Positions 1-43,663 of a DNA stretch of 43,663 bases are shown piece after piece. This stretch comes from an uncultured Nitrospiraceae bacterium (GTDB lineage: Bacteria > Pseudomonadota > Gammaproteobacteria > Acidiferrobacterales > SPGG2), in assembly GCA_964347935.1 (NCBI GenBank), contig CAYGAS010000066.1, positions 1-43,663 of the forward strand. Direction: 5' to 3'. The position numbers were made by a program, and so were the translations under genes. Within the stretch, counting starts at the first letter, position 1, and every line of letters starts with the position of its first letter. The notes under the pieces were generated by a model. That model did no database searches. It had not been told where the DNA came from and was given only the letters and a program-made list of their open reading frames with translations.

Positions 1-1
1 G

Positions 2-148
2 GACCGCGAGTGGGCGCGCAGCGCTGATGACGTGCTCTGGCGTCGCACCAAGGCCGGATTGCGTCTGTCGAACCAGCAGCGCGCGAGTGTCAGCGAATAC
101 ATGCAGCAGCGCCTGCGTCCGGTGCCGGCGAAACAGCAGCGTAATTGA
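2..148 (+). CDS. glpD: 3' end of aerobic glycerol-3-phosphate dehydrogenase (5' part lies outside the window)
   Basis: The frame is open from the window edge to TGA at 146-148. The peptide DREWARSADDVLWRRTKAGLRLSNQQRASVSEYMQQRL resembles, from memory, the conserved GlpD C-terminus (E. coli ...EWVRRADDALWRRTKQGMWLNADQQSRVSQWL...). Confidence 0.7.
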   Translation, partial: DREWARSADDVLWRRTKAGLRLSNQQRASVSEYMQQRLRPVPAKQQRN

Positions 149-208
149 GGAGCATGCGCCGATGCCCGTATTTCGGCTAGAATCGCGCCTCGCCAAGCAG
201 GATCGTTC

Positions 209-1600
209 ATGAGCACCCTACAGCGAACCATCTCTCCCGTAGACGGCAGTGTCTATGTGGAACGCCCGCACGCATCGACACAAGAGATCGATACCGTACT
301 CGCCAAGGCGACACAGGCACAGGCAGCGTGGAGGCAGGTCTCCCTTGCCGAGCGGGCCGCCTTGTGTACGCGCTTCGTGGATGCCTTTGTCGCCAAGACC
401 AGCGAAATCGCGTCCGAGCTGTCCTGGCAGATGGGGCGACCAGTGAGCGCCGCCGCGGGCGAGGTGCGCGGGTTTGAGGAACGCGCGCGTTACATGATCG
501 AAATCGCCGCGCAAGCACTGGCCGACGTGCAGACTCAGCCTAAAGCCGGGTTCACACGCTTTGTCCGCCGCGAACCGCTGGGCGTGGTGCTGACCATTGC
601 CGCCTGGAACTATCCCTACCTCATCGCCGTCAACAGCGTGGTACCGGCCATCATGGCCGGCAACGCCGTCGTCTTGAAGCATTCTTCGCAAACGCCTCTT
701 TGTGCCGAGCGTTTCGACCAGTGTTTTGGCGAGGCCGGCTTGCCCGAGGGCGTGTTCCAGGTACTGCACCTGGACCATGCCAGCACCGAGCGCGCGATTG
801 CAGATGCGCGCGTCAATTTCGTGGCGTTCACCGGTTCCGTGGAGGGTGGACACGCCATTCAGCGGGCAGCCTCGTCGCGTTTCATCGGCACCGGCTTGGA
901 GCTTGGGGGCAAAGATCCCGCCTATGTCCGGCCCGACGTAAATCTTGCGCACGCGATCGAAAATCTGGTGGACGGGTCGTTTTTTAACTCGGGACAGTCG
1001 TGCTGCGCGATTGAGCGCATCTATGTGCACGAAAAAGTTTACAACCAATTTGTAGAAGGCTTTGTCGAGCTGACGAAACAGTACCGGCTCGGCAATCCGC
1101 TCGATCCCGAAACCAATCTTGGCCCGCTGGTGCGGACCAAGGCCGCTGACTTCGTACGGGTCCAGACCGAGGAAGCAACGCGTGCGGGCGCGCGCGCCTT
1201 GATCGACCCGGCGCTCTTTGCGGCTAATGCGCCCGGCACGCCCTATCTCGCGCCGCAGGTGCTGGTGGATGTGAATCACCGCATGCGCGTCATGAGCGAG
1301 GAGACCTTCGGACCTGTGGTCGGCATCATGAAAGTGCGCTCCGATGACGATGCCGTTGCCTTGATGAATGACAGCCCTTACGGGCTGACGGCATCGATCT
1401 GGACTCAAGACGAGGCCGCCGCTATCGCCATCGGCGATCGCGTGGAGACGGGAACGTGGTTCATGAACCGCTGCGACTACCTCGACCCGGCGCTTGCCTG
1501 GGTCGGCGTCAAGGACTCCGGGCGTGGCTGCACGCTCTCGTCGATCGGCTACGAACACCTGACGCGACCCAAATCTTTTCATCTACGCACGGCAACCTAA
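209..1600 (+). CDS. NAD(P)-dependent aldehyde dehydrogenase family protein (463 aa)
   Basis: Full-length ORF with ALDH hallmarks: FTGSVEGG, the GLELGGKDP glutamate motif and the catalytic Cys in FFNSGQSCCAIERIYV. The long antisense ORF is a GC artefact. Confidence 0.9.
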   Translation: MSTLQRTISPVDGSVYVERPHASTQEIDTVLAKATQAQAAWRQVSLAERAALCTRFVDAFVAKTSEIASELSWQMGRPVSAAAGEVRGFEERARYMIEIAAQALADVQTQPKAGFTRFVRREPLGVVLTIAAWNYPYLIAVNSVVPAIMAGNAVVLKHSSQTPLCAERFDQCFGEAGLPEGVFQVLHLDHASTERAIADARVNFVAFTGSVEGGHAIQRAASSRFIGTGLELGGKDPAYVRPDVNLAHAIENLVDGSFFNSGQSCCAIERIYVHEKVYNQFVEGFVELTKQYRLGNPLDPETNLGPLVRTKAADFVRVQTEEATRAGARALIDPALFAANAPGTPYLAPQVLVDVNHRMRVMSEETFGPVVGIMKVRSDDDAVALMNDSPYGLTASIWTQDEAAAIAIGDRVETGTWFMNRCDYLDPALAWVGVKDSGRGCTLSSIGYEHLTRPKSFHLRTAT

Positions 1601-1604
1601 TAAA

Positions 1605-2768
1605 ATGAATCTGAAAGGCAACTGGAACTACCCGACGAAGGTACGCTTCGGCGCCGGTCGCATTGCCGAACTCGCCGACGCGTGCAACGAGCTCGGCATA
1701 AAGAAACCCATGCTGGTCACCGATCCGGGGCTGGCAAAGCTGCCAATGGTGCAGGACGCGCTCGCGCGCAATGAGGCCGCGGGCCTGGCGAGCGCGCTGT
1801 ACAGCGACGTCAAGCCGAACCCGCTCGCACGCAATGTCGAGGAGGGTCTCAAACGCTACCGTAGCGGCAATCATGATGGCGTGATTGCCTTTGGCGGCGG
1901 CAGTGCGCTCGATGCCGGCAAGACCATTGCCTTCATGGCCGGGCAAACGCGCCCGCTGTGGGACTTCGAGGATATCGGGGATAACTGGAAAGCAGCCGAC
2001 GACGCCGGTATCGATCCGATCATCGCCGTACCGACGACCGCTGGAACGGACTCGGAGGGCGGCCGTGCCGCCGTCATCATGAACGAGGAGACTCACACGA
2101 AGAAGATCCTGTTCCATCCTAAGATGATGCCGTCTATTGTGATCGCCGACCCGGAGCTCACGCTGGGCTTGCCGCCACACATCACTGCCGCTACCGGTAT
2201 GGATGCGCTGGCGCATTGCCTGGAGGCCTACTGCGTGTCCAGCTATCACCCTATGGCCGACGGCATCGCGGTCGAGGGCGCACGTCTGATTAAGGAGTGG
2301 CTGCCCGTTGCCGTGCGCGACGGCAAGGACCTGAGCGCGCGCGCCCACATGATGGTGGCGGCCAGCATGGGCGCTGCGGCCTTTCAAAAAGGCCTCGGCG
2401 CCATTCATGCGCTGTCGCATCCCGTTGGCTCGCTGTACGACACACACCACGGCTTGACCAACGGCGTGGTGATGCCCTACGTGCTCGCCTTTAACCGCAC
2501 GGCGATTGACGAGAAGATGACACGCCTGGCAGCGTGGCTCTCCTTGCCGGATCCATCGTTTGCCGCCGTGATGCAATGGGTGTTAGCGTTGCGCGAAGAG
2601 ATCGCGATCCCACATACCCTGCGAGAGCTCGGCGTCGAAAGCGACCGCCTCGATGCGCTCGCGCAGATGGCGGCCATCGATCCCACGGCCAGCGGCAATC
2701 CGGTCACTGTGGGTGTCAAGGAGCTCAAGACGCTGTTCGTTGCGTCCATTGAAGGGCGTTTGGATTAA
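1605..2768 (+). CDS. Iron-containing (group III) alcohol dehydrogenase
   Basis: 387-aa ORF starting 4 nt after the ALDH stop. It has the GGGSALDAGK glycine motif and His-rich metal-ligand region (DALAHCLEAY ... IHALSHPVG ... THHGLTNG) typical of Fe-ADH. Confidence 0.9.
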   Translation: MNLKGNWNYPTKVRFGAGRIAELADACNELGIKKPMLVTDPGLAKLPMVQDALARNEAAGLASALYSDVKPNPLARNVEEGLKRYRSGNHDGVIAFGGGSALDAGKTIAFMAGQTRPLWDFEDIGDNWKAADDAGIDPIIAVPTTAGTDSEGGRAAVIMNEETHTKKILFHPKMMPSIVIADPELTLGLPPHITAATGMDALAHCLEAYCVSSYHPMADGIAVEGARLIKEWLPVAVRDGKDLSARAHMMVAASMGAAAFQKGLGAIHALSHPVGSLYDTHHGLTNGVVMPYVLAFNRTAIDEKMTRLAAWLSLPDPSFAAVMQWVLALREEIAIPHTLRELGVESDRLDALAQMAAIDPTASGNPVTVGVKELKTLFVASIEGRLD

Positions 2769-2797
2769 GGCAACGTCCCAAGCTATGGAGTCAAGCG

Positions 2798-3364
2798 ATG
2801 ACTGAGGAAATTCTGCGTGGACGACGCAAAGCCCTGGAAGAGTCATTTTTCGCCAAACAAAACGAAAAACTGCGCCGCGCCTTGCGCGAGCAATTGGCAG
2901 CCAAGGCGAAAAAAGAAGCGCTAGCGGCCGCCTCGGGCATCAGTGACGATGCCGTGCTCGAAGAGTTGATCGCGCTCGATATTGCCGCCGACACCGTGGC
3001 GGCGCTGGCACTGGTGCCGTTGGTCGAGGTCGCGTGGGCCGACGGCAGCATCGATGAGAAGGAACGAGCCGCGATCCTTGCGGCCGCTGAACAATCCGGC
3101 CTGGAAAAAGGCGGCGCCAGTCACCAGCTACTCCAAAGCTGGCTCGCCGAGCCCCCCGCTCAACAGGTACGAAGCGCTTGGAAGGACTATGTGAATGCGC
3201 TCAGCAATACGCTCAGCGCCGGGCCGCGGCAAGCCCTCAAGAAGCAAGTCGTCGGGCGCGCACGTGCGGTCGCCGAGGCAGCAGGTGGCTTCCTCGGGCT
3301 CGGCAGCAAGGTCTCTAGCAAAGAACAGGCGGTGCTGGACGAGTTGGAGCAAGCGTTTTCCTGA
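2798..3364 (+). CDS. TerB-like / DjlA-N-like helical protein of unknown function
   Basis: 188-aa ORF. It has a coiled-coil-like Lys/Ala/Glu-rich N-terminus, then VEVAWADGSIDEKERAAIL, which matches the TerB-type ADG...E...E motif from memory. It has no signal peptide. Confidence 0.55.
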   Translation: MTEEILRGRRKALEESFFAKQNEKLRRALREQLAAKAKKEALAAASGISDDAVLEELIALDIAADTVAALALVPLVEVAWADGSIDEKERAAILAAAEQSGLEKGGASHQLLQSWLAEPPAQQVRSAWKDYVNALSNTLSAGPRQALKKQVVGRARAVAEAAGGFLGLGSKVSSKEQAVLDELEQAFS

Positions 3365-3376
3365 GTCTTTCCGCGC

Positions 3377-4417
3377 GTGCACTTAGCTAATATGAATGCA
3401 CCGATGAGCGTCGCTTTCCCCGCGCGTATTCGCCTCGCGCAGCTGCCGACACCGTTGCAGCCGCTCGACAGGCTCTCGGCCGAGATTGGCGGGCCCCGCT
3501 TGTGGGTCAAGCGGGACGACCTCACCGGTTCGGCCTTGAGCGGCAACAAAGTACGCAAGCTCGAGTTCTCCGTCGGCGAGGCGTTGCAGCAAAAGTGCGA
3601 TACCCTGATTAGCTGCGGCGGCGTGCAGTCCAACCATTGTCGTGCGACAGCGATCGTCGGTGCCCAAGTGGGGCTCCACGTGCATCTCTGCCTGCGCGGG
3701 ACACCCGAGGAGTTGCCGCAGGGAAACTTGTTTCTCGATTACCTGGCCGGGGCGACGGTGTCTTACTACGAACCGGGCGAGTACGGTGCGCGCCGAGATG
3801 AGATCCTGGCGGAGGTTCGAGACCGCTACGCGCGAAGCGGACAGAAAGCGTTTATCATCCCCTCGGGCGCGAGCGACGAGATCGGTCTTTGGGGGTACAT
3901 CGCCGCCTGCGAGGAGCTCAAGGCCGATTGCGCCCGCCTAGGCTTTGCGCCGGATCATATCGTCTGTGCGGTCGGATCCGGCGGCACGCTGGCTGGGTTG
4001 ATTCTGGGAAACGCTCTTTACGATCTCGGGGCAACGGTCTGGAGCATCAATGTCGACGAGAATGCAGCCTATTTCGAAGAGAAGATTCGCGCCGATTTCG
4101 AAAAGTGGAAGACGCGCTACCGACAGGGACTGAATGTCGACGCCTTGCCGATCAACGTGATTGAAGGTTATCTCGGGGCCGGCTACGGCCAGGCTGGGCC
4201 CGAGGTGCTTGCGACGATTCGCCGCGTCGCTGCCACAGAGGGCATCATTCTCGACCCGGTGTACACGGGCAAGACCTTCCACGGCTTGCTTAACGAAATC
4301 GAGCATAGCCGCTTTCGCGGCGCTAAGAATATTATCTTCATACACACTGGCGGGATCTTCGGTTTGCTGGCTCAGCACGGCGAGTTCGAATTCGACACCC
4401 GGGCAAGCAGCGCATGA
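3377..4417 (+). CDS. PLP-dependent enzyme of the ACC deaminase / D-cysteine desulfhydrase (CuyA-like) family
   Basis: The motif LSGNKVRKLEF contains the PLP lysine and is characteristic of this family, as is the PTPL...KRDDLTG N-terminus. The true start may be an internal Met (M6 or M10). The stop overlaps the next ATG (ATGA at 4414-4417). Confidence 0.85.
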   Translation: MHLANMNAPMSVAFPARIRLAQLPTPLQPLDRLSAEIGGPRLWVKRDDLTGSALSGNKVRKLEFSVGEALQQKCDTLISCGGVQSNHCRATAIVGAQVGLHVHLCLRGTPEELPQGNLFLDYLAGATVSYYEPGEYGARRDEILAEVRDRYARSGQKAFIIPSGASDEIGLWGYIAACEELKADCARLGFAPDHIVCAVGSGGTLAGLILGNALYDLGATVWSINVDENAAYFEEKIRADFEKWKTRYRQGLNVDALPINVIEGYLGAGYGQAGPEVLATIRRVAATEGIILDPVYTGKTFHGLLNEIEHSRFRGAKNIIFIHTGGIFGLLAQHGEFEFDTRASSA

Positions 4418-4965
4418 CCAGCAAGGCTGCGAAAAACGCCGTCACCTGGCCGGAGGAGATCTTCGAGGTCCTCAAGGAGGTCGGCATCCGTCAGGCGGCC
4501 TATGTGCCCGATGCCGGGCATGCGCGCCTGATCGCGCTTTGCCAGACCGATGAGACCATGCGCGCGGTTCCGCTTACTACAGAAGAAGAAGGCGTGGCGC
4601 TGCTCGCCGGTGCATGGCTCGGTGGCGAACGGGGCGTGTTATTGATGCAGTCAAGCGGTGTAGGCAACTGCATCAACATGTTGGCGATGGCAGCCGAGTG
4701 CCGATTCCCTTTGCTCATGCTCGTGACCATGCGTGGCGAGTGGGGGGAGTTCAATCCCTGGCAAATACCGATGGGGCAGAATGCGCGGCGTGTGCTCGAG
4801 GACATGGGAGTGGGCATATATTATGTCGATGAAACCCAACGGTTGGCGGAAACGGTCAATGCGGCGGCGCGGCTCGCGTTCGACACCTCGCGCATGGTTG
4901 CCGTCATCATTTCGCAACGTATCATCGGCTTTAAGGATTGGAATGCGACGCAGGGAGATAATTGA
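4414..4965 (+). CDS. ThDP-dependent 2-oxoacid decarboxylase, alpha (PYR-domain) subunit, sulfopyruvate/phosphonopyruvate decarboxylase-like
   Basis: 183 aa. TTEEEGVALLAGAWLGGERGVLLMQSSGVGNCIN...VTMRGEWGEFNPWQIPMG matches the ComD / Ppd N-terminal-half pattern. It is translationally coupled to the upstream PLP enzyme. Confidence 0.8.
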   Translation: MTSKAAKNAVTWPEEIFEVLKEVGIRQAAYVPDAGHARLIALCQTDETMRAVPLTTEEEGVALLAGAWLGGERGVLLMQSSGVGNCINMLAMAAECRFPLLMLVTMRGEWGEFNPWQIPMGQNARRVLEDMGVGIYYVDETQRLAETVNAAARLAFDTSRMVAVIISQRIIGFKDWNATQGDN

Positions 4966-5177
4966 TATCGCTTTTGGCTTGCCGGTATCCGCGCTTGGCT
5001 CCGCGCTGCGCCGTGTGTCGCTAGCGCCTTGGCGCCTTCCGACAAGACATCCCTGTCTCGGCGGTCGGGCGCAACATCCTGTCCGCGCCCCCTGGCGGGG
5101 CGTGGTCCAAGCCGCTAGCGGGACTTCGCAAGTCGCCTCGCGCAAACGCCGGCAGGCGCCAACAAACAAACGGTTCG

Positions 5178-5777
5178 ATGGCTAACACTAAAGACATTAA
5201 GCTCGACCGCCGCGAAGTCATGGCACAGATCCTGAAAGAGCGCGGTGATGCGCTGGTCGTGACCGGTTTGGGCAGTACTTGCTGGGACGCTGCCGCCGCG
5301 GGCGATACGCCGCGTAATTTTTACGTCTGGGGCGCGATGGGCGGAGCAGCCATGATCGGCCTCGGGCTGGCGCTTGCTCAGCCCAAACGACGTGTGCTCG
5401 TCCTGACCGGCGATGGCGAGATGCTGATGGGTCTGGGCGGCCTTGCTACGATCGTCGTGCAGCGGCCGTCCAACCTTTCGGTTGTCGTCATCGATAACGA
5501 GCACTACGGTGAGACGGGCATGCAAAGCACACATACGCGCTTCGGAATCGACCTTGCCGGCATCGCCCGGGCCGCGGGCTTTGCGCACAGCACATGCGTT
5601 TACGCGGAAGACGAACTTAGAGTCTTGATTCCGACACTCTACAACGACAGCGGTCCGATATTCGCTGTCGTCAAGGTGATGGCGCGCTCCTATCCGACGG
5701 TCCTGCCGGCGCGCGACGGTACTTACCTCAAGAATCGTTTCCGGGCGGCCGTGCTCGAAGACAAGGCGACTAACTAA
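5178..5777 (+). CDS. ThDP-dependent 2-oxoacid decarboxylase, beta (PP-domain) subunit, ComE-like
   Basis: 199 aa. It has the ThDP/Mg motif LTGDGEMLMGLGGLATI...VVVIDNEHYGETGMQ (GDG...N). Confidence 0.8.
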   Translation: MANTKDIKLDRREVMAQILKERGDALVVTGLGSTCWDAAAAGDTPRNFYVWGAMGGAAMIGLGLALAQPKRRVLVLTGDGEMLMGLGGLATIVVQRPSNLSVVVIDNEHYGETGMQSTHTRFGIDLAGIARAAGFAHSTCVYAEDELRVLIPTLYNDSGPIFAVVKVMARSYPTVLPARDGTYLKNRFRAAVLEDKATN

Positions 5778-5998
5778 CTAGCATTTGTCTCCACATCTAA
5801 GACGATTGAGCAAGCCATGACACCCTGAGAGTAACGCAGAGAATGCTTGAAAACAGACACTATTTTGGTTTTCTCCGCGTACGTGGCGTCTCAACAATCT
5901 TTGCGTTTATTCCAGAGCGTCACAAATAGGATGGTACCTCGAGACAGCTTTTAGGCATCGGCTCCTTTCCAAAGGTCGCAGCCGATTAGAATTTATTT

Positions 5999-7939
5999 AT
6001 GTCCCATTCCGTCATCAACGGAGTCCAGCAAATTTGGGCGCGCGCCGTGATCACTTGCATGATCATCGCGCTTATGGTGCCGATTGCAAGCCATGCCGCC
6101 ACTTTCACCGTAGACAGCACCGCAGACACAGTTGACGCCAATCCGGGGGATGGCATCTGCGCCGATCTCTCGGGTCTATGCACCTTACGGGCCGCCGTCC
6201 GAGAAGCCAATGCCTTAGCGGGTAGCGATTCGATCGCGCTGGATACGAATACGTATACCTTGACCGGTCTGTCGGGCGAGGACCTCGCGCTCTCGGGCGA
6301 TTTGGACATCCTCGACGACCTGACGATTACCGGGACGGGAGCCGCGAATACCATTATCGATGGGGGTGGCGTCGACCGCATCTTTGACATCGATCCTTTG
6401 GGCGCGGGAGTTACTGTCACTGTCTCTGACCTGACCATCCGTGGCGGCGATGTGCTCGGCGAACCTGGCGGCGGCATTCGCAATGCCGGGACGCTAGTTC
6501 TAGACAACACGACTATCAGCAGTAACAACGTATCCGCAGCTAAGGGCGGTGCGATCTTGAGCTCAGGCACCCTCACGCTAACAGAGAGCACGGTGAGCGG
6601 GAACGACGCCGATGGTAATGGCGGCGGGATCTTTAATGACAATGGCTTGCTGACGGTGACTCGTAGTACGGTGAGCGGTAACCGTGCCACCGGTCCGGGG
6701 AATAGCGGTGGCGCGATTTACAATACCAACGGTGGTTCGCTCATAATTACCAATAGCACGATCACCAATAACACTGCGGCTACTTCGGGCGGTGGTATCT
6801 TTAATAGCAGTGGCGCCACGGCTACTTCCACCAACGATACGATAAGCCATAACTCAGCCAACCTTAACAACGGTGGCGGGATCTTCAACAATGGCACCGC
6901 CGCGCTAACCAATAGCATCGTCGCCAACAACACAGGTGGTAACTGTGCCGGGACGACTGCGATCACATCCAACGGTAACAACCTGGACAGCGCCAATACC
7001 TGTGGCTTCGCTGCGGCCGGCGACATTACCGGGCAGGACCCGCTGCTGGGTACGTTGGCGGACAATGGCGGACCAACGCAAACCCGTGAGCTTCTGGCCG
7101 GCAGTCCGGCCATCGATGCCGGCAACAATGCCGCCTGCCCGCCAACCGATCAGCGCGGCGCTATACGCCCATCTAACGGCACCTGTGATATCGGCGCTTT
7201 TGAAGTCGCCCCGGAGGTTGACCTGGCACTCACCAAGGATGACGGTGAAGAGTGTGCGGATCTGGACGATGTCCTGAACTATGTCATCACTGTCACGAAT
7301 AACAGTAGCGCTGACGCGACCGGCGTTACGGTCACGGATACGCTCCCAACTTCTGTCACGTTTGTCGCGGTCAATTCCAGTGCCGGCGGCTGCACCGTAT
7401 CTGGCGCCACCGTCACGTGCAATATCGGCACCCTTACAGGGAACACTAGCGCTACGATCACCCTCAGCGCCAGGGCAGATGTGATCGAAGAAATCACGAA
7501 CACCGCCGACGTGAGCCTGAACGAATTCGATACGAATCCAGATAACAATACCGCTAGCGATAACACCCGTATCAATTGTTCTTGCTTGTTCACCAGCTGT
7601 GATGATGACTGCTTCATCGCCACGGCTGCCTACGGCAGCCCGATGGAAAAAGAGGTGAGAGTGCTGCGCGCCTTTCGGGATCAGTACCTCCTGACTAATG
7701 CCGCTGGCAGGAAATTTGTCGAGCTCTATTACCGTTACAGTCCGCCCGTGGCCGCGTATATTGCCAAGCGTGACGCCTTGCGGGCGGTGGTTCGCGGCAG
7801 CTTGAAGCCGCTTATCTGGTTAAGCCGCGCGCTAGTTCAGGGAAACGCTGTAGGTCAAACAGAGGGAACAGAGGCAAGGTTGTCGCCCGGGTCCGCCCGC
7901 CGCTACGATAGCCGTATCGGAGCAACCCAGTCCCAATAA
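5999..7939 (+). CDS. Secreted right-handed beta-helix protein (Pmp/GGAI-repeat, choice-of-anchor-Q-like) with a DUF11-type repeat domain and a Cys-rich [11 protein letters not shown]-terminal domain
   Basis: Evidence in order along the protein:
- Signal peptide (...[11 protein letters not shown]).
- N-terminal [35 protein letters not shown].
- Six GGG(A)I(F)N rungs.
- [29 protein letters not shown]...[17 protein letters not shown].
- DLALTK...[17 protein letters not shown] (DUF11/TIGR01451-like).
- [22 protein letters not shown]....LRAFRDQYL. Confidence 0.8.
6416..6934 (+). repeat. Intragenic periodic beta-helix rungs (about 25-29 codons per rung)
   Basis: GGGI/GGAI motifs fall at protein positions 157, 183, 208, 237, 264 and 292. 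Each is followed by N.G.L....ST(V/I)SGN-type strands. At DNA level there are recurring ggcggNggNatcttNaa segments. Confidence 0.6.
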
Positions 7940-7960
7940 ATCCGCGCTAGGAGAAACGCC

Positions 7961-9460
7961 ATGCATGCCCAAACGCAACCCCTCGAGAAGTACAAGACTC
8001 ATATCAATGGCGAGTGGGTGGAGTCCGCTTCAGGCGAACACTTCGAAAGTGATAATCCCTACACCGGCCGTCCGTGGGCGTTGATTCCGAAATGCAATGC
8101 CCAGGATGTCGACCGTGCCGTGCAGGCCGCCCACCGTGCCTTTACGACAGGGGCTTGGCCGAAGCTCAGCGCCTCGCAGCGTGGTGCGTTGCTGCGCAAG
8201 CTGGGCGACGCCATCGCCGAGAACGCCGAGCATCTTGCTAGCATCGAGGTTCGCGATAACGGCAAGCTCATAGCGGAGATGGGCGCGCAGCTAAAGTACG
8301 TGCCGCAGTGGTACTACTACTACGGCGGACTGGCCGACAAGATCGAGGGATCGGTGATACCGATCGACAAGCCCGGAAATTTCAATTACACGCGCTACGA
8401 GCCGCTCGGCGTAGTGGGCGCGATCGTGCCCTGGAATTCGCCCTTGCTTCTGACCGCCTGGAAGTTGGCGCCGGCACTGGCCGCCGGCAACACCGTCGTC
8501 ATTAAACCGTCCGAATTCACGTCGGCCTCCACCCTCGAGTTCATGAAGGTGGTCGAGAAAGTCGGTTTCCCGCCCGGCGTCGTCAATGTGGTCACCGGCT
8601 TTGGGCCCGAGGCGGGCATGCCGCTGGTCGAGCACCCCCTGGTGCGCAAGATCGCTTTCACCGGCTCCGACAAGACCGGCCAGTTGATCTACGAGACCGC
8701 CGCACGCGGCTTGAAGCGCGTGAGCCTCGAGCTTGGCGGCAAATCGCCGAACATCGTGTTCGACGACGCGCACATGGACAACGCCGTCAAGGGCGTGATC
8801 TCCGGCATCTTCGCTGCCACCGGTCAGACCTGCATTGCCGGCTCGCGCTTGCTGGTGCAGCAGAGCATCCATGACCAGTTCGTCGACAAGCTCGTGGCCT
8901 TTGCCAAGACCGCGAAGATGGGCGACCCGATGAGCCTCGACACCCAGGTCGGACCGGTCACCAACAAGCCGCAATACCAGAAAGTGCTAGATTACATGGC
9001 CATCGCCAAGAGCGAAGGCGCACAGACCCTGCTCGGCGGCGAGAAGGCGACGCGGCCCGAATGCGGCGACGGTTGGTTCGTCGAGCCGACGATATTTGGC
9101 GGCGTCAAGAATTCCATGCGCATCGCCCAAGAAGAGGTCTTCGGCCCAGTACTGTCGGTGATCCCTTTCAAAGATGAAGACGATGCCGTCGCCATCGGCA
9201 ACGACATCGCCTTCGGCCTTGCCGCCGGCGTGTGGACGGAGAATATACGCCGCGCCATCACGATGGCGGATCGTATGCAGGCCGGCACCATCTGGGTGAA
9301 CACCTATCGCGCCGTGAGCTACATGTCGCCCTTCGGCGGCTACAAGCGCAGCGGTCTCGGGCGCGAAAATGGCCAGGACGCGATGAGGGAATACTTGCAG
9401 ACCAAGAGCGTGTGGATCTCCACCTCGACAGAAGTACCGAACCCGTTTGTGATCCGGTAG
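7961..9460 (+). CDS. NAD-dependent aldehyde dehydrogenase (499 aa; betaine/aminobutyraldehyde-type architecture)
   Basis: An AGGAGA Shine-Dalgarno (SD) sequence lies 6 nt upstream of the start. ALDH motifs are present: VPWNSPLLL, FTGSDKTG, SLELGGKSPNIVF and ATGQTCIAGSRLLV (catalytic Cys). Confidence 0.9.
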   Translation: MHAQTQPLEKYKTHINGEWVESASGEHFESDNPYTGRPWALIPKCNAQDVDRAVQAAHRAFTTGAWPKLSASQRGALLRKLGDAIAENAEHLASIEVRDNGKLIAEMGAQLKYVPQWYYYYGGLADKIEGSVIPIDKPGNFNYTRYEPLGVVGAIVPWNSPLLLTAWKLAPALAAGNTVVIKPSEFTSASTLEFMKVVEKVGFPPGVVNVVTGFGPEAGMPLVEHPLVRKIAFTGSDKTGQLIYETAARGLKRVSLELGGKSPNIVFDDAHMDNAVKGVISGIFAATGQTCIAGSRLLVQQSIHDQFVDKLVAFAKTAKMGDPMSLDTQVGPVTNKPQYQKVLDYMAIAKSEGAQTLLGGEKATRPECGDGWFVEPTIFGGVKNSMRIAQEEVFGPVLSVIPFKDEDDAVAIGNDIAFGLAAGVWTENIRRAITMADRMQAGTIWVNTYRAVSYMSPFGGYKRSGLGRENGQDAMREYLQTKSVWISTSTEVPNPFVIR

Positions 9461-9747
9461 CAATCGGCAGCACTCACGCCCACCGCACGTAGGCCCCAGC
9501 GCCGGACGTACACCCTTTCGCCCGCGCTTGCGGATCGGCTAAGCTCCGCATGTGTCGGTGTGAGGTGACTTGCCGAGCGCTGCCACTCGGCATCATCAGT
9601 CTGTCAGCCTGAATGCCGCATTCAGCGGCGACGCGGATCACACGCTTATCGCGTGTTCGCCCTTGCCAACCGACGACGGTTTATGACAGGATACGCCGCT
9701 TTTCTTCGCCGCTTCCTACGGCGGAGGCAAGAAGTGGAGAACTCTAA

Positions 9748-10788
9748 ATGCAGAAATGGCGGCGGGCTGTTTTCAATATTTTCGCAGCAAGCATCGTATC
9801 TCTCACAGTAAGCGGCGTAATAGGTCAGGCAAGCGCGAGTGCGCTCGGCCGCTATCCCGAGCGAGTATACGTGCCCACCACGATCGGCAACACGGTGCAT
9901 GTGATCGACCCGAAGACCTTCAAGATCATCAATACCTACCGGGTCGGCAAGGAACCGCACCACGTCACCCCCTCTTGGGATCTGACGAAGCTCTACGTGA
10001 ACAACACCATGGGCGACTCGCTAACCGTCATCGACCCGGCAACCAGCAAGATCGTCGATGAGATCCCGGTAATCGATCCCTATAACCTCTATTTCACACC
10101 CGACGGTAGCAAGGCCATCGTCGTGGCGGAACGCTTCAAGCGTCTGGACTTCGTTGATGCGAAGACCTGGAAGCTCATCAAAAGCGTGAGCGTGCCATGG
10201 GCCGGCGTGGACCATATGGCCTTCAGCCGCGACCGCAACTATCTAGTGGCGAGCTGCGAGTGGTCTGGTCGTATCGTCAAGGTGGACATCAACAAGATGG
10301 AGCTGGTTGCGAACATGAAGCTCGGCGAGAAGCCGATCGACGTGCTACGCCCGCCAGGACAAAACCTGATGTACGTGGCTGACCAGGGCGTGCACGGCGT
10401 ATTCGTGATCGACCCCGACGCGTGGAAGCAGCTCGAGTTCATCCCGACCGGGCGCGGCGCCCATGGCATCATGCTGAGCCACGAAAAGAAACGCCTATAC
10501 GTGAGCAATCGCCTGGAGGGGACGATTTCGGTGCTCGACATCGCGACGCGCAAGATCGTCGACACGTGGAAAACCGGCGCAAGTCCGGACATGGGTCAAC
10601 TCTCCCCGGACGGCAAGCAATTCTGGATCTCGAGCCGCTATCACTCCGACATCCGCGTGATCGACACCGCCAGCGGCAAGGTGATCGCCCGCATCCCGAC
10701 TGACCCGGGCCCGCACGGGCTCACCTACTTTCCGGCCTCGGCCGCTGCGCACTCACTCGGTCATAACGGGGTGTATCTGGAAGATTGA
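9748..10788 (+). CDS. Periplasmic YVTN/YncE-family beta-propeller protein
   Basis: It has a signal peptide and repeated (V/I)xVIDxxTxK(I/V) blades: VHVIDPKTFKII, LTVIDPATSKIV, ISVLDIATRKIV and IRVIDTASGKVI. Confidence 0.8.
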   Translation: MQKWRRAVFNIFAASIVSLTVSGVIGQASASALGRYPERVYVPTTIGNTVHVIDPKTFKIINTYRVGKEPHHVTPSWDLTKLYVNNTMGDSLTVIDPATSKIVDEIPVIDPYNLYFTPDGSKAIVVAERFKRLDFVDAKTWKLIKSVSVPWAGVDHMAFSRDRNYLVASCEWSGRIVKVDINKMELVANMKLGEKPIDVLRPPGQNLMYVADQGVHGVFVIDPDAWKQLEFIPTGRGAHGIMLSHEKKRLYVSNRLEGTISVLDIATRKIVDTWKTGASPDMGQLSPDGKQFWISSRYHSDIRVIDTASGKVIARIPTDPGPHGLTYFPASAAAHSLGHNGVYLED

Positions 10789-10843
10789 GCGCACTGCTCG
10801 CGGGCACGGCAGCCGTCTATATTTGCGCACACAAGTCACCGCC

Positions 10844-12484
10844 TCATTCCGGCTCGGCGGGGACTGGTCGCGCCGGCGTGGAGTACCACTGTTCCTTGGG
10901 CACGATCTTTGGTTGCTGCGGATCGGTTTCGTAGGCCGGTGTCATGATTTGCACGCCATATTCGTTGAAGAGATCAAGAATGTTTTGATGCAGTCGGGTA
11001 TAGAGTCTTTCCGTATCGTGGGCATCGCCGCAATAGACGTTAATCTCGTAGGTCACGCAGAAATCCCCGAGCGTCTTCTGCAGCACGAAGGGCTTAGGCT
11101 CCTTTGCCACGCCTTCGGTCCTCTCTGCCGCCTGCAAGAGCATTGCCTCTACCTGGCGCCAGGACGTTTCGTATCCGATGCCGACCGTTGTATGCAGGAT
11201 CAACCTGCCTTCGCGTGCCAGTGAACTGTAGTTCACGATACTGCTGTTCAAAACAAGCGAATTGGGAATGACAACTTGTTCATTCTTAGGGGTACGCAGA
11301 TGGGTCACCAACAATCGAGACTCCGTCACGTTACCGACATACTCATCAATTCGAACACGATCGCCTGTTCTGAACGCCCGCCGGTAGATCATCGAGTAAC
11401 CGGCGATCACGTTGCTGATGACCGACTGGGAGCCGAGTGAAAAGAGCACACCGAGGAAGATAGACACACCTTGAAATGCATTTGATCCCGAGCCCGGAAT
11501 GTGCGGATAAGCCACCACTACCGCAAGGGCAATCACTAGCAGGCGCACCATCCGGTAGGTGGGCCAGGCCCATTCGCGATCAAACCCTGCTATGTACATC
11601 GTCCCCCGTGCCAACCCCGTAAAAGGTAAGCGAATCGCCTTCAGCACGTAACGGGTCACGAACACGAGGACCACAAGAAACATTAGATCGGGAATAACGG
11701 CGAGGAGGTTTTGGCCCATGATAATCAGTGGATCCACCGCCAGGTTCAACAGATGCGCGGATCGCGTCCATGGAAACAGTTGCAACAGGAACTCCAGGTA
11801 GAGGACTATCACAATCAGCACAGCTAAGGTCCAAACGAATTTACGCAGCCCGCGCAGGGCGCTCCACAGATGCGCGGCGCTCAGAAGCCGCAAGGACTGG
11901 GCCTCCAGCCCCTCTAATTTCGCCTTCACCCGCCTATCAAGTACGACATCAAGCCGGCGTAAGGCCCGTCCGCCTAGCCAAAGGAACAGGCCTAGTCCGA
12001 GAGTTGCGGCAAACGCGTATAGCGTGCTGCGTAGCTGATACTCCGGTGTCCGATCGCGCCGATAAGCTTTGATCGCTTCGGCAATACGCTTGACATAGAC
12101 GTCGGCCAGAATCTTGCGGTCCGCTTGTTCCAGTTGCGCGTCCTCATCCAACACGAATAAGACGAGTTGATCGCCTGCTGCGATTCGTGAGCCTTCTTTC
12201 ACCTCGGTCACCCCAAGCGCGTTCGGCGAGAAGGCAGGGTCGGCTGCCAGCGCCTTGATTCGCGCCGCGATTACCTGGGCGCGCTTTTTGGCCGGATACG
12301 CCGATACGCCGCGCACACGAAACAGCTCCACCCCATCGATCACCACTGGTGCTGCGGCGATCTTTTCTGTTGCTGGGGGAGCGGCATTGACTACGCTAGC
12401 CAATAACAACACTGAAATCAGCAACCCTGCTACGGCACAGATAGGCGCGCCCCGACGAGGTGGCGTGGTGGCATTACGGCTCAT
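10844..12484 (-). CDS. MscS-family mechanosensitive channel with signal peptide and periplasmic N-domain
   Basis: The MscS core is GDRVRIDEYVGNVTESRLLVTHLRTPKNEQVVIPNSLVLNSSIVNYS. I chose the start at ATG 12484 (MSRNATT..., GGAGAA SD 8 nt upstream). The ORF is open up to 12544. Confidence 0.85.
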   Translation of the reverse strand: MSRNATTPPRRGAPICAVAGLLISVLLLASVVNAAPPATEKIAAAPVVIDGVELFRVRGVSAYPAKKRAQVIAARIKALAADPAFSPNALGVTEVKEGSRIAAGDQLVLFVLDEDAQLEQADRKILADVYVKRIAEAIKAYRRDRTPEYQLRSTLYAFAATLGLGLFLWLGGRALRRLDVVLDRRVKAKLEGLEAQSLRLLSAAHLWSALRGLRKFVWTLAVLIVIVLYLEFLLQLFPWTRSAHLLNLAVDPLIIMGQNLLAVIPDLMFLVVLVFVTRYVLKAIRLPFTGLARGTMYIAGFDREWAWPTYRMVRLLVIALAVVVAYPHIPGSGSNAFQGVSIFLGVLFSLGSQSVISNVIAGYSMIYRRAFRTGDRVRIDEYVGNVTESRLLVTHLRTPKNEQVVIPNSLVLNSSIVNYSSLAREGRLILHTTVGIGYETSWRQVEAMLLQAAERTEGVAKEPKPFVLQKTLGDFCVTYEINVYCGDAHDTERLYTRLHQNILDLFNEYGVQIMTPAYETDPQQPKIVPKEQWYSTPARPVPAEPE

Positions 12485-12675
12485 GGTCTTCTCCATCGCA
12501 TGATCGATTCTTGTTTGGTACAACGACACGAAATTCTCGTGCACGTTGGCCTTCGCCCGCTAGAAGCTGTGCCCGGCGGCGCTAGCAACTCTGGCCCAAG
12601 ACAACCTAATCGCGCACGACATTACTGTGAGGCATCGCTCGGCAACTGGCAATTGCGCGCGAACAAGTGGTCACC

Positions 12676-15003
12676 TCACCGTGTTGTTCCCTCCAACTGC
12701 ATGCGCAGCTCGCTGAGCGCCCGGTTAGCGGGGGCGCGTTGCAGGGCCTTGTCGACCACGGCCAGCGCCTCGCGCGTGCGCCCGGCGCTGTGCAGTGCGA
12801 CGGCGTAGACATAGCTGTAGCGGGTCTCCTCGGGAGCGAGCTCTGCCGCTCGCTGTAGCGAAGCGAGCGCCGCCGAAAGATTCTTCTGCCGGACCTGCAG
12901 CAATCCCAGGCTGTGGTATAGAGCGGCTGCTTGTGGTAAGCGGGCGATCCCGGCGCGCAGGATTTGTTCACCCTCGGGATCGCGGTTTTGTCTGCGCAGC
13001 AGATCGGCAAGATTGACGTAGGCCGGCGCCCAGTTCGGATCGAGTGCAAGCGCCTCACGGTAGGCGTGCCCAGCACTATCCGCCTGGCCCCGTGCCGCGT
13101 AGAAGTTGCCCAGGTTAACGTGGGCGGCCGGATCGTCGGCATTTTGTCGTTGTGCCGCCAAGTATTCATTGCTCGCCCGTTCAAGGTCCGCGCGTGCGCT
13201 TGGCGCAAGAGCTTCGAGCGGAACATCGGCAAGGGCGCTCGCCGCCAGTGCGCGAACAGTGCGCATTGGATCCCGCAGCAGATGCTGGATAAGCTGCCAA
13301 CGTGTCTCGAGCGCTACGCGTTCCAGTGCCTCGAGCGCCGCCATGCGCACCAACGGATTCGTATCGCTAAGCGCATCGTTGAGGGCGTCTAGCGTTTGCG
13401 GGCTCAGCCAATCGCGCAGCGCTACAGCCGCCGTCGCGCGGGCGATCGCCGGCTGATCATGATCGCGTAACAATCCTAACAGGCGGAGCCCGGCATCTTG
13501 GGTTATCGAGCGCGCTTCGTGCAGCGCTTCGGCATAGCGTTGATAGCTTGTCGGCTTACGACCGTACCATTGCCGGACCTTCGCCGCGGCCCATGCCGCC
13601 GGCTTCTCATTGTGACAACGGTTGCAGGCGTTCGGGGTACCGAGCTTGCTGGAGAGGTCGGGCCGCGGAATGCGAAAGCTGTGATCCCGTCGTGGATCGA
13701 CGACCATGTAGGTTTTGGCCGGCATGTGGCAATCAACGCAGTTTGCGCCCGCCGACTCAGAACGATGAAAATGATGTTTAGGCGTCTCGTATTTTCCCGG
13801 CGCATGACATTGAAGGCACACGCCATTGCCCGGTACTTCGAGGGCAAGACTGTGCGGGTCGTGACAGTCACTACAGGTGATCCCGGCCCTATACATCTTG
13901 CTCTGCAGGAACGAACCGTACACGTAGACCTCGCCGTCGATCTGCCCGTCAACATGGTAAAGGCCCTCAACCAAGAGCGACGGCAAGTAACTATCCATGA
14001 GCGGCTGCCCGGGGCGGTCATCATCGAACAACTGAGCGCGCCGTGAGTGGCAGCGGGCGCAAAGCTCAATCTCGATCTCGGTCTGGCGTGGGACACTACG
14101 CCGTGGCGTACCCGACTGCGGATCCAGTATCCATTGCATACCCTTGCGCTCGTCGAGAGAGATGACGAGCCCTTTGCTGCGTGCATCGATCGTCTCCCAG
14201 CCCTCCTTGCGCTTCGCCCAGCTAACGTGATGCGAGCCGGGTCCGTGACAGGCCTCACAAGAGACGTTGATCTCCGACCACGTTGTTTCGTATTGGCGGC
14301 GAGCCGAATCATAGTTTTTCCGCAGGTTCGTCGAATGGCAATCCGCACACATGAAGTTCCAGTTCTGCCGCAGTCCCGTCCAATGCAGCTCATCGCGATG
14401 CGTGACGGCTTCATTCGGATAAAGATGGAACCAGCGCTGCCCGCCCTGCTCCTTCGGTCGAGTGTCCCAGGCAATGTTGAGGGCCTGAAGGCGGCCGCCG
14501 GGTAACTCAACGAGATATTGCTGGAGCGGTGTCGCCCCGAAGGTGTACTTGATCCCGTAATCGGCAAGCTTGCCGTCCGGACCGTCCGTACGGACAAAGA
14601 CCTTGTCCTCACGCTTGAAAAAGGTCGAGGTGATGTCGGCATAACGAAAGGTTGTGTTGTCGAAGTTGCCGAGTACGGACGTCTCGGTCGCTTCCTGCAT
14701 GGCGAGGTCGTGATGCGAGCCTCGCCACAAGCGCCCCTGCTCGGTATGGCATTCGAAACAGGTTGTCCCTCCGACATAGGTGGGCGCAGTAAGAACCGGC
14801 TTAGGGTCGGCGCGCGGCGTGTGCGGTGCTTCTATAGGGCGCAGCACCCACCACACACCGGCACCCGCAAACACGACGAGCAATAGCCCACTGATCAACC
14901 AACGCAAGCCCCGCGTGCGACCCGGCGGTACAGCCTCCCGGGGCGGGGTTGGTGAAGTCTGGCCTTTATTGATGCGATTTCTTGTTCGCCTCTTGCGACT
15001 CAT
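12676..15003 (-). CDS. Membrane-anchored octaheme c-type cytochrome fused to HEAT-like and TPR repeats
   Basis: Eight CXXCH motifs are present: CFECH, CADCH, CEACH, CARCH, CSDCH, CLQCH, CVDCH and CNRCH. There is one N-terminal TM helix (LRWLISGLLLVVFAGAGVWWVL). The C-terminal ~280 aa consists of Ala/Leu-rich HEAT/TPR repeats. I chose the start at ATG 15003 (MSRKRR...) because the longer ORF (15063) abuts the upstream terminator. Confidence 0.8.
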   Translation of the reverse strand: MSRKRRTRNRINKGQTSPTPPREAVPPGRTRGLRWLISGLLLVVFAGAGVWWVLRPIEAPHTPRADPKPVLTAPTYVGGTTCFECHTEQGRLWRGSHHDLAMQEATETSVLGNFDNTTFRYADITSTFFKREDKVFVRTDGPDGKLADYGIKYTFGATPLQQYLVELPGGRLQALNIAWDTRPKEQGGQRWFHLYPNEAVTHRDELHWTGLRQNWNFMCADCHSTNLRKNYDSARRQYETTWSEINVSCEACHGPGSHHVSWAKRKEGWETIDARSKGLVISLDERKGMQWILDPQSGTPRRSVPRQTEIEIELCARCHSRRAQLFDDDRPGQPLMDSYLPSLLVEGLYHVDGQIDGEVYVYGSFLQSKMYRAGITCSDCHDPHSLALEVPGNGVCLQCHAPGKYETPKHHFHRSESAGANCVDCHMPAKTYMVVDPRRDHSFRIPRPDLSSKLGTPNACNRCHNEKPAAWAAAKVRQWYGRKPTSYQRYAEALHEARSITQDAGLRLLGLLRDHDQPAIARATAAVALRDWLSPQTLDALNDALSDTNPLVRMAALEALERVALETRWQLIQHLLRDPMRTVRALAASALADVPLEALAPSARADLERASNEYLAAQRQNADDPAAHVNLGNFYAARGQADSAGHAYREALALDPNWAPAYVNLADLLRRQNRDPEGEQILRAGIARLPQAAALYHSLGLLQVRQKNLSAALASLQRAAELAPEETRYSYVYAVALHSAGRTREALAVVDKALQRAPANRALSELRMQLEGTTR

Positions 15004-15071
15004 CTCGAATGCGATTATAAGCTTCCAGGAAGCGAGAATGGAGAGCGGGCCACGCCGGTGCATCGCTAGGC

Positions 15072-15105
15072 AAAAAAAACGGACACCCTGCTGATGGGCG
15101 CCCGT
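15072..15105 (-). terminator. Rho-independent terminator closing the DUF3604 operon
   Basis: The minus-strand RNA reads ACGGGCGCCC-AUCAGCA-GGGUGUCCGU followed by U8. The stem is 10 bp including two G.U pairs. Those two pairs become A.C mismatches on the + strand, so the terminator is strand-specific. Confidence 0.7.
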
Positions 15106-15227
15106 TTGGTTGCCAAATATTCCTGCTTTACTATTGCGGCTGCGGGTTCGACTGCACCTTAGCCATGCCGAATTCTCTCTTACTTCATTTCACGAGCCCG
15201 AACATGCCCGACCGCGACTACGGTACC

Positions 15228-15689
15228 TTATTCAACCAGTGGCACCTCGGCCGCAATCTCGTATTTTACGATCGCCCGGATCTTGTTCTCGATCTGTAGG
15301 TAACGTGCGACCTTCCACTCGGGCAATGCCTTCTCCAGCTTCGGCACGTAGGCACGCTTCAGTTTGAGTTCGGACTCCTCGATCGCAAGCATCTCGCCGA
15401 GCAGCTTCTTTGCGGTGTCGTTGGAAACAGGGCCCTTGTTGTACGCGTCTGCGTACTTCAGGATCAGCTTTCCCAGACGCTCGTTTATTCCTTGCAGGTC
15501 CTTCTGGTAGGCATCGTAGACGGGCCAGAAACCCTTGGCCTCCGACTCCGTGAGGCCCATGTTCACGGCCACGACTAGTTTTTTATCCGCCTTAATCTTG
15601 TCGCGCAGGATCTGCATGTTGTCCTGGGCCACAACAGGCATCATCGCCAACGCCGCAATCATAAGCACAAATATCTTAGCAGTTTTCAT
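15228..15689 (-). CDS. Small secreted all-helical protein of unknown function (possibly Spy/CpxP-like; very tentative)
   Basis: 153 aa starting at ATG 15689, with an AGGAG SD 8 nt upstream. It has a signal peptide (MKTAKIFVLMIAALAMMPVVA/QD) and a Lys/Glu/Leu-rich, helix-prone sequence. It is the last gene before the terminator. Confidence 0.65.
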   Translation of the reverse strand: MKTAKIFVLMIAALAMMPVVAQDNMQILRDKIKADKKLVVAVNMGLTESEAKGFWPVYDAYQKDLQGINERLGKLILKYADAYNKGPVSNDTAKKLLGEMLAIEESELKLKRAYVPKLEKALPEWKVARYLQIENKIRAIVKYEIAAEVPLVE

Positions 15690-15798
15690 AGACATGTCTC
15701 CTGGTTCAGTTTGGTGAATGAAAACCATCGATTCGCTCACCCTCTGCTACGTGACTGGTAGACGAAATCGCACAGTTCTCTTGCCGACCTTGCTCACT

Positions 15799-17730
15799 CT
15801 ATGGTGTGTACCAAATAGGCGACGTGTAGGCGCGCTCGGTTGTGGTCATCGGCACCGTCTTGTCCACCTTGACCTTGAACCGTGCGGCATCGTACGCGGT
15901 CCAACGCGGCGTCGGGATCTCGATCACGCGCACGTAGTAGAACGCGCGCAGTTTCGGATCGAAGTCCGGATCTTTCCACACTGTAATCAGTTCCGGCGCA
16001 CCGATGGTGTTGGTCCAGGTCGCGTTGGCGACGTCGACCGTGCTGCCCACCGGGGGCAGCTTGCCGTCGGCGCCCGGCTTGCGATCGCCCGCCCAGACGA
16101 CGTCGTAGACCTTCTCCTGCCGCTTACCCTTCGCGTCGATCCAGCCCTTGACGATCTGGATGCGGTCGAGGTTGCCGCCGAGCGGGTCCTTCAGCGCCGC
16201 AACCAGGAACGTGGGCGCCTTGCCCGCGGGCGCCTTGAGCAGGTCGCCGCCCATTGTCACGCCGAGCTGATAGCCGATCGTCGCCGGCGTGCGCGATCTG
16301 GCGTGCTCGGGCCTGAAGCCGTAGCCACCGAAGAAGCGCACGATCATGCGCGAGCCGGTGGTCGCGTAGGTCTCCTTGCGCTTCATCGCATCCCAAATCG
16401 CTTCGCGCGTGTTCTCCGTCGCCCACACAGCGGCATAGCCGCTCGACGCCTGTTCCCATCCTATGATGCAGTTGCTGCCGAAACAGCCCACCGCATGCTC
16501 CCAGCGCTTTGGGCCCGGCTCGGTGCCGGAATGCTTGCCGAAGAAGTTATCCTCCTGCGCAGTAGCGAGCGCGGTGTGGCTGTCCGCCGAGCCCACCATG
16601 CCGAACTTGTACGGGTTGACGCCGGTCTTCTGCTCAAGCGCGAGGCCGATCTTGAGCGCCTCGCGGGCGTACTCGTACTGCAGCATCTCCTTCTTCTTCG
16701 GCACGCTCAGATCGAGATTTCCCTTGTCCCAGGTCTCGTAGTCGGCGAACTCGTCGTTCGGCGACAGGAACGGATGCGTCTCGCCATCGCCCTTGATCTG
16801 CGTGACCTCGTACAACGGCTCCCAGCGCATGCGCGTCTTTGCATAAGCGCGGTCGAGCGGCTTGCCGGTGAAGCTGTCGACCATCGGGAACATGATGCCG
16901 TTCGACAGGTTGCCGTTGTGCGCGAGCGCGAGGATGCGGCCGCCGGTCTTCTGCTCGTAGGCCTCGAGCCACTTCCACAGGTCGCGCGGATCGTCGCTGC
17001 CCAGGGGCTTGAGCGTGGTATACGGCTCGACCATGCTCGCCTTGTTGCCGCCCTCGCGGAAGATGACGACGCGATGCAGATTGTTGCCGTTGGTGTTCGA
17101 GGTCCACTCGTAGCCGATGAAGGCGGTGAACTTGCCGGGGTCGTTGTATTTGTCGGCCGCCTTGACCGCAGTCTCCCAGGCCGAGCGGTAGGCCTGGCTG
17201 CCGGGCAGCGACGCGAGCGCGGGCGGGAATTTGTTCTGGCTGAACGAAGAGATGACCTCCAGCGCGGCCTTCACGCCCTGCTGGCCGCCTTTCTGGACCA
17301 TGTCGTACCAGCGCTTGCCGGTCGCATCGGCGAGCATCGCAGGATCGCCGGCAAACAGGCGCGGGAAGAACCCCATATTGTCCGAGTGGTCCGCGACGAC
17401 GAGAAAATCCAGCGGCCGCGAAAGCCTGACCTTCAAGCCGGTCGACGAGACAAGCTCTTCGCCGCGCGCGAAGCGGTAGGCATCCTCGGGCTGCAGGCGC
17501 GCGCCGAAGGCACCGGCATCCATCGACATGCCTGTGTGCAGGTGGGTGTCTCCGAAGTACACCTGGTCCGGAAAATTACGCCCGGCGTAAGGCGAGAAAT
17601 GCCGCTGCGGCTTGAATGCACCCTCCAGCGTCTCCGCTGGCGGCACTGGGTCATTAGCCATCACCGTGCCAGCAAATACCGTCACAAGCACAACCACTAT
17701 GTGCACGCTCACAAATTTGCAGAACTTCAT
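15799..17730 (-). CDS. DUF3604-family protein, soluble periplasmic paralogue (A)
   Basis: 643 aa with a signal peptide (...AGTVMA/ND). Motifs present: YFGDTHLHT, PLDFLVVADH, GYEWTS, HNGNLSNG, GSADSHT and the C-terminal ERAYTSPIWYTP. Size and motifs fit Pfam DUF3604 as I recall it. Confidence 0.85.
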   Translation of the reverse strand: MKFCKFVSVHIVVVLVTVFAGTVMANDPVPPAETLEGAFKPQRHFSPYAGRNFPDQVYFGDTHLHTGMSMDAGAFGARLQPEDAYRFARGEELVSSTGLKVRLSRPLDFLVVADHSDNMGFFPRLFAGDPAMLADATGKRWYDMVQKGGQQGVKAALEVISSFSQNKFPPALASLPGSQAYRSAWETAVKAADKYNDPGKFTAFIGYEWTSNTNGNNLHRVVIFREGGNKASMVEPYTTLKPLGSDDPRDLWKWLEAYEQKTGGRILALAHNGNLSNGIMFPMVDSFTGKPLDRAYAKTRMRWEPLYEVTQIKGDGETHPFLSPNDEFADYETWDKGNLDLSVPKKKEMLQYEYAREALKIGLALEQKTGVNPYKFGMVGSADSHTALATAQEDNFFGKHSGTEPGPKRWEHAVGCFGSNCIIGWEQASSGYAAVWATENTREAIWDAMKRKETYATTGSRMIVRFFGGYGFRPEHARSRTPATIGYQLGVTMGGDLLKAPAGKAPTFLVAALKDPLGGNLDRIQIVKGWIDAKGKRQEKVYDVVWAGDRKPGADGKLPPVGSTVDVANATWTNTIGAPELITVWKDPDFDPKLRAFYYVRVIEIPTPRWTAYDAARFKVKVDKTVPMTTTERAYTSPIWYTP

Positions 17731-17803
17731 CTTTTACCCCCCTGCTGTCGAAACGGTCTTGTCGCGTCGTCGCTGATTGACTCACATCCAAGATTTTTCA
17801 TCT

Positions 17804-19777
17804 TTAGGGCGTATACCAGATCGGCGAGGTGTAGGCGCGCTCCTGGATGGTTGCCGGGCGTCCGGTCTTGGCCGGATCCATCCCGAGCGCAATGGCGTCA
17901 GCCAGCGTGTGTCGCGGCGTGGGAATCTGGATCACGCGCACATAATAAAAGGCACGCAACGCCGGATCGAACGCGGGATCGGTCCAGACGGTGGCGAGCT
18001 GGGCATCGCCAATGCTGTTGCTGTACTTGCCGGTCTTGATGTCGACGGTACTACCGACCGGCGAAGCCTTGCCGTCAGCGTCGACCGTACGGCCATCGGA
18101 GAGCGCGATGTTGAAAACCTTCTCCTGCGGCTTGCCGTCCTTGTCCACCCAAGCTTTGACGATCTGGATGCGATCCAGATTGGCCTCGACCGGGTCCTTC
18201 ATCGCCGTGGCCATAAAAGTGGGTGCCTTGCCCTTCGGTGCCCTGCTGATCTCGCCGCCCATGGGCACGCCTTTCTTGTAGCCGCGCTCGACCATTTTCT
18301 TGGCCGCGAGGTCCTTGGCGTCAAAATCCCAGCCGCCGAAGAAGCGCACCCGGATCCGTGGCCCGGTGGTGGCATAGACCTCTTTGCGGCGAAACCCGTC
18401 GAACAACGACTCGCGGGTATTCTCTTCGGCATACACGGCCACCAGACCCGCGGCACCCATTTCCCACCCCGGTGTGCCCGGAATGATGTCTTCTGACCTG
18501 GTTTCCGGCGTGGAATCAAGCGCCATCTTGCCGTGGAAATTGTCCTCCTCGGCGGAGGCCAAGCCGGTGTGCGAATCCGTCGAACCGATCATCCCGAACT
18601 TGTAGGGATTCGCACCGATGCGATCCTCAATCACCAAACCACGCATCAGTGCGGTACGAGCATAGTCACCCACCCGCGCCACACGTTGTTCGTGCTGCTT
18701 GATGTATTCGCGGTCCTGCTCAGTCAGCTCGCCGAGAAAGGCGTCACTGAACATGGCTTTTTGCTTGGTGCCCTCGACTTCGATCAAGTGGTCATAGGTT
18801 TCGTAATCGGCAAATTCGTCAGTCGGCGACAGGTTGGGGTGGGTCTCTGAATCACCTTTGATCTGGGTCATCTCCACAACAGGTTCCCACCTCATGCGCG
18901 TAGCCGCATATTCCCGGGTGAGCACCTTGCCGTCGCTGTCCTGCAAGGGAAACATGAGGCCCTTGCTGATGTTGGAGTTGTGCGGAATGGCGATGAAATT
19001 CGTACCCGTCTTCTGCGAGGTCGAATCCAACCACTTCCACAGGTCTTCCGGCCTATCACTGTCGAGCGAAGTATAGGGAATAAACTGTTCGCCCTTTTGT
19101 TTGCCCTCGCGCATGAAAATCACGCGATGCAGGTTCGCGCCTTGGGGTGTCGAAGACCATTCCCAACCCATGAAGGCGGTGAATCTGCCGGGCTCGTTGT
19201 GCCGGTCGGCAGCCGCCATGATCTCGCCCCAAACGGTACGGTTAATCTCGGGATTGTTAAGATCTGGATTGGGCGGCACCACTTTGTTCACCTGGGCGAT
19301 GAGCTCGCCGAACACCTCGATCTGCTTGCCGGCATCTGCCATCTGCTTGTAACGCTTGCCGGTGGGTGTGCCGGTCACCAACGGATCGCCCTGAAAGATC
19401 TTCGGCACCACACCCATGAACTCGCCGTGATCCGAGACCACGAGGAAATCGAGCGGTGTGCCGATCTGCACGCGCGCCCGGTGATAGGGATGCACGACCG
19501 GAAGTCCTTTGGCATAACGGTACGCAGTGTCCGGATCGGCGATGTGATTGCGCATGAGATAGGCGTCCGGCGAATACGAGGTATGCAAATGCGTGTCGCC
19601 CCAATAGACCTCCCGCAACGGCTGCGACTCGGTCATCGCCGGCTTTTCCACGACGCGCGTCGCCTCCTTGGCGACTTCCTTTTCCTGTGCCGGTTCCTGC
19701 GCCTTCTCACAAGCCGCAAGCGCTAAAAAGGACGTAATAGCCAAAAGCAATCCTGCAATCCTGACTTTACTTATCAA
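17804..19777 (-). CDS. DUF3604-family protein, lipoprotein paralogue (B)
   Basis: 657 aa with a TTG start and a GAGGAG SD 7 nt upstream. It has a lipobox (LALAAC). The motif set is the same as in paralogue A: YWGDTHLHT, PLDFLVVSDH, GWEWSS, HNSNISKG, GSTDSHT and ERAYTSPIWYTP. Confidence 0.85.
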   Translation of the reverse strand: MISKVRIAGLLLAITSFLALAACEKAQEPAQEKEVAKEATRVVEKPAMTESQPLREVYWGDTHLHTSYSPDAYLMRNHIADPDTAYRYAKGLPVVHPYHRARVQIGTPLDFLVVSDHGEFMGVVPKIFQGDPLVTGTPTGKRYKQMADAGKQIEVFGELIAQVNKVVPPNPDLNNPEINRTVWGEIMAAADRHNEPGRFTAFMGWEWSSTPQGANLHRVIFMREGKQKGEQFIPYTSLDSDRPEDLWKWLDSTSQKTGTNFIAIPHNSNISKGLMFPLQDSDGKVLTREYAATRMRWEPVVEMTQIKGDSETHPNLSPTDEFADYETYDHLIEVEGTKQKAMFSDAFLGELTEQDREYIKQHEQRVARVGDYARTALMRGLVIEDRIGANPYKFGMIGSTDSHTGLASAEEDNFHGKMALDSTPETRSEDIIPGTPGWEMGAAGLVAVYAEENTRESLFDGFRRKEVYATTGPRIRVRFFGGWDFDAKDLAAKKMVERGYKKGVPMGGEISRAPKGKAPTFMATAMKDPVEANLDRIQIVKAWVDKDGKPQEKVFNIALSDGRTVDADGKASPVGSTVDIKTGKYSNSIGDAQLATVWTDPAFDPALRAFYYVRVIQIPTPRHTLADAIALGMDPAKTGRPATIQERAYTSPIWYTP

Positions 19778-19802
19778 ATCCCTACTCCTCGTCGTTAGCT
19801 GA

Positions 19803-20819
19803 TTAAAAGAACCCGCTGACGCGTTGAATTACCCAAAACGCAGCAAGACCGCCGATGCCGTAGGCCGCTGCACGTGGGGCCCAGGTGATTGGCCGCTCAA
19901 GAGTACGCTTTCCAAGTTGCAAGATGATTAACACGAGGCCGATGAACAGCAGCTGCCCGGCTTCGACACCGACGTTAAACATGAGCAGAGCCAGCGGGAT
20001 ATCCGTTTGGGGCAGCCCGACCTCCGACAATGCACCGGCAAAGCCGAAACCGTGCAGCAAGCCGAAGCTAAAGGCGACGATCCAGGGGTAGCGTTCGGTG
20101 AGTCCCTGTCGTGCGTCGCGTTTCTTCGCAAGCTCGGTCGCCAGAAAGAGAATGCTCAGCGCAATCACGGCCTCGACCGGCGCTTGCGGGACATGGACCA
20201 ATCCGAGCGTCGCCGCAGCCAGCGTAATGCTGTGGGCCACCGTAAAGGCCGTGACGGTTTTTATCAGCAGCCAGCGCCCTTGCACGATCAGCAGCAGGCC
20301 CAACACGAACAGCAGATGATCGATACCGCCCAGAATGTGCTCGACACCCAGTACAAAGTAATCGCCGCTCACCCGCCATCTCGAAGGTGCGCCCCTTAAA
20401 ATAAAACCAGGTGCGTTGGGCCGGAGAATATGCGAATAACTCGCGCCGTTAGCCAACTGCACCCGGGCCAAGACATCCGTCAAGGTTCCCTCTAGACCTT
20501 CTATATATAAGGAATGCCCCGCCAGCCCGGTGTTGCCGCAGTCCGCCGTCCAGCGCTCGAGCGTCGATCCGGGGAAGACGTAGGTCCCCTTGAGCCCGAC
20601 CTCTACGCAGTGACGCGGCAATTTCGGATAAAGCGCCAGCACTTGGTCGCCGCGCGCCGGACGGCGCCACATGATTTCGAAGACCCCAGCCTCTCGCTCG
20701 CGCAGCTCGAGATAGGCCGGCCGCGATTCGTGCGCGACACTCGCGAGCGGAAACCACGCGCTGATCGCCAGCATGCCGGCAAGAAACCACGATACTCCGG
20801 GCAACTCCTTATTTTTCAT
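19803..20819 (-). CDS. HupE/UreJ-family (type 2) membrane protein, putative Ni/Co/other metal permease, with N-terminal periplasmic domain
   Basis: It has a signal peptide, a ~130-aa soluble domain, then HILGGIDHLLFVLGLLLIV and five further TM helices. Its ATG overlaps the upstream gene's last codons by 11 nt. Confidence 0.85.
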   Translation of the reverse strand: MKNKELPGVSWFLAGMLAISAWFPLASVAHESRPAYLELREREAGVFEIMWRRPARGDQVLALYPKLPRHCVEVGLKGTYVFPGSTLERWTADCGNTGLAGHSLYIEGLEGTLTDVLARVQLANGASYSHILRPNAPGFILRGAPSRWRVSGDYFVLGVEHILGGIDHLLFVLGLLLIVQGRWLLIKTVTAFTVAHSITLAAATLGLVHVPQAPVEAVIALSILFLATELAKKRDARQGLTERYPWIVAFSFGLLHGFGFAGALSEVGLPQTDIPLALLMFNVGVEAGQLLFIGLVLIILQLGKRTLERPITWAPRAAAYGIGGLAAFWVIQRVSGFF

Positions 20820-21681
20820 TCTTCAATGCCATCCACTTTTTGCCCTCTAGCGGCGCGACGACGATCTCGTAGCGCTCCCGCAGCCGTTGGTACGCGAGCT
20901 CATTCACTTCCCGCCGTCTATCGATTAGAAAATCGTTCTCGACCTTTTCGCGCACGGCCGCGAATTCCGGCAGGCGTGATTCAGTACGATCACTGATATA
21001 GACGAGGTGCAAACCGTATCCGGATGCAACGGGCCCTTGCCATGTCTCCGGCTCGAGCTCCACAAGGCGTCTTACAAACGCCTGACCGAAATCCCGCGCG
21101 ATCTCAGGCGCGCTTTTTTCTACGTACTCGTGCGCCAGCATGAAGCGATCACCCCGCTCTCGCGCGCGCTCAGGTGATTCCTTGACTGCTTGCAAGCGGT
21201 CAAGTTCAGCTTGGGCATCCCTTTGAATGCTCGAGCCGCGCCGATCGGGATTGAAATAGATGTGCGCGAAGCTTAGTGAAACGGGCTGACGGTAGCGTTC
21301 CTGGTTCTCTTGGAAATAGGCGCGAAGCTCGGCCTCATCAGGTTCCGTCGGCACCGCAAGGTCAGCCACGAGGAACTCCACCTTTTGCGCCATACGGCGA
21401 CGCACGATCGTGTCATCTTTGTCCAGGCCTAATGCCAACGCCTCTCGATAGAGCACTTCCTCGCGGATGTGGGCTTCGATCAGGCTTTCGAGCTCCGGCT
21501 GCGTCGGCGGACGTTGCCACTGTTTCATCCAGCGCGTGCGCAGGAGGTCGATGTCGTTCGCCGACACCTCGATTCGCGTGCTGGTCGAAGTCGCATACGG
21601 ATCGTTGAGCCAGAGATAGGCAGCGAAAAGGAACGCGCCGATGGCAAGAAAATGCACCAGCGGCTCGCGGTACCACGTCAC
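20809..21681 (-). CDS. Membrane-anchored PpiC/parvulin-type peptidyl-prolyl isomerase-like chaperone (Rotamase_2-like)
   Basis: It has an N-terminal TM helix (LVHFLAIGAFLFAAYLW), a SurA-N-like helical region and a GPVASGYGLHLVYI parvulin-like block. I chose the GTG at 21681 as the start because a GGAGGAG SD lies 4 nt upstream. The ORF is open to ATG 21774. Confidence 0.75.
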   Translation of the reverse strand: MTWYREPLVHFLAIGAFLFAAYLWLNDPYATSTSTRIEVSANDIDLLRTRWMKQWQRPPTQPELESLIEAHIREEVLYREALALGLDKDDTIVRRRMAQKVEFLVADLAVPTEPDEAELRAYFQENQERYRQPVSLSFAHIYFNPDRRGSSIQRDAQAELDRLQAVKESPERARERGDRFMLAHEYVEKSAPEIARDFGQAFVRRLVELEPETWQGPVASGYGLHLVYISDRTESRLPEFAAVREKVENDFLIDRRREVNELAYQRLRERYEIVVAPLEGKKWMALKNEK

Positions 21682-21745
21682 GTCTCCTCCACTTGGGTGG
21701 TCGGTTCTGAGGCAGGTAGGTTTTGCTACCGATTTGAAGCGTTGC

Positions 21746-21774
21746 ACCTTAACGTCAGTGGTCTGCGAATGCAA
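21746..21774 (-). promoter_or_regulatory. Candidate sigma70 promoter for the PPIase-HupE-DUF3604 operon
   Basis: On the minus strand: TTGCAT (21774-21769), a 17-nt spacer, then TAAGGT (21751-21746), about 65 nt upstream of the GTG start. This is a pattern match only. Confidence 0.3.
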
Positions 21775-21841
21775 GGCAAGGTTAATGACAAATCTAAGGG
21801 CTGATTTAATGCTTAGCAGGGCTAAGGTTTTGGCATTTGTG

Positions 21842-21867
21842 TCGACAAGGCCGGTCGGCCTTGTCGA
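21842..21867. terminator. GC-rich perfect hairpin between the DMT gene and the PPIase-like gene (possible terminator or insulator)
   Basis: TCGACAAGGCC-GGTC-GGCCTTGTCGA forms an 11-bp perfect stem. It starts 10 nt after the DMT stop. There is no U-tract on either strand. Confidence 0.4.
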
Positions 21868-21876
21868 AGTGAGCAG

Positions 21877-22839
21877 TCACGCGGCGCCAGTAGGCGGGGG
21901 CGGCCCTTTGACTTCCCGGGCGGCGGGAAGCGCGTTGGCCGCTTTATCTTGGCTCTCGCGATAAGCGGTGTAGGTGGCGGCCGCAAATACCGTCACACCA
22001 CCGATCCATACGCCTGCATCGGGCACCTCGGCAAACGCCGTGTAGCCAATCAACGCACCCCAGATGAGCTTGAGGAAATCCAGCGGCAGAACCGAGGTCG
22101 CGTCGGTCATGCGCAGCGCCTGCGCCATGCCGAGCTGTGCCAGGGTGCCGGATATGCCGACAAACACAAGCCACAACAGTTGCTCGCCATTGGGCCACTG
22201 CCAGAAGAACACGGCCGCGAGAAATGACAGCGGTGTCATCAGCAGCACCATATAGGCCGTGATCGTCACGGACGAGTCAGTCCGGGAAAGCGCTTTAATA
22301 ATGATAATCGCGCAGGACCAGATCGCGGCCGAGCCGAGCACCAGCAAAGAGCCCAGATCAACGGATTTCAGGCCCGGACGGATGATGATCAGCGCGCCGA
22401 TAAAACCGACGATGAGCGCGCTCCAGCGCCAAAAATAACTTTTCTCCTTGAGAAAAAAGATCGCCAGCAAACTCGCGAACAACGGCGCCGTAAAGCCCAA
22501 CGCCTGCACCTGGGCAATCGGTGTCAGGCCAAGTCCCATAAAGAACATCAGCATAGCCACCACATTGACCAAAGCACGCGCCCCGTGCAGGCCGAATCGT
22601 TGCGTACGCAACGGCGCCAAGCCTCGTTGCAAGAACCAGGGTGCAAGTGCCAGCAGACCGAAGAAGTTCCGAAAGAAGGCGATCTCGAAAGGGTGCAGAT
22701 GCTGCTGGGTCGCAAGATAGCGCACGCCCCCATGCATACCTGCGAAACAGATCGTTGATCCGACCATAAAAAGAATACCGAGCATGGGCGAAGACTGCTC
22801 GGTGTTCATTCTCGAGAGCAGGCGAGAAAAAAGTGGCAA
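21877..22839 (-). CDS. DMT-superfamily (EamA-like) transporter
   Basis: 320 aa with ten hydrophobic segments in two EamA-like halves. The start could be a downstream Met (M11 or M19). Confidence 0.85.
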   Translation of the reverse strand: MPLFSRLLSRMNTEQSSPMLGILFMVGSTICFAGMHGGVRYLATQQHLHPFEIAFFRNFFGLLALAPWFLQRGLAPLRTQRFGLHGARALVNVVAMLMFFMGLGLTPIAQVQALGFTAPLFASLLAIFFLKEKSYFWRWSALIVGFIGALIIIRPGLKSVDLGSLLVLGSAAIWSCAIIIIKALSRTDSSVTITAYMVLLMTPLSFLAAVFFWQWPNGEQLLWLVFVGISGTLAQLGMAQALRMTDATSVLPLDFLKLIWGALIGYTAFAEVPDAGVWIGGVTVFAAATYTAYRESQDKAANALPAAREVKGPPPPTGAA

Positions 22840-23080
22840 GTGAAAACTCCCTACGGCTGGTTGCCGCAGTCATGATACGGCTTTCCCTCGTGCGGTGCAC
22901 ACAGCAAGCGACGATTGCACCGGAGCAACGTGCCCCTGATGACCGACATCATTGCCAAGAGCCGGCCATGAACAACGGTTGCTGCCTTTGTTATACGATA
23001 TTATGCTGCAATTTCGACTAGCCGCGTGTGTGCGGTCCTTGTACAATTTGGCCCAAGAACAGCGGCGCGGTGAGACAGTC

Positions 23081-23926
23081 ATGAAAACAATACTCGTGCC
23101 GTTTCACGGCACTGATATGGGGCAAACAGCCCTCGAGCTGGCGTATAGAATGGCGCAGCACTTCGGCGGCTACGTTGAAGGCTTGTTCGTGCGTCAGCCC
23201 CCGCCGATTGTCGCCGGCGAGGGGATCACGATTCCCGGCGAGTACCTAGCCCAGTTGGTCGAGGAAAGCCGCAAACTTGCCGATAGCGCGCGCGAGCGTT
23301 TTACTAAGTTCATTAACGAGAAAGGTCTTCCGCTGCAAGACGTCACCTTCGCCTCGGAGCAACCGTCAGCGGGCTGGCGCGAGGTGGAGGGCCTCGAAAG
23401 CCAGATCGTCGGCGAGTACGGGCGCTTATTCGATGTGATCGTGATCGGTTGCGCAAACAAGCAGTCGGTCGCGGACCGTAATGCCATGTGCGAGGCGGCA
23501 CTGTTCGACAGCGGTCGTCCAGTGTTGACCGCGAGCGCAGAACTCCCGCCAACTTTCGGCAAGACCATCGTCGTCGCTTGGAACGGTAGCACGGAAACCG
23601 CCCGCACCATCGGCCTCGGCATGCCGCTCCTGTTGCGGGCGGAACGAGTTGTTGTACTGACGGTCGAAGGCGCGACGGTACCGGGCCCGGGCGCGGAGCA
23701 GGTCACCCAGCATCTGGTCCGCAACGGTGTTCGTGCCGAGGTTAAGATCGCTCAGCTCGAAGGCCGTACATCAGGGGTCGCCATACTCGAAGAGGCGAAG
23801 CAATTCGGCGTCGACCTGTTGTTCAAAGGCGCCTATTCCCACAGCCGTTTGCGCCAGATGATTTTCGGCGGCGCCACCTCGCACATCCTGGCCTCTGCCG
23901 ATTTGCCCGTGTTCATGGCGCATTGA
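23081..23926 (+). CDS. Tandem-domain universal stress protein (UspA family)
   Basis: It begins MKTILVPFHGTD and has a second half (KTIVVAWNGS...) ending GAYSHSRLRQMIFGGATSHIL, which is the Usp ATP-binding G-2x-G-9x-G(S/T) region. The ORF is open from 22952, but the domain starts at 23081. Confidence 0.8.
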   Translation: MKTILVPFHGTDMGQTALELAYRMAQHFGGYVEGLFVRQPPPIVAGEGITIPGEYLAQLVEESRKLADSARERFTKFINEKGLPLQDVTFASEQPSAGWREVEGLESQIVGEYGRLFDVIVIGCANKQSVADRNAMCEAALFDSGRPVLTASAELPPTFGKTIVVAWNGSTETARTIGLGMPLLLRAERVVVLTVEGATVPGPGAEQVTQHLVRNGVRAEVKIAQLEGRTSGVAILEEAKQFGVDLLFKGAYSHSRLRQMIFGGATSHILASADLPVFMAH

Positions 23927-24231
23927 CTCTTGGACCCTCGCCGGTGTGGGCGCGCGGCTCCAGGCTTTCGCCTTATCCGACCGTGCACCGCAGCCGCGAG
24001 AAGGGGCATACTGCCCCCGCGGCGGGCAGCACTTTCGTCGCTGCGCTGTCCTGCTGCGCTCGAAAGTCCGGGGCGCGCCCGCGCGGCGGGAGCAGGGTCC
24101 GCTGGACCTTTCTCGGGACGCCGCCTCGCCCTTGTGCTTGCCCCCAAAGTGGGGCTTCAGCCGGTGCGCGCTCGGGGCTCCAGCAGTCGCCTTGCAACCA
24201 CGCCGGCGAGGCTGGCACAGTGGGTGGCACG

Positions 24232-24627
24232 ATGAGCCTGCCGATCTTTCATATGCTGAGCGGTGCGCCGGAGCCGGTGGCACCGTATAGTCACGCGGTC
24301 GAGGTCGAGGGCTGGGTGTTTGTCACCGGGCAGCTTGCGACCGATGTCCGCTACGATCCCGCAGACATACCCGAAGGCATCGAGGCGCAGACTGACAAGG
24401 TCATGCAAAACCTGCGCACGGTGTTACAGGGTGTGGGCGTCGGCTTCGAGAATGTCGTCTGTGCGCGCGTCTTTCTCACCCACTTCGAAGAGGACTACGC
24501 CAGGATGAACCGGGTCTATGCGAGCTACTTCCCGCAAGAGAAGCGTCCCGCGCGTACTTGTGTCGGCGTCACGGCACTGGCCGGTGGAGGGCGCGTCGAA
24601 ATCGACTTGATTGCACGCCGGCCTTGA
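24232..24627 (+). CDS. RidA/YjgF/UK114-family reactive-intermediate (enamine/imine) deaminase
   Basis: 131 aa. The motifs PVAPYSHAVEVEGWVFVTGQLA ... PARTCVGVTALAGGGRVEIDLIA are typical of RidA. The upstream 103 codons of the ORF are Arg/Pro/Ala-rich junk and were not included. Confidence 0.85.
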   Translation: MSLPIFHMLSGAPEPVAPYSHAVEVEGWVFVTGQLATDVRYDPADIPEGIEAQTDKVMQNLRTVLQGVGVGFENVVCARVFLTHFEEDYARMNRVYASYFPQEKRPARTCVGVTALAGGGRVEIDLIARRP

Positions 24628-24652
24628 CCAGAACGACGTACAGCGTGGAGCG

Positions 24653-25444
24653 ATGCCGATGAAGCTGAGCGACGCACAATTGCGAAGCTTTCATGACGAC
24701 GGTTTCCTGATTCTGCCGCAGCTTTTCTCGATCGAAGAAGTCGAGCTCATTCGTGCCCAGCTGCCGACGTTGTTCGCCGAGCGCTGCCCGCAGAACTTTC
24801 GCGAAAAGGATTCTGATGTCGTGCGCACGGCAATGGGCCTACACCTGCGAAACGATGTCTTTGCGCGTTTGGTGCGCCACCCGCGCTTGCTCGAACCGGC
24901 ATTGCAAATCCTGAAAGAAGACGTCTACATCCAACAGGTCAAGGTCAATGCGAAGGAAGCATTCTCGGGCGAAGTGTGGCAATGGCACTATGACTTTGCC
25001 ACCCATCACGGCGAAGACGGCGTGCCGAAGCCGCTCGCGCTTAACCTGCACATCTTTCTCGACGAAGTGAACGAGTTCAACGGTCCGCTGGTCTTCATAC
25101 GCGGTTCGCACAAGCACGGGCCGGCACCGACGAGTCTCGATACCGTCACGACCAGTTATCCACTGTGGACGGTAGACGACGAAACGGTTCAGGCCTTGGT
25201 AGCCGACGGCGGATTGGTGGCCGCCAAGGGGCCGCCGGGCACGGCGTTGATCTTCGCCGACTGTCTCGTGCACGGCTCGTCGATCAATATGTCGCCGTGG
25301 CCGCGACGGATTTACTCGCTTATCGTCAACCCGCTTTCGAACGCCCTCACCCGTCACCGACGTCCGGACCACCAGCATCATCGCGATGTCACACCGGTGA
25401 CACCACTAAGCGATGATTGCCTGTTCGCTGGGGTGGCGGCGTGA
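24653..25444 (+). CDS. Fe(II)/2-oxoglutarate dioxygenase, PhyH family, ectoine-hydroxylase (EctD)-like
   Basis: A GGAG SD lies 4 nt upstream. [17 protein letters not shown] parallels the EctD signature F-x-WHSDFETWH-x-EDG-M/L-P, where H-x-D supplies the metal ligands. The distal His lies in FIRGSHKHG. Confidence 0.8.
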
Positions 25445-26727
25445 AGGAACCGCATTCCGGATACTTTAGCTCCCCACTCGCCGAGGCCGACCCGCAGGTT
25501 GAACGTGCCGTCGCCGGCGAGCTGCGCCGGCAACAGAATCAGATCGACCTGATCGCCTCCGAGAACCTCGTGAGTCGCGCCGTGTTGGAGGCGCAGGGCT
25601 CGGTCTTCACGAACAAAACGGTCGAAGGCTATGTCGGTCAGCGCTACCACGGGGGCGCGGATTACGCCGATCAGATCGAAGCGCTTGCTATCGAGCGGGC
25701 CCAACAGCTCTTCGGTTGCACCTATGCCAACGTGCAACCCCACTCGGGCAGCCAGGCCAACCAGGTCGTATTTCTCGCCTTCCTGAAACCGGGTGACAAG
25801 ATCCTCAGCATGGAGTTACCCGCAGGAGGTCACCTCAGTCATGGTGCGAAGCCCAATCTGTCCGGCAAATGGTTCAACGTCGTTCAGTACGGCGTCAACG
25901 AGAGCTCGGGCTTGATCGATTACGACGAGGTCGAGAGACTCGCTATCCAACAGCAACCCGAACTGATCATCGCCGGCGGCTCAGCGTATCCACGCGTTAT
26001 CGACTTCGCGCGCTTTCGCGCCGTCACCGATCGCGTGGGCGCGTTGCTGCTTGTCGATATGGCGCACTTCGCGGGCCTGGTCGCGGGCGGTGTACATCCA
26101 AGCCCGCTGCCCCACGCAGACATCGTCACTACAACGACCTACAAGAGCCTGCGCGGCGCGCGTGGCGGCTTGATCTTGGCCAACGACGCGGACCTAGGCA
26201 AGAAGATTGACGCTGCCTTGTTCCCCGGTCTACAAGGCAGCGCAATGCTTCACAGCATCGCCGCCAAAGCCGTCTGCCTCGGCGAGGCGCTACGACCGGA
26301 ATTTCGAGAATACGCGCGCGCAGTCGTTCAAAACGCGCACGAGCTGGCATCGATCTTAGACGAGCGCGGTTATGCGCTCGTGTCCGGCGGCACCGATACA
26401 GCGCTGATGCTACTGGACGTGCGCCCGCAGGGACTGACCGGTAAGGCCGCCTGCGACAGTCTCGAGCAAGCCGGCCTGACGTGCAACAAAAACGCCATCC
26501 CCGGCGATCCGCAACCACCGACGCTCACGTCGGGGCTGCGTCTGGCGAGCTCTGCCGGCACCACGCGTGGATTCAGGGCCCGGGAGTTTCATCAGATCGG
26601 GCATTGGATCGCAGACGTGCTCGATGGGCTCGCGAAGAACCCCGACGACAACGGCACCATTGAACGGAGCGTTCGCAAGCAAGTGAGCGATCTCTGCCGG
26701 CGTTTCCCAATATATTCCACTACATGA
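25417..26727 (+). CDS. glyA: Serine hydroxymethyltransferase-family PLP enzyme, divergent paralogue
   Basis: SHMT blocks are present: [32 protein letters not shown] and [15 protein letters not shown] (PLP Lys). The start is either ATG 25417 or GTG 25441, the latter giving a GTGA overlap with the dioxygenase stop. Several normally invariant positions differ (see findings). Confidence 0.85.
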
Positions 26728-26823
26728 AGCGCGTAACAGCTTACAGGTGGCCACTTCTAATCGTGAGTCAGAAGTAGATAAGACAAAAAGCAAAAAGTAT
26801 ATTTTGGTCGGCACGCTTTGCTT

Positions 26824-26886
26824 GAAAAGGAACGCCCCCACGGCTGCTTTACTTTCGGGACGAAGGTTTTCGATGCCGCCGTATGG
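26824..26886 (-). pseudogene. Relic 3' end of a second, diverged sulfatase gene
   Basis: The minus-strand translation PYGGIENLRPESKAAVGAFLF lies immediately downstream of the intact sulfatase stop. It compares with the intact C-terminus PYEGIENLRPESKAAVREFLF. Most shared codons differ at synonymous sites. No upstream body or proper stop is present. Confidence 0.55.
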
Positions 26887-26916
26887 TCGTGCACCCTTCC
26901 CAAGCGAGCGAGTCGG

Positions 26917-28620
26917 TTACATCTCAGGCGACTTAATCATGAATAGAAACTCCCGCACAGCCGCCTTCGACTCGGGCCGCAGGTTCTCAATACCTTCGTA
27001 GGGGATCCCGATCGCCGGCCCCTCGTCCGGATACTTCGCCTTGCGTTTCAGGTGGCGTTGGACCATGCGGACGAACTTGGCCCCACCCCAGGCGCCGATT
27101 TCCGTGGACACCGGGTATCTTTCCTGGGGGTCGCGGAACAAATCGTAGAATTTGGCCAGGATGGCATTCTCTATGTTGCCCCCGGGAATAGCTAATTTGT
27201 ACTGCTCCTTCACGACCGCTTCCAGCTTGTTGATGTTGTAGAGGAACACGTAGTCACGTCGCCCATGCGTGTCCCCGTTCAACATCAGGGTCGTCTGGTC
27301 GATCCCGTCGATGATCCGGTCGGTGGGAACCTTGCTCGTGGCCCCGGCCAGGCGGGCGATGGTTGTAAACAGGTCCGATACGTGAATGATGTCCCCGGCG
27401 ACGGAATCGGCCTTGATCATGCCTGGCCAGCGCACGAAAGCGTCCACCCGCACCCCGCCCTCCGTGGTGTCGCCCTTGCCGCCGCGGAAGATCATCGGGG
27501 TGTAACCGGATTGCGGCGAGTACTTGGTGAAGTGACCGTTGTCACCCATGACGATGACCAGGGTGTTATCGGCGATACCCAACTTGTCCATCTCGGCCAT
27601 CAGCTCGCCGATCCACTGATCCACCAGCTTCATCTTCTCCACGTAGATTCCGCCATTCGGCGTGGTGTATTTGTCGGTGGTCGTGCGGGGACCGGTCAGG
27701 GGGTACAGCGGCCAGTAATTCAGGAAGAAGGGTTTATCGGCCTTGGCCAGCTTGCGTAGCTGCTCCATGGTTTGCTTCTGGTAACGCACGTTCATCTCGT
27801 GGTACTTCTTCTCGTTCCAGCGCTCGCCGGTCTGCATGTGCACTTCTCGGACGGGCTTGTTGCGTTGGCCCTCGACGCCTGTGACCATCGCCGACGCATC
27901 GGTGCGCAGCCAGCGATCCATGGTGTAACGACCATCGTAGTTGTTGTCGCCGATGCCGATAGAGACTTCCTCGTTTGCCGAGTCATCGTTAAAGATGGAC
28001 AGCTGACCCTGCTGGTGAATCGGGAAGGCGGCGTAGTCAAAGCCTTGGTAATTCGGCCAGGCTTCCCGGATGTCACCCATGTGCCACTTGCCGATATGGG
28101 CCGTGTTGTAGCCGACTTCAGACAGGATCTCCGCCAGGGTCACTTCCTTGCCGGCCAGTCCAAAGCCGGAAATATCGACGGAGGTATTCCCCATGCCGTT
28201 GCGAAACGGCTGGCGGCCTGTCATGAAGGCTACTCGGGTCGGCGTACAAGAGGGTTCCGTGTACATGCGTGACAGGCGCATCCCCTCGCGGGCGATCTTG
28301 TTGATCGCGGGTGTGCGGTATCCCCGGATGGCGTTGAGTGTCTCGCTGCCGAGATCGCCGAAGCCGATGTCGTCGATCAGGATGTAAAGAATGTTCGGCG
28401 GCTTGCCTCCGTTATTCTTGCGGAACTCCGTCAGCTTGACGTCGAGCGTTTTATCCTCGACGGCCCACTTCTTACCGTTCTGCGCTTCTAGGATGTAGTA
28501 CTCTGCGTCGTGGACCAGCTTGACGCTTTTGCCCTCCTTGGCCGATGCAGCGGTGGCCAACGGCGCAGCCCCCGCGAACATTATCGTCAGACCGGAGATC
28601 GCTAAGGTTCGAAGGTTCAT
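26917..28620 (-). CDS. Secreted formylglycine-dependent sulfatase (arylsulfatase family)
   Basis: It has a signal peptide (MNLRTLAISGLTIMFAGAAPLATAASA), the metal-binding LYILIDDIGFGD and the SCTPTRVAFMTGR C-x-P-x-R motif. The start is at ATG 28620, with a GAGGA SD about 9 nt upstream. No FGE or anSME maturase gene is present in the window. Confidence 0.9.
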   Translation of the reverse strand: MNLRTLAISGLTIMFAGAAPLATAASAKEGKSVKLVHDAEYYILEAQNGKKWAVEDKTLDVKLTEFRKNNGGKPPNILYILIDDIGFGDLGSETLNAIRGYRTPAINKIAREGMRLSRMYTEPSCTPTRVAFMTGRQPFRNGMGNTSVDISGFGLAGKEVTLAEILSEVGYNTAHIGKWHMGDIREAWPNYQGFDYAAFPIHQQGQLSIFNDDSANEEVSIGIGDNNYDGRYTMDRWLRTDASAMVTGVEGQRNKPVREVHMQTGERWNEKKYHEMNVRYQKQTMEQLRKLAKADKPFFLNYWPLYPLTGPRTTTDKYTTPNGGIYVEKMKLVDQWIGELMAEMDKLGIADNTLVIVMGDNGHFTKYSPQSGYTPMIFRGGKGDTTEGGVRVDAFVRWPGMIKADSVAGDIIHVSDLFTTIARLAGATSKVPTDRIIDGIDQTTLMLNGDTHGRRDYVFLYNINKLEAVVKEQYKLAIPGGNIENAILAKFYDLFRDPQERYPVSTEIGAWGGAKFVRMVQRHLKRKAKYPDEGPAIGIPYEGIENLRPESKAAVREFLFMIKSPEM

Positions 28621-28987
28621 AGTGGAGTCCTCATATTCCTTCAAAGGCACTATAGGTTGATCGTAATCGTTTCAGCGAGATAGGCGAATTTGGGCGGTAG
28701 ATGATAAGGGCCTCACACAGAGCGCGCGTTAAGCAAGCACTTGTTGGATTGACGTTGGTGGAAGCCGTGGACGCCTCGCGTAAATCACTCGGCTTGTTAA
28801 TTCGGATTCGTCTGCAGATGACGAGTGCTCCTCCCGTCGGGGTCTGATCAACCTCTTAGAGGGGCCATAGTCTGCCAATTGCTCCGAAATTTGTCGATCT
28901 TTGTATACCTTTAGAGCAGCATGGGATTACCACGAATATCGAACGCCGTGCCTGATCGAACCAGTTACTGTGAACGTTGGCTACGTA

Positions 28988-29052
28988 TATGGACTCCTCC
29001 TACCTCGGTAACTGGGTTGAGTCTTAACGAAATGTCCACGGAGGAGTCCATA
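28988..29052. repeat. 13-bp perfect inverted repeat with a 39-nt spacer in an AT-richer non-coding region
   Basis: TATGGACTCCTCC (28988-29000) pairs with GGAGGAGTCCATA (29040-29052). I checked this base by base. Confidence 0.6.
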
Positions 29053-29063
29053 CATTGGCTCGA

Positions 29064-29080
29064 TTTCTGTCTGACAGAAA
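29064..29080. promoter_or_regulatory. Perfect 17-bp palindrome, candidate operator (GntR-like TGT-N3-ACA core)
   Basis: TTTCTGTC-T-GACAGAAA has 8/8 symmetric arms and lies about 155 nt upstream of the Nudix gene ATG. Confidence 0.35.
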
Positions 29081-29233
29081 CTTGCCCCCAGCAGCTTGTG
29101 GGTCCACACCTGCCAATCAGTTTCGATCGAATCCGACGCTGTCTGTATGGTCGAGTTTGAGCTGATACAATTCAGGATTGAAAAAACGCGCCTTTATCTT
29201 GAACCTTGTAACTTGTCCCTCGTCTCTTAAGAT

Positions 29234-30085
29234 ATGAGCTTTCTCGATCGCATCAGGGAATGTAACGAGTACGACCTCGGCAGGTTTCAGCCGTTGCGGA
29301 TCGCCGGGCACCGCCTCGGCTGGGTACGCCACGATATCGCCGACCGACTCGCTAATTACCCGGATGTCTTTGAATGTGGAGAGCGGGCAATAGTACTCAG
29401 TACGAGGTTGGATTCCTTCGAAACACGCTCGGCGGCCGTAGCGCCCGTACTCGAAGCGTTGCGCGATGATGGCGTGATTCCCGCGTGGCGTGATGAGCGC
29501 TATCCCGTCGCTATGACATACGGCGCGCCACCGCTGCTACAAATGGAACGCGCCGCCTTTCCCTGCCTGGGATTGCGCGCCTACGGTGTGCACATCAATG
29601 GTTTCGTGCGTGAAGGCGGACACACCAAGATGTGGATCGCGCGACGCGCGCTCGACAAACCGACCTTTCCCGGAATGCTCGACAACATGGTCGCCGGCGG
29701 CCTGCCGATCGGCATCGGCTTGCGCGACAACCTCATCAAGGAATGCGCCGAGGAAGCGGGTATCCCCGAAGGATTGGCGATACGGGCCGTCCCGACCGGG
29801 GCGATTTCCTACTGCAAAGAGGTTCCCGAGGGTCTCAAGCCTGACCTGCAGTTTGTCTACGATCTCGAACTGCCGCCCGGGTTCAAGCCGCAACCCGTCG
29901 ACGGCGAGGTCGAAGCCTTCTACCTCTGGCCGATCGAAAAGGTGATGGAGGTTGTCGCTAACAGCAACGACTTTAAATTCAACTGCGCCCTTGTCATCAT
30001 CGATTTTCTCGTGCGTCGCGGCTTCCTTTCGCCCGAGGACGTTGACTATCTGCAGATTGTCGATGGCCTGCGCCGGCCGTCGTAG
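29234..30085 (+). CDS. Nudix hydrolase with N-terminal DUF4743-like domain
   Basis: It has the N-terminus MSFLDRIRECNEYDLGRFQPLRIAGHRLGWVRHD and a Nudix-box core GGLPIGIGLRDNLIKECAEEAGI. Confidence 0.85.
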   Translation: MSFLDRIRECNEYDLGRFQPLRIAGHRLGWVRHDIADRLANYPDVFECGERAIVLSTRLDSFETRSAAVAPVLEALRDDGVIPAWRDERYPVAMTYGAPPLLQMERAAFPCLGLRAYGVHINGFVREGGHTKMWIARRALDKPTFPGMLDNMVAGGLPIGIGLRDNLIKECAEEAGIPEGLAIRAVPTGAISYCKEVPEGLKPDLQFVYDLELPPGFKPQPVDGEVEAFYLWPIEKVMEVVANSNDFKFNCALVIIDFLVRRGFLSPEDVDYLQIVDGLRRPS

Positions 30086-30124
30086 AACAGAGACTAGCTG
30101 GATGGACTCGAAAAGAAGGACATC

Positions 30125-30859
30125 ATGAGGCTCCATGACTTCGACGCACTGACGTTTGACTGTTACGGCACCTTGATCGACTGGGAACGAGGCATCCTTA
30201 GCGAGCTCAAACCGTGGGTGCAAAAGAACGGTTTAACGATCGACGACGGCGAAATCCTCGAGGCATTTGCCGAGCTCGAGCCGCAACATCAGGCCAAAAC
30301 ACCGGACCAGCTTTACCCGGATGTGCTGACCGCCGTGTATCTCGACCTTGGCAAGCGTTGGCACATACCGGCGGATCCCGATGACGCGGTGGCGTTCGGC
30401 CAATCGATTGGCCGTTGGCCCGCGTTTGCGGACAGTACGGCATCGTTGCAGTACCTAAAAGGACATTACAGGCTTGTCGTCTTGTCCAATGTCGACCGGG
30501 CCTCGTTCGCCGACAGCAACAAGAAGCTCGACGTAGCGTTCGACCGCATCATTACAGCCCAGGATGTGGGCTCCTATAAGCCCGATCCCCGCAACTTCGA
30601 GCATCTGATCAGCGAGCTGGCCGACATGGGGATTGAGAAGAAAAAGATTCTGCATACCGCCCAAAGCCTGTTTCATGACATCGCCCCCGCTCAGGCCGCC
30701 GGCTTGCATACGGCCTGGGTCAACCGTCGCAGGGGCAAAGCAGGTGGCGGCGCGACAGCCCCGCCTGCTTATAGCGTCACACCGGACTTCGAGGTCGCGA
30801 GTCTGGAAGAACTTGTCGACAAACACAAAACCGAGTTGCAGGACCGAAGTAATAAGTAG
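30125..30859 (+). CDS. HAD-superfamily hydrolase, haloacid dehalogenase type II-like
   Basis: It has motif I (ALTFDCYGTLIDW), motif II (LSNVD) and the C-terminal TAQSLFHDIAPA. An AAGGA SD is present. Confidence 0.85.
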   Translation: MRLHDFDALTFDCYGTLIDWERGILSELKPWVQKNGLTIDDGEILEAFAELEPQHQAKTPDQLYPDVLTAVYLDLGKRWHIPADPDDAVAFGQSIGRWPAFADSTASLQYLKGHYRLVVLSNVDRASFADSNKKLDVAFDRIITAQDVGSYKPDPRNFEHLISELADMGIEKKKILHTAQSLFHDIAPAQAAGLHTAWVNRRRGKAGGGATAPPAYSVTPDFEVASLEELVDKHKTELQDRSNK

Positions 30860-31057
30860 TTACATCTTGAAATTGCGAAAGTTCAATTAGTAAAGCATCT
30901 GCGGGGATCGCCCGTCGTAACCTGGCAGTACGGTACCGGACCATACATAACCGATTGCCGCCAAAAGCACCCTCGGGCAATGTGTTTGAATCTGATCACT
31001 CCCTAGCGGTGTTGGCTAAGTCGTTGTGTGCGTGTGACCCAGGCGACCAGCAGATGT

Positions 31058-33391
31058 TTATTGCTTGTCCTTTGCACCCGCCTTTTTTTCCGCTTCCGAT
31101 TCCAATGCCCCCGCGGCTGCACTGGCCGCTTGCTCCGGGGTCAACGGCGACGCCGCCTCGACAATCACGCGGCGCGGCGCGAAGTGAATGCCATGTTCAG
31201 CGAAGGCCTGCTGAATACGAATGAAGGCTGCGCGTCGGACCATAAACTGCTGGCCCGGGATCGCCGTAAACTTACAACGCATGATCAGCGCGGAATCGTC
31301 CATGTGCGTGACACCCTGCGATTTGAGCGGGCCTAGCATCAAGGGTGCGAGCTCCGGATCCTGCATCATGTCCCGACCCACCTTCTTGACGAGCTTGCGC
31401 ACCTTATCGATGTCGGTTTCAAACGGTACGCGAAGCTCGAATTTCATGATGACGTAGTCACGACTGTAATTGGTCAGCCGGCTTATGTCGCCAAATGGGA
31501 TGGTGTGGACCGGTCCATTGTGGTGCCGAAGCTGAAGCGATCTTATGGATATTTTTTCCACCCGCCCGCGCGTGTTACCGATCTCCACGTACTCGCCCAT
31601 GCGAAAGGCATCATCGAGCAAAAAGAACACGCCCGAGACGATGTCCTTGACCAACGTCTGCGCCCCGAAACCGATGGCGATACCGACAATGCCAGCGCCC
31701 GCAATCAACGGACCAATATCTACACCAAACTCGGACAGGAAAACCATCAGCACGATCACGGTGAGCGTCACGAGCATGAACTTGCGGATCAGTGGCAGCA
31801 GTGTCTCGAGACGCGTGAGCCCGGGAGCACCGCCTTCGCCCTCCTGCAACGCTCTCACATCAGGCTCGCGCGATCGTACGTAGCGCTCGACGGCCGTCTT
31901 CACGAACCCCCAGATCGCATAAGCGATCAGCAGTACTAACGCGATATCCAAAACCGAGCCACCAAGCGTCTCGCCGAAAAGCGCATTGACGAATTCCCCC
32001 GGATTGATATGCCACAGCCTGAGGAACACGGTCACAGCCAATGCTGCCAGGAGGATGCGCAGATTGCGCAGGGCGACACGTTCGTAAGGCTGGTCCTCAT
32101 ATTGAGGTGGCGTCGCAGCGCCGTACGTAGCGGCGATCTCGCTGCCGGCGATCGCTTCAGCGGAGCCAGCCGGCGTCGGCCCCGCAAGGTCCGCCGTGCC
32201 CTGCATTGGCTTCGAACCGAAAAAGCGGACGGCCAGGCGCCGAAGCCCCAGGTCGGCCAGCGGGACCAGCACCACCAACACCAGGCTTGCGACCGCGGAG
32301 CCCATGACCCGCGTATCTGTGGCGTACGCGTAGGCCAGGGCCCCCAGCAGCAGCCCAACCACGTAAGCCGTCGCGAAGACATGCCAGCGGCTGGCAAAGC
32401 GATCGCGCACACCGCCTACGGGAGCGTCTTGGCCGCGAAGGACCGCTGCAATCGGCTGGCGTCCCCGCCAGATCATGAAAACCAGCACAGCAATAAGCAG
32501 GGCAACGGTAGCAAATAGGACAAGCTCGCCCCCACCCTCTTCCAATCCATATCCCACGAGTACACTCGCGATAACTCGGATAGCGATAAGCAGGGTCGTC
32601 ACAACCATGATGCATAGGTGAATGGCGCGCGCCGCCGTGTCGCTGAGGGGGACAAGTCTGAGCGACACGTCCTTAGGCGCCAGCACCAGGCGCGAAGCCA
32701 GCGACACAAACCGGAAGGTCACAATGGCTCGCAGCAGCCCCACGAACAACGGCGTTGCCGGCATCAATGCAGTACCCGCCACCAGGAACACCCCGATCGC
32801 CACCAGCGCGAAGATGGCGATACCAATGAATTCGAGCGTGCCGCGAAGCGCCGCCGCGCCCAGTAGTGCACGGAAGCCCCGTCCCTTCGTCGTCTGTTCT
32901 TGTTCTACGGTTATTAGCGTTGCCCGCCGGTAAAACCACTCGGCAATACCGGCAACAAGGAATGCCAATACAAAGCCACCGAGTATGCGCCCTGAATCGA
33001 TGGTCCCCCCGGCGCTCACCTGCCCCCAGAGTAAAGCGGGTAGCTGGTGCAGTTGACCTGCTCTGGCAAAGGTCTTTGCCAGGCGTTCGCGCAGGATCTG
33101 CAAATGCCGCTCGAGACGCTCAAAGACGTTTTCGCCCTGCGGGCGGCTCGTCTCGGCTGCGTGTTGCCTGGCGAGCTCCGCCATTAACAGCTCGCGTACG
33201 CGCTCGTCAGGCAACTTGGCAAGATAGTCCCGAATCTCGTCCGGGTTGAGTCCGCTGGGTACGGGCGCAATCTCTTTCGTGGCCTGTGTTTTGGTCAATC
33301 CAGCGGCGGGCCAAGCGAGCTCCGACTTTGTGAGTAACCCCAAAACGCCCAATACCGCCAGCATCGTGATGGCAATACAGACGGCCTTCAT
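31058..33391 (-). CDS. Large MscS/MscK-like mechanosensitive channel (multi-TM N-terminal extension)
   Basis: The MscS core is AFRMGEYVEIGNTRGRVEKISIRSLQLRHHNGPVHTIPFGDISRLTNYS. It has a signal/anchor MKAVCIAITMLAVLGVLGLL. I chose the start at ATG 33391. The ORF is open to 33562. Confidence 0.85.
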   Translation of the reverse strand: MKAVCIAITMLAVLGVLGLLTKSELAWPAAGLTKTQATKEIAPVPSGLNPDEIRDYLAKLPDERVRELLMAELARQHAAETSRPQGENVFERLERHLQILRERLAKTFARAGQLHQLPALLWGQVSAGGTIDSGRILGGFVLAFLVAGIAEWFYRRATLITVEQEQTTKGRGFRALLGAAALRGTLEFIGIAIFALVAIGVFLVAGTALMPATPLFVGLLRAIVTFRFVSLASRLVLAPKDVSLRLVPLSDTAARAIHLCIMVVTTLLIAIRVIASVLVGYGLEEGGGELVLFATVALLIAVLVFMIWRGRQPIAAVLRGQDAPVGGVRDRFASRWHVFATAYVVGLLLGALAYAYATDTRVMGSAVASLVLVVLVPLADLGLRRLAVRFFGSKPMQGTADLAGPTPAGSAEAIAGSEIAATYGAATPPQYEDQPYERVALRNLRILLAALAVTVFLRLWHINPGEFVNALFGETLGGSVLDIALVLLIAYAIWGFVKTAVERYVRSREPDVRALQEGEGGAPGLTRLETLLPLIRKFMLVTLTVIVLMVFLSEFGVDIGPLIAGAGIVGIAIGFGAQTLVKDIVSGVFFLLDDAFRMGEYVEIGNTRGRVEKISIRSLQLRHHNGPVHTIPFGDISRLTNYSRDYVIMKFELRVPFETDIDKVRKLVKKVGRDMMQDPELAPLMLGPLKSQGVTHMDDSALIMRCKFTAIPGQQFMVRRAAFIRIQQAFAEHGIHFAPRRVIVEAASPLTPEQAASAAAGALESEAEKKAGAKDKQ

Positions 33392-33603
33392 CAGGTACTG
33401 GTGCAAACAGCGCATGCCATTCACCTCACATCGAGCCAACGAAGCCTCCCGAGGCCGCGATAGCAAAATACGTTCGTAGCTTGCCATTAGGCCCTCGCGT
33501 GCGCACAAGATTGCAGGTACGAGCCTATCTGCTGTGTTCGCCTCGCTTCGATAGGAACCCACCGCTTGCCCGCTTTACGGTTCGTCGAGATCATCGCCGG
33601 ATG

Positions 33604-35592
33604 CTACCTCTTCTTCTGCACGCTGCTTTTGGCGGCCTTCGCCTGAGCGAGGGCTCCGTCAACCGGGGGTCCGCTCGGCGTTCCGGCGGGCGGATAAGGG
33701 AGTGTGTCGGTCACCTCCACCTGACGCGCGTCCGACACCCAGGGAAATGGCAGGACCCCCTCGCTGCGCCACCCCTCCACCTCGGCCTCGGCGGCGCGCG
33801 CATGTCCGGCATCCAGCGTCTGATCGCGAGTGAGATACGTCGTCTGTGCCGGGATCGCCAGGCCGGTGCCCGCTTCCTTGACGATGTCCATGATGCGCAG
33901 AAATAAGTCTTCGCGGATGCCAAGAAACTCACCCCAGTCCGCGGTTGTGCTGAAAGAGAAGATCTCCACGTTAAGTGAGTGCTCGCCCATGCCTACCAAG
34001 CGCACGTGATTGGGCAAGGGCGGTGTGTTCGAGATCTTCGGGTGCGCCAGCAGCAACTCGCGTATTTTGCCAAGCACATAGCGCAGTTGCTCCGGGGTGG
34101 TTTCGTAGCGCAGCGGCAGCACGGTATAAAAGCGGATGCAGTCACGGCGGTTGAAGTTCTCCAGCTGCAGCTCGGCGAACTGCGAGTTCGGTACCGTTAC
34201 GATGGTGCGATCAAGCGTGCGTATGCGTGTGGATCGCAGCCCGATCTCTTCGACGAAGCCGAACCGATTATTAAAGACGCACGGATCGCCCACACGCACC
34301 GGTCTGTCCGCAAACAAGGTGACACCGCCGATCAAGTTCTCCAGTGTCGGGCGCGCGGCGAGCGCCACCGCCAGACCGCCGACGCCGAGGCCGGCAAGTA
34401 GTGGTGTGAGCGGTATGCCTAGGAATTGCCCGCCGACGATCACGATATAGAACACCATCAGGATTGACACCAGCCGCGCCATGATGCGCACCATGTGCGC
34501 GTCGATGCTCTCGGGCTTGATGCGTGGGTGGGCGATGATTAAAGCGGCAACGCCGTTGCCTATGGTGAAAACGGCGACACTTGCGGCAACGAAGATGATC
34601 GTCCAGAGCAGCGTATTGACGACCGTCAGCGCATCACCGGTAATGCCAATTTGTCGATCAATGAAATAGATCTCCGCGCGCGCTATCGCGATGACAACCA
34701 GAGCCGCGGCGAGATTACGCCAGTGCCAGGTGCGTCCCTGGGACCCGCCACGCATTAGGCCGTGGAATAGCCATGGCACGGCCGCGCCCACCACAAGCAT
34801 CAATGCCAGCGCAAGCCACTGCCATAGGGCCTGATCGTATGCTGGCGCTCGCAGCCAGGCGGGCAGGGCAAAGATCCAGCGCTCGGAGATCATCCAGCCG
34901 GGGGCGTAGCGGACGATATCATAGAGACCCGGCGAGGCGCCTTCCCTGTACGGCAGGTGTTTTACCCGCCGGTAGTATTGTCCTGCCTCTGCGACGGTCT
35001 CGGCGGTAAACAGGTACTGGCCCTGCTTCGGCCCCTCCATCTTGCGGGCGATAGTGATTTCTGTGTGCGGGATACGCCAGCGCGTCGGCTCGCCCGCTTC
35101 GATAAGTTTCTTCATCGCGTCGGCATCGGGGATCTCCTCGTACGGCGGGACCTGGATGCGATCCAATACTTCTTTGAGAAGCGCTGCCGCGGTTATGCCC
35201 GTATTTCGTAGCTGCGTTGGCGGGATTTGACTCAGATCAAGGACGCCGAAGATGTGGGGCATGAAGTTCTGAAACCGTACCTGATTCTCATAGGTTAATC
35301 CCTCGACACGATAGATACGGTAGATTTCGTTGATGTTGTCGATAAAGGTCTTCAATGTCCCCCGCGGGCTTGAGGTGTCCGGTGGCTCCAGCGGAAAACG
35401 GTCTTCTTCTTTTTCCTCCTCTTGCCCAAGCGCAGATGCGACTAATCCCAGACACAAGACCAGTGTCGCTGTGCTGCGAGCGAAGATCGTAGAGATCGTT
35501 CGTCGCCGCTGCGCGGGCGTTGTCAGGCGCAAATCGTGAGCTCGCAGACCAGGAAAATAGTTGAGGTAACGGTTTTCGGCAGATTCAGACAT
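33604..35592 (-). CDS. Large MscS-like mechanosensitive channel, second tandem copy
   Basis: The MscS core is VRVGDPCVFNNRFGFVEEIGLRSTRIRTLDRTIVTVPNSQFAE. The start is at ATG 35592 (MSESAENRY...) with a GGAGAG SD upstream. The 165-codon upstream extension of the ORF overlaps the MATE gene and looks non-coding. Confidence 0.85.
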   Translation of the reverse strand: MSESAENRYLNYFPGLRAHDLRLTTPAQRRRTISTIFARSTATLVLCLGLVASALGQEEEKEEDRFPLEPPDTSSPRGTLKTFIDNINEIYRIYRVEGLTYENQVRFQNFMPHIFGVLDLSQIPPTQLRNTGITAAALLKEVLDRIQVPPYEEIPDADAMKKLIEAGEPTRWRIPHTEITIARKMEGPKQGQYLFTAETVAEAGQYYRRVKHLPYREGASPGLYDIVRYAPGWMISERWIFALPAWLRAPAYDQALWQWLALALMLVVGAAVPWLFHGLMRGGSQGRTWHWRNLAAALVVIAIARAEIYFIDRQIGITGDALTVVNTLLWTIIFVAASVAVFTIGNGVAALIIAHPRIKPESIDAHMVRIMARLVSILMVFYIVIVGGQFLGIPLTPLLAGLGVGGLAVALAARPTLENLIGGVTLFADRPVRVGDPCVFNNRFGFVEEIGLRSTRIRTLDRTIVTVPNSQFAELQLENFNRRDCIRFYTVLPLRYETTPEQLRYVLGKIRELLLAHPKISNTPPLPNHVRLVGMGEHSLNVEIFSFSTTADWGEFLGIREDLFLRIMDIVKEAGTGLAIPAQTTYLTRDQTLDAGHARAAEAEVEGWRSEGVLPFPWVSDARQVEVTDTLPYPPAGTPSGPPVDGALAQAKAAKSSVQKKR

Positions 35593-35901
35593 GGTGCTCT
35601 CCAGATTTTTGCTTCTTGCCGCTGATCCCGCCTGCTGAGCCGCGAGACCGCGCTGACCATTACTAGAACCATCTGGCTGCGGCAATAGTACCAAGGATTG
35701 CAACATAGCACGCCCAATGAATTCGCAGCGCTGGCAACCGCCTTCTCCCCGACACTGTGAGCGCTCTGAGCCTGTCAAGGTTTCTACCCGCCCTGGAGCC
35801 CCTTCACGCAAAACAGCACGCACTAAAGCACGGGTACCACCCGGGCGCCAGGTTTGTAGCAAGAAAAACCCCTCCCTGACTTGCCACCTTAAGCTTGCTA
35901 C

Positions 35902-37302
35902 TTGATACTGAATAGTCCTCCAAAGATAACAAGCCTTAGACGCCTTCATTTGAGTCAACTCAGCACTACGCCTCCGACCTCTGCCGCTGATTGGCACCGG
36001 CGCGCGTGGCGACTCGCCGGGCCGATCATACTCTCTAATATGTCGGTGCCGCTCGTGGGCGCCGTGGATACCGCCGTCGTCGGTCACCTCCCCGACCCCG
36101 TTTATATAGGCGCCGTTGCGCTCGGCGCCGTCATTTTCAACTTCTTGTTCTGGGGCTTCGGCTTTTTGCGCATGGGCACCACGGGCTTTGTTGCCCAGGC
36201 CTATGGCAACGGCGATGCCACCGAGATCCGCTCGACGCTGGCGCGTGGCCTGCTGCTCGCCGGGGGATTGGGGTTAGCGATCGTCATGCTGCAGATTCCC
36301 ATCGGCGCAATCGCCTTTTGGGCGTTCGAAGGTGGACGCGAGCTTGAGTCCGTCGCGGCAAGCTACTATGACATCCGTGTCTGGAGCGCCCCGGCCGCAC
36401 TGGCGAACTACGTCCTGCTCGGCTGGCTCATCGGCATCCAGAACACCCGCGCTGCATTGCTGTTACAGCTCGTCCTCAATCTTTGTAACGTCATGCTGGA
36501 CCTTGTTTTCGTGATGGGCTTCGGCTGGGGCGTGCCCGGTGTGGCCCTGGCCTCGCTGCTGAGCGAAGCTATCGCCCTCGTCGTCGGCCTGTGGGTGGTA
36601 CGCACCGATTTGCAGAGATTGGGCGGTACGTGGAACCGCGATCACATCCTCTACGGGCCGCGGGTGCGGGCCCTGTTGCACGTCAATATCAATATTTTCG
36701 TGCGCACGGTTTGCCTGATCGTGGCATTTTTCTACTTCACCGCGATGGGTACGCGCTTGGGCGAAATTACGCTCGCGGCCAATGCCGTGCTCCTGCACTT
36801 GCACTACTTTGTGTCCTACGGCCTGGATGGGTTTGCCCATGCCGCCTCGGCGCTCGCGGGCGGTGCCTATGGCGCTGGGAATCGCTGCGCGTTTCGCGCA
36901 GCCGTCAGAACAACTACCGTGTGGGCCGTAATCATCGCCGCTGTGTACACGCTGATCTATGCGATTCTGGGTCAACCCATTGTCAACCTTATTACCGGCA
37001 TCGCTACGGTGCGGGTCGCCGCGGGCGATTATCTGATATGGATGCTGGTATCACCGATCATCTCGGTGTGGAGCTATCAGCTCGACGGCATCTATGTAGG
37101 CGTCACGCGAACCGTAGAAATGCGCAATAGCATGCTGCTGTCGTTGCTTCTATACGTCGTCCTTAGCTGGGTGCTTATTCCGCTTTGGCACAACCACGGG
37201 TTGTGGTTGTCGTTCATGATCTTTATGGCTATGCGAGGCATTACGCTCGGACTGTGGTTCCCGCGTATCGAGCGTTCAATGACCTTGGGTCGTGAGGCGT
37301 GA
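35902..37302 (+). CDS. MATE-family efflux transporter (DinF-like)
   Basis: It has WRLAGPIILSNMSVPLVGAVDTAVVGHL and 12 hydrophobic segments. The start is uncertain: ATG 35902 or a downstream TTG. Confidence 0.85.
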   Translation: MILNSPPKITSLRRLHLSQLSTTPPTSAADWHRRAWRLAGPIILSNMSVPLVGAVDTAVVGHLPDPVYIGAVALGAVIFNFLFWGFGFLRMGTTGFVAQAYGNGDATEIRSTLARGLLLAGGLGLAIVMLQIPIGAIAFWAFEGGRELESVAASYYDIRVWSAPAALANYVLLGWLIGIQNTRAALLLQLVLNLCNVMLDLVFVMGFGWGVPGVALASLLSEAIALVVGLWVVRTDLQRLGGTWNRDHILYGPRVRALLHVNINIFVRTVCLIVAFFYFTAMGTRLGEITLAANAVLLHLHYFVSYGLDGFAHAASALAGGAYGAGNRCAFRAAVRTTTVWAVIIAAVYTLIYAILGQPIVNLITGIATVRVAAGDYLIWMLVSPIISVWSYQLDGIYVGVTRTVEMRNSMLLSLLLYVVLSWVLIPLWHNHGLWLSFMIFMAMRGITLGLWFPRIERSMTLGREA

Positions 37303-37386
37303 GGGATAAATACAGTGCCCAGTGGCAAGTAGCAAGTCACAAGGAACCGTTGAGGTCAGTCCTCAGTCCTATTTTTTAGAAACCGT

Positions 37387-37611
37387 CTACTGCGCTTTGA
37401 TCTCCACCGGCTGCCAGTTCCCGACTTCGGGATGCTGATCGCTGAACTCCTGCAGCTGTCTTCCCAACTCGCGCAAAATGCTACCTGGTAGTGAGACAAA
37501 CAGCTTCTGGCCCGCAGGATCGACGATTCTTAGACCAACGGCCTTATCTTCCGGATACATCACCGCCCCAATTTCATGACACGCAATAACGTAGTCGGGA
37601 TGCTCGCTCAT
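37387..37611 (-). CDS. Small hypothetical cytoplasmic protein (74 aa), no family recognised
   Basis: It has an ATG with a GAGGAG SD 6 nt upstream. There is no signal peptide or TM helix, and the composition looks normal for coding sequence. Confidence 0.45.
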   Translation of the reverse strand: MSEHPDYVIACHEIGAVMYPEDKAVGLRIVDPAGQKLFVSLPGSILRELGRQLQEFSDQHPEVGNWQPVEIKAQ

Positions 37612-37706
37612 GGGATCTCCTCTAGTAATTGCTGTTTGCGCTAGAATCGATTTTCCACCATTAGGCGGACATGGCCAAGTCGCGCCTAGCTTCTCACCCG
37701 TACCCC

Positions 37707-38063
37707 TTAACTTCGAGGGGGCCCGTGCAGGTACCTGATGATTTCGACCTTTTCTATGGTCATAAGCCCGCCCGAGCCGGCCTGTTCAAACAGGTCGTTT
37801 AACCGCAATATGAAGGGATTGATCTTCGCCTCTTCATCGACGATCTCGATAATCATGGGCAGATCGCTCGACAGATCCAGCAGCTTGGTCGTGCGAATAC
37901 GGGCAGCAGCACCAAAACCGAGCAGCCCTCGCCACACGGTGGCGCCTGCCAGACCGGCGCTACGCGCCTCGTTCACGATGACCTCATGAAGCGGGGTGTG
38001 TTTGACCTTGTCCGACTCGCCGATGAATATTCGTAGCAGTTTCGCTTCACCCACGATTTCCAT
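37707..38063 (-). CDS. DUF190 (PII-like fold) protein, commonly CrcB-associated
   Basis: It begins MEIVGEAKLLRIFIGESDKVKHTPLHEVIV...ATVWRGLLGFG. ATG 38063 has an AGGTGA SD 5 nt upstream. An alternative GTG at 38072 lies directly after the crcB stop. Confidence 0.8.
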   Translation of the reverse strand: MEIVGEAKLLRIFIGESDKVKHTPLHEVIVNEARSAGLAGATVWRGLLGFGAAARIRTTKLLDLSSDLPMIIEIVDEEAKINPFILRLNDLFEQAGSGGLMTIEKVEIIRYLHGPPRS

Positions 38064-38072
38064 GATTGTCAC

Positions 38073-38465
38073 CTAAGGTCTCGTGAATCCGCTGAACAAC
38101 AGGCTGCCAAGATAGAAACTCAACAGCGCGCCAAAGAACGTTGCCGCAAAATAGATCGACGCAAAGAATACCTCATTGTCTTTCAGCAACTGGGCCAGCT
38201 CGTAGATCATGGACGACAGGGTGGTGAAGCCACCACACAGGCCCGTTGCCAGAAACAGTCGTGCCTCGCTGGATAAGAGATCGGTATCCGCAGCAAGCTG
38301 GGCAATCGCGCCGATGAAAAAGCAGCCAAGCAAATTCGACGCAAGCGTGCCGTAGGGAAACACGAGCGAAATCTTGAGGCCGGCCAAGGTCATCAAATAA
38401 CGCAAGATAGCCCCGAGCAAGCCACCCAGCCCGACATAGACCAGAGGAATAATAAAGCTCGCCAC
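38073..38465 (-). CDS. crcB: Fluoride channel CrcB/FluC
   Basis: 130 aa with four TM helices, GGLLGAILRY and GLCGGFTTLSSM motifs. The GTG start lies 7 nt after the GH15 stop. Confidence 0.85.
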   Translation of the reverse strand: MASFIIPLVYVGLGGLLGAILRYLMTLAGLKISLVFPYGTLASNLLGCFFIGAIAQLAADTDLLSSEARLFLATGLCGGFTTLSSMIYELAQLLKDNEVFFASIYFAATFFGALLSFYLGSLLFSGFTRP

Positions 38466-38472
38466 GATGGCT

Positions 38473-40311
38473 TTATATATGGCTGCGCCCTAGAGCGCGA
38501 TCGAGATTGTAAGCAGCGCTAATCAGGCCAAGGTGCGTGAAAGCTTGAGGGAAATTCCCCAGGGCCTCGCCGCGAGGGCCGGTCTCTTCCGCATACAGTC
38601 CAAGATGATTGGCATAGCCGAGCATACGTTCATACATCAAACGCGCGTGCAGCAATCGGCGGGGATCGGTATGGCCTGCACGCGTCAACGCCTCCACGAG
38701 CCAGAACGTGCAAATGTTGAATGTCCCCTCATCACCTTCTATACCGTCTTCCGTGTGCTCAACGTTGTAGCGGTAGACCAGGCTGTTGGATACCAGGCCG
38801 CCCTTCTCCGGGGGCCGGTATATCGCATCCAGGGTTTTCAGCATCCGTCGGTCGTTAGGGGAAAGGAAGAACACCAGCGGCATCATGAGGTTCGCAGCAT
38901 CGAGGGCCTCGCTGCCGTAATGCTGTACAAACGCACCGCGCGGGCTGCTCCATCCCTTGTTCATGATCTCCTCGTATATCTGGTCGCGGGTCAACGACCA
39001 GCGTCCGCGATCCGCCGGAAAGGAGCGCTTGTCCGCCAGACGCAGCGCCCGATCGACCGCTACCCAGGTCATCAGCTTTGAGTATACGAAGTGCTTGGGA
39101 TACCCGCGCACTTCCCAGATCCCTTCGTCCTCACGCTGCCAGTTGTCGCACACCCAGTTGACGATCCTGCGCAACTCATGCCACAGATCGTAGGAGATCG
39201 GGCTTCTATACTTGTTTGACAAATAGACGGCGTCCATCAGCTCGCCGTAGATGTCTAACTGCAACTGATTATGGGCGCCGTTACCGATGCGCACCGGGCG
39301 CGAACCCTTATAACCGTCCAGATGATCGAGCGTCTCCTCTGCAAGCTCGTGATTTCCGTCGATGCCATACATGATCTGCAGCGAGCCATCGGGCTCGAGC
39401 TCGTGGCAACGCGCCTCGATCCAATCCATGAACCTGCCCGCCTCTTCGGTAAAACCGACACGCATCAGCCCATACACGGTGAACGCGGCATCCCGAATCC
39501 AGGTATAGCGGTAATCCCAGTTCCGCTTACCGCCAATGCCTTCCGGCAGACTGCAGGTGGGTGCCGCAATAATCGCGCCCGTGGGCTCATAGGTAAGCAG
39601 TTTCAACACCAGCGCCGAGCGCTCGACCATCTCGCGCCAGCGACCCCGATAGGTCGAATGCGATAGCCAGCGGTTCCAATAATCTACCGTGTCCTTGAAT
39701 AGTTCCCGGGATTCGGCCTCCGGCAGAAAAGATCCGCAGCTCTCGCCGGCCTCGATCTGGCTGATGACGAAGCGCGTAGTCTGGCCTTCGTCCAGCGTAA
39801 ACTCGCTGCACACGCCGTCGGCGGCTTGTGTCAGGGGCACGGACGAGGTCAACGCGAGACTCAGCGCCGGCGAGTGAAAGGCGGCACCTCTTGAGCTTAC
39901 AACCGTACGGTGTCGGTCGCGGGCGTAGTTAAAGGCTGGCCGGCATTCGACGCGAAACTTCATCGTGCCGCGCACGACAGCGACGCGGCGTATGAGTCGG
40001 TTCTGACCGTCGTTCGCAGCATGTTGTCCGACGGGCATGTAATCCGTAATCTCCCCCACGCCACCGGTGCACAAGAAACGCGTAATGAGCACATTCGTCC
40101 CTGGCCAGTAGAGCTGCTTGTGCACTACGTCATCGTCGACAGGCGCGATCTTGAAATAGCCGCCTTTCTTGTCATCGAGAATGGAAGCAAAAACGCTGGG
40201 GGAGTCGAAGCGAGGAAAACAGAACCAGTCGATCGACCCGTCAAGGCCGACGAGCGCGGCCGTGCGCATGTTGCCGATGATTCCGTAGTGCTCGATGGCT
40301 TGATAGGCCAT
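38473..40311 (-). CDS. Glycoside hydrolase family 15 (glucoamylase / trehalase-type)
   Basis: 612 aa, cytoplasmic. It has the N-terminus [35 protein letters not shown] and, in the catalytic domain, [15 protein letters not shown]. Confidence 0.9.
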
Positions 40312-40341
40312 GAAACGCTATGCCACAGTGATGTTGCGCTG

Positions 40342-40920
40342 TCAGTAGCCGCTGCCTTTCGACTGCGGTTGGGAAGTGCCCGCACGCTGCTTCGGTGGAA
40401 ATTTCTTGAACATCTTCGCGACCACTTTATTGATCAACTTCGCAATCTTCTGCGGGTTCTCGCTCAGCGTCTTTGTCGCAACCCCGCGCCATACGAGCTC
40501 GTTGGAGCCGGCATCCACCAGATCGACCATCAGCGTGCCGGTCTTTATATCGTACACATTCACGGTTGTCGGACCCCAGCGATTCCAACCGCCCCACCCG
40601 TAGCCTGCGTAGCCCACGTTATTGACGTTAACGACTTGTTCCGTCTTGCCTGAGGCATAAGTGATAACATAAAGATCGGGCGCGCCTTCCTTCTTGATAA
40701 AGCCCTTGGCCTCCAGCTGGCCTTCAACCGCGTTCTCAATGCGTTTCTGCATAAGTGAATCCTTAGTGGGCGTGCCTGCGCGCCACGCGTAAGTCTTGTA
40801 TCTCGCGAAATCTATGGTCTCGTCAAAATCCACGTCCACGCGTGCCAGGGCAGTCGTCGAAAACACCAACGCCACCGTCAATCCGGCCAAGCACCGCCCA
40901 AACTGATTCAATTTCATCAT
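40342..40920 (-). CDS. DUF4136-family secreted protein or lipoprotein
   Basis: It has a signal peptide, DFDETIDFARYKTYAW near the mature N-terminus and the GTLMVDLVDAGSNELVWRG block. Confidence 0.8.
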   Translation of the reverse strand: MMKLNQFGRCLAGLTVALVFSTTALARVDVDFDETIDFARYKTYAWRAGTPTKDSLMQKRIENAVEGQLEAKGFIKKEGAPDLYVITYASGKTEQVVNVNNVGYAGYGWGGWNRWGPTTVNVYDIKTGTLMVDLVDAGSNELVWRGVATKTLSENPQKIAKLINKVVAKMFKKFPPKQRAGTSQPQSKGSGY

Positions 40921-40929
40921 CTTTCTCCC

Positions 40930-40944
40930 GTAAAAATGTTTTAC
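40930..40944. promoter_or_regulatory. AT-rich 15-bp palindrome abutting the RBS of the downstream DUF4136 gene (candidate operator or weak hairpin)
   Basis: GTAAAA-ATG-TTTTAC has 6/6 symmetric arms. It lies directly upstream (minus sense) of the GGGAGAAAG SD and ATG 40920. Confidence 0.3.
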
Positions 40945-40972
40945 TCAGCACTCGTGTCTCGGCTGCGAACAT

Positions 40973-41512
40973 CTATTTCCTTGCTTCGACCGGGAAACGC
41001 TTGAAAATCTTACGCATCACGCTGTCGACCACCCTGTCAGTACGTGCGGGCTTGCCTCTTAGATACTCGATGGCGAAACCGCGCCATACCCGTTCCTTCG
41101 ACTCCGCGTCGAGCAGGTTAATGGTGACCGTGCCAACTGGCAAGTAATAGACTTGCGTTGTAGGCGGGTACACTCCTTCCCAACGGCGCCAGTAAAACCC
41201 AGAGTATCCGAGCTCGTCGAGATTGACCACGGGTTGGCGCCAGGTAGTCGTGTGTGTCGTCACATAGACGTCAGGCAAGTTGCCTGTCTTGCGCAGGCCG
41301 CGCGAAGCTAGCTCCTGCTCCACTGCGTCTTGGAGCCTGGTCTGCATTTGCGGATCCGGGGCAGACACGCCTTTGGCCCACGCATAAGTCTTGTACCGGC
41401 GGAAATCGGTGCGCTTGTCATAATCCACGCCGACGCTTGCCATGCCCGAGCACGAAAACACCAGCCCGAGCAAGGCCGCGACCGGTCGTAATACCGCCTT
41501 TGCACTAGTCAT
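40973..41512 (-). CDS. DUF4136-family lipoprotein, second paralogue
   Basis: It has a signal peptide with a Cys (LGLVFSCSG), VDYDKRTDFRRYKTYAW and GTVTINLLDAESKERVWRG. A strong AGGAGGAG SD is present. Confidence 0.8.
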   Translation of the reverse strand: MTSAKAVLRPVAALLGLVFSCSGMASVGVDYDKRTDFRRYKTYAWAKGVSAPDPQMQTRLQDAVEQELASRGLRKTGNLPDVYVTTHTTTWRQPVVNLDELGYSGFYWRRWEGVYPPTTQVYYLPVGTVTINLLDAESKERVWRGFAIEYLRGKPARTDRVVDSVMRKIFKRFPVEARK

Positions 41513-41546
41513 CCTCTCCTCCTGTGTCGTTTCTATTTGTCTCGCG

Positions 41547-41552
41547 ATTATA
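41547..41552 (-). promoter_or_regulatory. Candidate -10 element (TATAAT) for the DUF4136-GH15-crcB transcription unit
   Basis: A perfect TATAAT on the minus strand lies 34 nt upstream of ATG 41512. No convincing -35 element was seen. Confidence 0.3.
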
Positions 41553-41612
41553 GCGCGGATCTGTTTACATCACGTCTCGGCGATAGCCAGCGTGCGATGT
41601 CCCCCCACTCAC

Positions 41613-42521
41613 CTATCGAAAGACGGCTTCCAAGTTCTCGACGTTCCGGCGCATGACGACGATGAAATCACCGCTCGCCGGTACATTAGCGACAGGATCA
41701 AAAACGAAACTGCTGAGACCCATCGCTTGCAACCTTCTGACCGAGTCATATCCGGGCTGGCCTTCCCATATCATCCACCTGGCAGGGTGGTGCTTAAGAA
41801 GCGTTTCAAGCTCTGACCACTGCTTCGATGTCGGCGATTTCTCAGGCTCCCACAAAACGCTACGTATGTTAAGACCGTAGCGCCTGGCAAAGTAGTCATA
41901 GACCGGATGTGAACCGACAAGCGGTTGCGTACGCTTCTTTGCGACGATTTCATCGATGCGGCGATCCAGCGCCAACAGGTCCGCTTCCAACGCAGAGAAA
42001 TTGACGTCGAATTGCTGTTTCTTTTCGGGCATCAATCCTACGAGCGCATTCCGTATCGCCTCGGCCTGCCGAATGGCCTGTTTGAGGTCAATCCAGGTCG
42101 TAAAAGCGAATCCTGCATGCGCATGCGCGCCTGTCGGACCGTGAGTGTGGCTGGTGAGGTTGTTTACGCGTATGTACTGTTCTTTGAATGACTGTGATGT
42201 GTTAACCAGCTTCCTTCGCGGTAGTGATACTTTATTGAGCCACTTGCTGTAGGTCGCACCGTTTAGCAGAATCAGATCCGCCGCTTGAAAGGCGAGCACA
42301 CCTTCTGGTTCTGGGCTCCAGAACGACGGATCCACGTTCGCCGGTATGGGAAAAACGACCTTGATCTGATCGCCGGCAATGCGTTCAGCGAAGTATTTCA
42401 GTGGATAGTTGACAACAGCGATGCTGAGCTCGCCGTCTTTGGAAACAGCACCAGCATTCAGCGGGACAGCAACAACTGAAATCAAGCACAGAACAAATAC
42501 AAAGACCCCAGACTTATTCAC
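41613..42521 (-). CDS. ZnuA/TroA-family (cluster A-I) metal-binding periplasmic protein
   Basis: It has a signal peptide, a His-rich loop (HTHGPTGAHAHAG) and the typical VVNYPL...ADLILLNG...GSHPVYDYFARRYGL pattern. Its GTG start overlaps the permease stop (GTGA). Confidence 0.85.
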   Translation of the reverse strand: MNKSGVFVFVLCLISVVAVPLNAGAVSKDGELSIAVVNYPLKYFAERIAGDQIKVVFPIPANVDPSFWSPEPEGVLAFQAADLILLNGATYSKWLNKVSLPRRKLVNTSQSFKEQYIRVNNLTSHTHGPTGAHAHAGFAFTTWIDLKQAIRQAEAIRNALVGLMPEKKQQFDVNFSALEADLLALDRRIDEIVAKKRTQPLVGSHPVYDYFARRYGLNIRSVLWEPEKSPTSKQWSELETLLKHHPARWMIWEGQPGYDSVRRLQAMGLSSFVFDPVANVPASGDFIVVMRRNVENLEAVFR

Positions 42522-43663
42522 TTGATAAAAGCCATCCGAACCAGATCATTACTAAAATGATTGACCCCCAAAATCATTAACGCACACAGCACCGCGCTAG
42601 ACACGATTATGATAAAGATCTCCGCACCCATTAGCCTCGCAATGGTCATGCGACTGCAACCCAGCTTGAAGATCGTTTGAATCTCGCGCTGACGCAGTCT
42701 TAGCGACAGCGCGAAAACCAATACGATCGCGAGAAGCGTGGCCAAGCCCACGAGAAAGATCACCCCATCGATCACGTCCTTTATCCGAAATATGCTTTGT
42801 AGCAGTCCGTCGATAACTTCGGCCGGTTTGATGACCTGATTTGTCTCACCATCAGAAATATAACGCCCGCGCAGGATGGTGCCAGACTTGGTGTCCTTGG
42901 GTATCGCAATCACCGCAGTAATTCGGTATTTTGAGTTATCGCCGTGAAAATGAAATGAACCCAAATTAAGCTTGCTGATCTCCGTGTAGATTTGAAGCTT
43001 GGCGTTTGCCGTGACATTGTTGTCGGTGCGCTTGAGGATCACACTTGCATCCTCACTCCTTACGAGGTCTTGATGTCCGTGCCCTAGACCTTCAATGATC
43101 CAGGCGGTCTTGATATCGACAAACACTGCCAAGTCATCAGGGCTGTGCGATTTTTTCAAGACACCAGCCACATTCATTTTTAGAGGATACACCCCTGCCA
43201 GATCGAACAGGTTTTCCGGTGAGGAAACGAGGGCATCACCGGGCTCGAGACCCAATCGTTCTGCCACGGCCGTACCCAAGACCGCGTCGCCTACAATGGC
43301 GAGCGGCCGGCCTGCCGCCATTTGCAGACCGCGAAAGTCAAAATAATCCAAGGTCGTGCCGACGATAGGATAATCGCGCGCACGAAAACGGGCGTAGACG
43401 GGTATCGGGAAAGCCAGACCCGATTCTTCCACGCGCTCGGCGTCCGCCATCGTTATGGCCTCGGGGACCTCATCACCGAAATAAAGCGTGTTCATCACCA
43501 GATCGAGCGCGCTGCCTTTAGCGCCCACCAGCAGCGGCGTGGAGACGGCGCGAGACATGAGCTGGCGTTCGCTTTCCGCGAGTAGCAATTGAAGAGCAAG
43601 CGGCAGGAAGGCGATCAGCGTGATGCAAGCGATCAGCGTCGCTGTCTTGACCTTATTGAAGCG
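42518..43663 (-). CDS. FtsX/MacB-type ABC transporter permease (N-terminus lies outside the window)
   Basis: The frame is open to the window edge (…RFNKVKTATLIACITLIAFLPLALQ = TM1). It has a ~230-aa periplasmic domain and a C-terminal FtsX three-TM bundle (IFLVGLATLLAIVLVFALSLRLRQREIQTIFKLGCSR...). Confidence 0.8.
   Translation of the reverse strand, partial: RFNKVKTATLIACITLIAFLPLALQLLLAESERQLMSRAVSTPLLVGAKGSALDLVMNTLYFGDEVPEAITMADAERVEESGLAFPIPVYARFRARDYPIVGTTLDYFDFRGLQMAAGRPLAIVGDAVLGTAVAERLGLEPGDALVSSPENLFDLAGVYPLKMNVAGVLKKSHSPDDLAVFVDIKTAWIIEGLGHGHQDLVRSEDASVILKRTDNNVTANAKLQIYTEISKLNLGSFHFHGDNSKYRITAVIAIPKDTKSGTILRGRYISDGETNQVIKPAEVIDGLLQSIFRIKDVIDGVIFLVGLATLLAIVLVFALSLRLRQREIQTIFKLGCSRMTIARLMGAEIFIIIVSSAVLCALMILGVNHFSNDLVRMAFIK

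Follow-up and report, generated by a model that had tools for sequence, protein, structure and literature searches.

A recurrent three-gene cell-envelope module that encodes DUF3604 proteins with a HupE/UreJ-2 permease and a parvulin-like chaperone

Within the window (the whole 43,663-nt stretch of DNA analyzed here), five minus-strand open reading frames, read from the sequence, span positions 21681 to 15228. In order, they encode a membrane-anchored parvulin/PpiD-like protein of 290 aa (20809–21681; here the PPIase-like protein); a HupE/UreJ-2 permease of 338 aa (19803–20819); two DUF3604 paralogues, DUF3604-B (657 aa, 17804–19777) and DUF3604-A (643 aa, 15799–17730); and a small, all-helical exported protein of 153 aa (15228–15689). 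The junctions consist of an 11-nt overlap between the PPIase-like and HupE-like genes, followed by gaps of 25, 73 and 109 nt, exactly as an earlier note on this DNA had described. That note had also predicted that every product leaves the cytoplasm, which agrees with the TM anchor of the PPIase-like protein, the signal peptides of the HupE-like, DUF3604-A and 153-aa proteins and the lipobox (LALAAC) of DUF3604-B, all read directly from the sequences. When the five proteins were compared with Pfam, four were assigned to a family: Rotamase_2 (8e-15, above the curated cut-off), HupE_UreJ_2 (2e-47) and, at full length for both paralogues, DUF3604 (1.4e-231 for B and 3.6e-249 for A), the family that the note had named for them. 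The 153-aa protein matched neither a Pfam nor an NCBIfam model.

The array is closed by an intrinsic terminator (minus strand, 15072–15107, stem at 15107–15077), identified by a terminator scan and RNA folding. It comprises a 12-bp G+C-rich stem, a 7-nt loop and a T8 run, and its folding energy of -26.6 kcal/mol (z = -3.7) was equaled by none of 200 shuffled sequences, as expected from the strand-specific terminator proposed earlier. At the other end, a perfect 11-bp hairpin with the loop GACC (minus strand, 21842–21867), also read directly from the sequence, closely follows the end of the EamA coding sequence upstream. No T-run accompanies this hairpin, which is conserved only in part in L082, a syntenic metagenome contig, and marks the upstream boundary of the cluster. 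The EamA gene itself is conserved in close relatives only. While the hairpin of the earlier note was thus recovered, the candidate promoter mentioned with it, TTGCAT-17-TAAGGT (minus strand, 21746–21774; -35 at 21774–21769, 17-nt spacer, -10 at 21751–21746, some 65 nt before the GTG start), scores below the threshold of a promoter scan of the window itself, but aligns with TTGAAA-17-TAAAGT of L082, which the scan did pick up. We consider it a candidate sigma-70 promoter on the basis of this alignment. The GTG start of the PPIase-like gene is preceded by GGAGGAG, the mechanical open reading frame running on to 21774.

DUF3604-A and DUF3604-B are 46% identical over 667 alignment columns, and the sequence blocks that the two proteins had been said to share are present in their alignment. 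DUF3604-A, a member of the A subfamily, has a cleavable Sec signal peptide and is predicted to be soluble, while DUF3604-B, of the B subfamily, is a predicted lipoprotein. Its B-like homologues (68–92% identity) carry a lipobox in 77 of 115 cases. Few of 360 homologues show a Tat-like motif, and a lipobox is a common feature of subfamilies B and C, so the signal sequences suggest that DUF3604 proteins are exported by Sec rather than Tat. The family is strongly conserved: proteins of about 640 residues retain 65–77% identity across phyla, often occur as two or three paralogues, and end, in every member, with an identical motif, ...ERAYTSPIWYTP-COOH. The tandem arrangement is real but not specific to the window, as tandem copies recur and the same B+A pair is found in L082 and in the loci L170-172. 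A literature search found no published biochemical role for DUF3604, consistent with the earlier view that no member is known to have an assigned substrate.

To determine which of the five families are co-conserved, DUF3604 loci were compared across genomes, metagenomes and plasmids. Both partners, i.e., the PPIase-like protein and the HupE/UreJ-2 permease (HupE2), were found in 54 of 80 DUF3604 genome loci and, considering only fully flanked loci (at least 3 kb on both sides of DUF3604), on the same strand in 35 of 46, representing more than 10 phyla; in the other 11, the pair is absent within 10 kb. The partner genes are always on the DUF3604 strand and directly adjacent to it in 41 of 53 arrangements. 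Organisms with the triad include Acidobacteriota, Planctomycetota, Verrucomicrobiota, Gemmatimonadota, Bacteroidota, Nitrospirales, Desulfobacterota, Alpha-, Beta- and Gammaproteobacteria, and the cyanobacterium Gloeobacter. In the reverse direction, a search of metagenomes with a HupE2 profile revealed the PPIase-like gene upstream in 38 of the 40 loci having enough upstream DNA to be informative, and DUF3604 in 9 of 11 informative loci; in two HupE2/PPIase loci, DUF3604 is absent within 7 kb. Among 72,556 plasmids, DUF3604 is present on 79 and HupE2 likewise on 79, and at least 51 plasmid records among the matches listed carry both genes, 1.2–5.4 kb apart. Furthermore, the stop codon of the PPIase-like gene overlaps the start of the permease gene by 1–11 nt in the window and in all eight annotated or called pairs. 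Subfamilies A, B and C each occur in triads, and in L083 a B-type protein is part of a plain triad.

Co-conservation thus holds, in both search directions and across replicons, for three of the families, while the 153-aa protein is encoded near DUF3604 in only 1 of 80 genome loci. The conserved unit is a triad, not a set of five genes: a parvulin-like chaperone gene, then a HupE/UreJ-2 permease gene, adjoining DUF3604. The recurrence of this three-family set in more than 10 phyla points to a genuine and widely distributed cell-envelope system that combines exported hydrolases, as we read them, with a permease and a chaperone.

Other genes at the locus appear to be lineage-wise additions to this module. 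The 153-aa protein, for which the start used by homologues is MKTAKIF, belongs to a large family (3,799 representative homologues) with the motifs FWPxY, RYxQIENK and a C-terminal IPLV; weak matches of 10 of 43 homologues to Metal_resist (PF13801, best 1e-4) make a Spy/CpxP/ZraP-like identity probable. Besides the window, only L082, L067 and L143 have it close to DUF3604, and it is a lineage-specific accessory outside the conserved module. Just past the terminator, an octahaem c-type cytochrome (eight CXXCH motifs) with HEAT and TPR repeats, as assigned by Pfam, is encoded on the minus strand (12676–15063). The conserved part of this protein starts at codon 53 (TTG at 14907) and a TATAAT box is present at 15021–15016; the gene is probably a separate transcription unit. 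Its product is 81% identical to the protein at the same position in L082 and shares 38% identity over 727 aa with one encoded beside DUF3604 on a Rhizobium plasmid, and it occurs in 5 of 80 DUF3604 genome loci. About 5 kb upstream of the array is a Sulfatase-family gene (minus strand, 26917–28650; Pfam Sulfatase, 5e-38). In 10 of 80 genome loci, as on the Rhizobium plasmid, DUF3604 has a sulfatase gene within 10 kb, which is suggestive of a loose accessory of DUF3604 clusters. Both the octahaem-TPR protein and the sulfatases are recurrent DUF3604 neighbors that the earlier note had missed.

The permease has a signal peptide (...ASVA|HESRP), whose predicted cleavage exposes the mature N-terminus HESRPAYLE, followed by a periplasmic domain of about 120 aa and the TM domain. 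In an alignment of HupE2 proteins, the TM residues H-x5-DH, H, E, H and E are invariant, and the mature N-terminus reads H-E-x-R-P-x-Y-L-E. This combination of an N-terminal-His domain with a PF13795 permease has been described (PMC12537917, 2025); in that study, Cu2+/Ni2+ binding was shown and feeding of the permease was proposed, while no role was assigned to DUF3604. A metal-capture domain of this kind fits a role in metal handling. Compared with the PDB by sequence, the periplasmic N-domain of the window permease matched nothing, not even the published Ang-1 structure. The label 'importer' given to the permease in the earlier note, and with it the direction of metal flow, is putative. In the PPIase-like protein, an N-terminal TM helix (REPLVHF...) is followed by a helical chaperone-like region and a PpiC-type domain. 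Since homologues have either H or Q in place of the first catalytic His of parvulins, prolyl-isomerase activity is doubtful, and judging from the alignment the protein may be a chaperone only; we likewise treat its designation as a folding factor as presumptive.

The earlier note had likened conserved DUF3604 residues to PHP metal ligands. The AlphaFold2 model of DUF3604-A (pLDDT 89.8, pTM 0.89) predicts a PHP-like barrel that carries large insertions and is joined to a C-terminal beta-sandwich. Among PDB entries, Foldseek ranked 3e0f (E 6e-4, probability 0.98), 3o0f and RNase AM (9etk) highest, all of them PHP phosphoesterases. Six motifs of the PHP phosphoesterase YcdX have in-order counterparts in DUF3604 (e.g., GSDSHTA in YcdX and GSADSHTA in DUF3604), as do the nine YcdX-type ligand positions, all of which are kept in both window paralogues. 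Across 144 sequences from the three subfamilies, each proposed ligand position is either invariant or conserved above 90%; in DUF3604-A, H63, H65, D71, H115, E208, H219, D383 and H385 are invariant and H271 is nearly so. The likeness to PHP ligands was thus upheld by both the model and the conservation. Counting against a PHP assignment, the Foldseek E-values are modest and the TM-scores low (0.36 on the target). Moreover, lenient Pfam scans of 73 DUF3604 members matched DUF3604 as the sole family, with no PHP match; hhalign comparisons with the single sequences of YcdX and RNase AM were not significant; and a PDB sequence search with DUF3604 gave zero matches. The best reading of the pair is that of Sec-exported, trinuclear-metal PHP hydrolases, one a lipoprotein and the other soluble, for which the hydrolase chemistry and the metal identity are inferred from these likenesses.

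We consider it about evenly balanced (probability roughly 0.5) that the module as a whole comprises metal-dependent PHP-type hydrolases with a dedicated metal-handling and folding pair, a reading that brings together how the genes are ordered and coupled, how often they co-occur, the signals for export, the resemblance in fold and the conserved ligand positions. DUF3604 would cross the membrane unfolded via Sec, B becoming a lipoprotein and A a soluble protein in this organism, and would fold in the periplasm into a PHP-type barrel with a trinuclear metal site (H-x-H, D, H, E, H, H, D-x-H), elaborated by insertions of about 110 residues and the C-terminal beta-sandwich. It would most likely hydrolyze an ester, a phosphoester being our best guess. 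The translationally coupled upstream genes would supply a single-pass, PpiD/parvulin-like periplasmic chaperone and the HupE/UreJ-2 permease, whose mature N-terminal His-bearing periplasmic domain may capture a divalent transition metal. Together, this pair could constitute the enzyme's own metal-handling and folding station, concentrating or passing the right metal at the membrane surface while the large apo-enzyme is held during loading of its three-metal site; one pair would serve one to three DUF3604 paralogues. Physical interactions among the proteins are presumed in this scheme. Against it, characterized HupE/UreJ proteins import metal into the cytoplasm, which is of no obvious help to a Sec-exported enzyme that folds in the periplasm. 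The 11 fully flanked DUF3604 loci without the pair, and the two HupE2/PPIase loci without DUF3604, likewise count against it.

A metal-acquisition explanation is, in our view, possible though rather unlikely: DUF3604 would hydrolyze a periplasmic metal-bearing compound (a metallophore or organic chelate) or otherwise free its metal, the N-terminal-His domain would capture the metal and HupE/UreJ-2 import it into the cytoplasm, with the chaperone-like protein aiding the permease or the hand-over, and outer-membrane barrels and, in certain lineages, a multihaem reductase completing the route. Not only are the studied HupE/UreJ proteins importers, but PF13795 'anglerase' permeases have been proposed to act in capture and uptake (PMC12537917), extra canonical HupE/UreJ paralogues occur in 9–16 of 80 loci, small outer-membrane beta-barrels in about 10 and MetA-like outer-membrane proteins in 4, the octahaem-TPR protein recurs, and a Pseudoalteromonas triad adjoins a P-type ATPase, a cupredoxin and another HupE/UreJ. 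TonB-ExbBD adjoins the PPIase-HupE2 pair in L103 and L169, but this link is not general, with no match at further loci, and no TonB-dependent receptor family is among the recurrent neighbors. Nor was a metal-responsive riboswitch detected in the window or in nine loci, and so large, conserved and multiplied an enzyme (about 640 residues, 65–77% identity across phyla, two to three paralogues) seems excessive for a simple chelate esterase. The sulfatase and HAD neighbors also suggest nutrient ester hydrolysis over metal release. Read instead as a nutrient-scavenging system, the cluster would contain a new periplasmic phospho-/sulfo-esterase family working with sulfatases and HAD phosphatases to mineralize organic P or S, with the permease and chaperone merely co-traveling as general envelope helpers. 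The nearest solved PHP-fold relatives are indeed phosphoesterases, the window and 10 of 80 loci contain sulfatase genes, genes for an arylsulfatase and a HAD hydrolase are part of the Rhizobium plasmid cluster, the gene directly upstream of an orphan DUF3604 (L021) encodes a homologue of secreted SNase nucleases, and AraC-type regulators adjoin DUF3604 in four loci. We nonetheless find this explanation improbable: a HupE-type channel with invariant His/Asp/Glu is implausible for phosphate, sulfate or organic products, the pairing is too specific for general helpers (38 of 40 and 9 of 11 loci, and 79 plasmids for each family), the neighborhoods show no recurrent transporter for phosphate or sulfate, and a brief look at the Rhizobium upstream region found no evident Pho-box-like element.

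The C-terminal motif common to every DUF3604, along with the strict one-to-few pairing of a membrane protein with 'clients', might alternatively reflect sorting, the HupE-like protein and its single-pass partner recognizing this C-terminus and processing the protein or routing it to the outer membrane or surface, as exosortase or rhombosortase do with C-terminal tags. This is very unlikely, as the motif has neither the hydrophobic helix nor the basic tail of known sorting tags and forms beta-strands within a folded domain modeled with high confidence, while the membrane protein is clearly HupE_UreJ_2, with the metal-binding signature of that family, and no protease or transpeptidase motif was seen. 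Least credible of all is that five unrelated neighbors merely resemble an operon. The small protein and the EamA gene, conserved in close relatives only, would fit chance adjacency, but for the triad it is already contradicted: the set turns up in more than 10 phyla, whether the search starts from DUF3604 or from the permease, and shows overlaps of stop with start codons.

The reading as PHP-type hydrolases with a dedicated pair can be set against several known systems. CehA/McbA metallohydrolases (NCBIfam NF038032; carbaryl hydrolases) are likewise large and PHP-related, and the N-terminal HxH region of DUF3604-B matches them weakly (E 3e-4, 20 bits), over only about 60 residues and far under the curated cut-off of 80 bits; DUF3604-A has no match. 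The window permease shares PF13795 and the invariant TM His/Asp/Glu residues with HupE/UreJ Ni/Co permeases and with 'anglerase'-HupE/UreJ-2 proteins (PMC12537917; Ang-1 crystal structure 9GCE), in which signal-peptide cleavage similarly makes a His the first residue of the periplasmic domain that precedes the permease in the same chain. However, its N-domain (about 120 residues) is shorter than that of RbAng-1a (linker at residues 176–184), and the Ang-1 neighborhoods contain DUF4198, indigoidine-A-like proteins and PfkB kinases, with no isomerase named in the main text (PMC12537917). While classical HupE/UreJ proteins serve a cytoplasmic hydrogenase or urease, the partner enzyme in the window is predicted to be periplasmic. 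TerC proteins metalate Sec-exported enzymes (PMC10550928), and the TerC-family proteins MeeF/MeeY may offer an analogy, being polytopic membrane metal transporters that supply enzymes crossing unfolded via Sec; TerC, however, is an unrelated family, acts generally, is not encoded beside a single client and lacks a coupled foldase.

With PpiD and PrsA (SurA-like N-domain), the PPIase-like protein shares an N-terminal TM anchor, a helical chaperone-like region, a PpiC/Rotamase_2 domain, a periplasmic orientation and a presumed function in folding exported proteins. It is much shorter than PpiD, its gene is obligately and translationally coupled to that of the permease, and it differs from both in its variable first catalytic His and in its apparent dedication to one client family. 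The best structural matches to the DUF3604-A model remain the PHP phosphoesterases (E. coli YcdX; RNase AM, i.e., YciV/TrpH, 9etk; BAD_1165, 3e0f/3o0f), with which DUF3604 shares six motifs in the same order, bearing nine ligands: DxHxHT..S..(H/D), (I/V)xDH, GxE, xxH, xHxGN and GSxDSHTA. DUF3604 proteins are 2–2.5 times larger. Motif II is followed by a helical insertion, motifs V and VI are separated by an insertion of about 110 residues in which many charged residues are invariant, and some 180 residues form the C-terminal beta-sandwich; their third ligand is Asp rather than His; and they are exported, by a Sec signal or lipobox, whereas YcdX, RNase AM and BAD_1165 are cytoplasmic. As a precedent for the dedicated pair, YcdX is, according to its annotation, likewise encoded with a chaperone, YcdY, and a small membrane protein, YcdZ. 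YcdY is the dedicated chaperone of YcdX.

The five minus-strand genes that the earlier note had described are present as claimed, with an 11-nt overlap at the first junction and gaps of 25, 73 and 109 nt at those that follow. They encode a PPIase-like (Rotamase_2) membrane chaperone (20809–21681, with a GTG start after GGAGGAG), a HupE_UreJ_2 permease (HupE2; 19803–20819), the paralogues DUF3604-B (17804–19777) and DUF3604-A (15799–17730), and a 153-aa exported helical protein (15228–15689). All five starts are supported by homologues, and export or membrane signals can be read directly in the sequence of every product. On the same strand, a candidate promoter (TTGCAT-17-TAAGGT, 21774–21746) has a promoter-like counterpart at the aligned position of L082, a syntenic contig from a metagenome, and an intrinsic terminator 3' of the fifth gene (15107–15072) consists of a 12-bp stem and T8 (folding energy −26.6 kcal/mol, z = −3.7). 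With a single strand, close junctions, a candidate promoter and a terminator, the five genes have the sequence features of a predicted operon. An Rfam scan of the window and nine loci detected tRNAs alone and no riboswitch, whether for metal or any other ligand. A perfect 11-bp palindrome on the minus strand (TCGACAAGGCC-GACC-GGCCTTGTCGA, 21842–21867), located between the stop codon of an EamA gene and the cluster, has no T-run and only in part a counterpart in L082; possible roles are those of a protein-binding site and of a Rho-independent-like stop that lacks a U-tract.

By scanning one genome per species, we obtained 80 loci encoding a DUF3604 protein of subfamily A (62–77% identity) in Acidobacteriota, Planctomycetota, Verrucomicrobiota, Gemmatimonadota, Bacteroidota, Nitrospirales, Desulfobacterota and Alpha-, Beta- and Gammaproteobacteria, the hosts including Rhizobium, Mesorhizobium and Bradyrhizobium. 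With the window proteins as tblastn queries, the PPIase-like protein was detected at 54 and the HupE-like one at 53 of the 80 loci, and both partners at 35 of the 46 loci where DUF3604 is flanked by at least 3 kb on each side. The chaperone gene always precedes the permease gene, on the DUF3604 strand, in the 35 loci carrying both, while DUF3604 lies either 5' or 3' of this pair and is directly adjacent to it in 41 of 53 arrangements. The chaperone and permease genes overlap by 1–11 nt in the window and in all eight annotated or called pairs.

The association was also evident when the search was started from the permease: with a HupE2 profile in metagenomes, the chaperone gene preceded the permease gene in 38 of the 40 loci with sufficient flanking sequence, and DUF3604 was present in nine of 11 with room on both sides. 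In a set of 72,556 plasmids, DUF3604 and this type of HupE2 are each encoded on 79, with equal taxon counts; in the 51 plasmid records common to both sets, among the matches listed, the two genes are 1.2–5.4 kb apart, and the pairing persists where DUF3604 is only 39–45% identical to the query. Triads of chaperone, permease and DUF3604 were found for all three sampled DUF3604 subfamilies (A, B and C), one of them in the cyanobacterium Gloeobacter morelensis, and hosts of the module include Rhizobium and Sinorhizobium plasmids, Pseudoalteromonas, Rhodobacter and Gloeobacter. Chance adjacency of the triad is thus excluded. Tandem DUF3604 genes occur in seven of the 80 genome loci and in seven metagenome loci, and the order B then A recurs in L082 and in a marine gammaproteobacterial lineage (L170–172). 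No consistent stand-in enzyme was found at loci with the permease–chaperone pair that lack DUF3604 (L100, L103), nor a consistent stand-in partner at orphan DUF3604 loci.

The earlier note had raised the question of whether the small helical protein is conserved together with these three families. It is not: its gene lies near DUF3604 in one of the 80 genome loci, and otherwise in L082, a close relative, and at a single metagenome locus. Its own family is large (3,799 representatives of about 160 aa, with a signal peptide, the motifs FWPxY and RYxQIENK, and a C-terminal IPLV). Pfam has no model for this family and gave no match for the window protein; Metal_resist (PF13801, of the CpxP/Spy/ZraP kind) matches 10 of 43 homologues weakly (best E 1.1e-4), and a family profile retrieved nothing meaningful from the PDB. 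The hypothetical proteins beside the Pseudoalteromonas triad were tested as homologues of the small protein and are not homologous to it.

Both DUF3604 paralogues, which are 46% identical to each other, match Pfam DUF3604 (PF12228; gathering cut-off 20.4 bits) over its full length, as had been proposed from their motifs: DUF3604-A with 4e-249 and 828.6 bits (profile positions 2–591 of 591), and DUF3604-B with 1e-231 and 770.5 bits (3–591 of 591). The family has more than 8,000 database matches, with 65–77% identity from phylum to phylum. Between phyla, the A-type proteins of the 80 loci are 62–77% identical (median 67%, versus 48% for the permease and 39% for the chaperone), a level that, for a non-housekeeping protein, reflects unusually strong constraint or recent horizontal spread, and every member ends in ...AYTSPIWYTP. 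A 773-aa plus-strand ORF (15718–18039), antisense to both DUF3604 genes, and other long ORFs opposite these genes were rejected as genes; comparable antisense ORFs cluster over the 80 DUF3604 loci because the sense genes are strongly conserved and high in G+C.

A first AlphaFold model, built from a 30-sequence alignment (pLDDT 56), was discarded; an alignment of 144 sequences from the three subfamilies gave a model of DUF3604-A with a pLDDT of 89.8 and a pTM of 0.89. The PHP-like fold that had been suspected is supported by this model, which resembles the distorted (beta/alpha)7 barrel of solved PHP structures. In a Foldseek search of the PDB, PHP phosphoesterases came out on top, with 3e0f at rank 1 (E 6.4e-4, probability 0.98), 3o0f at rank 2 and 9etk (RNase AM) at rank 5, at modest scores (TM 0.36 on target); other matches were Ig-like beta-sandwiches aligned to the C-terminal domain. 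The proposed metal ligands are likewise conserved: H63, H65, D71, H115, E208, H219, D383 and H385 are invariant in the 144 sequences of three subfamilies, H271 is conserved in at least 90% of them, and both window paralogues keep all nine PHP-type ligand positions.

The ordered PHP motifs for the nine ligands of a trinuclear site (HxH, H/D, H, E, H, H, DxH) are present in DUF3604. Taken motif by motif on the ligand numbering of the E. coli PHP phosphoesterase YcdX, DLHMHT..S..H of that enzyme corresponds to DTHLHT..S..D in DUF3604-A, FAITDH to LVVADH, GIE to GYE, GFH to NLH, ISHPGN to LAHNGN, and GSDSHTA to GSADSHTA. Sequence-profile methods fell short of significance: lenient Pfam scans of 73 DUF3604 members matched DUF3604 alone and no PHP family, hhalign of the DUF3604 profile against the single E. 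coli sequences of YcdX and RNase AM gave E 0.1, sequence and profile searches found no relatives in the PDB, and the NCBIfam CehA/McbA match scored 20 bits where the cut-off is 80. It is accordingly the predicted fold and the order of the motifs that support the PHP assignment.

The permease matches Pfam HupE_UreJ_2 (PF13795) with 2e-47 and 161 bits (cut-off 24.5). Invariant in 13 diverse HupE2 sequences are GVEHILGGIDHLLF, FTxxHS, PVEA, FGLLHGFGFAG and GVExGQ, and the alignment places the TM1 signature, H-x5-DH, among the invariant transmembrane residues. Immediately after the signal peptide, the mature N-terminus reads H-E-x-R-P-x-Y-L-E, the first residue past the predicted cleavage site being histidine in 11 of 13 homologues and aspartic acid in the other two. 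PF13795 permeases with N-terminal-His periplasmic 'anglerase' domains were described in 2025; these domains (crystal structure 9GCE) bind Cu2+ and Ni2+, and the proposal is that they supply the permease. In the published neighborhood analysis they lie near mostly unknown proteins, DUF3604 not being named (PMC12537917). The window HupE2 has the same layout, with a signal peptide, a mature His1 and a periplasmic domain fused to PF13795 (PMC12537917). Searched as a single sequence and as a profile, its N-domain matched no PDB chain, 9GCE not being confirmed among the entries searched.

The chaperone matches Rotamase_2 (PF13145; 8e-15, 56.1 bits, cut-off 27) across residues 145–276 of its long ORF. 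It looks like a PpiD-type chaperone because a conserved anchor, REPLxHF, is combined in it with a helical region and with a parvulin domain that has a variable first catalytic histidine: among 13 homologues, the histidine of the C-terminal G-x-H-L-V is invariant, while the first (SFAHIY) is H or Q.

Other neighbors recur with DUF3604 clusters. Just beyond the terminator, on the minus strand, lies a gene for an octahaem (8 CXXCH) cytochrome c with HEAT and TPR matches in Pfam (12676–15063); the protein is 81% identical to the one following the cluster in L082 and 38% identical over 727 aa to a DUF3604 neighbor on a Rhizobium johnstonii plasmid, and it is found in five of the 80 genome loci (L020, L037, L048, L059, L065). 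It is a recurrent accessory of DUF3604 clusters, also in distant taxa. Its conserved part begins at TTG 14907 and a TATAAT box (15021–15016) lies past the terminator, so that it is probably transcribed separately. A sulfatase-family gene (26917–28650, minus strand) lies 5 kb from the cluster; 10 of the 80 genome loci have a sulfatase within 10 kb of DUF3604, as does the cluster on the Rhizobium plasmid, whose order is arylsulfatase, HAD hydrolase, octahaem-TPR, OMP, DUF3604, chaperone, HupE. On brief inspection, the region preceding that DUF3604 gene showed no evident Pho box. Intermittent neighbors include extra canonical HupE/UreJ paralogues, small outer-membrane beta-barrels, a CGYH lipoprotein and AraC-type regulators; a link to TonB-ExbBD seen at L103 and L169 did not generalize across 160 loci.

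The window also encodes three MscS-family mechanosensitive channels on the minus strand (10844–12544, 31058–33562 and 33604–36087), two of them adjacent and longer than 820 aa, and such genes lie close to triads in L083 and L170. In L100, a 665-aa protein with EF-hands, an AhpC/TSA redoxin domain and Cu2_monoox_C (11640–13637, plus strand) is encoded near a chaperone–permease pair with DUF3604 missing from the 7 kb around it. L021 has an SNase homologue (8789–9790, plus strand) immediately upstream of an orphan A-type DUF3604, a single case that fits processing of nucleic-acid or nucleotide phosphoesters. Beside the triad on a Pseudoalteromonas donghaensis plasmid (L174, 1–7588) are genes for a heavy-metal P-type ATPase, a cupredoxin-domain protein, DUF6488 and a second, divergently transcribed HupE/UreJ, which amounts to a metal-handling neighborhood.

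Of 360 DUF3604 homologues, few have Tat-like motifs, and a lipobox is frequent in those of subfamilies B and C, which argues that DUF3604 crosses the membrane unfolded and must gain its metal in the periplasm. In our preferred reading, to which we assign a probability of about one half, DUF3604 proteins would be periplasmic trinuclear-metal PHP hydrolases of an ester, here one lipid-anchored and one soluble, and the translationally coupled chaperone–permease pair would serve as their dedicated metal-handling and folding partner. More tentatively, the family may represent a so far undescribed class of exported trinuclear-metal esterases with global distribution, whose activity would require a dedicated two-protein maturation station in the periplasm, in which a His1 'anglerase' HupE/UreJ-2 permease would deliver metal and a coupled PpiD-like foldase would assist.

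The main rival reverses the flow, with DUF3604 freeing a metal that the permease then imports; we regard it as rather unlikely. Two further readings fit the data less well: that DUF3604 is a nutrient scavenger and its partners are incidental, which we consider doubtful, and that the cluster is a sorting system, which appears very improbable.

The earlier note knew of no DUF3604 member with an assigned substrate, and we found no published function: literature searches on DUF3604, PF12228, PF13795 and Chlamydia locus tags gave no functional study, and full-text searches found DUF3604 in one paper, within a list of Chlamydia transposon insertions, and no mention of PF12228 or PF13795 by accession. 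Each component is a routinely annotated member of a known superfamily, and the general kind would be that of a metalloenzyme that is exported and has accessories of its own for metal and folding; neither the three-gene system nor what DUF3604 does has been described. It is poorly understood how exported metalloenzymes obtain the correct metal once outside the cytoplasm, a question on which this module bears, and to our knowledge few dedicated systems for such supply are known. The module is compact and genetically tractable, and brings together a large and extremely conserved orphan family of putative hydrolases, a permease predicted to capture metal and a membrane chaperone. If it were worked out, DUF3604 would gain a function, 'anglerase' permeases would gain a physiological client or pathway, and a previously unrecognized periplasmic esterase, abundant and of relevance to nutrient cycling, might come to light. 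Should the proposed metal-loading station prove real, diderm bacteria would have their first example of a client-specific system that loads metal into a Sec-exported hydrolase, and possibly a new route by which organic phosphorus or sulfur is turned over in soils and oceans.

Known systems offer parallels to the preferred reading. TerC-mediated metalation of Sec-exported enzymes is a precedent for it (PMC10550928), and the YcdX-YcdY-YcdZ operon is another. Compared with the described 'anglerase'-HupE/UreJ-2 proteins (PMC12537917), the window permease has a shorter N-domain.

Follow-up and report, generated by a model that had tools for sequence, protein, structure and literature searches.

The window, a 43,663-nt stretch of DNA from a member of the Acidiferrobacterales, carries three + strand genes arranged head to tail, which encode a RidA-type protein, a PhyH-family dioxygenase and a paralogue of serine hydroxymethyltransferase (SHMT). 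An overview of the locus is given in Table 1. A sequence-only reading of this DNA had described three tightly spaced, co-directional genes, and all three open reading frames were confirmed, from the RidA start codon (ATG 24232) through the dioxygenase stop codon (TGA, ending at 25444) to the end of the SHMT gene. The distance of 25 nt reported between RidA and the dioxygenase holds if the latter starts at ATG 24653, but becomes 31 nt from ATG 24659. The second codon is probably the start, since a GGAG motif is better placed in front of it and homologues align from residue 3. For the SHMT gene, two starts had been considered. The GTG at 25441, which overlaps the dioxygenase stop codon (GTGA, 25441-25444), was retained, whereas the supposed ATG at 25417 is a TTG codon. 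Judging from the GTGA overlap, SHMT is translationally coupled to the dioxygenase. An overlap of 4 nt is also implied by match coordinates, as opposed to start codons, at two further loci from Acidiferrobacterales genomes (L007 and L008).

Table 1 Features of the RidA-dioxygenase-SHMT locus (positions refer to the window)
Feature	Position	Strand	Profile match and remarks
EamA/DMT-family transporter	21877..22839	-	PF00892, 106 bits
Tandem universal stress protein (Usp)	23081..23926	+	PF00582
G+C-rich 305-nt spacer between Usp and RidA	23927..24231		Copy of a dispersed genomic repeat
RidA-type Rid family protein, 131 aa	24232..24627	+	PF01042, 111 bits; predicted imine/enamine deaminase
PhyH-family Fe(II)/2-oxoglutarate dioxygenase	24653 (or 24659)..25444	+	PF05721, 95 bits; free-amino-acid hydroxylase group
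SHMT paralogue of the 'NKT/TYK' clade, 428 aa	25441..26727	+	PF00464, 493 bits; NF000586, 557.6 bits

The dioxygenase contains the iron triad H112-x-D114/H207 together with R218. Across 38 homologues, H112, D114, R218 and a further arginine, R237, are invariant and H207 is nearly so. The predicted structure model (pLDDT 93) is most similar to the L-leucine 5-hydroxylase GriE (Z 36.3; 35% identity) and the trans-3/4-proline hydroxylase H11 (Z 36.2; 42% identity), in both cases over the full length (~256 residues, rmsd 1.8-1.9). These enzymes have the same iron triad, 2-oxoglutarate arginine and substrate-carboxylate arginine, and R237 aligns with Arg242 of GriE, which forms a salt bridge with the substrate carboxylate. 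All features used to recognize PhyH-type hydroxylases of free amino acids are present (HxD...H triad, 2-oxoglutarate arginine, full-length fold and carboxylate arginine), and sequence and model together point to a putative hydroxylase of a free amino acid. EctD belongs to the same PhyH subfamily and has the same general chemistry, but the earlier label "EctD-like" is too narrow. Its similarity to the dioxygenase (Z 31, 33% identity) does not exceed that of the leucine and proline hydroxylases, the score of the dioxygenase for the EctD equivalog TIGR02408 (150.7 bits) is far below the cut-off of 336.5, and the window contains no ect genes; an assignment as EctD was rejected on the equivalog score and the closer matches to GriE and H11. 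GriE and H11 stem from natural-product clusters or eDNA, whereas members of the dioxygenase family are widely distributed among marine and soil Alpha- and Gammaproteobacteria, Acidimicrobiia and SAR11 and have diverse neighbours. Going by structure entry titles, the product of H11 is 3-hydroxyproline. EctD, too, introduces its hydroxyl group at the carbon adjacent to the one that bears the carboxylate. The position of hydroxylation is not readable from the dioxygenase sequence.

The SHMT paralogue exceeds the cut-offs of PF00464 (27 bits) and NF000586 (335 bits) over its full length. The core of the family is kept, namely the PLP lysine K235 in TTTTYK, the Asp200-equivalent DMAH in DMAHFAGL and the carboxylate arginine in TSGLRL. 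E57 (VEG), R235 and the R363-equivalent TSGLR motif are retained as well. In E. coli numbering, the departures are Y55T, Y65H, T128S, H228Y and G263S. The signature residues in the paralogue's own numbering are T60, V61, H70, S133, Y234, A240, S267 and A321, so that T60, H70, Y234 and S267 stand in place of the housekeeping residues Y55, Y65, H228 and G263. Canonical GlyA sequences have Y55 and H228 in 41/41 cases, and RYY and QGG wherever these motifs were printed. According to SHMT structures, the altered residues 55, 228 and 263 may chiefly rewire the binding of the PLP phosphate and not the substrate pocket; residues 55, 65 and 263 are contributed by the partner subunit.

Each of the motif departures listed in the sequence-only reading was found in the sequence. 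Judged against the two other SHMTs of the genome and 35 canonical alpha-type GlyA proteins, TYK, QGS and G[A/V]RGG are shared clade-wide, as are NKT and GHLSHG, the latter having gone unlisted, and RYHGG occurs in most members. GYVGQ, by comparison, is confined to the closest relatives. ENLVS and TDT were discarded as special features, because canonical alpha-type GlyA also carries SEN[IL]VS and TDTH. The substitutions are not ordinary variation of GlyA in this lineage, but define a discrete paralogue clade (100% support) nested in alphaproteobacterial-type GlyA. A canonical glyA followed by nrdR is located on contig C400 of the same genome and a further SHMT gene on C307. The gene studied here is hence the third copy (54% and 47% identity to the other two) and, on this genomic and phylogenetic evidence, a non-housekeeping paralogue, as had been proposed.

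The closest resemblance in signature is to alpha-methylserine-type SHMTs (mSHMTs; EC 2.1.2.7 type, also named D-alanine 2-hydroxymethyltransferase), which have the same fold and are known from TRIS-degradation plasmids (Pseudomonas hunanensis Teo1, Shinella Teo12), with plasmid-borne relatives in Ensifer and Paracoccus. The mSHMT genes of the TRIS study served as proxies for characterised EC 2.1.2.7 enzymes, whose reaction is the tetrahydrofolate-dependent conversion of alpha-methyl-L-serine to D-alanine. The paralogue and the mSHMTs, including the Ensifer/Paracoccus relatives, share T55, H65, S128, a non-His residue before the PLP lysine (228) and S263, and both come from an alpha-type GlyA background (SEN[IL]VS, TDT). 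Of the mSHMT signature, NKT, R[FY]H, GHLSHG and QGS are present in the paralogue. It differs in having Tyr before the PLP lysine (TTTTYK) where mSHMTs have Thr (TCTTTK), and in keeping TSG (TSGLRL) where mSHMTs have W-x-G. The two group together with 100% support when all columns are used, but without the five signature blocks the grouping is not resolved. Sequence identity to mSHMTs is only 54-58%, no nearer than to canonical GlyA, and the folD, purU or dsdA neighbours of the mSHMT setting are missing. Plasmid glyA genes linked to sarcosine oxidase (Aminobacter, Microvirga, S. meliloti) were considered as clade relatives and set aside, as they carry the canonical signature.

The dioxygenase and the SHMT clade recur together in distant taxa. 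Of 80 species-level dioxygenase loci, 13 have a clade SHMT no more than ~200 nt away, and both gene orders are represented. Where neighbour counts at high-GC loci were not confirmed by tblastn, they are lower bounds. The linked loci belong to Acidiferrobacterales, Kiloniellales, Rhodospirillaceae, Methyloceanibacter and unclassified Alphaproteobacteria, and additional cases beyond the 13 are L087/L088 and L121. On the dioxygenase tree, linkage requires 6 changes, at least 4 of which are forced by well-supported branches. As the SHMT signature (a contiguous 41-nt pattern) was present in just 5 of the 400 genomes sampled from the phylum, chance adjacency of the two genes is negligible. A metagenome scan with the SHMT paralogue returned almost exclusively canonical GlyA and a single clade member, L121. 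Alphaproteobacteria are the probable source of the cassette in this gammaproteobacterial lineage.

The two genes are not obligately linked, and most genomes examined have one without the other. No clade SHMT adjoins the dioxygenase in 67 of the 80 loci (among 39 genomes of this kind, only 5 encode an NKT-type SHMT elsewhere), 6 of 7 clade SHMTs from other assemblies are without a PhyH gene in the surrounding 4-6 kb, and only one of the five signature-bearing sampled genomes has the dioxygenase. This is what would be expected if there were no joint pathway, that is, if SHMT were a surplus GlyA isozyme, or one for particular conditions, that provides glycine or C1 units, and the dioxygenase an unrelated but frequent neighbour. 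Such an isozyme would also suit the core residues for serine cleavage, which are all present except Y55, Y65 and H228, and the gene order ACAD-SHMT-PhyH-ALAD, opposite an ALA-synthase-like/aminotransferase-class gene, at L087, L029 and L045, where SHMT lies beside hemB. We nevertheless regard it as unlikely. Adjacency arose at 4-6 independent places of the dioxygenase tree and in both orders, stop and start codons overlap in the window, and the SHMT changes affect positions that are invariant in the canonical sequences compared (n=41). The haem-gene context is limited to one alphaproteobacterial clade and absent from the window, and haem precursor supply was for this reason rejected as the general meaning of the pair.

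RidA behaves differently from the other two genes. It clearly passes PF01042 and narrowly misses TIGR00004 (102.9 bits, cut-off 106.25), and the Arg of a PARTC motif near its C-terminus is a candidate for the catalytic residue (Arg105 of Salmonella RidA). RidA adjoins the pair in Acidiferrobacterales only. The order Usp-RidA-dioxygenase-SHMT is present at L007, L008 and L121, with a 2.2-kb ORF between RidA and the dioxygenase at L007, and Usp is conserved as upstream neighbour in the same order of bacteria only. Outside Acidiferrobacterales, RidA is missing from 11 of 11 dioxygenase-SHMT loci (nine genome loci and L087/L088). RidA is thus best seen, from this distribution, as a lineage-specific companion and not as a member of the conserved unit. 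Regarding linkage of the trio in relatives, the earlier proposal stands for the non-obligate dioxygenase-SHMT pair and fails for RidA as part of the module.

An obligate three-gene pathway, in which RidA is integral and SHMT acts as a folate-free retro-aldolase yielding glycine and an aldehyde, would account for the tight, co-directional spacing, the common gene order at L008 and L121 and the presumed catalytic Arg of RidA, and SHMTs do cleave 3-hydroxy amino acids without folate. The distribution of RidA and its separation at L007 argue against it, as do the retention of E57, which is tied to the folate-dependent reaction, and the folate-side motifs, which are the same as in canonical alpha-type GlyA. 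In addition, the nearest characterised relatives by signature, the mSHMTs, depend on tetrahydrofolate (THF) (PMC10848231). Taken together, we consider a pathway of this kind quite improbable.

On balance, it seems probable that the conserved unit comprises two genes, not three, and combines an Fe/2OG hydroxylase of a free amino acid with a dedicated SHMT-family PLP enzyme in a hydroxylate-then-cleave cassette. The reaction order, the catabolic direction and the class of substrate that we infer for it are as follows. Both enzymes would be made from one message by way of the overlapping stop and start codons. The dioxygenase would bind a free amino acid by its alpha-carboxylate and hydroxylate carbon 3. 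The SHMT paralogue would form an external aldimine with the 3-hydroxy amino acid and break the C2-C3 bond, leaving a smaller amino acid and a hydroxylated fragment. In Acidiferrobacterales, RidA as an add-on may clear imines from this or a later PLP- or oxidase-dependent step.

The logic of the proposed cassette, in which 3-hydroxylation of an amino acid by an oxygenase precedes cleavage of an alpha-carbon bond by a PLP enzyme of the SHMT family, is also that of carnitine synthesis and of the Rhodococcus Aib pathway. In carnitine synthesis, trimethyllysine hydroxylase is followed by hydroxytrimethyllysine aldolase, which is SHMT in mammals. Unlike the PhyH dioxygenase, trimethyllysine hydroxylase belongs to the TauD/BBOX group. 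The Aib pathway employs the hydroxylase AibH1H2, followed by the SHMT-like AibC (PMC7782822). It differs from the pair in that AibH is a diiron enzyme of the amidohydrolase fold, not PhyH, and in that AibC is a decarboxylase acting after two dehydrogenase steps. Neither route is a two-gene bacterial cassette, and a literature search found no relevant description of an operon of phytanoyl-CoA dioxygenase and SHMT.

Two versions of the cleavage step fit about equally well. With a side-chain methylene as carbon 3, glycine and an aldehyde would be left, a version that we hold only tentatively. With a methyl group in this place, borne by a substituted alpha-carbon, the hydroxymethyl group would be passed to tetrahydrofolate by analogy with alpha-methylserine hydroxymethyltransferase, and this version is just as tentative. 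The methyl version is supported by the residues that the paralogue has in common with the mSHMTs of the TRIS pathway and their Ensifer/Paracoccus relatives, and by the Aib route, where an SHMT-family enzyme acts downstream of the hydroxylation that gives alpha-methylserine (PMC7782822). The sequence-only reading had proposed folate-independent cleavage to glycine and an aldehyde. Given that the signature is common to THF-dependent alpha-methylserine-type enzymes, this can no longer be preferred, and loss of the hydroxymethyl group of an alpha-substituted serine appears about as likely.

Evidence on the direction of the pathway comes from the wider neighbourhood. At L059 and L073, the same dioxygenase is translationally coupled to agmatinase-like ureohydrolases, LysR regulators adjoin the dioxygenase in at least 8 loci, and LysE and EamA exporter genes lie beside several clade SHMTs. 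The ureohydrolases and LysR regulators count for the methylene version, as they would suit inducible catabolism of a common amino acid, perhaps a guanidino-bearing one. EamA homologues (cluster c5) are found near the dioxygenase in the window and at L008, L062, L073 and L079, and another EamA gene lies upstream of the dioxygenase-SHMT pair at L027. The transporter is thereby a recurrent neighbour of the dioxygenase family and a possible carrier of substrate or product. As a point against the proposed cassette, the window has neither an aldehyde dehydrogenase gene nor folD/purU nor a D-amino-acid gene alongside the pair.

SHMT reactions are reversible, and the order of events could be the opposite. 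SHMT would then build a 3-hydroxy or alpha-substituted amino acid from glycine or D-alanine that the dioxygenase modifies into a solute or natural-product precursor, or it might act as an AibC-like decarboxylase. The exporters would be in keeping with a product of this sort, and AibC, an SHMT homologue, is an aminomalonate-type decarboxylase in a hydroxylase pathway (PMC7782822). Against this, no NRPS, tailoring or solute-synthesis genes were found around any pair examined, the LysR regulators and ureohydrolases indicate catabolism, and the dehydrogenases required by an AibC-type route are not adjacent. Biosynthesis or AibC-like chemistry is therefore judged very unlikely.

A more far-reaching but speculative reading of the two-gene cassette is that the pair constitutes an undescribed catabolic route, widespread in environmental Alpha- and Gammaproteobacteria, in which a free amino acid is 3-hydroxylated and split at C2-C3. 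A candidate substrate would be arginine or a relative, giving glycine and a guanidino-aldehyde, which would account for the coupled ureohydrolases. Another candidate would be an alpha-methyl amino acid, giving alanine and methylene-THF.

Hundreds of clade proteins are labelled serine (or glycine) hydroxymethyltransferase in databases, and the dioxygenase is labelled phytanoyl-CoA dioxygenase; these names are not likely to describe the actual functions. If the proposal is true, a function would be assigned to a large clade of 'glyA' genes now annotated as ordinary SHMT, and marine and soil bacteria would have a new oxygen-dependent route for the breakdown or trimming of amino acids. A housekeeping PLP enzyme would have been re-tooled through a handful of coupled active-site changes. 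Both enzymes would further be of use as biocatalysts, one for the regio-selective hydroxylation of amino acids, the other as an aldolase or hydroxymethyltransferase acting on unusual 3-hydroxy amino acids. As a warning for genome-scale models, counts of 'glyA' copies over-estimate one-carbon capacity.

With respect to regulatory elements, a riboswitch or leader upstream of RidA was considered and rejected. No Rfam match was obtained at E <= 1 across positions 21000-30000, the fold of the spacer is no better than that of shuffled sequences (z-score -1.1), and the spacer is a dispersed repeat. A scan for promoters and terminators gave counts within ~1 standard deviation of the shuffled expectation. 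Contigs C78 and C65 carry further copies of the spacer (81% identity over 196 nt and 73% identity, respectively), and fragments occur elsewhere in the genome. The distance between Usp and RidA varies among relatives, from ~5 nt at L007 and ~120 nt at L008 to 305 nt in the window.

The trio consists of three co-directional genes between a Usp and a sulfatase gene, and all three were assigned to families by Pfam and NCBIfam profiles. The Rid-family protein falls slightly below the TIGR00004 cut-off in NCBIfam despite its Pfam score. The TGA stop codon of the dioxygenase gene and the SHMT start codon share the sequence GTGA, as the sequence-only reading had described; the ATG at 25417 that it offered as another SHMT start reads TTG. 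For the dioxygenase gene, ATG 24659 appears to be the preferable start, because it is preceded by GGAG at a distance of 8 nt and alignments with homologues begin at residue 3. The spacer between Usp and RidA, much shorter in the closest relatives, is a copy of a dispersed genomic repeat. Contig C78 has a further copy that is 81% identical along 196 nt, C65 has one that is 73% identical along some 200 nt, and short fragments occur on C43, C222 and C325. NUDIX and HAD-hydrolase genes follow immediately after the SHMT gene in L007 and L008, two Acidiferrobacterales loci. In the window they are displaced from it by the sulfatase gene, whose position suggests that it was inserted into an otherwise conserved group of genes.

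Coordinates of the window genes and of features in related loci
Feature	Position	Strand	Remark
Tandem Usp gene	23081-23926	+	5' flank of trio
Usp-RidA spacer	23927-24231		305 nt, G+C-rich
Rid-family protein gene	24232-24627	+	Pfam RidA, 111 bits
PhyH-family Fe/2OG dioxygenase gene	ATG 24653 or 24659 to 25444	+	Pfam PhyH, 95 bits
SHMT-family protein gene	GTG 25441 to 26727	+	Pfam 493 bits, NCBIfam 558 bits
Sulfatase gene	26917-28650	-	convergent to trio
NUDIX (DUF4743) and HAD-hydrolase genes	29234-30859		
SHMT gene, contig C307	L003:1480-2838	+	453 aa
SHMT-like gene, contig C327	L004:1393-3126	-	577-617 aa
ORF between RidA and dioxygenase	L007:1726-3912		728 aa
Agmatinase-like ureohydrolase	L073:3015-4004		under agmatinase equivalog cut-off
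Agmatinase-like ureohydrolase	L059:4815-5918		under agmatinase equivalog cut-off
SHMT/threonine-transaldolase-like PLP gene	L026:3882-5207	-	convergent to dioxygenase
Dioxygenase between XdhC ORFs	L072:3533-5448		SAR11

The dioxygenase had been called EctD-like, an identity that is not borne out: it scores 151 against a cut-off of 336.5 with the EctD equivalog model, and other enzymes are closer in structure. Its confident AlphaFold model (pLDDT 93) superimposes over the full length on the L-leucine 5-hydroxylase GriE (Z 36.3, 35% identity) and the trans-3/4-proline hydroxylase H11 (Z 36.2, 42% identity), followed by EctD (Z 31, 33% identity) and, far behind, human PhyH (Z 24). H112-x-D114, H207, R218 and R237 are kept in 38 homologues (54-84% identical). 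[quoted passage not shown] Based on the fold match and the conserved residues, the protein very probably hydroxylates a free amino acid or a closely similar compound.

The genome assembly of the window (G000; 3.76 Mb, 96% complete) contains a single PhyH gene, three strong SHMT matches and one distant SHMT-like gene. The copy on contig C400 keeps all canonical motifs and has nrdR downstream of it, the usual context of glyA. A canonical glyA is therefore present elsewhere in the genome, in agreement with the proposal that the window SHMT (54% identical to this copy, 47% to that on C307) is not the housekeeping enzyme. The C307 protein is divergent, with a very long branch, odd motifs (IPSENYTY, QPLSGSPMN, GGTRNH) and some 35 extra residues at the C-terminus, yet it keeps Y55, Y65 and H228 (E. 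coli numbering); the genes on either side encode a GspH-like pseudopilin and a metallo-beta-lactamase-fold protein. The fourth gene, on C327, encodes a 136-aa N-terminal extension and reaches only 109 bits on PF00464, 229 bits with an SHMT subfamily model (under its cut-off) and 122 bits with a fluorothreonine-transaldolase model.

Among the best 120 database relatives of the window SHMT, 33 are canonical alpha-type GlyA (identities 54-69%, almost always 66-69%) and 87 carry a coupled signature: NKY to NKT, AEG to VEG, GHLTHG to GHLSHG, TTTHK to TTTYK, mostly GPRGG to G[A/V]RGG, QGGP to QG[S/T]x and TDTH to TDT[A/P/S/G]. Of the motif departures listed in the sequence-only reading, TYK and, in most members, G[A/V]RGG belong to the signature; GYVGQ is restricted to the closest relatives. 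SEN[IL]VS and TDT were discarded as special features, being ordinary in alpha-type GlyA. All signature bearers fall into one clade (SH-aLRT 100) of an 86-sequence maximum-likelihood tree, nested within alphaproteobacterial-type GlyA, and a 38-sequence core including the window protein still has 100% support when the five signature blocks (56 columns) are dropped. When 400 genomes from across the phylum were sampled, 5 matched a 41-nt degenerate signature pattern, and none of 117 belonging to the same class as the window did; the pattern in reverse, used as a control, matched nowhere. The gene type is thus rare, and the window's gammaproteobacterial lineage probably acquired it from Alphaproteobacteria.

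Conservation of the neighborhood was assessed for the best 80 of at least 398 dioxygenase loci (one genome per species), which span Alpha- and Gammaproteobacteria, Acidimicrobiia, SAR11, Acidobacteriota and others. An SHMT gene lies within about 200 nt of the dioxygenase in 13 of these 80, and all 13 carry the signature; L087/L088 and L121 are further pairs beyond this set. In most pairs the dioxygenase gene comes first, and one alphaproteobacterial clade shows ACAD-SHMT-PhyH-ALAD with an ALA-synthase-like gene opposite. Mapping linkage onto the dioxygenase tree requires six changes of state, at least four of them forced by well-supported (starred) branches, so the linkage was gained or retained repeatedly. 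It is not obligate: only 5 of 39 genomes with an unlinked dioxygenase encode a signature SHMT elsewhere, only one of the five sampled signature genomes has the dioxygenase, and of seven clade SHMTs inspected in further assemblies, six lack a PhyH neighbor within 4-6 kb and often lie next to exporter genes of the LysE or EamA type. Adjacency of RidA is confined to Acidiferrobacterales (window, L008, L121); of the trio proposed as a unit, only the dioxygenase-SHMT pair recurs outside this order. In L007, the closest Acidiferrobacterales relative, RidA and dioxygenase are separated by an ORF without Pfam match.

The signature resembles that of alpha-methylserine-type SHMTs (mSHMTs). Such genes occur on the TRIS-degradation plasmids CP131128 (glyA2-dsdA-folD-purU) and Shinella p2_Teo12 (LysR-glyA-folD-purU), and the group also includes related plasmid genes of Ensifer and Paracoccus. 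The TRIS-plasmid enzymes are said to be most similar to confirmed D-amino-acid-forming mSHMTs (PMC10848231). NKT, R[FY]H, GHLSHG and QGS are common to mSHMT genes and the window SHMT, but the former have Thr before the lysine instead of Tyr, and W-x-G instead of TSG. The Thr form (TTTTTK, with QGSAHLQ) is also found in the dioxygenase-linked SHMTs of L022 and L032. The mSHMT genes fall inside the signature clade when all columns are used, but their placement is not fixed once the signature columns are removed. Shared descent or convergence would each explain the likeness; either way, the same positions are under a shared, non-GlyA constraint. Residues 55, 228 and 263 may concern chiefly the PLP phosphate, and in the E. 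coli enzyme mutation of H228 removes the stereochemical control over the alpha-carbon of glycine.

Other genes also recur near the dioxygenase, namely LysR regulators (8 loci or more), EamA transporters homologous to one another (the window and 4 other loci, with another EamA gene in L027) and agmatinase-like ureohydrolases (L059, L073, L031 and L063), which score under the agmatinase equivalog cut-off. The latter overlap or abut the dioxygenase gene in SAR11 and one gammaproteobacterial MAG, with overlaps in L059 and L073, and hint at a guanidino-bearing substrate. Together, these neighbors suggest inducible catabolism, perhaps of such a compound.

The best-supported reading, of moderate confidence, is a two-gene hydroxylate-then-cleave cassette, in which the dioxygenase would hydroxylate carbon 3 of an amino acid, whose C2-C3 bond the SHMT paralogue would then cleave. 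In the glycine version, put forward in the sequence-only reading, the products would be glycine and an aldehyde, for example guanidinobutanal from 3-hydroxyarginine; the general retro-aldol ability of SHMTs and the ureohydrolases favor it. In the alpha-methyl version, a methyl group on the alpha-carbon would be hydroxylated and then handed to folate; the mSHMT-like signature favors this version, and the Rhodococcus Aib pathway offers a precedent (PMC7782822). The two are about equally likely, and neither folD/purU nor a gene for an aldehyde dehydrogenase adjoins the window pair to favor either. The window SHMT may be folate-dependent, as E57 and the folate-side motifs are the same as in canonical alpha-type GlyA. 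Both enzyme families and the pathway logic are already known; a literature search found no paper on the pair itself.

Two further arrangements were observed. In L026, from an Acidimicrobiaceae MAG, a different, distant SHMT-like gene lies convergent to the dioxygenase gene at a distance of 61 nt. Its product shares 31% identity with the window SHMT and has STYK ahead of the lysine; here the dioxygenase may have become paired independently with an enzyme of SHMT fold. In L072 and L077, from SAR11 single-cell genomes (Pelagibacteraceae), the dioxygenase is located between separate XdhC N-terminal and C-terminal (Rossmann) ORFs, preceded by a CoxL/xanthine-dehydrogenase-like molybdenum hydroxylase and its FAD subunit, with a MobA-like gene next.
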